A stretch of DNA of 62,922 nt, filler included, from Folioceros fuciformis (lineage: Eukaryota): NCBI GenBank assembly GCA_049999805.1. It is 3 parts of 3 records of this genome, joined end to end, with 100 filler letters (N's around TTAATTAATTAA, not from the genome) between each part and the next. Parts side by side here need not be neighbours in the genome. Positions count along the whole stretch, not along the records: positions 48,767 to 62,922 come from JBNGIO010005941.1; 2 more parts are not named here. One strand, written 5' to 3'. This document shows, piece after piece, positions 1 through 62,922 of the stretch. Position 1 is the first letter of the stretch, and every line of letters starts with the position of its first letter. Under the pieces are notes generated by a model. That model had not been told where the DNA came from. It made no database searches and was given only the letters and a program-made list of their open reading frames with translations. The translations under genes and the position numbers were made by a program.

Positions 1-1038
1 AGCCGGTTCCGCCGCGCGGTGAGGCCCGCCCGCCGCGAGGAGCGGTAGAGTCGCGCAGGTCGCGGCCCGATTTCCGAGCGCGGGGCCCAGACCCTCGGGG
101 AGCCCAACTGCGCGTCACCGCCTTGTCGCGAGCAGTTGGCCGCGCGGTTCACCGCGCAGTGTGGCGCCGGTTACGGATCCCAACACGCCCAGTGCCAGCC
201 AGCCTGCCAGCTACATCCTTCCCCGCGCAACACCAAATCGCGAATCCGCACATCGCCCTTCGGTTCGGAATCCCGCATCATTCTGCCCTTAACCCGGGGG
301 ACCAAAGTACACACATACGCGTGCTGTACACCCATGTTGGGAACACGCTCTTAGGCTTTGATCATCCCCATGTACAGGTCCGTTCTTAATGATTCTTGGT
401 GTCCATTCACGGCATCCCGCCTGGCACCTCTTCATCACGCCGCAGCGCCTGATTTATGAGCGTTTGCGTAACAAATCGTATGATATTCATATTATAATCT
501 GGTACTGGTCTTGGTCCACCGCCTTCTTTGTCCCTCGGTGCAAGACGCAGGACTCGGGATATAACAGAATTTGACTTTCTGTTGGACTGCCCAGTGTGCC
601 TACAAACCTACCTACTGTGTGTACATACTCTCCAAGGGGCTGAGATCGAGAGGTCCATGGCACCAAACAAGAAGAGAAGCTGGCTCTTCACTCGACTGTA
701 CACTACACTACACTTCACTCCACTAACTGGACACCTCCAGAGCCAGCCAGCCCAAGCCAGCTCAAGCCACCTCGACATCCGAGGATTAGGTGTGAAGCCA
801 GACAATCACCAATTCATAGCACAAGTCCACCAGCCGAGTACTGTAGAAAGATGATCATAGCCGAGATCAAATCCGTCCTTCCTCAACTTTTGGTCAAATT
901 CTTGACAGGTGTGCGATGGCATATGTGAGCTTCCGATTGGGAGTGGCTGGAGGTGTGGTTTGACCCGGAAGCAGCGCAGCACTGTACAAGAGAGGGTGAG
1001 GAAATGGGGTGCAACTGGAAGAAGCCTTCTGTCTTACC

Positions 1039-1449
1039 ATGGCGGTGGGGAAAGCTTCGTGGGCCTCCTCAAGGAAGCCTGTGATGCTAGTGCTCCTGGT
1101 TTGCTTCCATGTGTGCGGAGGGCTCCTGGTGGAAGCAGGACGCGATGCTTGCAGCGTTGCCCCGCCGATCTTTCAGAATGCGTGCAACTGGGGTGCCCTG
1201 ACACCAAACTGTACCCTGACAGACGACGGATCTCTGCCTGTGACCTTGGGTCCGAAGACGGTGGACGCTCAGTGCTGCGAAACCATTTTGGAGGTGCCGG
1301 TGCACGTTTGCCTTTGCACCTTCCTAGGGTCGCCCCTGGACCGTCACGGGGTCTACGCCCGATGTAGGCACTTTTTAGGGAAGGACGCCTTCCGATGCGT
1401 GAACTGCACCGACCAGTTTCCGCCTTCTCCTCCTCCTTTTCGGTCTTAG
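1039..1449 (+). CDS. Secreted cysteine-rich protein, non-specific lipid transfer protein/prolamin-superfamily (8CM)-like
   Basis: Single-exon ORF from ATG 1039. Hydrophobic signal-like segment (VMLVLLVCFHVCGGLLVEA), then a C..C..C..CC..CLC..C..C..C pattern with the CC and CxC hallmarks of the eight-cysteine motif, and a Pro-rich tail PPSPPPFRS. Confidence 0.6.
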   Translation: MAVGKASWASSRKPVMLVLLVCFHVCGGLLVEAGRDACSVAPPIFQNACNWGALTPNCTLTDDGSLPVTLGPKTVDAQCCETILEVPVHVCLCTFLGSPLDRHGVYARCRHFLGKDAFRCVNCTDQFPPSPPPFRS

Positions 1450-1574
1450 GGCGCCGTAGACGCTGCCCTTGCCCTTCCAAGGGTGAAGGGTTGGCCTGTG
1501 GTGTACATTCGCTGAAGGGGTGTAGTAAATGGGGAAGATTGGACGCGTGGGGTCTCACTGGTCTCCAGTGAGAG

Positions 1575-3166
1575 TCACGCAGCATGTGCCTGCGTTGAGT
1601 GAGCATGATGCTGCGACAGTCTGCAAATTTCCTGCACGGAGTAGGGCGGTAGCATGTACTCGCCTGTGAGGAAAGCTTGGGCGATGTGGTAATTGAACGC
1701 GTCGGTCGCGTGCACCGAGTCCCATATCATGTACGAGTCCGGGTCCGGGCAGGAGTCCGCTGTGACCCAGGTGCCGTCCAAGTAGCCGCTTTCCCCGCAG
1801 TGCACCTCGTTACGGTAATTGTAAGGCGGCCCTCCAGCTCCGCAGCATGCTTCTATGGTGTGTGTCAGACCTGGTGCCAGGAAGGGAGGTTCGTGAGCAC
1901 ACGAGGAAAGGACGTTGAAGAGGGTGAATGCACAGGGGATCAAAGCTCTGCTCACCGTATTTGGATGGGTTTGTGACGGCGTCCCAGTAGATGCCGTACA
2001 TGTCGAACAGGAGCAGGTTGGCAGGCTGCAATTCTCCTCGCAGTTTGCTCAGCAGAAGCTCCAGCTCTGCGTTGTGGAGTTGCACAAGCTCGTTGTACTC
2101 AATCATGCAGCCATACTCATCTGTCTTGTCAGGAGGTGGCAGGAAGTTGGCGAGGATCACTGGCATGCAGCCTAAGGGCATCACGTTTGTCACCACAATG
2201 TTCCTGGCACCCGCGTCGTATAGGCCCTGCAGGAAACCCGACCATCAGTTCATACCCTTCGCAAACGCTTTTCAGACCTAGCCTGAGGGATGAGAAGGTG
2301 TTGGTTTTGCCTTGATTGCTGTCGCCATTGGAGTCATCACTGACCGAACGGTGGCCACGGGATCGAAATCGGGGGTCCTGAACGCCTTGTGCAGATAGTC
2401 ATTGTTGCCAATCTGAATGATGTAAATCCCTTCCCCTAGACGCTGCAAGGAAGGCAAGTAGCCAGTCGTGGAACCTGCTAGGTTTAGTCAGCACCGCGTG
2501 CATAGTCAGCAGCAGCCATTTTTCTCCACATGACGAGACGAACACTGTGACAAGTCACACACCTGACTCTTCTATGGAAGATCTGAACGCTCGAAACTGG
2601 TCAATCTGCACCAAGAGAGAAAACAGCCCGCTGCTCGAGCTCCCATCTCCCACAACCGTGGTATTCTCAGCAGTTGCACCAGACGACGCGAAGCCAACTC
2701 CAGGGATGAAATTTGCACCCACAGTCTTGAAGTATGGTTGGAGAAGGTCTTGCCCCAAAGCCTGTGCTGTTCACCATCGCCAATTGCGACAAGAGCCCAC
2801 AATAAACAACATTCGGATACTATCACACTCTGTTCCAAAGCTCAGGGCAATCAATACAAGAAGGGGAGATCGCCACACTGCTCACTAACACACGAAATCG
2901 ATGAAAAGGCGGCCATTGCTGAATCTCTGCATCGGCTTGCCGAAGTAGGCGATTCCATAGGGAGGGAACTCGGCGTACGATCGGAAGGGCATGCAGGCTG
3001 CATTCTGACCGACGTCCACAAGAGATGCGCCGAAGACGAACAGGGCAGGAGAGCAGTCAGAGAGAGCAGCAGCAGCAGATGACGTGCCAGTGTCGCCACT
3101 GGCCAGCCATCCAGGCGCAGCCGCCATCCACAGAGCTACGACCACGATCACCGTGCTCGGCGCCAT
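1575..3166 (-). CDS. GDSL/SGNH esterase-lipase, about 5 exons
   Basis: Signal peptide; block I LFVFGASLVDVGQN; PPYG..RFSNGRLFIDF; GVGFASSGA; block III IQIGNND (~2400-2420); block V IWDSVHATDAFN. Segments are joined by GT-AG introns. Confidence 0.93.
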
Positions 3167-3602
3167 GTCCCAGCTTGGTTCGTTGTGGGCACCAAGGGAG
3201 AGGTTCGAGCTTCTCAAGGCTTCACATTTCTCTTCAAGGCTCGACCTGCCACTGCCCGGTGCGGCGCCCGGGAATCATGTTGCTGTGAAGGTCTTTCTCG
3301 GGCCCACTTCACGAATGTCCATTAGTTTAGTCTGAAATCAAATTCCAGCCGAGAAGGAGAAGTCGAGGCTTGGTTGTGTTACATTTAATAGTGGGTGACG
3401 TTTGCTAGCATCAAGACCATGTTTGTGCTACATCACAAAGTCTTGCAGTGCTTGGAGTGAGGTATCATACGAGAAGAGGGTGCCCGAAAAGGGTTCAATT
3501 CATATGCACACAGACTTCCCAAGCTCCAGGCTGGGAAGGGCTTGTTTGCGGATAGGTTTCACAACAGGAAGCGAGCTTGCAAAGGTATCATCAGGATCCA
3601 GG

Positions 3603-4736
3603 TCATGAGGGAGGTGGGATGTCCTGAGTTGTGCTTTGAAACAGATCTACCATCCGCTGCGCCTCGAAGTACGACAAAACATTGATCCATCGTTCCTGAG
3701 TTTTGATTTGATGGATGAGGATGGTCTCAGGGACCAACTCATGAGAACACTGGCCCCCGAATTCAGGATGATCATAAAACAGAGGCTTCTTGTTCACACG
3801 ATTCTTAGCCTTCTTTCCTGCGTTGAACCAGTCTGCAATCAGTTGATCCTCTGTGCCCACACTATTTTCTCTGGGGATGGGCGACTTGTGTATCCATTGC
3901 ACCAGATCCCATGAGAGCACGTACCCCATGCCAGCCATGTACCAAGCATGGGGGTCGGTGTTTTCACAAGGAAGGATGTACCCATAATAGACATCTATCC
4001 TCGGTAGTCTGTACAGTGATCTTCCCAGATTATCAAGCCGCAAGTAAGAATCATCGTCTGACTTCATGACATAGTCGTACTTGGTGCCCTGAGCAGCAAG
4101 GGTGGAGAAGAACGTGAAAGACTTGCCGTTGTTGATGCTTTCTTCGCAGTCCAGAACAAGCACATCGTTGTAATGCAAAATTTCCATCCCCAGTAGGATC
4201 TTCTCCTCAGAATTCTTCACCCTCCCAACCACGAACTTGACAGTGACAAGTGCATGCTCCGAGTGTTGAACCCCATATGCAAGTCGCAGCAAATTCCGGC
4301 GCTCTGCCCTGGGAGCAGTTGTGAAGATGCCGATCAAGATGCTCACCTTTTTGTGACTAAAGTAACCAGCTCTGCTCCTCACCACGGCACTGCCACCGTG
4401 ACTGGGAGGGCAGCTGCAATCCACTGTCACTTGACTGGCTTCAATTCGGATGTGGGCGTGGTCACGCCCCTCTGCTTCCACAACCACATGTGTGCGGTTC
4501 AGCTCAGGTACTGTGACAGCCTGTGATTGCACAAGGCTCCTCTGCTGGCCATCCGTCCCTCCTCCCACATACTCCTGCTTCTGATGATCACACACAACGT
4601 CCTGAATGATGCCCCGGAATAGGGCAGGGCTGAGCAGCATGGACATGCACAGCAGAACCCCTGTGAGCATGACCATCGCTCCCACTGCGCACAGAGTCAT
4701 GTTGTCACTCTTGCCATGGCGTCGGAAGCTAGGCAT
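3603..4736 (-). CDS. Glycosyltransferase family 31 (beta-1,3-galactosyltransferase-like), intronless
   Basis: Type II membrane anchor, ILIGIFT..RRNLLRLAY, YDYVMKSDDDSY (DxD), YMAGMGYVLSWDLV, EDQ. The first ATG is at 4736; the ORF track start at 4919 is not an ATG. Confidence 0.9.
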   Translation of the reverse strand: MPSFRRHGKSDNMTLCAVGAMVMLTGVLLCMSMLLSPALFRGIIQDVVCDHQKQEYVGGGTDGQQRSLVQSQAVTVPELNRTHVVVEAEGRDHAHIRIEASQVTVDCSCPPSHGGSAVVRSRAGYFSHKKVSILIGIFTTAPRAERRNLLRLAYGVQHSEHALVTVKFVVGRVKNSEEKILLGMEILHYNDVLVLDCEESINNGKSFTFFSTLAAQGTKYDYVMKSDDDSYLRLDNLGRSLYRLPRIDVYYGYILPCENTDPHAWYMAGMGYVLSWDLVQWIHKSPIPRENSVGTEDQLIADWFNAGKKAKNRVNKKPLFYDHPEFGGQCSHELVPETILIHQIKTQERWINVLSYFEAQRMVDLFQSTTQDIPPPS

Positions 4737-5110
4737 GGCAAGTGGGCGGCTTATGAAACTCAAGCAGACAATCGAAGCTACAACCAACAGACACACGACC
4801 TCCCAGGGCCACAGATCCGGTTTCAGAACAACACAAGCCTTCCAAAAGACACCCCAGTTGCATCTGCACTGCTCCTGAGCAACAACACATAAGCACACAA
4901 GAGAACAGCCGACACACAAAACGCGTAACGTTCTTGAAACAGATCACCAAAGAAAACATGGAAGGTACCAGTTCTTGAACTGGCCGTTACTAGGAACAAT
5001 TTAACGCGGGGTTCGCCCCCGGGTAAGCGACTCTGGCTCAAGTCGATTATTTCAGACAACCACCAGCTCAGATTTAAAGATGCGAGCAAGTGTTACAATC
5101 AGGACAGAGG

Positions 5111-6205
5111 CTAGGTAGCCCTGTTAGAGTTCCAGGTAGAATACAACCACGGCAGGTGAGTCAGATACATGCCAAAGTAGAGAGTCCACACTACCATGAG
5201 CAGCTTCAAAGTGAGGGCCAAAAACAATCCTCCACCCAAGGCACCAACCAGCTCCATTCCTCGTGCCAGCTGCCGAAACCTGTAGACGGTGTAGAGAATC
5301 GGGACAAGGGGGTAGCTGGGAAGACGGTCACCAGACAAGAGCTTCTCATACGCAAGCTGCACAAAGATGAGGGCCAAATAGGGACCAAGAACAGGTAGAG
5401 CAACCAACAGCTTGCCGACAAAAAGGGAAGCCAAGAGAGCAAAGGCAGCCACTCCAACTCCAGCATACGTGAGGTAGTTCTGAAAATCAGGCAAGCCCTT
5501 CGGGTATCCGGTATACTCCCAAGGACCTATCCAGGGAGCAGGACCACCCGGGACGGTCTGGTGGTGGCCAGCCTTGTCTGCCAACACCAAGAAGAGGTCC
5601 GCCGACATGACAAATAGAATGTCGAGCCCGAAGGACGCTGCCAGCCCCACCAAATACGATTGCTGAAGCAGGTCGATGAGCGGAACCACAATTCCGGGCA
5701 GCACGATCACGGAAGTAGCCAAAAGAGGCCCTACCAGCCACGTATACCCTGCCTGCTTCTCAATGTAGCCCATCACCTTGCTCCGCACCGAGCCCTGCCT
5801 CTGCAACCGAGGTCTCCGCTCCCTGTCCTTCTCCCTGGCCTTGGCCGGCTCCCCGACGGTATCCCCATTCTGCGCCGTGGTCACGCAGGAGTAGATNNNN
5901 NNNNNNNNNNNNNNNNNNNNNNNNNNNNNNNNNNNNNNNNNNNNNNNNNNNNNNNNNNNNNNNNNNNNNNNNNNNNNNNNNNNNNNNNNNNNNNNNGCCG
6001 AGCCCCTCCTCCTGGTCTGCTGCCACTCCGAGTCCGAGAGCGCGCTCCCCTGGTGCCGCCTGCCGCAGCTCACCCGCGAGACGGAGGACGAGGCGTAGAA
6101 GGCCGGGCTGGAGGCCATCCGCGAGCCCGAGGTGGAGACCAAGACATCGTACGGGACCGGGCTGGAATGCAGCACCGCGGATCTCATGCAAGCCCATTCC
6201 ATCAT
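5111..6205 (-). CDS. Conserved plant multi-pass membrane protein, probably plastid-targeted (AT5G63040/AT1G48460-like family); interrupted by an N gap
   Basis: Ser/Arg-rich N-terminus, several hydrophobic helices, and the motif PYLALIFVQLAYE..PSYPLVPILYTVYRFRQLARG recalled as typical of this family. The family assignment is from memory. Confidence 0.65.
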   Translation of the reverse strand: MMEWACMRSAVLHSSPVPYDVLVSTSGSRMASSPAFYASSSVSRVSCGRRHQGSALSDSEWQQTRRRGSXXXXXXXXXXXXXXXXXXXXXXXXXXXXXXXXXXIYSCVTTAQNGDTVGEPAKAREKDRERRPRLQRQGSVRSKVMGYIEKQAGYTWLVGPLLATSVIVLPGIVVPLIDLLQQSYLVGLAASFGLDILFVMSADLFLVLADKAGHHQTVPGGPAPWIGPWEYTGYPKGLPDFQNYLTYAGVGVAAFALLASLFVGKLLVALPVLGPYLALIFVQLAYEKLLSGDRLPSYPLVPILYTVYRFRQLARGMELVGALGGGLFLALTLKLLMVVWTLYFGMYLTHLPWLYSTWNSNRAT

Positions 6206-7244
6206 GCGTGATGTTGGCGCTCAACCAGGTCCCCGTCCCGGCAGCTCCGTGTGCCAGATTCAGTGCAGAGCAGCACGAATTGCGCCCGCCCGGCTGGATC
6301 TGCCTTCCTCTCCCCCCTTCCCTCGGCGGCACCGTGGTTCCCCCAGGTGGCTGCGAGAGGCGATGCAGCACTTGGACGCAGCACGCTGGCTGTCTGTCAT
6401 TCGATGCACCAGTTGGAAGCAGGACACGAGCCCGCGGCTGCTTGGCCCATCCGGGGCGCGAGGTTCCTCCTCCTTCGCCTTGAAGCAACAGGACTCGCAA
6501 AGCGCAGTTCAATGTGAAGCGGTGTATAAGAGACAGGGCTAAGACGTTCCTGCCCTAACCTGGCCTTACCGCGTTGCACCTCCTTTGGTACGCTGCGCGT
6601 ACAATATGTACATGATGGTGTTCGTAGACCAGGTGCCTGGAGGCTTTCGAAGCGCATGGATTCGACTGGGCGGAGTTGTGCTCCCTTCGTTCAAGGTTCG
6701 ACAGTCTATTCTATGACATCTACGAACATGTCTTGCCCATGTGATGGATGGTCATTGGAAATTGTCCGCTGACTATCGTCCTCAGTAATTATGGATGGGG
6801 TGCTGTCCGGCTGCACAAAAGCTAAATAAAAAACTATATAAATATAATTTAATAAAATATCTTTTACATTCTATTTTATAGATAATAAAAAAAACTTAAC
6901 TGTAATTTATTTTCAAAATGAATTAATCTGCTTAGGGTGAGTGGCTTTTGAGAGGGGTAACTTATTTAGGGAACATCGACGCGTGTCTGATATGAGTCTT
7001 CTTGTGTGTTGTATCTACGTGGATGTCGGAAAGGCATATTAAGGTCTAAGTTTACAGTACTCTATTACTTCTATCATTTATTAGGTACTTCAGGTTTACT
7101 ACTACGGGCGCCATAGACTGAAGACGTGAGGCATACGTATAAGCATCTAATTTTTAAATTTTTCATCCTACATGGGCTTGGATAAGAAATTGTCGGCGGA
7201 CTTGTGACGAAAACAGGTGGTGCCTGGTCACACTCGCACTGCGA

Positions 7245-8589
7245 CTAACGAAGAGCAGTTTGCGCGGTAGGTAAGGTCTTCGCGCAATGCACGGCCCGCT
7301 GTTGCGCTGTCGTGCCTGAGACACAAAGCAAACAAGCCTGGGATTAGAATGTATGGGACCGGCGGCCACATCACCGAATTCACATAGTGGCGGAGTCACT
7401 TACAGAGCGTTGCGTAGCATGGCTGATTCCCGGCAGGGTCTTCTCCTTCCGGTGGCGGATGTTCACCGTACAACATCTCGCAGCTCATGTCCTCGAAGTC
7501 TACGCCACCACGAGCAACGAGAACGGCGGTAAGGCGGAGAAATGTAGCGAAAGTGGGTTAAACAAGGAAATCCTTAGCAATGGCAGTTGGCGCGTGACTC
7601 ACTAGGTTTCATGTAGAGGGGCACGCCGAAGGAGGAGGAGATGAATTCTTGCGAAGGGACCTTGCAAAGGTTGACGCACATCCCCACACAATTGCTGGAC
7701 TCCAAGAATCTGCACTTCTTGATTTTCACGCCACTCCACTGTTGCACGCCGTCCACCTCTCTCTCGATAGTCTACACATGTACTCAAGCCCTAGGCGGTG
7801 AAGTGAAGTTCGGATCGAGATGAAGTTTTGGAAACTGGCGGCGAGTCAGATCTCTCACCTCTGCAGGCCCCACGAGCCACTGGAAGAAAATAGACGTGCT
7901 CAGGGCGTAGTACTCGCAAGCAAGTTTTCTGGACACCATGGAAAACAGCATCCGAGCCTGTAACCAGGATCGCGACCACATGCTCAGTGATGAGTCTCCG
8001 GGACACAACACATGTTCAAGGTACGCCTCAGTGAAGAAAGCTGAAGAAAACTGCACGACCAATACCAGCTTGAAAACGAAGGGAGGGACAGATGCCTCAA
8101 GCACGCTGGTGACGATGAAGCGCTGCTCCAGCGGGCTCCTGCCTCGCACAATCCGCTTTGATATGTCCACAAAGGCGTCATATCCCTTCTCATCCGTGGT
8201 CTCGCCTGCAGGCAACAAGAAGCAGCTCCCAGTGCAGTCGGCACACTCGCAGGCTTTCACAATCTTCCACCGTCTCGCATCTCAATTGACGCGCACTTAC
8301 CGCTGGTCTCGCTCATTTTTGACACCATGTAACGAATGACAAGTCGCTCCCACCATGCATCTTCGTACTGAGACACCTTTCCCATCGGAGCTGACTCTCC
8401 GATTATTCGGCATCTCACACCAAACCGTCTCTTGCCGCTCTGGAGCTCGCTCAATCGACTGCCATCCCACCGCTTCGTAGACAGTTGCGAGGCAAATTGA
8501 GGCTGCAACAGCCTCAACGAACCTCCTTCAGGCCCGAAGCAGCCGGCGACAGGGGATGGATAACGGATCCCGGTCTGTGAGCAGATCAT
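7245..8589 (-). CDS. D27: Beta-carotene isomerase D27-like (DUF4033), 6 exons
   Basis: Transit-peptide-like N-terminus, [59 protein letters not shown], then spliced [21 protein letters not shown] (~7403-7500) and a last exon ending TAG at 7245-7247. Confidence 0.92.
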
Positions 8590-9768
8590 GACTCCTCAAC
8601 CAAGCAGTCAATTGAGCTGCGGTCCCCTCCGCCAAACACACCCTTGTACTACCACTTGTCGCGACCACACAGCAAGTCTCGACTGGATCCACGCTTTGTC
8701 GCAAACCTACATCCGCAATTCAGGGATGCCGGCCTGCCGTAATTCACGAAGATTTGTGCAAGCTCGGGCTTGCCACAGAACGAGGAGTATCAGTCCGTGC
8801 ATCGAGCAACTGCCAACAATTCAAGCAACCGCGTCCAAGTTGAAGCAAACTTGAGCGTGGCCTGGCCAGACTGATCCCCTCCCTACGCGCCACGCGAAAA
8901 GTCTTACAGCCAGACCGACTCGCGAGCTCAACCGGATCTCGAGAGCGCGAGCAAGCAGAGAAGAGAAGGAAACAAAAGAAGTTGTTGGAGTTTGAGAGTC
9001 GTGGAGGCCGGCCGTGGCGTTTCCGTTGAGCTCGTGTGCTGCCAACTCAGGCAAGATTTACTCCGCTCGGCCAGGCTGCGCCTGCTCAGCCCGCAGTTTT
9101 GTAGGACACGCTACCTGGCAGCCGACATGCCGTCAGTAGCCCGGGCGAGGCAGTGAAGTTGTGAAAACAGCATCCGACGACATACACGCCGTGGCGACTT
9201 CTGGAGGGGCCAGCCGCTGGTCTGTGTCGTCTTGCGATACAGACGCCGGCATCCGGACGCTTTCGAAGGCTTTGCTTCCATCCAAGATTTCTCCATGTCA
9301 TTGACCTTTCCAGCCTAGTGGATGCTCCTCTTCCAAGTTTCAGAATCTTGTCGTTAAAAACTTTACCAACAAGCCATTTACCTTTACGTACACTAGAACC
9401 TAGGATGCACGATATGTGGCCCCGGACTCCGTCGATGAACTCATGAGCCCACCACGGGAGCCACTCCCAGCTTGCTGTGCTGGCGAAATGGCAATGGAGT
9501 TTCGCCCTGATCTTGGCACTGTGTTAACCATACCACAGCTTTGTCTCCATGTTATCACTGTAGGGCAGGGAAGAATCGTTAACGTTTGACGTTTCGTTTT
9601 GTTATTATCTGGCAGGAAATTCCTGGAAAGGATCAGCGGTCGCTGTGTATGCAATTGATTTCCTGAGCAATTGTACTCGTTGTGAGTTTCTCTGCCTGAA
9701 TGATGCATCTACACCAGCAGCAGACGCAGTTCACGACAGAGAGAGCGGGAGGAATGCTCTAGGGCTAC

Positions 9769-11226
9769 ATGGCGGATGCAGGTGCTCCTCTCATGTGTCC
9801 GAAACACGAAGCGCATAAGGCTCGTATTTCATTTTTATTACGGCTGTTGTCTGATGGTGGGACGGTCATTGTAGAGGAGAAATTCCTTCGAATTGTGCAC
9901 AAATTTTGTGGGAAAACATCACTGGAGTTGCTGCGGGATGAGGACAGTGCATCGCCGATTTCCACTCTCTGTAAAGACCTGGATGAAGTTCTGGGCGGTG
10001 GCATTCGAACCAAAGAAGTGACTGAAGTATGTGAGTGTCGATTCATCTTTCTTCCCTTTCCGAGTTCTGTAGCTTGCTTCAGAATTGAGAGTGTCTGTCT
10101 TTCTTGTGTGACCGTGAATGCACTTGGCTGGCTAGGTGGTGTTCCAGGAATCGGCAAGACTCAACTTGGGTATCTCTACTTGGGCACATAGAGGCAGGCT
10201 GGGTTGTGGGCAGGCCCTCCCACTGACGTCTTGGTTTGCTGTTCTTCAGGATTCAGCTTGCCATTAACGTGCAGGTTCCTAGGCAATTAGGGGGGCTTGA
10301 CGGACACGCTGTCTACATAGGTATATTTTTCGACACAGGCTTGTCCAAAGTCATGACCCCTTTCGGATTTCTTCAGGTTTGTCACTGTTTGGCTGGTCTG
10401 TTGGTAGACTCTGAAGGCAGCTTTATGGTGGAGAGGGCGTTGCAAATGGCTGCTGGGTGTATCGAGCTTCTGAGGACACCTTCGCAGGCAGTGACAGACA
10501 TGCCTTCAGTTGCCGAAGAGTTTCTGAAGCACATCTACCATTACCGTGTCCAAGACAGTTTTGAGCAACAGGCTGTTCTATACAATCTCAGGAAGTTTTT
10601 GGCCACGCATGTCCAGGTGGAGCCACCTCTACCGACTGAGCCTGATCTTGACTGTCGCTACAAGTCTCCCATCTGATTGTGTGCTTGCAGGTCAAGTTGG
10701 TTGTGGTTGACAGCTTGACATTCCATTTTCGCCAAGACTACGAGGACATGGGTGCCAGAACTCGCATTCTCAGTCAAACCGCTCAGGATCTTATGCAGCT
10801 ATCTCAAGAGCATGACATTGCGGTATGCTGTCTTGTCTTGTCATGTCATTTGGGGTTCATGAATTATTATCACATGGTCGAGACTGACATGTCATAAACA
10901 CCACTGCAGGTCGTTTTGGTGAACCAAGTCTCTCACAGAGTCTCCGGCCAATCCTCGAGATTGGTGCCTGTCTTAGGTTTGGACTCATCTCGAATCCAAT
11001 TTCTTCTCCTCTATCATATGGCATTTCTAACAGTGATTTTCTCTAAGCAGGTGACACCTGGTCACATTCCTGCACGAATCGACTGATGCTGTACTGGATA
11101 GATGGGTGTCGATATGCACACCTTTACAAATCACCATCTCTACCACCAGCCACAGCTGCCTTCGAAGTGAGAATGGAGGGCATAAGGAACTGCACCAGAA
11201 TTGCCGAGATATCCCCAGAGCTTTGA
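9769..11226 (+). CDS. RAD51C: DNA repair protein RAD51 homolog 3 (RAD51C), multi-exon; 5' end uncertain
   Basis: [56 protein letters not shown] (Walker A), VKLVVVDSLTFHFRQD (Walker B), GDTWSHSCTNRLMLYW..RYAHLYKSPS; stop TGA at 11224-11226. Confidence 0.92.
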
Positions 11227-12030
11227 CTGTGGCAATCCCAGAAAGGATCACACGCGGGTAGCGAATGCTCCACGTTATCTTCTGCTGGTGGGAAGTTACT
11301 GCCTGCCGCTCCGCTCCGCGTGCTTGTTTCTCGACTCTCGTGACTTTTGCACCAGTACTGAAGAACCAGCAACCACTTCTTTCCTTCTAACGATGCAACA
11401 AAGCCGTCTTGAACAACCAGATACACTCCCAAGATCTTCCCAACAAACATAGTATATACGTTGGACCCTCGGATCCAAGGTTCCTTCTCGAAGATGCCTT
11501 AGCTTGGCATCTCTAGTGAACGGAACCGAAAGGCCTGGAAGTCAGCCAATGCTGATTTTTGAGTGCCTCATTTGCAGCAGCTGCTGCCTACGACAGCCAC
11601 GGGAAACAAATATGTACATGGCCAAGGCCCTGCAAATAGGGAAGTCCTAACGAGTTATTTTCATTCTCCAAACAGCCCTAGAGGAAGTTGGGACAAGGAA
11701 CTGCGGGAGCAATCGGCGGGCCGGGATCATTCTCAGGTCTGGTCAATGTGGTTGAGCTTGCTGCAGCGTGGATTGATGTCTGTGTGGTCGGCAGTGTCTT
11801 GATTCCGGTCACACAGCAGTTCTCCCTGTGGAGGCGTTCAGTATCGGGACAACAGCCAGTGGCAACCACTGTGATAGCTGTGAGCTCGACCGGGTGTGTC
11901 TGTGTGTGTGCTGCTCGGATCAGGGGGTGTGGTGTCGTACTGCGAAACGATTTTATGAGGATTACGCGGCTGCGTCAGACAGCGTGGTGGCCGTCTGATG
12001 CACCTGTGGTTGTGATGCAGGCTGGTTGAT

Positions 12031-12342
12031 ATGGCAGGTGCTAGTGGTCACGCATCGGGTTCGGTCCCGGAACATATACTGAAGAAACAACAATACTTTC
12101 AGAATACGCATCGTCTGACGCACTTGAAAGGCCCGTATGACAGAATCACATCTGTGGTCATCCCTGCAGCATTTGTGGCTGTCACCGGGGTGATGATCGT
12201 AAGTGGATGCAAAGTCTTGTTGAGATCCTTGCTAGTGCAGGTGCTATTGGGTAGGCCGTTGTGCTACACTGAACTCCACTATGTTTTTTCTCAGATTCGA
12301 GGTGTTTGGAATATGGCACACGGGGTCGGCAAGAAGGAGTAG
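12031..12342 (+). CDS. Plant cytochrome c oxidase subunit VIIa-like (COX-X4); exons 12031-12198 and 12295-12342
   Basis: KKQQYFQNTHRLTHLKGPYDRITSVVIPAAF..IRGVWNMAHGVGKKE matches the plant COX7a-type family; canonical GTAAGT..TCAG intron. Confidence 0.88.
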   Translation: MAGASGHASGSVPEHILKKQQYFQNTHRLTHLKGPYDRITSVVIPAAFVAVTGVMIVSGCKVLLRSLLVQVLLGRPLCYTELHYVFSQIRGVWNMAHGVGKKE

Positions 12343-13129
12343 GCAGCCAATCAGTGCAGCGATTACCTTGTAGTAGTAACCTTTACTGCCGTTGATTTGA
12401 GAACCTTTCTTTGAGCTCATTGTCTGCCGCATCTGTTTCGATGGTTCGTAAGCATGCCTCTAGTACGGTGAATCATACAGGAACTCAGTCAGGCTAACCT
12501 GGCTGAGAAGCTGTAAGAGTCTACGCACCTCGAGATTTGCTCGTCATGTAAGCTTGACGACTTACAGACGTATCATGCTTTTGCCACTGCGTTCCCGGGG
12601 CGGGCACGAAACCAAGAAAACCAAGTAAATACGTCAATGAAAGCTCTAGCAAGAACGTTGACAAGCGATTGGTTGCGTGACGTACACTGGAATGGCATCA
12701 GATTGCCATTGTCTCATAGAATTACAGTGCGGCATAGTCTCAAAAAACAAATTCCTCATTGAGGTAGGAGACTAAGTGTGCAGAACATTAATCAATGCTA
12801 GGTAGCTCTTCCAAAGCCTAATAGAGAAAAATGGTCCAGCTGCTATTGCCGAATGGGTACTCACGGCGCTAACTTCGTTCAATCGAGTACGTCAAACGAA
12901 GAGAACTGCAACACGCACACGGGGAACTGCAGGCAGATGAGTGTCTCTGTTCACAAACGTCGCTTGCGGATCGCTTACAGCAGGGTGTAGGAACCTCCAG
13001 TCTCGAGCTGATAGAAATGACTCCATTTATATGTCCCTAGGCCCTCGACATCACGATGCCAGGTTCTATAGCATATGGAGTTCCAGAATCTCCTGTACGA
13101 AGTGCTCATAGGTAGGATATTAAAAAATG

Positions 13130-16100
13130 TCATAATCCTCTCGCCACTTTGGCCTCCACTATTTTCCTTCGCTTCTGAGATCGCTTCTTCACAGCACGAC
13201 TCAACTTTCTCTTTGCTGCAGCCACGGGATTCTTCACAACTTGTATCTTCTCGGACTGTTTCCTCTCTGCTCTCCGACCCTGGACCTCCTCCCGGATCAC
13301 ATTATATGCAGACTCAAACTTATGAGCACCAATCGTGTCTCGCAGAAGAGAAGAAAGTTCCGCTGCTAGCGTCTGCAAATCATCGGTAACAGTCCTAGCA
13401 GTGTATCCTCCAGAAATCTTGTACAAGGGCCTTAGCATGCATGGTACATAGGCTTGGATCCTTTCGCCTAGCTGTGTCGTCATGGAACTGAACCACTGAA
13501 GGGCTGCTTTGGATTGCACTGGATGTATCCTCAAAGCGATTTTCTCAACCTTTGCAAAAATTAAATAGACAGCATCATCCCTACTTTCCGACTGTGATCC
13601 ATGCGCTTCACCAGCAGAAGCAGCGCCACGTGGTGCCTGTGTGGGATCACACTTACTTGCCACCCCGAGTTCATCACGGGCTGACAAGCTCAGTTCCTTT
13701 GGATCCTGCAAACTGCCTTTCATGCCCAACAACATTGAGTCGAACAGGCAAGTCACAAACAGCAAATTCTGAACAGCCAACTGATTTAGCTCAGCATCCA
13801 AGGACCCACAATCAAGCTGGTCAATGAATGCCGCGGCCAACTGGATCAATTTCCTTCGATAGACAAGGCACCCTTGCTTTTTAGTTGATACCTTTGTCTC
13901 CAGCTCGTTCCTGCTCAGCAATCCACAGGCCGCAAAGTACACCCCTACAAGACGCTCGCTAACCCTCCGAGGCCATGTGTGTTCATGGAGCAGAAATGAT
14001 GGAACAAGATCCCAGAATCCTTCCAAAACTTGTTTCAAGCAAAGATCTGGGTTCTTCTGTAACAGTTTTTCCATCATTAGCAATGAAAGATAGACTTCCT
14101 GCCAAAGAGTGGCCCTTTCATCTTCTGTGGGCTTCTGAACTGTTTTTGCATGCTTCAGAAACGAGACTACACAGTTAACTACAGTTTCAGTGTGCCTCCC
14201 CAACTTGCTGCCCATGACTTCAATTAAGTAACCTAGAACATGAGCGGAAGGACGCCACAGGCGAGGATTGGGGTTGCTGTACCAACCAATGGAGTAATCA
14301 CATATGCGGTCCAAAGTAGGCTGAGTAATACGGGAGAAAAGGCCTTTTAGAACAGTCGCCAACATTGCCCTCACATGACTTGCCTCCTCATTTGCAACCC
14401 GGGTCACCAATACCAAAAACATGCTCTCTGCCTGCTCCTCCACAAGGGCTTCAGGGAACTTGGATATCACGGCATGCAACATCTCCAAGGCTGATTCCCT
14501 CCCGGTAGTTTCCGAGTAGGAAGTATTTGTGAGAAAGAAGTCTAAGTGCTGCTGCAGCCGCTTGGAACCCAAAGGATAGTCCAGCATGAACTGCAACACA
14601 ACTTGATTTGCCTGCTTACGCACAGCTTCAACCTGGCTTCTGATCATTAGCTCCTCAACTTTGTGCACGATATCATAAAGCTCGGGAACTAAGACTTTCC
14701 TGGTTATCACTGCTTTAAGCAGATTCAAGGCTATTCCGCATGTATGTCCTTCCAGCTCATTGAAAATTGGGAACTCCAGAAGGGCATGCAACTGTTCTTC
14801 AGAAACTTCACCAACCTCAGGATGCCTGATGAGGGCAATCAGGAGATCAAAGCTCGCCTTCATGACCTCAGTTTCCGCAGTCCCACACTTCTGGGTTATA
14901 GACAGTACATCTGTGGTCAGTCTGTCCCCAATAGACCTGAGTGTTGCTAAAGGTAATTTGAGGAGATGCCGAAGGCACTTCAGTGCCAGAGAGACAATTG
15001 AATCATACTTGGAGGCAAGACATGTCTGCACAAGATCCACCAAGTGAGCTAACATGGACAAGACATCCTGATCTTCAGAAGTCACTTTGATGGTCTTGAG
15101 GTTGCGGTGCAACACATTAAGCGCAAACTCTTCAGTCATGTGAATATTTTGTCGAGAGTTAAGCATGGAGCTGTCCGAACTTTCTTGGATCCCGTGCAGA
15201 CCCTCCATCAACTGTTCGACGAATACAAGCAAGTGATTTTCAGTAGCACTAGGGTTACTCTGGATGCCAATAGCCAATGCCTTCAGCACCTGCTGAATCT
15301 TGCTCTTCTCCTTTGGCGTCATAGACCGATCCAGGCTATCAATAACAGGTTTCAGCAATGTCATGGCATTTGCTGGAAAGAAAACCGAGCTCGCCAGCAA
15401 TTGCATACTTTCAAGAGACTGCATGCGCCTTGTCTCCTTCATTTTCCTTGCTATCCCTTCTACATCCTTCTCTTCAGCAACCTCCCCAAGGAAGCCACTT
15501 AAGAGAATCTCCTGCAGCTTGCCGAGACAAGGGTCCACCTCTCCAACTTGGATCTCTGGGAGAAGCTTCAACAGAATACTGTTGACAGTAAATCCCAAAA
15601 CATGTAGCTCAAACCCCTTAGTCAGTGAGAGTTGCATGATGTTTACCACGAACTCCAAGTACTGTGCACCTAATGCTGTTGTGACAGCTATCAATGCTGC
15701 TCGGGCATCGTCCCTAATTCCTTGACGATGACTCTTCAGAAGATTTACTATGCTTTGGACAAGTGGAGGCAACTCAATTTTCATCACTTCCTCGGATAAA
15801 ACTTTCAGGATTTTCACAGCTGACACAGCTAGAGATGTATTTACATTATCCTTTTCTAGAGTCATCAGCTTACGAAGGTCAGGTAGAACCTTCGTTTGCA
15901 ATACCCTGCAAATATCAACTGGAAATAGGTGCCCTTCAGTATTATCAGCAGCCACCCCCAAGCCTTCATGATTTCCTCTCGAAAGATTCACAACGTTTGC
16001 AGCCACAAGCAAAGCCTCATTACCATCCCTTTCTGGCAGATCGCTCTGCACCATAGGAAAGTGAAACTCATCAAGTATAGAGCTGATCAGCCTTGCAACC

Positions 16101-19100
16101 GTCTTCTGGTGCTCAGGTCTTAACGAGACCAAACGAAAAGACTGCATAAGCAATCCAAAATAAGGTTGCCATTGGAGTTGAGCAGCAATGCATGCAATTG
16201 ATTCAATGGCAGCCCCAATAAGGTTTCCCTCCTTGTCCTTCTTGGCCTCAAACAGTAAACTCCTGAACAGAGGAGCAAACAACCTTACCAGTACACCCTC
16301 AGAAAGATTATGCCCAGCTAATGTAGCTCTAAACCTTGCCATCGCCCTGATTTTCCTGTGCACCTGCAGATGGACAATATTGTAGAAGAAGTCCACTTCC
16401 AAATCTTCACTTGTTAGAGGTCGACATTCATAGAGCGAGGGAATACTGGGAAACCTAAGAATCATTTCCCTAAGAAGAGAAACCCACTCATCTCGGGCTG
16501 TAGCCACATCTGAGTTCATGGCATTCCTAGTCTGGGGAAGAAGAAAGGACCGAACCAATGATTTTGTTGGTTGCTCTTCTACAGCATCCACGCCATCAAA
16601 AACCACTGACTCTCCGTCATTCAACACAGCGCGCTTCTCATCAACTTCCGAGCATTCTCCTTGCTCAGGCAGAGAAGCTGCAAACTTGATAAATACGTTA
16701 ACACAATCTTTGGAACTGAGCCTTAAGGACCTGTCGTCTGATGCAATATCCCGGACGGCAATTGATAGGATCAAAAGAGCTCCTGACCAAGTCATTTGAG
16801 AAAATGCAGCTTCATTCAATGCTTCATATGCATTTAGTCTGCGTTCATAATCCACTTCTTCTAGTCCACGTGGAGACATAGACATAAGGTCACCTAACAG
16901 CATCACCGCTGGGGTCAAAGAGGGGAGAACAACAGCTAATCTTTGGAAGATCTCACAGACAACACTTTGCACATCCTTTCGAGATTCTGAGGTTAGCAAA
17001 GGCGCCAAAGCCAGCAGACACTTACTAGCAGTCCTGACATCAACACAATTTGCCAATCCACGGATTACACAGAGCACCTCCCAAAACTCGTCATCCTGCA
17101 ATCTCTTCCTTCTCTTCAAAACAAAGAGAAGCACAGACATTAAACTAGTGGCTTCTGTTGCATCCTTGATGAACATACTCAAGCGGGTCAGGATCTTCAG
17201 CACACGGCGGAGGACTGCACCTGACCTTGGTCTGTTTGTATATTCTGAATGACTAAGGAGCACGTCTTGCAGTCCACGTAAACTTTGATTAAGGAATGGA
17301 AGGAGAATCAGGTGCACAGGCTGCGACTCTTCTTCCCCCATAGAATCACTCTCAAGGTTGAGTATGTTCTCAATAAAGCACAAAACAAACGCAACTGACG
17401 TCCCTGAAGTTCCCTTGCATGACAGCATGGAAAGAATGTTACGAAGGATATTTCTATCTTTCACAAGCAGTGGAGCCAAGTCCATCCTCCTGCTCATTGC
17501 CAGGAAGCACTCACAGAGTGCAACGGGGAGCACTACAGTTTGCTCCTTCTGAAACATACCCAAAGAGACCTCCGGTAATGAGAAAAATATATCCCAGAAA
17601 ATGTCGGGAAGAACCAGGTCTTCAAATTTGGTCAACACAGTGGCCACAATGGAGAAGCAGCTTAACCGAATGTCTTTCTCTGAGCTACTGGCCGTACATC
17701 TGCGCTTGGCAGGGTGCCCACCATCCTCTTCTAGACGTCCATGAATGCAAGAATTTTCCTTACGTTTACGAGTCCCAGTATCAAGACTATCTTGACCCCC
17801 ACCAGCATCTTGCGGCTTACACTCAGAAGCTTCAGCCTCCATATTCTCCTGTTGACATATGTTAACCAAGGAGCAAGGTGACTGCTTCACACTGCTGTCA
17901 CTGTCTTCCGGCCCAGTACGTTCAACGGGTTCGGTGTCCATGTCTCCAATCTTGCTCGGCAACTCATTAACCTCTGTTCCCTGGCTCACAGCTGCAGCCA
18001 TAAACTTGAAGACGAGGGCAAGGAGAGGTCGAAGATATGCACCCAGGCGAACTCTATCAAATATGCCGAGGAGATCCTGGAACATGTACAGGAATCCAAT
18101 TTTTTTCTTGTATGGCAACCTGGCCACTTCATCCTCACTGATATGTGCAATATATTCAGTGACAGTACCATGTTCCAAAGAAGTTTCCCAATCAAACCTA
18201 GAGTCTTCTCCAACAGCAAAAATAAGTTGTAAGGGCCTTAGAATTTGGCAGAAAAAGGGACAGAGCTCCTGTGAATCCAAGTGCAGTAAATATCCAAGAA
18301 CAGCACTCCTCTGTACACCTGCTACTGCCTTCCCTGAGATTTTGCCATTGCGTTTCATTATCTTGGGAAACAGAATTTGCAATAGAACTGGAATAAGCCC
18401 GGTTCTATGTTCCTCAAGAACCTGCCCACCATCCCTTGAAACATTCCAGGTTGTTAGCTCCTCACGAAGGGTCCGATAGGATATTAGGTTGAAAAGATGA
18501 TCACGATATGATGTTAAATAGCTGTCCTTCCAATTTAGCAGGCATTCCAATACCAACTGCTGTATTGCTGAGTCTCTGTCCATTAGCAACTGCTTGAGAA
18601 GGACAGTCTTAAGATCAGGACCTCTATAGAGTGATCTCGCATTTCTGCACTCCTTTAAAAGAACTAACCACTCTCTTAAAACATTCTTCCAGTCCTTCCC
18701 TCCTGTAGTCTTGAAAGATTCACCATCGTTGTCAACGTCCTCCCTATGTCCAACAAACCCTAGAAATAGAGGGACAAGCACACGAGAATGCCTTTCAGCA
18801 ATTGCAGGGATCTTCTGCAGTGTTTGGATCATTACGCACAACAGACTTCCGTCAGCAGTGCGTTCTGCACGACTGGAGACATAAGCATCAAAGTTGGACC
18901 ATACATCCTCAACAAGGCTCTCATGGGAATCTGTTACATCACTGTACTTGGGTTGCAGCAAAAATGACTGTTGCGTTTCACGGAGGTGCTGAATAAACAC
19001 ATCCCACACAACAGTGCTATACGCCTCAATCAGACTTGCCAGGCAGAGTGAAGCTGCATCCCATAGTGGCAGAAACCTGTTCTGCATCAATCCAATCATT

Positions 19101-21771
19101 GCATGTGCCAGGGGACGAACATAAGGAAGAGGTACTTGTCCAGAGCAGATGTCCACTCGAATGTGGGAGAGTGTGAGAACAATTTGGCGAGAATTCTCCA
19201 CAGACGTAGGGGCAGACTCCACTGACAATAGTCGATGAAAAACCTGACAGCACAGCTTCGAGACATTTTGAGAGACCTCTTTCAATGCCTCACCCGCCCT
19301 TTTATCACTACCCTGGTCTGCTGGCAGGTCAAGCTGTTCAAAATAGGTTAACAATTGCAATGTTGAAACTCGGAGAGCCTTTTCTGGAGAGCTCAAATTG
19401 ACGTGCAAGGCCTCAAGAGCACCTACTGTGGCAGCTGCTCCTAGAGCTGCAGGGTATACTGTGGAGACCTCTCCCTGCTCCTTTGACGCACGAAGGAAAT
19501 CCACAACGGCCATGAGTACATGAGGAGAATCAAGATGGCTCCTTGCAAGATCAAGAAAATGGCTCAAGAGGGATGCACAAGTTGCAGCAGACGCCCCTTC
19601 CAATAGCTTCACATGTGCACAGAGAGCTGCACCTAGCAAAGCCTTCTGGAGCCTGAGATCAACTGTTTCTACACTAGCAAATTTTACGACCTGCTGCTGA
19701 ATTGCAGCATACTCCCAGGCCAAATCTCCATGTTCCTCCCCATGGGCAAACGCATGTGGAAAGCATTCGAACCCAGCCCACAGTAAAGCTGGATCTGTCA
19801 AGGATGCATCCTCCTGACAATCTCCTTGTTCGACTTGACTCTTAAGTTGCATGACAGCTGTTCCAATGAGTTCTACAAGGTATGACTTGATTCGCTTGGT
19901 GTCAGCTGGATACTGTTGCAGGGTGGGGCGAGAATGCCAGCCCAGCTCCTTACACACATCAACCACAAGCGGTAGCACTTGTACAGGATGCATGTCCACA
20001 AAACGATCCAGGAAACCTAATAACCAAGATGCAAAGGTTGAAACGTGAGGCAACCCCAGAGTAACAAATCCTCGAATAAACGGTATCAGCCTGCACAGTG
20101 GAACCAACATATGCAATTTAGGGGCTCATCTCACACAGGAGAGGCTAGATGTAAATCCACATGACGAAGTACCACAACGAACCCTTACTGATAGACGTTG
20201 TCACTCCCAAATGCACCGGCCCAAGAAGGAGCAACTGCAACTATATGAGCTGGGTCTCTCTCAGAATTCCCAGGTTGTGAATGACTCCTTACAAGAGCCA
20301 ACACAAAGCGCAGAATCTCCATTGGCAAACCTGACTGAGACATTTGATGAAGTTTTGCAAGTGAAAGAGGACCTGCAAACGAAACCGTACGAGCAATCCT
20401 CTTCGGGTAGGTAACATTTAGCTGAAGGAGTCTAGGGACAAGGGCAATAAGTGGCTTATAGTCTGTTACACATTGTCCTCGCTTGAATTCCACAATATTG
20501 GCCAGCAAGGCTAGAAGCAATGTCAAGTAAAGATTGTTATCAGGGTCCCCAGTCACGTGCTCCGTCTCCTTGCCCTGCTCCCTGAGTGGAACAGCGTCAA
20601 TCTCGGAATCAGTGACATTAACGGGCTCATCTTCGTGTGCTGTGATGCACGTGGGGCTGGAGGAACATAGTGGAGCTCCAGGTAGCTTAATGTGACGTAC
20701 GTCAATGTCAGAGATGATTGACAAGTGCTTCAGTATCTGCTCGGCCACAAAACTCCAGAGCAGCTCAAGCCTGTTGCGGTCAATGTCTTCAAGAAGATGA
20801 CGGAACACCCCCCAGATGGCCTTCAGCAAGGCCTTGCTTCCTGTCTTCCTCTGAAGGAATGGACTCACCATAGAAGCATCCAGCATACAGACGAGGACTC
20901 GCTTGGCCCTGGAATGTAGAGTTGCGGACCCCTTCATGGCGAAGCTCAACAGCCAACTGGACGCTGTGATTGACCCATCCGACCTATCATGCACCACCTC
21001 AGTAAAGATACTTCGGATTCCTTTCCTCAGCTGTTTCAGAGAGCAGCTCCGAAACAAGTATCCAACAGCTTCAGCAGAGAACTCTTGAACACGAGATTCA
21101 GCATAAAGCCTAAGAGGTCGAGAAACTGTCAAAACCAACGGTATATCCTTCTTCAATGCCTCTGATGTATACTTGAATATCGAGGCCACCGATTTAAACA
21201 CCTGCCCTAACATAGCGGGGTCCCGAACTCCTCCTGCCTGAAGCAAATCCACATACACTTGCAGTAGAGGCTGCAAGAATGGCAGGAACTCAGCCCCCAA
21301 ATCGCGAGCCAAGTCCGAAACCAGACTTAAGATAGGCTCCAGAGACAGGTTTGCATCGATTGTAATATGAGCAGTCAGGACCTGGACAATCTTGTCCTTA
21401 TGAAGAAGCAATTGCGGAAGTGTCTGTACGATGGGGAAAAGCTGTTGATACACCGAATTGAAATCCGCAGCGGCATTCAGCTCCTTCCATGCTATCAAAC
21501 TTTCATGGAAGAATGACGACCCCTGCGAAGGCTGAAACTTGACAGGAGCAAGACTTCGAAAAACATCGATTTCTAGCTCATCCACCAGCTCCGCAGCACT
21601 TTTGAACTGCAAAAAGACCATTGCAAGACAATGTGAGATGTGATTCCCAGCGACACATCCAAGGCAAAAACATTCAGAGGACCAAGAAAAAAGAACCATA
21701 CGTACCACAAAACGCTTGGACCCAGGTCCCTTGTTAAGGCTCTTGAGCGGTTGCCCCGGCCCACGCCCCAT
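13130..21771 (-). CDS. UTP20: Small subunit processome component 20 (UTP20/DRIM); exons 21771-21706, 21606-20189, 20090-13130
   Basis: N-terminus KSLNKGPGSKRFV|FKS..SSFFHESLIAWKELNAAADF; HEAT-like helical body; EVDFFYNIVHLQVHRKIRAM; LTKGFELHVLGFTVN; FMLDYPLGSKRLQQHLDFFLTN; basic C-terminus. About 2800 aa. Confidence 0.95.
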
Positions 21772-22235
21772 GATTCGACGACGGTCGTGAGGTCGACAAA
21801 TCGAAAATTTCAGAGTCACACCCAACACTTCAAATACTTGTGCACAGAATGAGGTTCATCCTCAAAAGCTGTTCCCGCATGCACCGACTCGAAGGGCGCC
21901 GGAATTCATTATCACAACCCTATGAGCTGCTGCAGTTGGGTAATGCGTAGTTGAACGAATTGAGAGCTCCCGTTACCCTGCAAAATACATGTCATGAGGT
22001 TGGCAACAGCATACTCCTCTGAAGGAGCTTCAACCCACATGAGCTGCAGTCGGATGTTATATTTACCCCTTCTGTACACGGAACTGTGATACTTTTCTTT
22101 TTTGCCATTGTTAACGGGTCATACATGCATATGTAGCCGGACATCGTCTCGGGCAGTTTACTATTCAGAAAATGTTCTCCTGAAAAGATCTCTATATAGA
22201 GAACATACACGTTCTTCCTATCTAGGTTTAAGATT

Positions 22236-22366
22236 TAGGGTTTAAGGGCCGTTAGGGTGATGGCACAACTGTAGCCCTCGGGCGCCACGCAGGCGGTGGA
22301 GCTGGCAGTTAGGTACGTGCGAGAGCGTGCAAAGCGAAGAGCGCGGTTGTCCTATAATTAGGCCCA
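22236..22366 (-). promoter_or_regulatory. Telo-box (AAACCCTA) and site II (TGGGCC) elements upstream of UTP20
   Basis: TAGGGTTT at 22236-22243 among degenerate TTAGGG-like copies, and GGCCCA at 22361-22366. This combination is typical of plant ribosome-biogenesis promoters. Confidence 0.5.
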
Positions 22367-23511
22367 CTTGGCTACCTCATCGTCAGTTCTTGGTCTGTGT
22401 TTCTTGCTCCACCTTCTGCATCTTCGTCTTGATCTTGCGCTCCTCGCCATCGCACTGCGGTGCCTCGTTGTGTCGCTCATCTTGAGCTCTGATATGCGGT
22501 CATTAGCGGCGGCGCGTCGTCTGCGCGATCTTTTGCGTAGGAGGTCTCCTGACTGGGCTTGAAATTGGCATGGGAAGAGGTTGTCGTCCTTCTCTCAAGC
22601 CTGTTCAGGTCCAATTGGGAATCCTCCTGCAACTTTCGGATCTGGCTGTGCCAATTCAAGGTGCAGATAGTGTGCTCGTTGCAGAATCTGCTGTCCAATA
22701 ACTCTACGTCAAGATTCGGACCGTTTGAGCTGCGCGAAGTTTCCAATTGGAGATCCAAGATCGTTGTGCTGCCTGTTACCTTTCACTGCGCTTGTTTGCC
22801 TATGTCCTCTTCGAAGTTGTTTCGATGGTTAGCTCGTACTCATGGTACTGGCGCTTGTGGAGACATTTAGATGTTGTTGCTACCTGGGTCTAACTCTACG
22901 CTGTACTGTATATGGTTGTAGCTAAGGATACGCTGCGTTACTCGCAGCTTACTGGCGGTGCCAATCATGAGTCACCACACCAGATCCTCATACCTCGCAC
23001 TTCGTCGGTGTAGCTCTTTCAATTAGAATTTCCGGCGACTTATTACCGACATTGTGCTAGACTGCGCTTTGATTTTCTTTCTTCCGTCGTCGTAAGCAAA
23101 GGGATCTACTTGTGGGTAGTGAGTGGAGAATGTGAATGCCTCTTTGCTCCCTGAAATTTCTGAGTGTTGTCACCTTCTGTCCGCAATTATGTCTGATTTT
23201 GCAAGACTCTGATGCGATGAGATAATAATCTGCAGTTTTGTCCTCTACGTCTGTGTACTGCAAATGGTAAGCATGGAAGTTCATGAAGTGCACGTCAAAA
23301 CCTGCAGTCAGGACGAAGTAGTTTTCTCTAAGAATGAGACGACGCGACGTACTGCTACCACTTGCTCCATAATTACTGCCCAACTATTCACGATTGGGAC
23401 GGGATGATATCAGATCAGAGATTATTATACTATAATTCCTAAGATGAGAGACCAGGCCATAGCTCTATATGTACTGTAGTTGCTAAGGCCATAGCTCCAG
23501 ACCAGCTAAAA

Positions 23512-23646
23512 GGAGACTACCCCAACCGTGGGAGACTACCCCAACCGTGTGGCATGGGTTGGTGTATCTCCGAGAGGCCTGAAAATCCTAAACCTGACTT
23601 CTGTCTACGAATGTCAACAATCTTCAGCTGGTAAGCTATATAAATA
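23512..23646 (+). promoter_or_regulatory. RPS16 proximal promoter: direct repeat and TATA box
   Basis: GGAGACTACCCAACCGTG twice at 23512-23548; TATATAAATA at 23637-23646, about 40 nt before the ATG. Confidence 0.45.
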
Positions 23647-23684
23647 GGCTCCATGGGGACGAGACCCACCTGTCACACGCAGCA

Positions 23685-23794
23685 ATGGCAGTGCCACCAG
23701 CTCCCGTGGGCTCTGTGCAATGCTTCGGGCGGAAGAAAACGGCTGTGGCTGTCACCCACTGCAAGCGGGGTCGAGGTCTGATCAAAATCAATGG
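23685..23794 (+). CDS. RPS16: 40S ribosomal protein S16 (uS9), 5' fragment truncated by a contig end
   Basis: Not in the ORF track. Translates [37 protein letters not shown], the conserved eukaryotic uS9 N-terminus. Confidence 0.92.
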
Positions 23795-23894
23795 NNNNNN
23801 NNNNNNNNNNNNNNNNNNNNNNNNNNNNNNNNNNNNNNTTAATTAATTAANNNNNNNNNNNNNNNNNNNNNNNNNNNNNNNNNNNNNNNNNNNN
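23795..23894. other. Artificial contig linker N44-TTAATTAATTAA-N44
   Basis: Palindromic six-frame-stop 12-mer centred in 100 nt; an identical structure occurs at 48667-48766. Confidence 0.95.
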
Positions 23895-23985
23895 CTGCCA
23901 CGCCTCCTGCTCGGCTGATGCAGCTTCGTCTCCGGGCTGCGTAAGGATTCAGGTTCGATCGCTGCTGTTGCATTTGGGTGGCGGG

Positions 23986-24921
23986 ATGACTGCGGGGGCG
24001 AAGCAGTCGGGGGTGGTGAGTGTGGATTCAGGGCATCAAGACGTGGTGCACGATGTGGCTCTGGACTACTTCGGGAAGCGCATGGCATCGTGCTCCTCAG
24101 ACCGCACCATCAAGATCTTCAGTCTGGGCGCCGGCAGTGAGCCTCCGGTTCTGCTCACCACTCTCACGGGCCACGAAGGCCCTGTTTGGGAGGTGGTTTG
24201 GGCGAACCCTAAGTATGGAAACATCCTTGCCTCCTGCTCTTACGATAACAAGGTGATCCTGTGGAAGGAGGGAGCTGAGAATGAGTGGTCACAGTGGTAT
24301 GTGTTCCAGGAGCATTCCTCCTCGGTGAATAGCATCAGCTGGGGGCCACATGAGTTTGGCTTGTCTCTGGCGTGCGGATCTTCGGATGGCACTATATCCG
24401 TGCTTACGCACAAGGCGGACTTGCAGTGGGAGAGAACCAAGATCGAGCAGGCTCACACCTTTGGAGTTACGTCTGTCTCCTGGGCTCCGGCCACAGCGCC
24501 GGGCTCACTAGTGGGTGGGGACAACACTGGCCCGGTGAAGAAGCTTGTGTCAGGGGGCTGTGACAACACTGTGAAGGTCTGGAAGTTTTCGGACGGGGGT
24601 TGGAAGCTGGACTGTTTTCCGCCTCTTGCCGACCACACGGATTGGGTACGGGATGTTGCCTGGGCTCCCAATCTAGGGTTGCCCAAGTCTACCATCGCCA
24701 GTGCTTCGCAGGACGGCACCGTCATCATCTGGACGCAGGCCAAGGAAGGAAACCAGTGGGAAGGGCATGTGCTGCATGACTTTAAGACGCCAACTTGGAG
24801 AGTTAGCTGGTCATTGACGGGGAATATCTTAGCTGTGTCTGACGCTAACAATGATGTGACCTTGTGGAAGGAAGCTGTAGATGGGCAGTGGAGCCAGGTG
24901 TCGACCGTGCCGAAGAGCTAA
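23986..24921 (+). CDS. SEC13: Protein transport protein SEC13 (WD40; COPII/nuclear pore), intronless CDS
   Basis: GHQDVVHDVALDYFGKRMASCSSD, GHEGPVWEVVWANPKYGNILASCSYD, HTDWVRDVAWAPNLGLPKSTIASASQDG, WRVSWSLTGNILAVS. Confidence 0.97.
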   Translation: MTAGAKQSGVVSVDSGHQDVVHDVALDYFGKRMASCSSDRTIKIFSLGAGSEPPVLLTTLTGHEGPVWEVVWANPKYGNILASCSYDNKVILWKEGAENEWSQWYVFQEHSSSVNSISWGPHEFGLSLACGSSDGTISVLTHKADLQWERTKIEQAHTFGVTSVSWAPATAPGSLVGGDNTGPVKKLVSGGCDNTVKVWKFSDGGWKLDCFPPLADHTDWVRDVAWAPNLGLPKSTIASASQDGTVIIWTQAKEGNQWEGHVLHDFKTPTWRVSWSLTGNILAVSDANNDVTLWKEAVDGQWSQVSTVPKS

Positions 24922-25706
24922 GGGCGTGACCTCGTTGCAGGTCCGAAGGGCTTCCCTGGCCACAATAGGAGAATAGTGTTAGAAACAATAGCCCCATTCA
25001 GCAGCTTCAACTTATGTTTGCTTTCCCCTCTGTAGTGAGTTACTTAGGTTCGATGGACTGTCCGGTGTTTGGACATTGCTTTGTTTCCATGTCTGGAAGG
25101 CGGCCAATTTTTGAAATGTGTGAACCAATGTCCGATCATCTGGGCTCACCCCCTCTGCTTGCTTTCTGTCGTCAGTTTGCAGAGTTTGAGCGAGCATTGC
25201 ATTCTGTGATACGGCATTGGGCCGCAACCATGTGGGCGACGGGTATTGCACGTCTGCCACACGGATCTCATATCTCACAGTTAGGTTCACGAGCTTCGAT
25301 GGCTTGTCTTGGCTTAATTTTCCACTGAAGTTTTGTGCCATAATTTATGCGACGCGGTTCTATCTGCTATAGGCTCCACGACCCGAAGCATATCACGCAA
25401 GGTCTCGTCTAACATCTGTTTCGGAAGAGAGCCGTTCTCGGTCTGTTCTTCATGGAATGGTGACTAGAATTCTCATGGCGAGACCTAGATATGGGAAGCT
25501 GCAGGCTTCGGGACTTCTGGGAATCAAATTAGGTCTCTATCTATGTGTGTTCCTAGTACACATGTAGCAAACGAGATGGAGGTTTAGTGCAGAAATGGTT
25601 TGCTGAAGCAATTGCAGCCCCACGCCAACTTCAAGACGGCGGGCGCTTTCGTCGTTGGCACTCGGAGCAGCGAGGTGTGATAATCTTTGTTAGCTCGTCG
25701 GTGAGG

Positions 25707-27828
25707 ATGTGGCCCAGGAGCGTAATATGGCTTGTTGCCGCTCTGGTGATGTTGGGTGCCCTGGGTGTGTCAGTTGTGTACCTAATGATAGAGGTGGTGC
25801 GGAGGAAGCAGCGCAAGGAGGTGGTCGGGTTCTTCCACCCTTTCGCAAATGATGGTGGTGGTGGAGAGCGTGTTCTTTGGTGCGCTGTGAAAGCAGTGCA
25901 GGAGCAATTTCCTGGACTTCAGACGGTAGTTTACACGGGAGATCCAGTTACTCCTCAATTTTTGGCCGAGAGGGCGCTCAGGTTATTCGGCGTGGAGCTT
26001 TCCTCACCTCCTGAGGTCTTGTCCTTGCCCTTGCCCGCGCTCTTTTCCGGTGGACAGTTGTTGGCCAAGCTTTGATGGGCTGCATTTGCTTGCGATCTGT
26101 CTTGTGAGTGCAGGTTGTTGAGCTTAGAAGAAGGAAATGGGTGGAGGCGGCAACCTACCCTCGTTTCACTCTCATGGGGCAAAGCATCGGTTCTGTTATT
26201 CTTGGGTGGGAAGCCCTTGTGAAACGAAAACCTACGCTGCTCATAGACACCAGCGGATATGCATTCATCTACCCTCTTGCTCGTGCAGTTGGGTGTAAGG
26301 TTGTGTGCTATACGCACTATCCAACCATCAGCTCCGACATGGTTTCTCGGGTAATGAACAGGGTGTCCACGTACAACAACAAGGGCATTGTCTCCAGATC
26401 GTAAGTTGAATCAATGTGGGAAATGGTAAAAAGTTTGGTTGGGCTGTGTTTGGTGGCATACATGTTTGTGGAAGGATGTGACCACAGCTTAAATTTACTT
26501 TCCAGATTGTTGCTATCTACGGGGAAAACATTGTACTACAAGATGATGGCGTGGGCGTATGGGCTGGCAGGCAAGTGTGCACACCTGGCCATGGTGAATT
26601 CGTCTTGGACTCAGGCGCACATTGTGAAGCTTTGGGGAATACCTGAGCGAACTGTTCTGGTGTATCCCCCGTGCGACACCGTGGCACTGCAGGTCGGTGT
26701 TTGTGATGTGTGTGGTGGTATTCTTTTGGCAAGTTTGACACAAGGGGTTGATGACATGTTTTGTGGCACACAAGTGCACATGAGGGGTGTGGATGCGGCT
26801 GCAGGGCAGTAGTTGAATGTAGTGTTTGGATTTTGTGTGCAAGCAGGCTTTACCGTTAGAGCGGTCAGAGAAGAATCGGTACATCATATCTGTTGCACAA
26901 TTCCGTCCAGAAAAGGTGAGTGAGTGAGTGTGTTTGGTGCAAGATGTGGATGTGGGGCGACGAAATAGCTTCAGTTTTCAGTTGATGAGCCTGCGGCAGG
27001 GTGGCTTGCTGGTAGGCCCATGAAGTTCAAGTGCAAGCCTTCGCACTGGCGTTGAAGAGGCTGGAAGGGGATGAAGGGGTTAACGTAAGCACGTCAGAGA
27101 AGCCACGGTTGAAGCTGGTAGGGAGTTGCAGACACAAGGAAGATGAAAGTAGGCTGGAGGGTGTGGTAGCCAAGTGTAGGGAACTCGGGATTGCGGACGT
27201 GGTGGACGTGTGCAAGAATGTGACATACGAGTGAGTGCGGGTGAAGGGTTTGTGGAATGCTTAGTTTTGGTTTTAGACAGTGTCGTGATAGAGGGCAGCA
27301 GCGTGGTGTGGGTGCAGTGAATTGAAAGCTCTGCTGGGAGGCGCAGTGGCAGGACTCCACACGATGGTGGATGAACATTTCGGCATCAGCGTGGTGGAGT
27401 ACATGGCAGCAGGGGCTGTACCCATCGGTAATGACCTAGCGCAGTTTGAGTTGAGCATAGCGGGGGTTGGGAAGGCTTGGTTTGTTCTGTTTGTTTTGTT
27501 GTAGTAGTTAACTAGTCTTGGGTTTGGGAGTAGTGAGTGTTTGCGTGGGTGGCCGTTTCCAGCTCATCGGTCAGCAGGGCCGAAATTAGATATCGTAAGG
27601 GAAGAAGGTGGGCAGCGCACGGGATTCCTCGCAGCGACAGTGGAGGAGTTTGCGGATGCAGTGTACGCTGTTTTGACCATGCCGGAGGCAGCGAGGGTGG
27701 AGATGGCGAGGGCCTCGAGGCAGCGTGCCGCGCAATTCTCGGAAGCAAGGTTCGATGATGAGTTCAAGGCGGCGATGAAGGGCGTGGGCGCGGAGTTGGG
27801 TTTAGGTCAGGAGTGGGAGGCACGGTAG
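25707..27828 (+). CDS. ALG11: GDP-Man:Man3GlcNAc2-PP-Dol alpha-1,2-mannosyltransferase, about 7 exons
   Basis: N-terminal [95 protein letters not shown]. Confidence 0.95.
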
Positions 27829-29891
27829 CGTGTACTAGGCCTGGGACGGGACGGTGTTATGTACAGTTCTACTATCTACTGGAATCGTTAGAGTAGCCCT
27901 AGATGCATGCATTTGGTGGTGGGTAGCTGTTAAAGAACGGAGAGGCTTTTACAGCCAGTACTGTACGTGTGTAAGCTCCATATGGCTTGGGCGGACGGGG
28001 TGTGCGTGTGCGTGAGACTGCGAGACTGGACATACCTACATACATTGCGTTGTTGTACGCACACAGGTGCGTATGGAGTGCAGCGCACGCATGAGGAGTG
28101 GAATGCTCCAATCCTCCAGACTCCAGAGGCTCTCTCTAGAGACTCCAGAAGCTCCAGCTCCAGCTGGTGGGCGTGTGGGCGTGAGGTGATGAGGGACCCG
28201 TGTGCAGTTTATCGTCTAGCTGGGCCCAGCATCACACAAGATGTCTACATACATCGTGTACATAGGTCCGTTAACAAGCGAGGGGAGGCGAGGCGAGGCG
28301 AAGGCAAGGTCTGGTCTGGTCTGTAGAGTTTGTGTGAGTGATCCGATAAGCTTTGGCGTGGAACTTACGGATGGTTGGGGCTGCTTGGCGTGTGGAATGG
28401 AGGAGGGCGTGTGCAGGTCGAGCCTAGGGTCGGGGTCGGGGTCGGGGCCGGGGCTGGGGCCTAGGCCTCGGGCCGTCGGGCTCGGGGTAGCCGTTGTTTG
28501 GAGGAGTCAGGGTGTCACGCCTTCAATTCAGATTATTCGGACCGATATGCAGCAGAGAGAGAGAAGGAAATTAGTTTGTACAGTACACTACAATGGAGGT
28601 CTATCCNNNNNNNNNNNNNNNNNNNNNNNNNNNNNNNNNNNNNNNNNNNNNNNNNNNNNNNNNNNNNNNNNNNNNNNNNNNNNNNNNNNNNNNNNNNNNN
28701 NNNNNNAACATGCAAGGCGCGTGGTAGGCCAGTTGAGATATGGAGCGGTTGGTTGGCGTTGGCGAGGGTCGAGCGCGCAGAAACGGGGACTGGTGAAGCC
28801 AAGTGGGGACTGGGCTGGAGCTGGGGGGTGTTGACGCTTTCTCTCTACTAAACTAGTGCCACGGCCAGACGCGGAAGCAGAGGCGGAGTGTGGCTGTGGC
28901 TTTCCTCTCTTCTTCGGCTTGAAGAAGGTGCAGAGCGAGTAGCTGGCAGTGCTTGGTGTTTGGCGGTGGAGCTGAAGGGTAGGGTGGCGATTCCCACGCC
29001 ATGCCGAATCTTGTCCTTCTTTCCCCCGCTTCATGGTTTGGCATGGTGGGCTGGGTTGGGCTGTTATGAAGGCAAGGCAAGGCATGGCAAGGCAGGCAGG
29101 AGGGGGGTACAGGCACTAAGTCCCAGACTTCCGGCTCCCGGCTCCCAGCTGCAGGCCCCACACTATTCGCTAACTGCACATCCCATCCCGTGCCGTGCCG
29201 TCCCATCCCATCCCACCCCTGCACCTGTACATGTCTTGTATCTACACATGTATTATGTACATGCTAGAGATGTACGATGTTCCGTAACACCTCACCAACC
29301 TGATAAGGATCACGCTCCGTCCCGTTCCGTTCTATCCAATGCACGCTGGGTAGGCAGTACAGTCACTTGGGCCTACGGGAATGGGACCGGGTCAGTCCCT
29401 GCCACATGGACGTCTTGTCCTTGAGCCACATGGAGGTCTTGTCCTCGAGGCTTAGGCCCAGGCTTCATGGAAGTGAGCGTGCTGGCGTCGGTGTCAGAGC
29501 GAGAGAGCGCGCGCGCAAGCGACGAGAGAGTAGACCTGGGCTAGGCTAGACTAGACTAGACTATACTAGACCAGGCGCAAAGAATAAGAGCAGAGGCTCA
29601 TCAGAGCAGTGAGTGAGAGAGAGAGAGAGATTGGCGGGAGATGGAGAGGAGAAGAGATGAGCTTGTATTGTCCCAAGGCTAGGGCCCTGCGGAATATTCC
29701 CTGGCCTTGGCGCATGGCATTTGACCCCTCGTACTTTATGTATGTATAAACAAAGGCGCACGGTATCGATTCGCGGCCTGTTGTGATAACGAGCCTGGAA
29801 GCCCAGGGCCCCGCAGCCTCATCATCAGCTTTAGCCTCAGCTTCAGCCAGTGAGCCTGAGAGAGCCTCTCAGCCTGTTTTAAGTTAGGTAG

Positions 29892-29949
29892 TCCCGACTC
29901 CCGACTCCCGACTCCCGACTCCCGACTCCCGACTCCCGACTCCCGACTC
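29892..29949 (+). repeat. (TCCCGAC)n heptamer tandem repeat running into an N gap
   Basis: About 8 perfect copies visible before the gap at 29950. Confidence 0.9.
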
Positions 29950-31410
29950 NNNNNNNNNNNNNNNNNNNNNNNNNNNNNNNNNNNNNNNNNNNNNNNNNNN
30001 NNNNNNNNNNNNNNNNNNNNNNNNNNNNNNNNNNNNNNNNNNNNNNNNNCCCTACTCCCGGGCCCAGGGCCCCAGCGTCCCTTCAGTCGCAACTGCCTGT
30101 GTCCCGGACCCCGCGCCCCAACGTCGAAAGATCCCGTGGAACAACATACCATCTGAGGTAGGTACTCGACGTAGGTAGGCAGGCAGGCCGGTAGGCAGGT
30201 ACGCAGGTAGGTTTATCATGAAACCAAGAGCTATCAAGTGCTCTGCGTATCACCCACCATACATGCTGCTATGTACTGTACGGAACTGTACTATACTGTA
30301 CGATCATGTCCAACCTAAACCATATCTTTTTCTTTCTTTTTCGTTTTGGTTTGCACCATGTGTATTTTTCACGCAGGCAGGCCAGGCCAGGCCAGGCAGT
30401 AAAAGCGAGAATCGTCACCTACATGTGTATGTATCTACATAGTGAAGTGCATTCTTAAGGGGGCTTGCCTTGTTTAAAATCGTGGTACATGTATGTATGT
30501 ATGTATGCACACACTACAGACTGTACAGTACACAGACAGCCGTATGTACGTACATACGTACATGCGTGCCTTAACGCGTGAGAAGCATGAATGGCAGCAT
30601 GCACTGCGAGCATGAGGCCATAGGAGTGACAAAGAAGAAAGTGATAGGAGCAGTTCCAGGAAGGTGAGAGGCGAAAGCCGAAAGGCGATAAGCGCATGAC
30701 AAAAAATGCAAGGCTACGCTACGGAACGATTAGCTCTCATGACGGAGATAAGCACATTTAGCACATGCTGAGCGAAGAAATCGCCTTGACCAGAGACACG
30801 TGGGCATGGGCCCCGCACTGCACTGCACCTGCCGAGCAGGTGCGGGTGTTGCGGCCTCGAGTCTGGACTTTCTTCTATCTCATCCACCGGCCCACCGGGT
30901 GCCACCGCGTGCCACCGGGTGACCGGCTGTAGCGCGCCCATCGCCTGCCGCCTCTTGCCTGGCACGCTGCGGACCTGCACTCCACACAGCGACACGCCAA
31001 AGGCGGAAGGCGAATGCCGCGCTACAGCCGTTACGGCTGCAGCTACAACAGAGACACACAGTAGTGGTCAGGCCGACCCCGACCCCGACCCCCGGCCCCG
31101 ATATTTTGCAGCAGCCAGGAGTACTGGAGCCTGGAGCCTGCTGGGGCCGGAGACCGTGCTCACCACATCGGGGCTTCCACTCCATCCATGTATGGTAAAG
31201 CCACGCAGTAGCTATGCACGCAACGCAGCACACACCTCCAAGGGGGGTTTGGGTTCCTGGGTTTTTGTGCCGGCCGCCACATCTCGCCTTTCACGGTGCG
31301 CCCCACTGCCCACTGCCCACCGCCCTACTGTCCAGTTCATACATGCATTTGCCATTGTATCGCATTGCTCTGCGTTCCAGGCATCCAAGGAGCATAACAA
31401 GGAGTGGAAT

Positions 31411-31525
31411 GCTCTCTATCTCTCTCTCGCTCTCACTTTCGCTTTCGCTCGCGCTCTCGCTCGCGCTCTCGCTCCCGCTCCCGCTCCCGCTCTCGTCCCC
31501 GCCCCGGCTCCCGCTCTCGCCTCCC
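31411..31525 (+). repeat. CT-rich hexamer microsatellite (GCTCTC/GCTCCC)n, possibly a 5' leader Y-patch
   Basis: Degenerate hexamer run visible directly in the sequence. Confidence 0.75.
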
Positions 31526-32996
31526 CCTGTTCTTTTCCTCTGCCGCTCCCTTCCACACATCACCTACACAGTGTAGACCAGTCGCTCTTTCGGGTGGGTC
31601 GGGGAGCGCTTCTCCTCTCTTCCCTTCTCCACTCCGCTTCCTCGCTTTTCCCTCTTCCCAGGTTGCAGTGTCAATACCGGGCCGGGCCGGGCCTGGCCTG
31701 CCCCTACACTGCAGCCGGAGTCGGGGAAAGAATAGGGAAAGCAAAGCAAGGCAAGGAAAGCCATGGGACACGGCTTTCAAGCCGCCTCCTGCCGTGCTCC
31801 GCATTGCGTTGCGCCCCAACGTGGCCGGCCACAGTATGTGTGTGCAGATGCAGATGCGCCTGCTTCCTAATGGGTTGTCCCTGCAATCTCCACTCCCAGT
31901 GTGCCGCTGCTCCGCCAGATCTGCGCTTGCTGCCTTCTCAGCTTGAGAGGGCCAGAGCCAGAGCCGTGCTGCTGCTTCTCTAACAGTTGCTGCGCAGCGT
32001 CACAGCCTTCTGCACCAATTTTGACATCCCAATGTCTGTCGCATCTAGTGGCGGCTACTAGGTGATGCACATGTCATTGCTTTCTGCCGTGAGGCCCGTC
32101 GAGCTGCCACGGCATGCTAAACTCTGGACATGTATGTTACCCAGGTCACACTTTGTGGCTTAGCTACTCACCAGCAGCCTGACTGTTTCTGTGATCTTCC
32201 CTACTTCTGTTTTTCCTTCCGATGCAGCCTCTCCCCCGCCCATCTTCATCCTTGTTTCCCAATTCAATGCTAGCTGTCACGCGGCTTTCAACCTCCTCGC
32301 CCACTTGCCCTTCGCTTCTTCTGCTCTCTCATCTCCAGACTTGCTTGCGATTGCGTGCAATCTTCCGTGGAGCCTGCCCTCAATTTGCCGTCTAGGAGCT
32401 GCAATCTTGGAGGGTAAGACTGGGGCCGCTCCCTGGCTCTGGGGTGGGCGCCGCCGGTTTCCTCACTGCCAACTGTGCACTAGGGGGACTCCGCATCAGC
32501 TTCTTGTNNNNNNNNNNNNNNNNNNNNNNNNNNNNNNNNNNNNNNNNNNNNNNNNNNNNNNNNNNNNNNNNNNNNNNNNNNNNNNNNNNNNNNNNNNNNN
32601 NNNNNNNCCCGACTGGTATGCTTCTTGCTTGCTGGACCCCAACCACAACCGGGGATAAATGTGGTTGCCGTGCTGGGTTGCAGCTGCGCATGTGGAATGG
32701 CATTGACCGTGTCTTGAATGTGCTTAGCTGCCCTTGGTGGTTGGGCTGCCGCTCCGCTCTTATGTGACGCCATTCTTGTTGGCCGTTGCTTCTTCTTGAC
32801 ATCCACGTCGCCGTGGTCGGGAGCCTGGGGGATTGGACCGGACACACTCTCACTGCTGTTACTAGCTGCTGCCATCTGCCCCAGCTCCAGTCTGAGTACA
32901 CACTCCAGGACTCTCCACAATTTCTGCTAGCTCGAGGGGGAGGAGGGGATCTGCGTGCAATCTGCCAGCGGGGAGCAACACCATTGCCTGCAACAC

Positions 32997-34472
32997 ATGG
33001 AGGACTTGCTGCCGGCCTCCCTGCTTCAGGAAGTTCTGGCCCGCCTCACTGAAGAATCGGATTTGGCGCGCTGCAGCCTCGTGAGCAAGCGCTTCCTGGA
33101 AACGGTGCGCCACCTCACGTCTGTCAAGCTCGTGTGCACCTATGCCCGTTATCTCCAAACCAGGCGCCCACCAGGCCAGGAGCAGGGTGTTGGACAGGGG
33201 AAGCTCAATCCCACGCCCGCGCCCTTCAAGGCAATCGTGACGCGCACCCTGCTGCAGCGCCACCGGGTGGAATGCTTGACGCTGGAGATCGACGACCACA
33301 TCCAGATGCAGCCCGACGAGGAGCAGGAGGCCAAGCTCACCGACCTGTGGCTCACGGATCCCGCCTTTCTGCACCACTGGCTGCCGCATATCGGACCCTC
33401 GCTCAAGTGTCTCTCCATCACGGATTTCGGGCATCAAGCGCAGGCGGAGGCGCGTTCCTCGCGCATCCTGCCCATCCTCTCCGCCAATTGCAAACAGCTG
33501 CGCAAACTGGAGCTGGCCAACTTGCTGTTGCAGGATGCTTGCGCCGGGATGCTTCCGCTGCCTCATTTGACCAGCCTCACCATGGAATGCGTGCGCATGG
33601 GGGACATTGATCTGGCAGCCATAATGGGGAATGTGCCCGCCCTTGAGAGCCTGTCCCTCGTCACCGTTTTCGGCCTCAAAGACCTCTGCGTCCAAGGCTC
33701 CTGCCTGCTCGCCTGCTGCCTCGTGCTCACCTCCACGCCTCTGACCGTGGTGGTGCGGGCGCCCAAGCTGTCTGAGCTCCGGCTTCAGTTCCCCTGCCCA
33801 GGTCCCGACCGCCTCACCATCCAGGCTCCCATGCTCACGTCTCTGGAGCTCTTCACAGAGAAGCGGCCGGGGGCCGTCTTCGCGCTGGCCACAGCCTCTT
33901 TCCTCAAGACTATCCTCCTCATCTCACCGGACTTGACGTGCGTCACGGACTTCTCCGGACCAGGGGGAGCTGTCTCTATCTCCAACATGGTCTTCGAGGC
34001 GCCCATGTTGGCATTTGACGACGAAGGCGCCTGGGAGGGCATCCTCCTCCAGCCCAGGGTGTGCCTTCCCAACTTGGCCCACATTTCTCAGGGCTTCCCC
34101 TGCTTGGACACCCTCTTCTTAGGACCCGGATTGTGGTATGCCATGGAAACTGATCCCGACGCAAAGAAGCAGCTGGGGATTCGGAGTACTGCTGCTGGCC
34201 TTGGCACTGGCACGGCCTCTGGGTGGCCCCTGTTGAGGAAGCTGGTGCTTCATGTTCTGCTCTTGAACTATGACTCCTCTCTGGACTTGCTCACCTTCCT
34301 CGTTACATCTCTGCCCTCCCTCAAGACTCTAGAGATCTACTTTCACTGCGACAGCAAATCTGCTGCCAGGGACCGTCTGCTTTCCAACATGGAGAAACTC
34401 TTCGCCCATGTGGCCTTCAAGTCGGGAACCTGGAAGGCTCTTGTGTGGTCGGACCACCTCCACCCCTTGTAG
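32997..34472 (+). CDS. F-box/LRR-repeat protein, At4g29420-like, intronless
   Basis: F-box MEDLLPASLLQEVLARL..DLARCSLVSKRF; VKLVCTYARYLQTR; DLWLTDPAFLHHWLP..LKCLSITDF; LRR-type Leu periodicity. Confidence 0.9.
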   Translation: MEDLLPASLLQEVLARLTEESDLARCSLVSKRFLETVRHLTSVKLVCTYARYLQTRRPPGQEQGVGQGKLNPTPAPFKAIVTRTLLQRHRVECLTLEIDDHIQMQPDEEQEAKLTDLWLTDPAFLHHWLPHIGPSLKCLSITDFGHQAQAEARSSRILPILSANCKQLRKLELANLLLQDACAGMLPLPHLTSLTMECVRMGDIDLAAIMGNVPALESLSLVTVFGLKDLCVQGSCLLACCLVLTSTPLTVVVRAPKLSELRLQFPCPGPDRLTIQAPMLTSLELFTEKRPGAVFALATASFLKTILLISPDLTCVTDFSGPGGAVSISNMVFEAPMLAFDDEGAWEGILLQPRVCLPNLAHISQGFPCLDTLFLGPGLWYAMETDPDAKKQLGIRSTAAGLGTGTASGWPLLRKLVLHVLLLNYDSSLDLLTFLVTSLPSLKTLEIYFHCDSKSAARDRLLSNMEKLFAHVAFKSGTWKALVWSDHLHPL

Positions 34473-35268
34473 CTTCGCACCCCTACGCTTCACACAGGTC
34501 TATTTCCTTTTTTCTTTTTCTTGACTTGTTCATGCAGGTGGACGACGGCTGTGTTTGTGTTTGCTTGTTTGCTGTCATCCTTTTTGGACAGAAGAGCTCC
34601 CAGGTTAGTATTTATGACTTGTGGATTGGTGAACAAGACTGAGCAACGGTCCCCAGTTTTCGTGGCGCCTGGGACGGGGAGAGCAAGGAGCATTTTCCTC
34701 TGGGAAGTTGGAGCCGACTTGCTTGCTCTCCGCCCCCAAGACACTGCAACACCTCGGTAGCATACCACATAGCTTGATACAACATATATTAATAGCGGAG
34801 GTTAGGTTGGTAGAGTTGAGGCATCCGAGTAGAGCCTAGGCGTTCTGCCAGGCCCACGACATTTTACCCGACAAGCCGTGGATCGTCAACGATGTGTGCA
34901 CGATTCCGCAGCAGGGGCAAAATTTGCATTAGGCAATACGCAAGAGATGGCTTAAGTTAGTCTGCAACGCAACACGATCTTAATCAAATGTCTTTCTCTG
35001 GGGCTTGTCACAGCCGGCTCACAAGGCACAATCCTGGAACTTCAGAGACGACTTCCTGCCCTGTCAAAGTGGATTATATGCCACCAAGACGACAAGGGTG
35101 CTAACAGCCACCCACCACCTCTTTTCATGGTGGGGCCAAGAAATGACGCGCTTCAATCGATGTTTCAATAATGAAATATCAGAGCTACACTGTGTCCCGC
35201 CAACCAGCGCTGCCCCTCGGAAGTCCCCATCAATGAGCAGGAAACCCTTCGTACCTTCACAGCGCGTA

Positions 35269-38200
35269 TCAACTCGGCGAGGAAACTTGGAAGATAGATG
35301 ACAATATATCGGATATATTGCGAATGTTCTCCTGGCAGTTCTTCTCTGTCTCCTCGCCGGCCTTGCTTTCCAGAACGGCGGCATCTAGCACCAGCTTCTG
35401 CTTTGCGATCTCGAAGATATTTTCGTCTACGGTTCCCTTAGTGACCAGCCTGCACATCAAGAAACAGGCAGTTAAGTTCGCCGACGATGAAAGGAGAGAA
35501 CGAATCAGAACGGAGAAGACAAAGAGGCTTCAACACCAACCGGTACACAGTGACAGGCTTTGTCTGCCCAATGCGGTGGCACCGATCTTCTGCTTGCCTG
35601 TCCACTTGTGGATTGAAATCCACATCATGCAGAATGACGGTATCTGCGCCCGTCAGATTCAGACCTTGGCCTCCAGCTCGAGTTGATAGCAAAAATGCAA
35701 AGATGTCCGTGCTACTGTTGTAGGAATCCACGAGTCCCTGTCTTTCGGTAACTGGGGTGCTGATTCACAGAATCACCAACAACGAAGTCAGGTATAGACA
35801 ATCCAAATGCTGCGAAAAGCATGATATGAAGATAAAAATGCAACTCACCTTCCATCCAACCTAACAAACTTGAATCCCATGATATCCAGTGCCCACTCCA
35901 AGATGTCAAGCATCCCAGTCCACTGGCTGAAAATCAGTGGACGGTGACCAGCCTTTTGCAGTTCAGGTAGCAGTCTGGCCATTGCCTACAACAAAATGGT
36001 GTAACAATCATGAGGTGGCTCGCCTAAGGCTCCGAAACACTACACGAGCCCATAGGAGAGCTGAGATGGCAGATAGCCCAAAGGTGATACAGACCTGACA
36101 TTTGGCAGAACTCACTGCATACTCCTCGTCCAGCTGGCCATAGGTCTCTCCATCTCCATAGGTTTTACACATCTGGAGACACAACATGTCAAATAGGGCA
36201 TTCCTGTGCGAACTTTGAACAGTTTTGACAAAGAAAGTGCGCGGGTGATGCAGCACCTTGTGTAAGGCGAAATCACTGTAAGTGCTCAATTCCTCGCGAA
36301 CCCGTTGTACTGTACACTCATTGCCAAAAACTCCAAGCTGATGAAACTTTGCGGACATACTTCTGATTGCTTCATCATTGAATATTCGCCGTGAGAGTAA
36401 AGGATGATTTGCAAGCTGCAAATGTGAATAAGCATCCATCCGGCAAGAAAATCAGCACATCTGGGTGGCAGGTGCTGCCTTGCACACGAGTAATAATCTA
36501 GTAACAAAAGGAAAGCAGCCTTTACCTTTCGAAGTTCTGTGAAGATGCTGGTCACCTCACGCCGAGGAAGGGCACTCACTAAGTTTCCCAGCCCAGCCTT
36601 CGAGGATTTTGCAGCACGTGCCGCAACAATTTTTCTATAGTTGTCTACAGCTTCTTTGTACGCAGCTTCTTGTCCTCGCAGCATCTCCAAAACCTCTAAC
36701 TGCAGAATTTACCACATCAGGTCCCAGGGATGAAGCCAGCACATTCGCGCAATCAGAAGTTCAACAAAAGCAAAGTCTTCAGCCACCCTTACTTTCTGTA
36801 TTTTTGGAACAAGCTGCTGCATCACATCAGATTTCAGGCGTCGAAGGACAAAGGGTCCAAGAATCATTTTAATTTGGCTAATGAGGCCCATGTTCTGTAC
36901 AGTCTCATGCCCTGTTGCCTTCCGGTTGCCAAGTAACTTACTCAAATCAACACCCCCCGTGTCGAATGTTTTTGGCATCATAAATTCTAGCAGAGACCAT
37001 AACTCCTGATCAAGACTGAACCACGTAAGTACCAACTACATGTAGCTCGCTCGTGACGAGCAGATCTTCCAACGGTTTCAACAAATGATCAAAGAAGAGC
37101 CTTTCAGCCCTAAAACCGCAAATCCATGGTTGCAGTACCTGGAGGTCGTTCTGCAAGGGAGTTCCAGTTAACATCAGACGGTGATGTGCTCCTTGTGCAA
37201 CAGACCGCAAATGTCGAGTCCTAAGACTGTCTCTGTCCTTCAACAAATGAGCTTCATCCATGAGCACACAGCTCCACTTCCAGCTCTTCATTAGCTTACG
37301 ATCATGCCTTTGTTGCTCACTGTCAATAAACCTCAACATGAGATGACTGACGGCTTCTCTCATACCAAAAACCCATTTCTCGGGACACGTCTGCAAACAA
37401 ACGCTTACCTCTCTCGTTCGAATAATGAGTAGCAGGTGAGCATAACATCAAAAGGAGGTTTTGCGCCTGACTTAGCCAAGGCAAGGAGCTCCTTACATTG
37501 CGCAATACGTTCATTCCCATGGTACATAAGCACAGAGAATGAAGGGCACCAGCGGTTCAGCTCACGTTGCCAGTTCTCTAAGAGAGAAGCCGGACACACG
37601 ACAAGGTGAGGACCGAAGTCTTGATCCAGCTGCCTAAGAACAGCCAAGTACACTACAGCCTGCCAACAAACGAGGCCAGACCTCAGAACCAAGTGCGCAG
37701 GAGGTCCCAACGGAACTAACCAGAGGAAGCAAACAGAAGTACCTGCACTGTCTTGCCAAGCCCCATCTCGTCTGCGAGGATAGCTGTGACAGAAAGAACC
37801 GTGTATCAGTGCACTGCATATTCAAGTCAAAGACTAAGGCTTGCAGCTAGTCAGCCATATTGACACATAAGCACCCTCAGGTGTGCATTCTCTCAAATCC
37901 GAACCCAAAGAGACGGATAATTTCAACTGACCTCAATCAGGATGAGTTCAGGGAAAATGACTCACCTCCACCAATTTTCTGCCTATGCAAAAGCAGGAGA
38001 AAATTCACTCCAACAAGCTGATAGCCAGTGAGCGACCGATCAGAACTAGAGGGCTCAATGTCACAGGCATCCCAGACATCCTCCTGCAAAACAAGGAGGA
38101 GGAGTTAGTCCGTTGTCAAACATGGTGTCTATGAAGTTACAACCATTAGCAGGGTGACTAATGGACAGGGATGGGTTTAGCAGTCACCTGAGTTACCACT

Positions 38201-39268
38201 TTAGCTGCAGATGCATCCACCTCAGCATACCTATCGCTGGCCACTGCACCCGCGGTAGAACTGTTCTTCTTGAGCTGCTTCCGGAGGCTAGTCGCAATCT
38301 GCTCACACTTGTGCAAAGTCTTCTTCAGCAACTCATGACCACTTTCATTGAGAAGAGACTTCCGGCCCGTGCCATGGGAACTGTCCGATGTCCCTGCTGC
38401 TTGGAACCATATCCAAATTCATGAATATAATCAGTGGGATGAAACAGAATGGGTAGACTTGTATGAGCAGCACAACGTAGATGATCAAACCTTCATCTTC
38501 CTGTAGCTGCCTCGCAATTTCCTCATCATTTGCACAATCATGGTCCATGGCTGGGCCCTGATCGTATGTTACAGAGGACTTCTTTCCTCTCCTCTCTGCT
38601 CTATAGTCGTAATCCTCATCACTGCTGTCGTCTACAATCCTGCTCCTTTTCCTCTTTTGTCTCCCCCTCAGGCTCCCCGGGGCTCGTGGTCGGTCGACGC
38701 TGGAATGCATTGGCCTGTTTGCAGCCCGGGAGTCATCCAATTGACCATGTGTTGCCCCATTGGCAGCCCCTCTCCGCTTCTTCCTGCTGCTGGATTGGAG
38801 CGGCTGAAGATTATCACGTGAGCTGTCCAGCACCCTGTCAAGCTTGCCATTCTGCTGCTTGTCATCAGCGGCTAGGTCCTTGGGAGGAGGCTTTCCACTG
38901 AATTTCACAATCAATCGCGGGATGGGAGGGGCGTGAGAACCCTTGACAAAACCCGCACCATTCTCTTCTTTACGATTGTTAGGAGATGAATTTGTCAAGG
39001 CACTAAAAGCTGGTTTTACAGAGGCCTGTGGTGGCTGGTAAGCAAAAGATTCAAGGGGTAGCCGAGTTGCCGTCATACTAGGCTGGTCTTGTCGTGAACG
39101 GGCGGCGGGCGCACCAGCAACATCATGCGCCGATGCAGAGGCTTTCACCAGCCGCCTGGTTTTGGTGAGATCCGGCACCTGCTGCCCCAACACTCGCGAT
39201 GCTCTGACATCGAAAGTCCCTCCCCATTCATCGCAGTCCGAAAGCTCCTCCGCTGCAGTGCATTTCAT
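35269..39268 (-). CDS. CHR19: SNF2 chromatin remodeler CHR19/ETL1 (Fun30/SMARCAD1 subfamily), multi-exon
   Basis: N-terminus [128 protein letters not shown]. Confidence 0.93.
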
Positions 39269-41029
39269 GGTTGTGGTGCAGTCTCGACGATATGGGCCCG
39301 GCCCTTGTCAACCTGAAAACTGCAAGGGAGGAAAATGAGGCATGACCATTGATTGTGGGATGGAATGGCCCGAGTGCGGAATTACACCGCCTGCGCCCGG
39401 GGGCCCGACCCTAACCTTCCCGCCGAAGGCAGGTTTGCTACGAGCAACGAGCTGAAGCTGGCAATCTGCTAAGGCGGTGTACCAACCTGGAGCCCCTTGA
39501 AGAGGATGTGTCTAAGGAATTACATAGACACGGACAGTGCCTCTATGTGGCCCCACAAAGAATATCCAAGCAATCATGGACGAATCCATGCGCTACCTCT
39601 ACCCCAATTCTAGGGTCCCTGCACGCGAAAAGCTGGGGAGCAGCTTACGCGAAGCCGTGGAACCCAGATTCAGGGCCCAGGCAGCTGCGAAGCTGGGTGC
39701 AGCCAACAGCGGTGGGTCATGAATCCGACCATTCCAAACTGCGTGCAAATACCTGAGCACAAGGGACGGGGAGCGGTAGCAGATAGGACGTATGGGGAGC
39801 GGAGGCAGACAGAGAAATCAGGAGCAGAAGCGGCACCTAAAGAATGTGAGTAGCCCAGAGCTACCGGGAGAGATGGCTGTGGCAGGGGGACACTCGTTGG
39901 CAGCTTGGGGCAGGAGCGGCAAGAATGTGGGAAGGGAGAGCCGGCACACAATGCTGCAGTTTGCGCTGCCACTACAAACCAGCCGCCCCGAGGTTTAACC
40001 AAGACCCCAGCATGAGCATGGCGGATCCAGCCTGTGGAACCACTGGAGTTTGGCGCCAAACAAATGGCAGGCCGAGGAGAGCGTGTACGCGAGTTCCATG
40101 CAGCCTAGCCCACTGTGACCCAGAGCCGATGACCTAAGTACTACCTAGTTCTTTTAAATCCTGCCCGAAAGCCTACCCAGCGAGCGACCGGCACATACGC
40201 AAACGCATACGCATCCTCTCACAACATTAGGTTTCCCGTACACAACCAACCCACATACATACATACAATTTACTTCGAAACCAGATCATACCTGCGGTGC
40301 CTTGTCCGCCCTAAGCGCTATTCAAATTCTTTGTGTGGAAAGCATGAATTTATACTCTCCTACTGGTATGAGCTTGTTGCACACATAGGTAAAAAAAATT
40401 TGGGTTATAATTTATAATTATATTATTATTACAATTAATATATACAAAATATTATTACTTTAGAAATTTAGAAGGTGCTATGATTGACTATTTTGTAATC
40501 AAGCAATACATGGAATCACTCTTACAGAAGAGAGGCCTCCATGCAAAACAATGATAGGGTGCCATGAGATTAGACACTTTATGTATAAAAAAAAAAAAAA
40601 AGATTCAACACTGAGGGAGGTAGGAAACTAATTAAATATAGGAATATGAGAGCAGAAATTGTAGAAGGTTAAAAAGGTTTAAATGAGAACATTGATAGAT
40701 AGAGCAAGAAGTATATATAGATTCAATTTGGAAGTAGCAAGATTGGAAATAAAGAGAGGAAACTAGGTTCATGGAAATATAATCATGTAGAATTTATGAG
40801 AAACAAAGATGTTTTTAAGTGAGAATACAGTAAGATATGTATGTATATTCAAAGTAACAAGATTCCATATGAAGAGGAGAGAGGCCATGGTATGTAAGTG
40901 TGGAAAACATATTTGTAGAGAGCAACATAGAAAACAGAGATTTGACAGGAGGAGAGCAGAGCATAGCAAAGTGTGAATGTACGTAGGTACCTAGACCTGA
41001 ATGGGACTGGAGAAGGAAGAAAACTATGT

Positions 41030-41700
41030 ACGTGAATAGACAAAAATTGTATTGATATGTACATGAGCGCGAGGACAAGGACTTGGAAGGGACTAGGACA
41101 AGGACGTGGAAGGAAACTATGTGCCTGAATGGACGAAACAATGTTGATATGTACTTGAGCACAAGGACAAGGACACGAAGGAAGGACAAGGATGCAAAGG
41201 AAGCTACGTACGTGAATGGTTGGAAACTATATCTATGTTGATATGTACTTGAGCACAAGGACAAGGACACGAAGGAAGGACAAGGACACGAAGGAAGGAC
41301 AAGGATGCAAAGGAAGCTACGTATATGGTTGGAAACTATATCTATGAGTACGTGAGTGAAGGACAAGGATGCAAAGGAAGCTACGTACGTGAATGGTTGA
41401 AAACTATATCTATGAGTACGTGAGTGAAGAACTTGGGCACAAGGACAAGGACATGAAGGAAGAACAAGGACATGAAGGAAGGACAAGGACATGAAGAAAG
41501 GACAAGGACATGAAGGATGGACAAGGACATGAAGGAAGGACAAGGATGCAAAGGAATGGTCGGAAACTATATCCATGAGTAAGTGAGTGAAGATAAGGAC
41601 AAGGACACGAAGGAAGGACAAGGATGCAAAGGAATGGTCATAAACTATATCCATGAGTAAATGAGTGAAGATAAGGGCAAGGGAACTATGTTACATAAAT
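41030..41700 (+). repeat. Purine-rich degenerate tandem repeat, block A (AAGGACAAGGACAYGAAGG subunits nested in longer units)
   Basis: Recurrent GGACAAGGACACGAAGGAAGGACAAGGATGCAAAGGAAGCTACGTACGTGAATGGTTGGAAACTATATCTATG-type units. Confidence 0.85.
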
Positions 41701-42184
41701 GAACAGACAAGGAAATTGACAAAGAAAGGAAGTATGTACATGAACTGACAACAAAACATGAACGAACAAGGAATTTGACAAAGAAGGGAAGTATGTACAT
41801 GAACGGACAAGGAATTTGACAAACTAGACCAAAAACACACAACATTGAACAGACAAGGAATTTGACAAACTAGACCAAAAACACACAACATTGAACAGAC
41901 AAGGAATTTGACAAACTGGACCAAAACCACACAACAGACAAGGAATTTGACAAACTGGACCAAAACCACACAACAGACAAGGAATTTGACAAACCAGACC
42001 AAAAACACACGGACATGGAATTTGACAAACTAGACCAAAAACACAACATTGACGAACTAGACCAAAAACACAACATTGACAAACTAGACCAAAAACACAC
42101 AACATTGAACAGACAAGGAATTTGACAAACCAAAAACACACAACATTGTTGGACAAAAGGATGGATGCACACTAGACCAAAAAC
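41700..42184 (+). repeat. Tandem repeat block B, ~39-46 nt unit ACAGACAAGGAATTTGACAAACTAGACCAAAAACACACAACATTGA
   Basis: Roughly 8-10 full or partial copies, ending immediately beside the tRNA 3' trailer. Confidence 0.9.
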
Positions 42185-42200
42185 TCAAAACGGCATAACG

Positions 42201-42273
42201 TGGAGATGCGGGGTATCGATCCCCGTACCTCTCGCATGCTAAGCGAGCGCTCTACCATCTGAGCTACATCCCC
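42201..42273 (-). tRNA. tRNA-Ala (anticodon AGC)
   Basis: Reverse complement GGGGATGTAGCTCAGATGGTAGAGCGCTCGCTTAGCATGCGAGAGGTACGGGGATCGATACCCCGCATCTCCA (73 nt). G3:U70 identity pair; T4/T5 Pol III terminators at 42190-42187 and 42183-42179. Confidence 0.97.
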
Positions 42274-42419
42274 CACACAACGCTCCAGGAGACTTTTTTT
42301 ATTATAAATCATAAATTTAATTCCGTGCTGTCCACTTCCCTTTCCTGGAATTCCTGGATCTGTTAAGAAATTTCTGTACAATTGCCACAGAAGAATCACG
42401 TAGGACATACATAAACGTA

Positions 42420-45400
42420 TTACAGGAGGACGCAACGGCATTTAGAGTTCATTTTCCTGCTGACTAAAGCCTCAGAGGCGATCGGGACACCTACTGCTGC
42501 CTTGATGTCGGGCGCCATCGCCTGTGCAGGGGNNNNNNNNNNNNNNNNNNNNNNNNNNNNNNNNNNNNNNNNNNNNNNNNNNNNNNNNNNNNNNNNNNNN
42601 NNNNNNNNNNNNNNNNNNNNNNNNNNNNNNNNACCGTCGTTCTCGTCGTAGTATGTAAGGGAACGCCGTACGGTCGGACCCAACCCAAGGCTTTGCCCCT
42701 TCCTGAAGCTGGACTCAAATATTTGGGCAGCCAGAAAATGCCTGGCATCCGCCCCAGCCTGGGCCGACTCTACGCTGGGACTTGGCGTCGCCAGCTCGCC
42801 CTGCTCACCACCTGAAATAGCTGCATTGTAAATATGGTGCTCAACGGAGTTACAGAAGAGCGAACTAGGAGCAGCCCCTCCCTCACTTATGCTTCGCGCA
42901 TCAGCCTTCTCAGAAACGGAGGCCTCCTCGGTGGCTTCGTCTTCTGCACAAGGGCCTGACCACAGTTACTTCACATGGTCACAACACCATCCACGACTCT
43001 TCTGCCAGTCTCTACACACACCTCACCAATGCCACACGCTCTGCCTTGCTTTCATGGACAAGGAAAAGGACAAGCAAGAGGCGAGGACACCAGTCACTCC
43101 CCGGCAACGCCAACACTTCGGCCACCCAGCACTCTTGCTAAACCTTCCTTTCACCCCTCCTCACGCAGCCCAACCACACAAATTTCGCTTCTTGCAAAAG
43201 CATCTGAAACTGAGCTAGAACGCACTGTGATGTTTGAGAGGTTACTCTGAGTCCGCGGTGGGAGATTTGTTACACCTTTCTGTGAGAGTGACCCTGTAAT
43301 GCCACTTTGCTGGAAGGCCCTTAATGGGGACCTCGCCCTGTTCACCGCTACCTCACCACCTGTTCTCTTATCTGCTGTCTCAGAGTGAAACTGCTCCTCA
43401 AATCCGTCTATGAACAGGGACAACGCGTCCGGAGGATTCACATTCACCTTCTCACTCTTTTCCACGCTTGCAAGAGCTGGCGGAGGAACATCTTCAACCG
43501 GATCCCGCACAAGTGGCTCACCCTCACCCACTGCCTCTTCCTTCGCAGCCTGAGCCTTCTTCAGTTGCTCAAGTTTTTGAATCACAGCACTAAGCCCGCT
43601 ACCCTCATCTTTACCTTCCACCGCCTCTACATTTACATCGGCATGCACCTTATTCGCCACTACATCCGCCTCCTTCGTTCCCCGGTGGGCAGTTTCATGG
43701 TGCCCAGGGCCTCTACTTCCCACAGGGACAAGCCTGGAAGGTGTGGAAGCTACCTTGGGATGTATGTTCGTCTCCGGCAACAACAAGTCATTGCCTGATT
43801 CATCCTCAGCTTTGCCAGCATTCGTAGTGTGAGCATAGGCAGCGTCCTGCTTCGATTCGATGAGGCCCAAAAACATATCGAAACATCCATCGCCCGAAGA
43901 AACACGCTTATCAGCCGTTACCGTTGCCGGACAGGTCTTGATCGGTGAAGCCGATTTGGGACACACGGAATCACTTACCAGCTGTTTCGTGATAGCTGGA
44001 ACGCTGGCTACATCTCCAGGAAACCCTTCTACATTTTGTTGGACCTTTTCCTCCTCCGAAAAGGCAGGACTTTCTAGGGCTCCCTTCGAGTCCCAGTATT
44101 TCAGGTCTAAACCATAGTGGTGGTCATCCCACGAGGACGTACTAGTCGACACTCCTGTATCTGTACTCCGCGAGAAATCGTCCTTGCCATAAAAGGAACT
44201 GGGACTGTAGTGGCTGTATTGCGGAAACCTGGTAGATTTGGCCTTGTCATTCACCATGCTTTCTCGCTCCACACGACCTGTGGGTTTGCACTTGGCCGAC
44301 CCAAGACCAGCTGCCGGTGTGACAACGTGTTCGTTGCACTCTCGGATGTCAGTCCAGTCATGACTGTATCGATGGTCCAGGGATAGACTGCTGGCTTGGC
44401 TTTGAAGCTCGCTTGACAAATCAGTATCCCCCACTGCAGACAGGTTTCTGTCTGATGTTGAATTCGACCCGCAATTGGAACTCAGATACTGCGATTGCTG
44501 CGGATGTGAACCCTCACGGTTATACTCAGACTCAGTTGAAACAGCCTTTCCCTCTGTAGCAGTCATGTCGGTCCAGGTACTGGTGTCAATAGCAACAAAG
44601 TCTTGCTCTCCCTTTTGGACCCCTCGAAATGCAGTAGACTGGTCTTCTTGGATATCAACAAAATCCTGCTCCACCGCAACCACGGCATCTGTCTTCCTCA
44701 CTTCCTTATTCTCCCCACCGGTAATTGCGTTCTCCTTGCGGGTACAAGAACCGTCAAATCTCGTATCACTGGGAAATGCATAGATCATTTCAGGCTTCTC
44801 ATCCCTGGACCCAAAGTGGTCTTCTTGGCTTCCCAACCTGAGTGACCTCCTGTTATAACTCGATGCTTCCCCTGACCGGCTGTCCGGGTCACATATGTCA
44901 ACACTGACAGCGTCGATGCTCCCATATGTGGTCGTGGCTTCGGAACCAGCGTTGCTTTCTACTTCATATCTGTCAAAATTGATACCTTCTCTCTTCTCAT
45001 CCCTGTCATCTTGACTACCACCCCATCCGGAGCTCTTCTCATCGTCCTTGTCAAGAACAAGAATTTGCACGCTCCTGGATGGAGAGACTCTTTTATTCCA
45101 GTCAGGAATGAGCTCATCAACATCCTGTTCACTACCCTCCGTGTCTGCAGCAATGCTGACAGCCCTTTCCGAGCTCGCATTGCTGCTTGTTGCGATAGAA
45201 GAATCCACATTCGGGCCAGTCCTGTGAAGTAGGTTACTGGAACCACCACTGAAGAAAGAGGATCCACAAGCACTTGACTGTTGCAAAGGTCGGAATGCAT
45301 TGGCTGAGCTTCTCAGTTCCTGCAATGCCAACAAGCAGCGAATCAACAAGCCGCAGCGACAAATTGCCGTCACATTGACATGTGAAAAAGCTTACCACGT

Positions 45401-48003
45401 GCTGCCAGTCCGTGGACTTTCTTGGAAACGAGCCACCGAAGATCGAGGTATCCCTTGCTCCAGAAGGTTTACCCACTCGTTTGGAGTTCAAGTTCAGCTT
45501 GCTGGCCATTCTTCCTTCCAACTCCAGCAGAGACCTGCGGGTGTCAGCACGACTGTCGGCCCTGCTGCTTAACAAGTTAGGTCTTGTCACCTCGACCCCA
45601 TCATCGTGAAATGGCAAAACCGACCCTCTGCTTGTCTGAGAGCTAGATCTGTCGCTGTAATTCCTTGACAAGCTTGGAGAGGCAGCCCTGCCTCTAGGTC
45701 GGCTGCTTGCATCATTGGTCTCAGGAGTGTGTGCTGCTCGGAGAGCAGGACTACTGCTCCTCCTTGAGGCTGAGGGACCCCGTGTGGATGCCGACTGACC
45801 TTCAGCTAAGCACGTTCGGAGGTTGGGAGGAGGTTCGGAAGGAAAATCAGGCATTGCCGGGTATACCATCTTGCTTTTAGGTGACGCGGAAGAGCCAGGA
45901 GCGACTGAACCTCGTGTAGGAGAAGGCCCACCTCTAGTAGATGATGTCGACCTCGTTGTGGTAGGACCCGAGGACGTCCGTCGAAGAGTCGGAGTGGAAG
46001 ATCTTGCAGATGTAGAGGTCGGAGTGGAGGATCTTGTAGATGCGGAGGAGTGCGTCGACAAGGACCTGGTCGGCGTTGACGGGCGAGCACCATTTGCAGT
46101 AGATCTCATGACTGGGGATGAAGGTTTGGATGAGGAGAATGTTGGAATCCGACTGCGTGGAGTCGACGGCCGCGAAATTGTCCTCTCAGGTCCATCAGCA
46201 GAAGGCGACGGCTTCCCAGACGATGCTGCGCCCTCGACTGATGTAGGAGACTGCCATTCCGATGGGGAAAACCTGCCAAAGCCATCACCAGGTGAGGAGG
46301 GCTTCCCAGGTTGTGCAGAAGACTTCCCAGAGCCTTCACCGGTGGCCAAAGCTCTCACAGCGATTCTAGGCAGCTTCAGGAAGCCGTCATCAGGAGTTGA
46401 CGGGCTTGAACCATAAATAACCGATGTTCCCTTGCCCTCTGCCTGAGGAGAAGGCAAGGCGTCAATCACCGGTACAGGTGTGGCAAGTCCGCCATCCAGT
46501 GCTGCAGGGGGTGTTGGTGTAGTAGCATCCCCTGGTGTGCCGGGTGTCCCAATCCCTGCCGAGCTCCACTCTTGTTGCATTACATCTGCCATCTGTGTGC
46601 CTATACCAGCTTCGGATACTGCACTCTCCTCCACTGGACCGACAGGCATGACAATGACATTGGGCACAGAAGCCCCACCATTACCCTCTCCCACCGAGGA
46701 CCTTGCGTTTGGTGTAGAAGGCCTTGCCGGTCCTGCAGCCCTAGCAGAGGAGTCCAGCACTCTTGGCCCTGGTGATGCAGGCCTTGCTCCAGCAGTGGAC
46801 GGCCTCGTTCCTGGTGTCGAGGGTCTGACATTGCCGTCACTGGCAGACGACAGCCTCCCATTTGAGGATGTAAGTCTACCTCTGGCATCAGTAGGAGTTG
46901 ATGGCCGCCCATTGTATGAAGAGGACCTGTTGAGGCTGTCAGCGGGCGAGGCAGGCCTGGCATGTGACGCCGGCGCCCCATCAGAGCTTGCTGGAGTCCT
47001 GCTATTAGGTGTGGCAGGTCTGCCAGGGCCCTCCGCAGCCCTTATACTTGGCCTCCCGGATGGGCTGGAAGGCCTGCTTGACGGTCGAGACGAAGGAAGT
47101 GGTGTGGACGCAGGTACTGTTGACCTGCCCCTGGCAGCACTAGCACCATTGGTCGGGGTACTTGGTCTCCGAGGACTTAAGTTTCCGCGGGTGCCTACTT
47201 TTAAAACCGGTTCCACCTTAGGAGGCTCCATCTTCCCACTAGACAGCTGCAAAACAATGCTAACCCGAGTGTGAGTCCGTAGAGCTTCCGTGATGCATTC
47301 ACACTCACAATCGCACCCAAGAAGTGAAGTGACAGAGGCACGGAAGGCTCCAGGAAGGAGTAACTCACCCTGGAGGCGGGTTTCGCCGGGGGAACGTATC
47401 GGGGGTACAAGCCACCTTGCACCATTCCTCCCAAGGAAGAGTCATGGTCTAAGGAAGGGAAGAGCGGAGTCCCCGGAGGCGTCAAGAGCCTGCAAACCCA
47501 GAACACATTGTAATCAGGCATGGGGAAGCATCACACGCCAAGGCCCTAACAACCGAGCGCAGCCACAAAGCACCCACCAATCATAGTCGTTCTTGTCAGG
47601 GTCCGATACCAGCAAGTCGTTACTATGCCTGTGATGGGCGAGAGCAGAGGCACGAAATCCCGACAACACCCCGTACTTGGTAGCTGCAGAAGCCAGAAGA
47701 AGACACATTTCCTCAGACCCAAGCCAACAATGTCCACCACTAGGCCACCTCCCACATTTGAAAAAAAACGGAAGAGCAAGCATGCGGCAGCGAGGAAGCG
47801 TGCACGAAGAGGCAGCACTGACACAGAGACGCCTCTATGAGGTCCTCGGTGTCCGAAGAGGGATGGAGGTAGTTGACACGCTCCCGGCGCCTCATGTCAT
47901 GGAACAATGCCAGGTCCTCGTCCCTGTCGTGCTTGGCCATGGTGGTGGGCAGGCTCCGGCCCCGCCTGTGCTGCCCGGCCAGGGCCTCCCGCACGGCGCT
48001 CAT
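42420..48003 (-). CDS. BASIC PROLINE-RICH PROTEIN (BPP) family microtubule-associated protein, long type with C-terminal CaaX
   Basis: RDEDLALFHDMRRRE; DKNDYDW|LLTPPGTPLFPSLD; repeated RPSTP/RSSTP; PDFPSEPPPNLRT. An acidic exon follows, then two more phase-compatible exons ending KMNSKCRCVLL* at 42420. The last exon crosses an N gap. Confidence 0.8.
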
Positions 48004-48666
48004 GGTCGCAGCCGGTGATGAGGTCGCAAGCAGGGGGTCAGCTGCAGCTGCGGTGGAAAGGCCCGTATATCCGGCCCGGAAGCAGGCCGCATTGCATTGC
48101 GCGAGAGGCAGAGGCGGAGCTAGCGCAAGCGCTCACCTTCCCTCATCGCCAATGCGGGCAGAGTAGCAGGAAGAGGAAGAGCGCTAGCAGCACGGCAGAA
48201 ATGCGCGCTGAGTGGGTGCACGGTCCACTCCGGTCCTGCCGAAGAGTAAGTGTGCCGGTTGTTGGGAAACTGGAAGAGGCGGTCCAGCAGGTGCGGCGGC
48301 AGCGCCACCATGGTGGTGCCAGCAAATGCAGCAAGGGCTGGCAAGGCCGAGACCAATGCCAAGCCCAAGGCAGGGCGAGAAGGCGCGTCGCAGGCGAGGA
48401 GAGAGGAAGGTGCGGCGACAGCGGCGATGGAGGTGGAGGAGGGCCTGCGACTGGGAGGGGAGCGTGGGTCGGCGATGAGCATGGAGACCAGGAGGAGGCT
48501 GGCTCGGGCTCCGGGGTGTGGAGTCAGGCCCTCAGGCTCAAGCTCTGGCAGCCGGGCACCAAAAGTTGCCAGTCAGAACACAGCCAAAGGCAGGGAGATA
48601 TGTGTGACGAGAGTCGTGACTGGTGGGTCGGTCTCGCACAAGTGCGAGAAAGCGAGAGAGGCAGGG

Positions 48667-48766
48667 NNNNNNNNNNNNNNNNNNNNNNNNNNNNNNNNNN
48701 NNNNNNNNNNTTAATTAATTAANNNNNNNNNNNNNNNNNNNNNNNNNNNNNNNNNNNNNNNNNNNN
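48667..48766. other. Artificial contig linker N44-TTAATTAATTAA-N44
   Basis: Same structure as 23795-23894. Confidence 0.95.
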
Positions 48767-49036
48767 TGTACAGTCCTGGGTAGGGGGTTGGCGTTGGGGG
48801 AAGAGGTGGGACATTTCGTCTACGCCTCTCGGCTTGCCGCGCTCGTGCGCTCTCGGGGGGCCCCCTCCGCCCTCGCGGCCCCTGCTGCTGCCTTGTCTTG
48901 TTGTATACCCAGCCCAAAACCCACCCTCCTGCAACCACTCCGTCAGCTCCATGACTGCAACCCTGCCTGGCCAGATCTGCTTCGCTCCCGCTTCCGACTT
49001 GCGCTCCTGTTTCGATTAGGGTTTCTACACTCTTTC

Positions 49037-49896
49037 ATGGCCTCCCAGGATCGGCGATCTGTCTGGGACAAGATTGCCGGTTTGTTCCAAGGTTTTCAGA
49101 GAGGTGTGTGCTTCAGATCTGGGGACGGCCGCCTGCTCCCCGCAATTCTGGACTTGGCTTTTGCAGTGGATTATGTTTGTGCGTTGCGCTCACACCTCAG
49201 GCTCCCTTCTTCCCCTTGCGCAGCCAAGTTGAATGAGAAGGAGGTTGTGAAGCAGGTTATTGACAAGGTGTTTGAGCGTTTCACATCTACTGCGTCTGGC
49301 AACACGCTAGATGCGCAAGAGCTGTACACAGCCATTCTACTCGTTTACAAGTAAATTATCGGTGTGCTTACTTTCTTGCGTTTGGAAACGCCTTTGCCAC
49401 TGCACGATTCATCGGATGGGATGGTCTAATCTAAGGCGGATCTATCTTTATCCTTGTCATTTGTCAGTGACATCAACAAAAGGTTTCCTGGACCTCACCA
49501 TGACCCACCTGGCAAGGAAGAAGTGGATGAGTTGCTCAAGGTACGGATTTTGGCTTGTATAGCTCACCCCTCTGGCTCAGGAGAACACGGCAATTGTTTT
49601 CCTCACCAAACTCCTGACCTGTACTGCAGAAGTTTGATATAAACAGGAATGGTGTCTTGGACCGCGAGGAATTCACAGCATTTGTCCAGACTTTCACAAC
49701 TAATGTCACGTCCCAAATAAGTATCAACATTGTCGTATTTGCCTTGTTAGCCCCAGCTTTGGCTTTGCTCACGAAGGGTGCCACAGAGCAGGTGCCGTAT
49801 GTTGGCAAGGTTGTCAAGAAAACACCTAATGCTGTTTATGCCTCCCTCATCAGTGCCTTCATAGCTCTAGCAGGTAAAGTGGGTGACAAACAATGA
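49037..49896 (+). CDS. Small calcium-binding EF-hand family protein with hydrophobic C-terminus (At2g44310-like), 4 exons
   Basis: ELYTAILLVYN|DINKRFPGPHHDPP; EF loop FDINRNGVLDREEF; APALALLTKGATEQVPYVGKVVKKTPNAVYAS. Confidence 0.85.
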
Positions 49897-52171
49897 CGGA
49901 TGTATCAGCCCACATATGTTCGCACTTGCTGTGTTACACCTTATTTCTCCTCTAACATTATTGAGACTCAGATTATGTAATTGGCGGTTTGTGGCAAAAA
50001 GCTTGGCTCAGCCGGTACTGCGTGTTCCAAGGTCTAGATCTATGGACAACCTGTGATATCCGCAAATGAGGGACCCTGGGGCGGGCCGACTTGCCAGTGC
50101 CTGATTGTTCACGTTGTTGCCTCACAAATAAATGGATTTATGGCTCATTCCCAAGGCCGTCTACACAGACACTGCCATCAGGGCCACGCTGCAGCTATTC
50201 CACCAACACTCTTAAAACCTGAAGCTCAAAATGTCGAATATGTTGCAAGTGAGGATGACTTTGAAACAGGAACTAACTGGAGCAGCCCTACGCGGGCTGA
50301 GGGAGGGGTTTTGGCATCTAGACCTAAGCTTGACTGCGGGATGAAGTAGCCAACTCCTGTCCACGAGCCCTTCTGTTTTCGTCGCAATTGTTGTCGCAAG
50401 CATTGCAATTGCCACCATGCCACACCCGGAATGACGGTCCGAGTAACCGATGGTGCGCACATGGTATACAAGCTTGAACACCAAGCATAATTATGGAGGG
50501 CGGAATTTGCATCCAGCGGCACGCAGGGAGTGAAGGGTCGCATTTGGACTGTGAGCACTACATTCTGCGTGGAGAGATCCTGTCTGTAATCACGTGACAA
50601 GGCCAGAGCCTGTTCATGCCCGTGTTTCACCCAAGTGAACTGAAACGGGAACACTACACGCTACACAGTTCAGGTTAATACGTGTCTCACCTGATTTTTA
50701 GTTGGTCCCATCAGCAGGGTGAACAGTGGAGGCGAGTAAATGCCTTTACCAGTAGCACCCGCCATAGACAGCACCTGAAGTTGCGCCTTCAGCTACCTGG
50801 TGTGGACAAGTGCCTTGTCGTGAAGCGTAGCTCCGCTGTGTGCTCGACACCTAAGGCGACCATGTGGAGCCTAAACAAGGATTTCATCTGCCATGGAAAA
50901 GTAGCGAATGGGACATGATGTTGTGAGGGCAGCGAAGCCAGGCTCTAGGAGGGACCAAAGAACGTTGGATAGGGCCATTGTCGTGGAATGCAGCTTCATC
51001 CAGCCCAGTGCTTTTGTTCCCTGTGTCGTGATGTTGTTGGGCTGGAAACGAGTCTCTTGGCAACAGCATCCACATCGTTCAAGCATCATGTAACAGAGCG
51101 TGCTGTAGTAGAGAATCCCACGACCCAGACGTTGCGGATGCAGGTCAGCCCAAGAGTGCCCAACCCAAACCTAGGATGCTACTCAGGAAAACAAGCACTT
51201 TAAATATGCAGCAGTGTAGAGCACAGTGGTGTGGGCCAAGCAGTCTTGCAAAATGTACGAGATCCTGGTCAGGCCTTGCTACTTCTCTTGTTCGTGTTTT
51301 CGTCTAACATCCTACATGATTGCACCACAACAAAACGGTGGCAGTGTCAGAAATAAACCAGCAGAGGCAAGAGGTCGTACATAGGCAACGGGTAGAAGGT
51401 GTAGACAACCGACACAATTGACACTTGAACAAGACAAGCTTGGGCAGCACATGTGTGCGGGCTCCACAAGGTGTGTGTGTACCAGTGCAGGAGGCCAAGC
51501 CTGAAGCTGGCATTGTTTTCTGGGGTCACTTCATCCTCACAGAGAAATGCATGAACGTCCGCCAGAAAGCTGGGGCTCTTCAAGTACCCGTTGGGCAACA
51601 GTCCGCATAGGGAGAGCATATACCTCCCAGGCCTCGCACTAGCGAAACTCTGATTAGAAAGCGTTCTTGGGACGGTGAAGACGACCAGTTTCCAACAGGA
51701 GACCGGTTATGGTCACCGGCAATCTCCAGTCTGCCCGTCTGCTGTCTTGGGTGTTTTGTGTTCAGATGCTGGACTGTGCCTGCAAGCCTTTCGACGGGAG
51801 GAGTGGCACATGTCGCGGAGTGCTCCATGGAGCTTGCACTTGGTGGGTTGTCACTGGGCACGATTGCTTCATCGTGCACCCTCTTCTGTGCAAGTCCTAG
51901 TGCTCTTGGTTGACCCGGTTCACCAAGACCAGGCTACCTTGTTACAGAAGACTGCTAATTAGAGGTTTACATCACCTCAACCTACTACCTTGTAGTAAGA
52001 TAAGCACAGGTCATTAGACGAACGAGCACTGCTACCAGTGTCATTATTGGGGGCCCTCTTAGATGATTGGACCTCTGCAATACAAAATTACATAGAATAC
52101 ATGTACAACTGCACCAGCAATAGCCTAGTGCAAGTGCCAGAAGCATACCAGTTTCTACTTTTGTTATAGAC

Positions 52172-55100
52172 TTATCTATCCGAGATGGTCTCATCAGACG
52201 AAACATCGTTATATGCTTCTCCATTCACCAATTCACCTCGAATGTCAGGATCTGATTGAGTCTCGCTTGAAGACTCGTCGCTGTCGCCTGCTGTCATGAC
52301 AGGCCCCGCGGTCTGTGTGTTAGCACCTCTAACCTTAATAGTGGAGTCCCTACTGTTACTAGTGGCAGCCTGGTTGGGACAGGCTGCTGCAGACCGGAGC
52401 CAAGGTGGAATAATCTCCACCTGATTCATCTGCTCAGGTCTACCAGCTCCCAATGCTGCTGACTCCGAGCTAATGCTCATCATGGTCTCCTGGATAGGTA
52501 ATTCCCGAACCACATGCTGCTCTGCATCAAGTTTCCCAACCTGATAGTCCCCCATTGCACAACTTGAGCTGAATGGATCTCTACCTTTCTGAAGTGCCAT
52601 GTTCACTTTCGCAAAAGCCTGTATAGCCCTTTGATCCTGTGATGCAGACAGGTCAAGAGAAGGCTCCAGCTTGAAGCAAGGAACCCTAGACTGTGCATAG
52701 CCACTGGCTGCATCTTCCAAAAATGTCCTCCGCTTCAAAAACTCTGAGATAGAGGAGGCCGTGCCGGGTTGACTCGGAGGAGAGGGCCGAAGGCTGAAAT
52801 CCAATGGTGGGACAGGAGGTGTTAGTGACAAATCACTGGAAACAGGCATTTTGGCTGAGGAGCCATCCGTGGGCAAAGGCAGCAAAGGAATAGTAGGCCC
52901 CATTCCTCCACCAGATCGGGAGAAAGTTAGGTCTAAGTGGAAGGGTCTAGTCATGTTAGGGGTGGAAGAGGGATAGCCTAAAGGGGTTTCACTCATTCCT
53001 TGATGAAGGTGAGGATTATCCCCAAAAGAATGATTCTGTGCTTCAGGAACACTCACACTACCACTCACATCGGTCACAACAGAAGGCCTTTTAGTTTGCT
53101 TTCGCCTTCTCTTCTTTCTTCCAGGCACTGCTGGTACCTCCAGTGGAGGTAAGGGGAGGGCTGGCGGGGGAAGGATAGGCTTACTGCCACCATGCAATGA
53201 AGCAACAGCGTTTGCGATGGCCGCTATGACAGGTGACAAAGCAGGAGGAGGCGGAGGCGGCCCTGAGGACTTGAAAGCATCCTTCAACCAATGGGGAAGG
53301 TTGCTAATACTCTTTGATGACGACTCCTTCCAAGGGGATGACTGTAACCCTTTCCCACTGGACATTTGCCTGGCCAACTTCTTATCGAAGAAACCATCAT
53401 TCATTCGAGACGACTTTCCACCCAGCATTCCAAACTGGGGTATTGATATAGGAGTCCTACCTTCTTGCGCTCTGCCTCCCAAGCCCAATACTGACCCCGG
53501 ATATTGGAGTGAAAAGGCATCAAGAGACCTCTGAGAAAGATTTTCAGGAATTGGCAAAGGTTGTCTCTGCAGTGGGGACATTCGCTGGGCCTGCTCCGAC
53601 AGACTCAAGGGCATCGGCTTCATCTCAGGTAATGCCTTCATCCCCTTGAAATCGATCTTCGACAGACCATCCAAAAGATTAGATGGTCTGGGTTCAAACT
53701 TGAGATGATCCATGGTACTGCACATTGGGAACAGCAAACTTGCATTTGCCGCAGTCTCCCCAACAAATGGTCCTTCAGGCGATTTCATACCTGAAAGATT
53801 GGACAACCCTGTTCCCGCTGACGCCGATGCTGACCTTAATTGAGACAGATCCGGTAACTTCTGAAAATCCACTGTTATCCCACTACTACTGACCTCTGGC
53901 AACCGTTTCTCATCTTCAGGCATCCCCAACCCTAGTGACGTGTTGAACTTCAGGGAGCCGAAAGACGGACTTATCTCGTGAGATTGCGAAGGCAAAGCCT
54001 GGTTAGGCCAGCGAGCCGAATCACGTCTGTCTAGCATGTTCTTTTCCTGCAAAAACTTTTCCACTGCAACCTCAGGTTTGTTTTTCCCACAAGTTGCCCT
54101 CAAAGCCTCCGAAAACAGAGCTGCAGAAGGGGAGCTTTCTCCAGCTCTGGTGGACAGGTGGATATCAGGTAACCTTCTCAGGGCGCCCTCAAGCACTCCT
54201 TGACCCCCAACAGCTGCACTTTTCTTCACAAGAGGTTCAACCTTCGACTGCTCATTCTGCTGCCACCTTTTCTCCAGATCCTTCGAAGTTCGAGAATCAT
54301 GGAAGTTCAATTTTGGGTCTGCAAGCATGTCTGCCCAGTTTTCCCCGTACCTCCGAACTCCACTCCATAACACATCCAGTTCTTCTTCTGTCCACGGTTC
54401 CTGTCGCTGTTCCCGGCGTCTGTTCTCCTCAACAGCCCTCGCTTTTCCATTAGCCAATGTTTCCAGAAATGCAAGAGATCGGGTGTTGTCAAGGATCTGC
54501 CTTGAAGAAGGCATGGGCAGGTGTCTGAAGTCTGCACTAAGGTCAGGTACAACAAACCCAGTCACATCTTTCAGAGGTCCAAGGCTAAAAGAACAGGATG
54601 AGGACCCATGTTTCCATATATCACCTTGCCCTTTCAGCGTAGATCCTGCAGCAGATGTTAAACCGTTGGCCCGAGTTTCCTGACTGCCCAACCCAATACG
54701 AAGATTTGGCACGACAGGCAGCTGGTTCCAGGGCCCTCGGTTTCTCTGGCCAGAATCGGGCAAATCTCCAGACTTCTCCTCACCAGGCAACCAGGATTTG
54801 CCGGAGTGCCTCTCCTGCCTACTTGAGAGCCCTGCTGTTTCATCTAAAGCCCGATGTACCCGTGACTCTGTGCCGCCGACCTCAGCAGAAAGCAAACCCT
54901 GCATGACAATCAGCTCAAAGAGTGCATGAGAAAGCCTTTCCAATCAGAAAATGCTTCGTAGAAGGTTTCAGACAAACACTTTCGGTACTGTAAACCTTGC
55001 AAACGGATGAAGAAAGAAGCCTACCCGACTGTTCAGACTCCAAGAATCGACGCTGTTCAACTTGTGTCCACCTTCTTGCTTCTCCAGATCAAGCTTAAAA

Positions 55101-58100
55101 GGTCTAGATGGTCCCCCTTCAAGAGCTTCTCCACTTTTGCTTGCACTCATGTATGCATTCCACGCAAAATTATGCTCATTGTGCTCGCCTAATTGTTGAA
55201 TTGATGCGATATTGGAATTAAATGCACTGCTGCCAAGCATTAGCAATTCACCAGGACTGTCAGATGACTGCTTCTTTCGCAGATCTTTTGCAGCTTGACG
55301 CAATTGGTTCTCAGGTCCTGACAACGCTAATAATCCAGTCGAAAAAACTGGCAGGGAGTCCTCTACCAAACCCTGCACATCAGTTCTGGAGTTTCTCCCA
55401 GGGAAACTAGAGCCATTCAGTCCTAGCTGTGGCCCGGGTAGGTCTGCAGACATATTGCCAGCTAACTGCAACCCTCCTGATTGGATTTCTGGCCGTGCAT
55501 CAGTTTCTGGTATCAAGCTGTTGCTACAAAGCTCTGCTGGCACGCCAGGAACAGTGTAGTATCTGTGGGGAAAAGATACATTGCCCTGAGTGTGTGTTTC
55601 CACATTTATTGGTGGCCAAAGCATCTGACTGCCGGTTTGGCCAGGCCCCCAATTGTTCCCTTGGCCCTGCGACTTGGAAGTATCTCTTTGTCCTTGACCC
55701 ATGTCACCGGCCTGGGCTGATGGATCGTCCATTCCATTAGAACACTTTACCCTGAGTAATGATTTATCCCCATCTGCCTTACCAGCAAGACGCATGGCTT
55801 CAGTATTAACATCCTCCCTGCTTTCCTTGCCCCGTAAGGCAATTCGTTCCTTTTGCCTGTCCCTGGCCTTCGCACTGCAAAAACAAGACAGCACAAAATT
55901 CTTGTCACTAAATGACAAAAGACCACAACTGAGATCCGAAAGGCAGCTACATGACATGACAAGGAATACAGGATATACAATTTAAGCTTCAAGGCTCGTC
56001 CTGCTGCAGTGTATCCAGACGACTCCTCTTCTTCCTCGCGAGCCTCCGACTACAACAAGATCATAAGTTGAGAGGAAAATCCCACTTAGTGTTGTAATTG
56101 GGAAAAGATACAATGACCCATGAACAAACGTTGTACCACACCCTGCCGTTACAATAGAGACAGGGCAAAACGTACAGACCTCACTAGATGTTGGAAGTGG
56201 CGACTTCAGTGCAACTCCTTCATTGTACGACACAATCTTCCTTTGACGTTTCCCTCTGCCAAGCATTGCCTCCTTTTGAGTCTGAAGCTTCTCCCACCTG
56301 AGGTCAGTGGGCAAGATACATGAGCAATCTAATTAAAAATAATAAACTAAGGCAGAACTTCATACAACATTGAGACAAATTCATTTTTAGGTGAAATCCT
56401 GTTCGAGATTACCTTTCCCGCAACAGCCTCTCCCAGTCATCATCCTCTTCACCTTTCCCCCCTCGCTCAATTACCGTACTCATATCTGTCTCTTTGCATG
56501 GGAGCTCCTCTGTATCCACCTCTTCAACTGCATCTTGATCATTCGATTCCCATGTCTGCACAGCCAAGACACTACACATAACTATACAGCAGACAGACAA
56601 CCTAGTCAGCACTACACCAACGGCATCGCGTAAGAAATATGCGAGCACTTGAGCCGAGGTATACCTTCACAGATCCAAGAATATCTCCGTCTTGCTCACC
56701 CTCAGCCTCCTCATGGTAGCTTGTTGACCGGTCTAGAAGCCGGGTGATTGCTGCCTCATCCCACACAATCTTACTCCGCCCAGGCTGCAGGCACTTGTCA
56801 CCATAATTATCGCCTAGGCCATTTACCTTTCTCTTCTGCTTTCCCTCAACTTCATCTGGCACATCTCCGTCTGAACCATCAAGAGGAATAGGAGCATCCT
56901 TGGACCCATCTGGACGCGAATCCTGGAATAGCTCCTCAGTACCCCAACGAAGAATATCCTCAACCTCCTTTTGAGATCCAGACTTGTTTGCAAAGAGATG
57001 GTCTAGCATGAGCTTCTTTTTGGCCAGTTGGAGAATGCGTTCCTCCACACTAGCCCGCACCATGAGTCTGTAAACCAACAGAACTTTGGACTGGCCAATT
57101 CGATGAGCACGATTCATAGCTTGAATATCTGCATGTGGGTTAAAGTCGGAGTCATAGATTATCACCGTGTCGGCTGTGGCAAGATTGATGCCTAAACCAC
57201 ATGACCGAGTAGATAACAGAAAGACAAACCGTGAAGTATCTTGATTGAACCGAGCAATCGCAGCCTGTCGATCTGCCAGTGGTACATTTCCTGACACCCG
57301 CTCATAAGAGTCACCACCATACTGGTACGTAAGATAATCTTCGAGAATATCCAACAGCTTAGCCATCTGAGAAAATATGAGGACTCGATGACCTTGCTCC
57401 TTGAGCTTTCCCAGCAGAGTGTGCAAAAGCTTCAGTTTTGCTGAGGCATTGATACGCATATCTTGCAAAAACTCCGGAGTGCCCTTTTCAGGTTCTGTAC
57501 CAGAGATGAGGTACGGATGATTGCATACCTTCCGAAGCTGCATAACAATGTTCAGCATAGACCGCTGTTGACCAGCCTTCACACCTTGCCTCAATAGCTG
57601 GTAATTCCTTGTCAACAGAGCCCGATAGTACTCTGCTTGAACAGAAGTTAGCTCCACCGGAACAAGTCTTTCCCTCTTTGGAGGGATATTCTGCATAGCA
57701 TCCTTCTTGAGCCTTCGTAGCATGTGAGGGGAGACAAGCTTCTTCAGCTCATCCACCTGCTCCATGGTACTGAGTGAGTTGAATTGCTCCTGAAATGCGG
57801 CAAGTGACCCCGGACACCGGTCTGGTTGCAAGAAGGCCAACAGATTGTACATTTCACCAAGATTGTTTTGAAGCGGTGTACCCGTTAAAAGCACCCTGTG
57901 TGCAAAGGAGTAGGTGTTGAGTAAAGTTGACAACTTGCTCTCTGAATTTTTCAATCTGTGACCCTCATCTACAACCAACGACTCCCAAGGAACTGCACGA
58001 AGCTGATTAGAATCACTGATCACCATCTCATACGTGGTGAGCATCACATTGAACTTGAAAGGCCGCTGCTTCTTCCCGTCGCTCTCACCTGCATACCACT

Positions 58101-61100
58101 CAAACTGGCGTATGGCAGCTCTAGCTTTGACCGTTCCATGATACTCTATCACATTCAATGAGGGAGCCCAAAGGGCAAACTCTGCCATCCAGTTTGGCAT
58201 CGTTGACAAGGGGACAAGGACAAGGCAGGGCATCCTCACTCCAAACTCATGATGTAATGTGGAGAGAAAGGCACATGCAGAGATTGTTTTACCTAAACCC
58301 ATCTCATCCGCCAAAATAACATTTTGCCGCCGCAACCAACACTTTCGCAGCCAGTTCAGTGCCTCCATCTGATGCGGAAACAGAGTACCGCCCTGCAACT
58401 CCTTAGGCTGCTCCGTGAGCGGTTCTACTGGCCCATTTTTGGCAAGATGCCCGGGATTGGGGAGACCTTCCGACTGGAGAGCTGCTGATTCAAATTTATC
58501 AAACTTTTCTATAAGTTCAGCATGCTTGCTGATGACCGGCTCATCAAGCCGTTCCCAGGTGCATTCCTCATACGACAGCCCCGTCCACTTCACGAGTACT
58601 CTGTCTGAGTTCCCAAGCTTCCTTCGGGATATGATTCGTTGAGGTTTGGACCACTGCTCATCCACAAGCATCATGGGAACCACACCAAACTTAAGCTTGT
58701 AGTTGTCAAGCTTGCGCTTGGCCAGTAGTAGCAAACTGTGTTCACTGATCCACTGATTATGGATATGAGCCTTCCCAGCCCACTTCACCAGAAATTCCAG
58801 GCTTGACTTCTCCAATGACTTGTCCGGTGGAACTCTACCTCCAGCAGCTGAGGCCTTTCCCCCCGGTGAAGGGGACTCTGATCTACATTCTGCAATACCA
58901 TCACATGACTCAGGCACAACACCCTCATCAAGCTTTGATGCAGAAGGCTTGTCCAGTGCATCTGACGCATTGGCAGCAGAGCTTTTTGCCACCTGCTGTG
59001 GTAAAACTGCAGATGACGGTTTGCACTTCAACGGTTCAGAATTAGAATTCTCTGGACAACCCTTTGAATCCAGCACCATTCCGTCAGTCAATGAGTCTAC
59101 TTCCATTGGAACAGGCATTTCCTCTTCATTTGAGTCTGGGTTTAAAGCTGGACTCCCGTTTTCGCTTCTGGCTGTAGATACCTCGCAGTTGTTTGGGATT
59201 CTGTTCACACTTAAACTTAATGCTGCATCCTCAGGATTTGAATAGGCATTCGATGCTGCAACCTCAGGGCTTGACCTGGCTCTTGATGCTGCAGCCTCAG
59301 GACTCAGCCTGGCCTTTGATGCTACAGCCTCGGAGCTTTTCCTGTCATCATCATTCTCTGTCTCCCTGTGGAGATCCTCTCTGCTCCTCACACAACTCAA
59401 GTCAGCATCAACACTCTTGTGTGGCTTAGAGTCAGATCCGGCCCCTTGGACTGCAGTGAGCACACTGTTATCAATGGGGTAGTTCGAGGTAGTTTCCGGG
59501 GCTGGACTGATTGCCCCTAATCTACATCCCAAAATTCGATCCACCTAGTCAAAGCACAAAAGTTAGAATTAACCTGAGCTAGAAAGCCATGCATTCAAAT
59601 GACCGATGTCCCAGACCAACATAACACTGACTTCCAGAACAGAGACATGGCAAATTGAGCTCCCACCTGTTTCTCATGTGGAGACAGAGGGAAAAAGTCC
59701 TCCATAAATTTCTTCCCAAACTTTCCACCTTTGCTTGCACCTTCCAGTCCACAGCCTTTACAGAAACCTGAAGTGCCTGGAAAATCTGAAGACAAATAAC
59801 CTGTCCCACATCCTGCACATCTTACATACACAGCGTTTCCTCTGTCCTCCTGCTTCTTCTTCTTGGGATTGTTAGAGTCCCCATCCTTCTTTTTCTTCTT
59901 AGGCTTGTCAACATGCAGGTTGCCTTCAGATTGACAATCTTTCTCTTTTCCCATTGTGTTCTTTGATTGCAACATGTCTGGCCCATGTTCCTTTTTCCTT
60001 TTTCGTTTTCTTACTTCATCTGCAGTCTCTGCCTCTTCGCTGTGATTCACTTTGCAGCCCGCCTGAGGTTCCAACTTTTTCTCACCAGGCAAATCGATAG
60101 TCTTACAAGGTTTGTGACCGTCTAGTTTCTGGTCCCCAGTTGCAGACGAAGTTCCAGACTCTCTATTCTCAACACATAAATGACATCTCCACTTTCCAGG
60201 AGGAGTTTCCTGTAAAAATATCAACATCACAAGGCATCTAGTCATGAAAAGGGAGCTATCTTAAGCGTACTGCATTGCAGTAAAAAATATGGCAAGACGA
60301 AAGCAACCCCCCACGGCTCATATAAGGCTCCCTGTGTCCGAGAAATTACCTTGAGAGGTGGGACAAGACAATCGAGATGATAAACACGAGGGCAGAAGTC
60401 GCAGCACAGTAGGTCTCCCCCAATCTCACAGATAACACACTCATAATAGTACTGCATACAGGAACAAACGTCAATTCTTCATGTGCTAGAACGAGGCTAC
60501 CAAAATCTCGAAAAACCACAGAATTATTACAGTACGGCATACAGGATCATATGTCAATTCTCTAAACTGGAAAGAGCACAGGATCATTACAGTACTGCTC
60601 ACCCCATCCGATCCTGTCTTCTTCTCTTGCTGTGCACTATCCTTGTTGATCACGGGGCTAGCATCCAGGTCACTTGACACTCTGTCATTCTCATCTACAT
60701 CCATAGACGCAGAGACTACTTTAATCTTCTTCTTGGGAACCGACTCCATGGATGCATCGTACAAGTCGTCAGATCCACTGTCCTCGAGGGTTTCAGAGTC
60801 CTCCGGTTTCTCCGACTTTCTCTTATGCCTGCTTGACTCATGCTCTTTAGAAGTGAGTGGCTTCTCAGCATCTTTGCCTGCACGGTGAAGTTTCAAACGC
60901 CTTCTATCGGGGCGGACAGGATGTTTTGCAACAGTCTTGTACAACCCACGAGATCGCATGGCATCCACACATCTGGCAGCCCGGCGAACACAAACCTTCC
61001 TCACTTCTCCCAACGCTGCTTCTAGCTCCTGTTGCTCTTCTGAGGTGATATCCTTCAATCAAATCATACAATGCCAGTATTGTCAGGACCACAGACCACT

Positions 61101-62922
61101 AACAATTTTGGAGCTGCAGTGCACTGCTGACTACAGTCATGAGAGCAAAGCAGAAAAGAGTGAAGGTGGCAAGATGGCTGCACAAACCTGTTTGAAGAAA
61201 GTGTCGAAATTTTCCTCATAATGGGCTAAGTTTTCAGACTTCATCCATACACTGCAAAGGCCCCAAACAAGCATGCGTTGGGTCGGAGAAGAAAAGAGAA
61301 CTTGTTGTGAAATATGACAGTTTGCACAGAACCGCGTGCCTATTGAGCTAAACAGAACAACGGAGCCAGCCACAGGGCAGGCTGGTTAAACACTCCTAGC
61401 CACACATCAGGAAAGGGAAAACAATAGCAGTTACAGCAGGTCAAGAATGGCAGAAAGAGATACTCACTACACGTAGTCGCTGAGTCCATAAAATTTCACA
61501 CAAATGTGATCCGCCTTTTTCGTCCTGGAGAAGAAACGCGGAGAAGAGGTATTAGCACACAAAAGACGAGGAAGAGCAGAGCAAAACAGAAGAGTAAAAT
61601 TGCATGCCAATGCGTACGGGAGGGACAGAGACACTACAAGTACTCACTTGACAACTTCCGGCGGCAGCTCGCTGGTAGTGGACACCTGGACAAGCATGGA
61701 GAAGTGAAAACCAGTTGGCTCAACCCTAAACTCAACACACAACGAGGCAAAGGGCAGGAAGGGGGAGGTACTGACCCTCGCAGGCCACCAAGGGTGTCCA
61801 TCAAGCTTTGCCCACACAAGCATCTGTGTCGAAAAGGACTTTTTTCTGGATTGGCCATCAGACGACACTGGGTGAAAAGCACCGGCAGCGGACATCCAGC
61901 GCTTAGAACCCCCGTCCTTGCGGGCACTGCGTTGCCTCTTCAAAAAGTCGGGGACAGAAGTGTCAGCATGAGGGGGATGGCGGCCGTTCCTGGGACCCTG
62001 TCGTTCATCTGTGAGACTGGAAATGGAGATGGAGGAAAACATGCGACGTTAGAGCTGTAGCTGCGTGTGGAGAAAACGATTCTGGACATGGAGTGCAGGT
62101 GCATACCCGCCATCGGAATGAGTGGTGGTGGTGGTGGTGGTGGTGGCAAGATCTTCGGAGCGAGTCCGAGCATCAGGAGCAGAAACGTCCCGAATTGGAG
62201 GCGGGGTGGGGCTGGCGCTGGCGCTGCGTACAGCTGGACCTGGCGGCGGAAAGAAGAGATCCATGTGAGCCACAACGTAATGTAGGACAGACCTGCGAAC
62301 CAAGTGAGGATGAAAGGGGAGGAGCGGCAAATCCGGCATGCACTACCAACCATTAGAGGTGGCCCGGTTCTTGACGCCGCCTTGATCGCCGGGGGAGAGG
62401 CGATGCGCAAACCTGAGAAGAATGCTGGATGTTGGTGCCCGCTTGTGACTACTCTTGCCATGTTGGACTTGGGGGTCCGTGTCCCTGGTGTCCCGGTCTC
62501 GCTCTCGCTCTCGCTCTTTGTCCCTCTCCCGCTCCCGGTCTCGGTCTCGCTCTTTGTCCCTCTCCCGCTCCCTGTCTCGCTCTCGGTCTCGTTCCCTGTC
62601 CCGGTCCTTGTCCTTGTGCTTGAGCTTAAGGGGCAGGAGCAGAGGAGCATGCGCATCTGGAGGGGAGGAGGTGGCAGCTGAGCAAGCTGATGGAGCGGAA
62701 GGCGAGGGTCGAGCAGGGGCAGGGGCGGCGGGGTTGCCGAGCTTGATTCGAAGGCGGACAGGCGGGTTAGTCCCCGTAGCTGTGCCTGAGCCTGTGCCTG
62801 CGCTTGTGCCAGTGCCTGCACCTGTGCCAGTGCCTGCACCTGTGCCAGTGCCTGCACCTGTGCCAGTGCCTGCACCTGTGCCAGTGCCTGCACCTGTGCC
62901 AGTGCCTGCACCTGTGCCAGTG
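52172..62922 (-). CDS. CHR4: CHD3-type chromatin remodeler CHR4/PKR1-like (PWWP-PHD-chromo-chromo-SNF2-helicase C-DUF1087-SANT); 5' end lies beyond the window
   Basis: [35 protein letters not shown]; chromo [16 protein letters not shown] and [95 protein letters not shown] motif; C-terminal SSDETISD typical of CHR4. Confidence 0.92.
62803..62922 (-). repeat. 18-bp coding minisatellite (GGTGCAGGCACTGGCACA)n encoding (GAGTGT)n peptide
   Basis: At least 6 perfect copies up to the window edge, in the reading frame that splices into the CHR4-like gene. Confidence 0.85.

Follow-up and report, generated by a model that had tools for sequence, protein, structure and literature searches.

We found that the minus strand of the window, the whole 62,922-nt stretch of Folioceros fuciformis DNA analysed here, encodes the N-terminal PWWP domain of a CHR4/PKR1-type chromatin remodeler (CHD subfamily II, Mi-2-like), a reading to which we give a probability of about 87%.

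The PWWP exons are spliced in frame to the remodeler exons

An earlier note, made from the DNA alone, had proposed five minus-strand PWWP exons with GT-AG ends and matching phases. Each of these exons is preceded by AG and followed by GT, and joining them gives a peptide without a stop in frame +1. A 9,347-nt contig of public run X1 shows 0 mismatches to the window, and the 13 joints listed for it all read CT..AC, which is GT..AG on the minus strand. The run, of unrecorded type, is presumed to be RNA; the contig is free of introns as expected of cDNA, or possibly of an identical processed DNA copy. The contig covers every intron from 54898 to 62351 and joins the PWWP exons, exactly at the predicted junctions, to the PHD, chromodomain, SNF2, and Myb exons. 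It omits exactly 60452-60602, 61053-61187, 61252-61467, 61525-61647, and 61686-61775, and junction 61188/61052, singled out in the note for checking, is therefore spliced in it. The predicted in-frame run into the PHD exon is equally clear: exon 61052-60603 ends in phase 0 (...GSDG), the next exon, from 60451, reads YYYECVIC, and the contig holds the joint 60451|60603. As the note had remarked, the TTG at 61058-61056, an apparent start, overlaps a splice acceptor (TTGAAG|G).

The exon starting at 62016 is internal, with its first in-frame ATG at 61895-61893. At least two coding exons lie further upstream (62239-62107, and 62351 to the window end), and the gene, open at 62922, is therefore truncated by the end of the window; since the outermost of these exons has no in-frame ATG, the start codon lies beyond the window. 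The joint 62107|62016 is unlisted because the repeat at 62115-62153 was skipped, and the contig's own numbering agrees with it. At least 15 minus-strand exons, from 52172 to beyond 62922, thus make one mRNA (Table 1). In the 15-exon model, 14/14 introns are GT-AG, and one reading frame stays open for at least 2,995 codons and continues past the window end. It encodes first a low-complexity N-terminal extension that carries the conserved VRLRIKL motif. A basic RSARKDGG..W motif and the PWWP domain follow, and an acidic linker leads to the PHD finger. Behind this come the two chromodomains, the SNF2 ATPase and Helicase_C, a region resembling DUF1087, the Myb/SANT-like domain, and finally the C-terminal tail. 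The architecture proposed in the note (PWWP-PHD-double chromo-SNF2-SANT) is hence present in one spliced contig and one ORF, and for the window an ordinary gene model is well supported.

Table 1. Exons of the gene in the window, with the parts and motifs that they encode
Feature	Positions	Strand	Evidence
Upstream coding exon, open at window end; 18-nt tandem repeat (TGTGAG-type peptide repeats), VRLRIKL motif (62759-62739), RD/RE-rich repeat	62351..62922	-	X1 contig piece 62349-62834, joint 62239|62351, open frame
Second upstream coding exon, Pro/Ser-rich, Thr run from ACC repeat	62107..62239	-	AG/GT borders, frame, joint 62239|62351
PWWP exon 1, strands beta1-beta2; conserved basic 12-residue motif (61940-61908), PWWP motif (61793-61782) in a 16-residue context	61776..62016	-	PF00855 E 7.5e-5, joint 61685|61776
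PWWP exon 2, beta2-beta3 loop	61648..61685	-	Joints 61685|61776, 61524|61648
PWWP exon 3, beta3, VKFYG (61499-61485)	61468..61524	-	X1 contig, profile alignment
PWWP exon 4, beta4-beta5 and first helix	61188..61251	-	Joints 61251|61468, 61052|61188
PWWP exon 5, closing PWWP helix to ~60996, then ~130-residue charged linker ending ...KKTGSDG	60603..61052	-	Joint 60451|60603
PHD finger, first part (YYYECVIC...)	60350..60451	-	PF00628 E 1.6e-7, joints
PHD finger end (CHLC 60185-60168) and lysine-rich linker	59667..60209	-	X1 contig, frame
2,880-nt exon with tandem chromodomains, SNF2 ATPase, Helicase_C; DEMGLGKT (58308-58285), DEGHRLKN (57969-57946), 11-residue motif (57123-57091)	56665..59544	-	Pfam, X1 contig
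Three small exons (56555-56413, 56297-56180, 56049-55979), DUF1087 region of orthologs	55979..56555	-	Joints, collinear tblastn
Last two exons (55874-55025, 54898-52175) and stop codon (52174-52172); Myb/SANT-like domain (WTEEELD 54394-54374) and conserved C-terminal end	52172..55874	-	Joint 54898|55025, PF00249

The domain is a PWWP and the protein is a CHR4 ortholog

In the exon-by-exon Pfam scan, PWWP exon 1 alone reached 23.6 bits against PF00855 (profile positions 2-17 of 93), below the cut-off of 25.6 bits. Against a profile of 10 ortholog PWWP regions, the spliced domain (model residues 261-386) scored 109.4 bits over positions 1-130 of 131, and none of 200 shuffles exceeded 7.4 bits, which places the match of the spliced N terminus to CHR4 PWWPs well above chance. 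The gaps in this alignment are one of 4 residues and one of 1 residue. In the AlphaFold model of the orthologous segment from Calypogeia there are five strands and two helices (mean pLDDT 70), and its top Foldseek matches are all PWWP domains, with a target-normalised TM of ~0.8. Carried through the alignment from this model to the window, the domain is predicted to form a five-stranded beta-barrel followed by helices.

The rest of the protein identifies it as CHR4. Pfam matches on the 2,880-nt exon are SNF2-rel_dom (PF00176, 5.5e-76), Helicase_C (PF00271, 7.8e-24), and Chromo in two stretches (2.6e-17), and the SNF2/Helicase_C catalytic motifs, of 16 and 11 residues, are present; we take these to be helicase motifs I, II, and VI. 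The PHD finger precedes the tandem chromodomains, as in the CHR4/PKR1 clade of CHD subfamily II. Exon 56180-56296 alone gives a match below the cut-off to DUF1087 (PF06465, E 0.01, 16.3 bits against 22.8, profile 36-60 of 63), and in tblastn the small-exon region is collinear with the DUF1087 of orthologs. The Myb/SANT-like domain passes its cut-off (PF00249, E 6.5e-6, 26.6 bits against 24.4). All of the best 120 matches are CHR4-named or unnamed relatives, headed by plant CHROMATIN REMODELING 4 with ~66-70% identity over the ATPase exon. Similarity extends into the N-terminal part: model residues 260-570, from the PWWP through the PHD finger, align as a single HSP to 10/13 PWWP-bearing orthologs (Calypogeia, E 9e-51), the HSPs spanning the PWWP and the linker to the PHD finger have 27-39% identity, and in tblastn PWWP exon 1 and the first PHD exon are matched by 8/10 and 9/10 orthologs, respectively.

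The PWWP is shared by non-flowering plants and an alga

The earlier note had offered two origins for this architecture, ancestral with loss in angiosperms or a lineage-specific fusion, and had proposed a survey of CHR4 orthologs. Such a survey places PF00855 before the PHD finger in CHR4 orthologs of liverworts, mosses, lycophytes, ferns, and conifers. It is precomputed in 14 of the best 120 matches, the named ones all being non-flowering plants, and a rescan of PWWP-bearing orthologs gave 42-60 bits over nearly the whole profile in 10/10. A CHR4-PWWP profile matches the same 14 of the best 120 proteins. It matches none of the flowering-plant CHR4 among these 120 (lowest angiosperm E-value 5.4), a comparison of 82 visibly named rows, with Amborella, the water lilies, and the Arabidopsis sequence outside them; nor was PF00855 found in the seven angiosperm CHR4 proteins with the longest N termini (0/7). 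Most angiosperm rows have ~55-75 residues before the PHD finger. In the conifer Taxus, one protein carries PWWP, chromodomain, and SNF2. The algal evidence consists of one 334-residue Mesotaenium fragment and one full-length gene model from Spirogloea muscicola, in which a PWWP (68 bits) precedes the chromodomain and SNF2 and no PHD finger was detected. The VRLRIKL motif also occurs near the N terminus of moss and Spirogloea orthologs. Seven short database proteins stop just after WWPAxV, which is the position of window intron 1.

In a tree built without a PICKLE-type outgroup, the window protein falls among land-plant CHR4 as its own deep branch, Spirogloea lies outside, and the angiosperms form one 100/100 clade within the seed plants. 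The presence of the PWWP in non-flowering plants and Spirogloea, and its absence from the flowering plants compared, suggests that PWWP-CHR4 is the ancestral architecture in the lineage from zygnematophyte algae to land plants. It also suggests that the PWWP was lost once, on the flowering-plant stem, where a ~65-residue segment would replace everything before the PHD finger. The ancestral option of the note is thereby favoured over the lineage-specific one.

The aromatic cage is reduced

The cage of DNMT3B consists of F236, W239, and W263, according to the accessible part of the source (PMC6316889). Aligned with these residues, the window has H, W, and F, the last being the F of VKFYG in exon 3, and it lacks the three-residue aromatic cage of methyl-lysine-reading PWWPs (DNMT3A/B, LEDGF, NSD, MSH6 type). 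The position aligned with F236 is never F, Y, or W in 20/20 CHR4-type PWWPs; it is G, C, S, R, K, Q, or H, with His in the window and Spirogloea only. The second position is W in 20/20, and the third is F/Y in 18/21 and Leu in 3/21.

As the first cage position is never aromatic, binding of DNA or the nucleosome, with weak or noncanonical methyl-lysine contact, seems slightly more likely than not, clearly ahead of classical H3K36me3 reading. The PWWP could then serve as an extra nucleosome-contact module beside the PHD finger and chromodomains, and such multivalent binding might hold or steer the ATPase to particular chromatin. More tentatively, CHR4-type PWWPs might form a distinct cage-reduced subclass running from zygnematophyte algae through gymnosperms, marked by a conserved basic RSxRKxGG..W, whose target would be not H3K36me3 but linker or nucleosomal DNA, or another histone surface or mark. 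The loss of the domain at the root of the flowering plants, a single event, would on this view mark a switch of CHR4 targeting towards recruitment by transcription factors. MADS, SPL, and AP2 partners have been reported for Arabidopsis CHR4.

Alternative explanations

Three alternatives concern the gene itself. The PWWP exons might belong to a minor or condition-specific isoform, with the main CHR4 transcript starting, angiosperm-like, at a downstream promoter. A contig shows presence, not abundance or alternatives such as a shorter PWWP-less isoform, and a protein without PWWP is viable, cf. angiosperm CHR4. However, the sole contig spanning the region connects the PWWP exons with the remaining ones, the pieces listed have no contig end or loose end in 60209-62351, and orthologs of at least six other lineages, several of which come from 8-10 kb contigs without introns, have the same full-length form, which makes this explanation improbable. 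Still less credible is that the PWWP exons are a separate upstream gene and the long contig a read-through or assembly chimera. Neighbouring transcripts can indeed be joined in short-read contigs, and the type of the run is unrecorded, but the contig holds no intergenic sequence, runs GT-AG from exon to exon with the frame open for 2,995 codons, and has the collinear order found within single proteins of 13 orthologs. Least credible of all is a recent, lineage-specific fusion, in favour of which nothing was found; a survey, in its accessible text, reported PWWP-SNF2 proteins only in Chlamydomonas and Volvox, as species-specific gains (PMC3457860). It is rejected by the PWWP in CHR4 of non-flowering plants and Spirogloea, where liverworts, mosses, lycophytes, ferns, conifers, and the alga share the homologous domain, the basic motif, and the WWPAxV intron position.

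The remaining alternatives concern function. The earlier note had suggested that the PWWP could couple remodeling to H3K36-methylated gene bodies, in other words that it is a classical reader of H3K36me2/3 (or another methyl-lysine) recruiting the remodeler to transcribed genes. Its sequence and fold do resemble the solved methyl-lysine/DNA readers DNMT3B, NSD2/3, MSH6, LEDGF, and HRP-2, two of the three cage positions are kept, and the first-position His could in principle stack on a methylammonium. There is also a precedent in the Ioc4 PWWP, which steers yeast Isw1b by H3K36 methylation and DNA, as described in the available portion of PMC8934638. Nevertheless, the non-aromatic first position, together with the Leu at the third in 3/21, stands against it; the sequence does not back the suggestion, and we consider it unlikely. 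A role in binding another ligand or in protein–protein contact would be slightly less likely again.

Significance

Work on CHR4/PKR1 has been confined almost entirely to Arabidopsis and rice, whose protein begins just before the PHD finger. That the ancestral plant CHR4 would have had a further chromatin-binding domain, retained by all sampled non-flowering lineages and by a closely related alga, changes the picture of the original targeting of this remodeler. A 2012 survey of PWWP proteins, in the part accessible, describes land-plant SNF2 proteins as being without PWWP and the PWWP-SNF2 proteins of Chlamydomonas and Volvox as volvocine-specific gains (PMC3457860). Land-plant PWWP-CHR4 corrects the former statement as it stands there and, if CHR4-type PWWPs are indeed a cage-reduced subclass, the ancestral chromatin toolkit of plants would include this domain as an overlooked component. 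As to novelty, which the earlier note could not confirm, public protein records with precomputed PF00855 already show the architecture, while no paper describing it was found in the literature searched.

The 5' exons of this gene are easily missed, which is a warning for annotators. Both PWWP and PHD are missing from the gene models of Ginkgo, Ceratopteris, and Adiantum nelumboides, and many databases contain orphan fragments that cover exon 1 and nothing else.

Comparison with known systems

The closest counterparts are PWWP-bearing CHR4 orthologs in databases, listed as "protein CHROMATIN REMODELING 4 isoform X2" in Selaginella moellendorffii and Cryptomeria japonica and as unnamed or hypothetical proteins in Marchantia, Riccia, Calypogeia, Sphagnum, Ceratodon, Diphasiastrum, Adiantum, and Taxus. 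They share with the window protein the order PWWP, PHD, two chromodomains, SNF2, Helicase_C, DUF1087, and Myb, and the basic motif before the PWWP. The window protein differs by its long repeat-rich N-terminal extension and by having one PHD finger, whereas three of these orthologs have two. Angiosperm CHR4/PKR1 (Arabidopsis At5g44800; the rice RFS/CHR729 group) is orthologous from just before the PHD finger (..KKxGxDGYYYEC) to the C terminus but, in the rows examined, has no PWWP and matches neither the Pfam PWWP nor the CHR4-PWWP profile. Its roles include the floral transition and H3K27me3/H3K4me3 levels, according to the accessible part of PMC7865970.

In yeast Isw1b, the Ioc4 PWWP steers an ATP-dependent remodeler, with both H3K36 methylation and DNA binding contributing, as far as the available text goes (PMC8934638). 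The yeast domain belongs to a subunit of its own within an ISWI-type complex, whereas that of the window shares one polypeptide with a CHD-type motor and its aromatic cage is reduced. Chlamydomonas and Volvox, which we compare by published description only (PMC3457860, accessible part), likewise have green-lineage SNF2 proteins with a PWWP; these were not among the best 150 profile matches.

Finally, animal CHD3/4/5 (Mi-2, NuRD) resembles the window protein in its PHD finger(s), tandem chromodomains, SNF2 motor, and the DUF1087 region of CHD subfamily II, but it has two PHD fingers and no PWWP in cis. ZMYND8 and PWWP2A are examples of PWWP proteins that contact components of NuRD in trans.

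The PWWP exons are spliced in frame onto CHR4

An earlier note on this DNA had proposed that five minus-strand exons (62016-61776, 61685-61648, 61524-61468, 61251-61188, and 61052-60603) encode a PWWP domain spliced onto a CHR4-type CHD remodeler, an observation that we could confirm. All five are bordered by AG on the 5' side and GT on the 3' side, the joined exons form an open frame, and the last one runs in phase 0 (...GSDG to YYYECVIC...) into the exon starting at 60451, which encodes a PHD finger according to Pfam (E 1.6e-7). The TTG at 61058 does lie inside the acceptor sequence, as had been pointed out.

Splicing was assessed by comparing the region 52000-62922 with contigs from a public sequencing run (X1), using only what a contig bridges. 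The type of this run is unrecorded ("RNA" was guessed), and 58% of the region's sampled words are present in it. A single 9,347-nt contig showed zero mismatches and 13 listed skips, all of them CT..AC, i.e., GT..AG on the minus strand. Five of these 13 skips are identical to the introns predicted in the note, among them the intron between the last exon on the PWWP side and the PHD exon (60451|60603). One further joint, the fourteenth (62107|62016), is unlisted because the trinucleotide repeat at 62115-62153 was skipped, and the contig numbering leaves a space into which precisely this exon fits. A contig that lacks introns and keeps the frame is expected from cDNA; formally, its source could instead be an identical processed copy in the DNA.

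The CHR4 model has 15 exons and 14 introns, all GT-AG, and a single ORF of 2,995 codons that has its stop at 52174-52172 and runs off the end of the window without closing. Similarity to orthologs begins upstream of the first in-frame ATG (61895), at a basic motif at 61940, and a VRLRIKL motif encoded by an upstream exon recurs close to the N-terminus in the orthologs of mosses and Spirogloea. The real start therefore lies beyond 62922. The five exons are real and all internal, and the gene is cut by the window end. Pfam searches with separate exons identified two chromodomains, an SNF2 ATPase, Helicase_C, and a Myb/SANT-like domain, and one exon gave half a match to DUF1087, below the Pfam cut-off. 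With [16 protein letters not shown] and [11 protein letters not shown] retained in its motor, CHR4 is expected to be an active ATPase. Intron 1 of the PWWP region (61686-61775) is 90 nt long, in frame and stop-free, and an ORF (61644..62048) runs through it; its retention would lengthen the stretch from PWWP strand beta2 to beta3 by 30 residues with the frame intact.

The spliced N-terminus matches PWWP domains

Four lines of evidence concern the PWWP assignment. Exon 1 alone matches PF00855 with an E value of 7.5e-5 and 23.6 bits, slightly short of the 25.6 cut-off, as this exon covers no more than profile positions 2-17. While Pfam was run exon by exon, the spliced protein was searched with our own profile of ten aligned orthologous PWWP regions, which it matches from position 1 to 130 of 131 with a score of 109.4 bits (model residues 261-386), compared with at most 7.4 bits for 200 shuffles of the same residues. 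All 10 orthologs match PF00855 over nearly the whole profile length, with 42-60 bits. Finally, the AlphaFold model of the corresponding segment of the Calypogeia ortholog shows five strands and two helices (mean pLDDT 70, with low confidence in the first 30-odd residues, which include the basic motif), and Foldseek places only PWWP domains (HRP-2, HRP3, PSIP1/LEDGF, and NSD3) at the top of its matches. A search of the ESM Atlas with the PWWP part of the Taxus ortholog returned generic PWWP clusters only.

The PWWP-CHR4 architecture is found across nonflowering plants and in an alga

The 980-residue motor exon matches plant "CHROMATIN REMODELING 4" proteins at 66-70% identity. Residues 260-570 of the spliced N-terminus, from PWWP to PHD, align in one HSP with 10 of the 13 orthologs whose matches include the PWWP, and the PWWP-linker-PHD order is therefore shared within individual proteins. 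When the chromodomain-ATPase region was used for a maximum-likelihood tree, the window protein branched deeply and on its own among land plants, apart from the clades of mosses, liverworts, lycophytes, ferns, and seed plants, and Spirogloea fell outside all of these; we infer that this position would fit a hornwort source.

Among the 120 best matches to the motor exon, 14 carry a precomputed PF00855: Cryptomeria, Diphasiastrum, Selaginella, Calypogeia, Adiantum capillus-veneris, Marchantia, two Sphagnum species, Riccia fluitans, and five that are unnamed or transcript-derived. Our own CHR4-PWWP profile recovered the identical 14 and no angiosperm among the 120, the best angiosperm E value being 5.4. 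Three nonflowering proteins have no PWWP, those of Ginkgo, Ceratopteris, and Adiantum nelumboides (P0001, P0011, and P0013); they also have no PHD and so look like N-truncated models, which they probably are. PF00855 is present in none of the other 103 (82 with a visible flowering-plant name, 21 unnamed or with the name cut). Two PHD fingers are seen in two liverwort orthologs and Selaginella (P0008, P0050, and P0007).

Searching 1.84 billion representatives with a PWWP profile yielded 704 matches at E ≤ 0.001. Among the best 150 of these, an SNF2 motor occurs only in CHR4-type proteins, i.e., three already known, one from Taxus chinensis, and one from the zygnematophyte alga Spirogloea muscicola (P0130). 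The latter, 2,565 residues long, carries a PWWP (residues 229-322, 68 bits) together with a chromodomain, SNF2, Helicase_C, and DUF1087, but no PHD was detectable in it. The Taxus model (P0125) has a reverse-transcriptase fragment fused N-terminally. A 334-residue fragment from Mesotaenium shares the basic motif and part of the PWWP. Word-indexed searches proved insensitive when only the PWWP region was used: the Calypogeia region found seven proteins, of which Riccia sorocarpa, Ceratodon, and one unnamed were new, and the Spirogloea region found, apart from its own protein, just three PWWP proteins of Oryza that lack SNF2, a result uninformative on other algae. In seven short proteins from the databases (82-197 residues), the sequence ends directly after WWPAxV; those that can be named are from a moss, and others match conifer or Sphagnum sequences. 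This break point is that of intron 1 in the window, so the position of this intron looks conserved, as judged from these sequences.

Angiosperm CHR4 proteins have ~55-75 residues of another kind ahead of the conserved ..KKxGxDGYYYEC. That they might retain a degenerate PWWP was dropped, since Pfam detected none at E 0.01 in seven of seven angiosperm CHR4 with unusually long N-termini and the family profile found none in any angiosperm among the 120. We also dropped a stand-alone PWWP protein from Colocasia (27% identity) as the detached angiosperm piece because its similarity is that of PWWP domains in general. The simplest reading of this distribution, in a sample that lacks Amborella, water lilies, cycads, Gnetales, named hornworts, and other streptophyte algae, is that the fusion would predate land plants and would have been lost once, on the angiosperm stem. 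The earlier note had left two branches, an ancestral fusion lost in angiosperms or a lineage-specific one; the distribution supports the former, and the latter is not the right branch.

The aromatic cage of CHR4-type PWWP domains appears incomplete

By sequence, the nearest solved relatives are the PWWP domains of DNMT3B, NSD2/3, MSH6, LEDGF, and HDGF-related proteins. The cage of DNMT3B is described as F236, W239, and W263, in a domain that also binds DNA via a basic surface (PMC6316889). In HMMER alignments, these residues correspond to the position two residues before WW, the second W, and the F of VKFYG, respectively. When the window protein and 20 relatives were tabulated, position 1 was H (window and Spirogloea), G, C, S, R, K, or Q, and aromatic in 0 of 20; position 2 was W in 20 of 20; and position 3 was F/Y in 18 of 21 and L in three. 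Since position 1 is never aromatic, the cage would be two-thirds complete at best. This makes classical reading of H3K36me3 less likely, and the coupling to H3K36 methylation suggested in the note doubtful. We favor instead that the PWWP would serve as a module for nucleosomal DNA or the nucleosome surface, adding avidity to the PHD and chromodomains.

Upstream of the PWWP, the basic motif RSARKDGG..W (61940-61908) has R, R, and W invariant in 10 orthologs. We speculate that these residues may be part of a nucleosome/DNA contact, or of a nuclear-localization signal. The short motif VRLRIKL (62759-62739) is kept in mosses and Spirogloea (P0030, P0122, and P0130).

Other features of the window

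The remaining features are listed below. One X1 contig departs from the window sequence at 62850, so the length of the repeat there may differ between the assembly and the run. The two Ser/Pro/Ala-rich ORFs may be one low-complexity gene. A short N run at ~48680-48765, with X runs in all six frames, was read as an assembly gap.

Repeats and other genes in the window
Feature	Position	Strand	Remarks
Tandem repeat, 18-nt unit x7.7, TGTGAG-type peptide repeats	62785-62922		Upstream CHR4 coding; runs off window
Tandem repeat, 36-nt unit x3.2, RD/RE-rich tract	62491-62607		Upstream CHR4 coding
Trinucleotide repeat x8, Thr run	62122-62146		Upstream CHR4 coding
Second, distinct SNF2-family gene, many small exons	35528-37781	-	tblastn with CHR4 orthologs, 25-57% identity; one ORF PF00176, E 3e-11
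UTP20 homolog (small-subunit processome), unbroken 2,331-codon ORF	13133-20125	-	UTP20_N, UTP20, and UTP20_C domains
Galactosyltransferase-domain protein	3606-4943	-	Pfam on long ORF
WD40-repeat protein	23851-24918	+	Pfam on long ORF
F-box/LRR protein	32931-34469	+	Pfam on long ORF
Two very long Ser/Pro/Ala-rich ORFs, 746 and 735 codons	43151-47441	-	No Pfam match

Comparison with known systems

In the literature outside subscription journals and supplements, we found no paper describing a PWWP on CHR4, and the word PWWP is absent from the accessible text of the CHD3-evolution papers PMC2507757 and PMC10630071 and of the PlantCHRs paper PMC10589754. The architecture is already shown by Pfam annotation in public protein records; as far as the literature is searchable, its discussion was not found. 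The sole paper found on PWWP evolution in plants (PMC3457860), whose survey took in Physcomitrella and Selaginella, reports in its accessible text PWWP on SNF2 proteins solely in Chlamydomonas and Volvox, with none among the numerous land-plant members. In contrast, the current Selaginella CHR4 record carries a PWWP.

Arabidopsis CHR4, according to the accessible part of PMC7865970, acts on floral transition and on H3K27me3/H3K4me3 levels and meets MADS, SPL, and AP2 factors; unlike in the window CHR4, no PWWP is part of this picture. The nearest functional precedent is yeast Isw1b: in the text available from PMC8934638, its Ioc4 subunit has a PWWP that directs this remodeler to gene bodies via H3K36 methylation and DNA binding, and thus works in trans.
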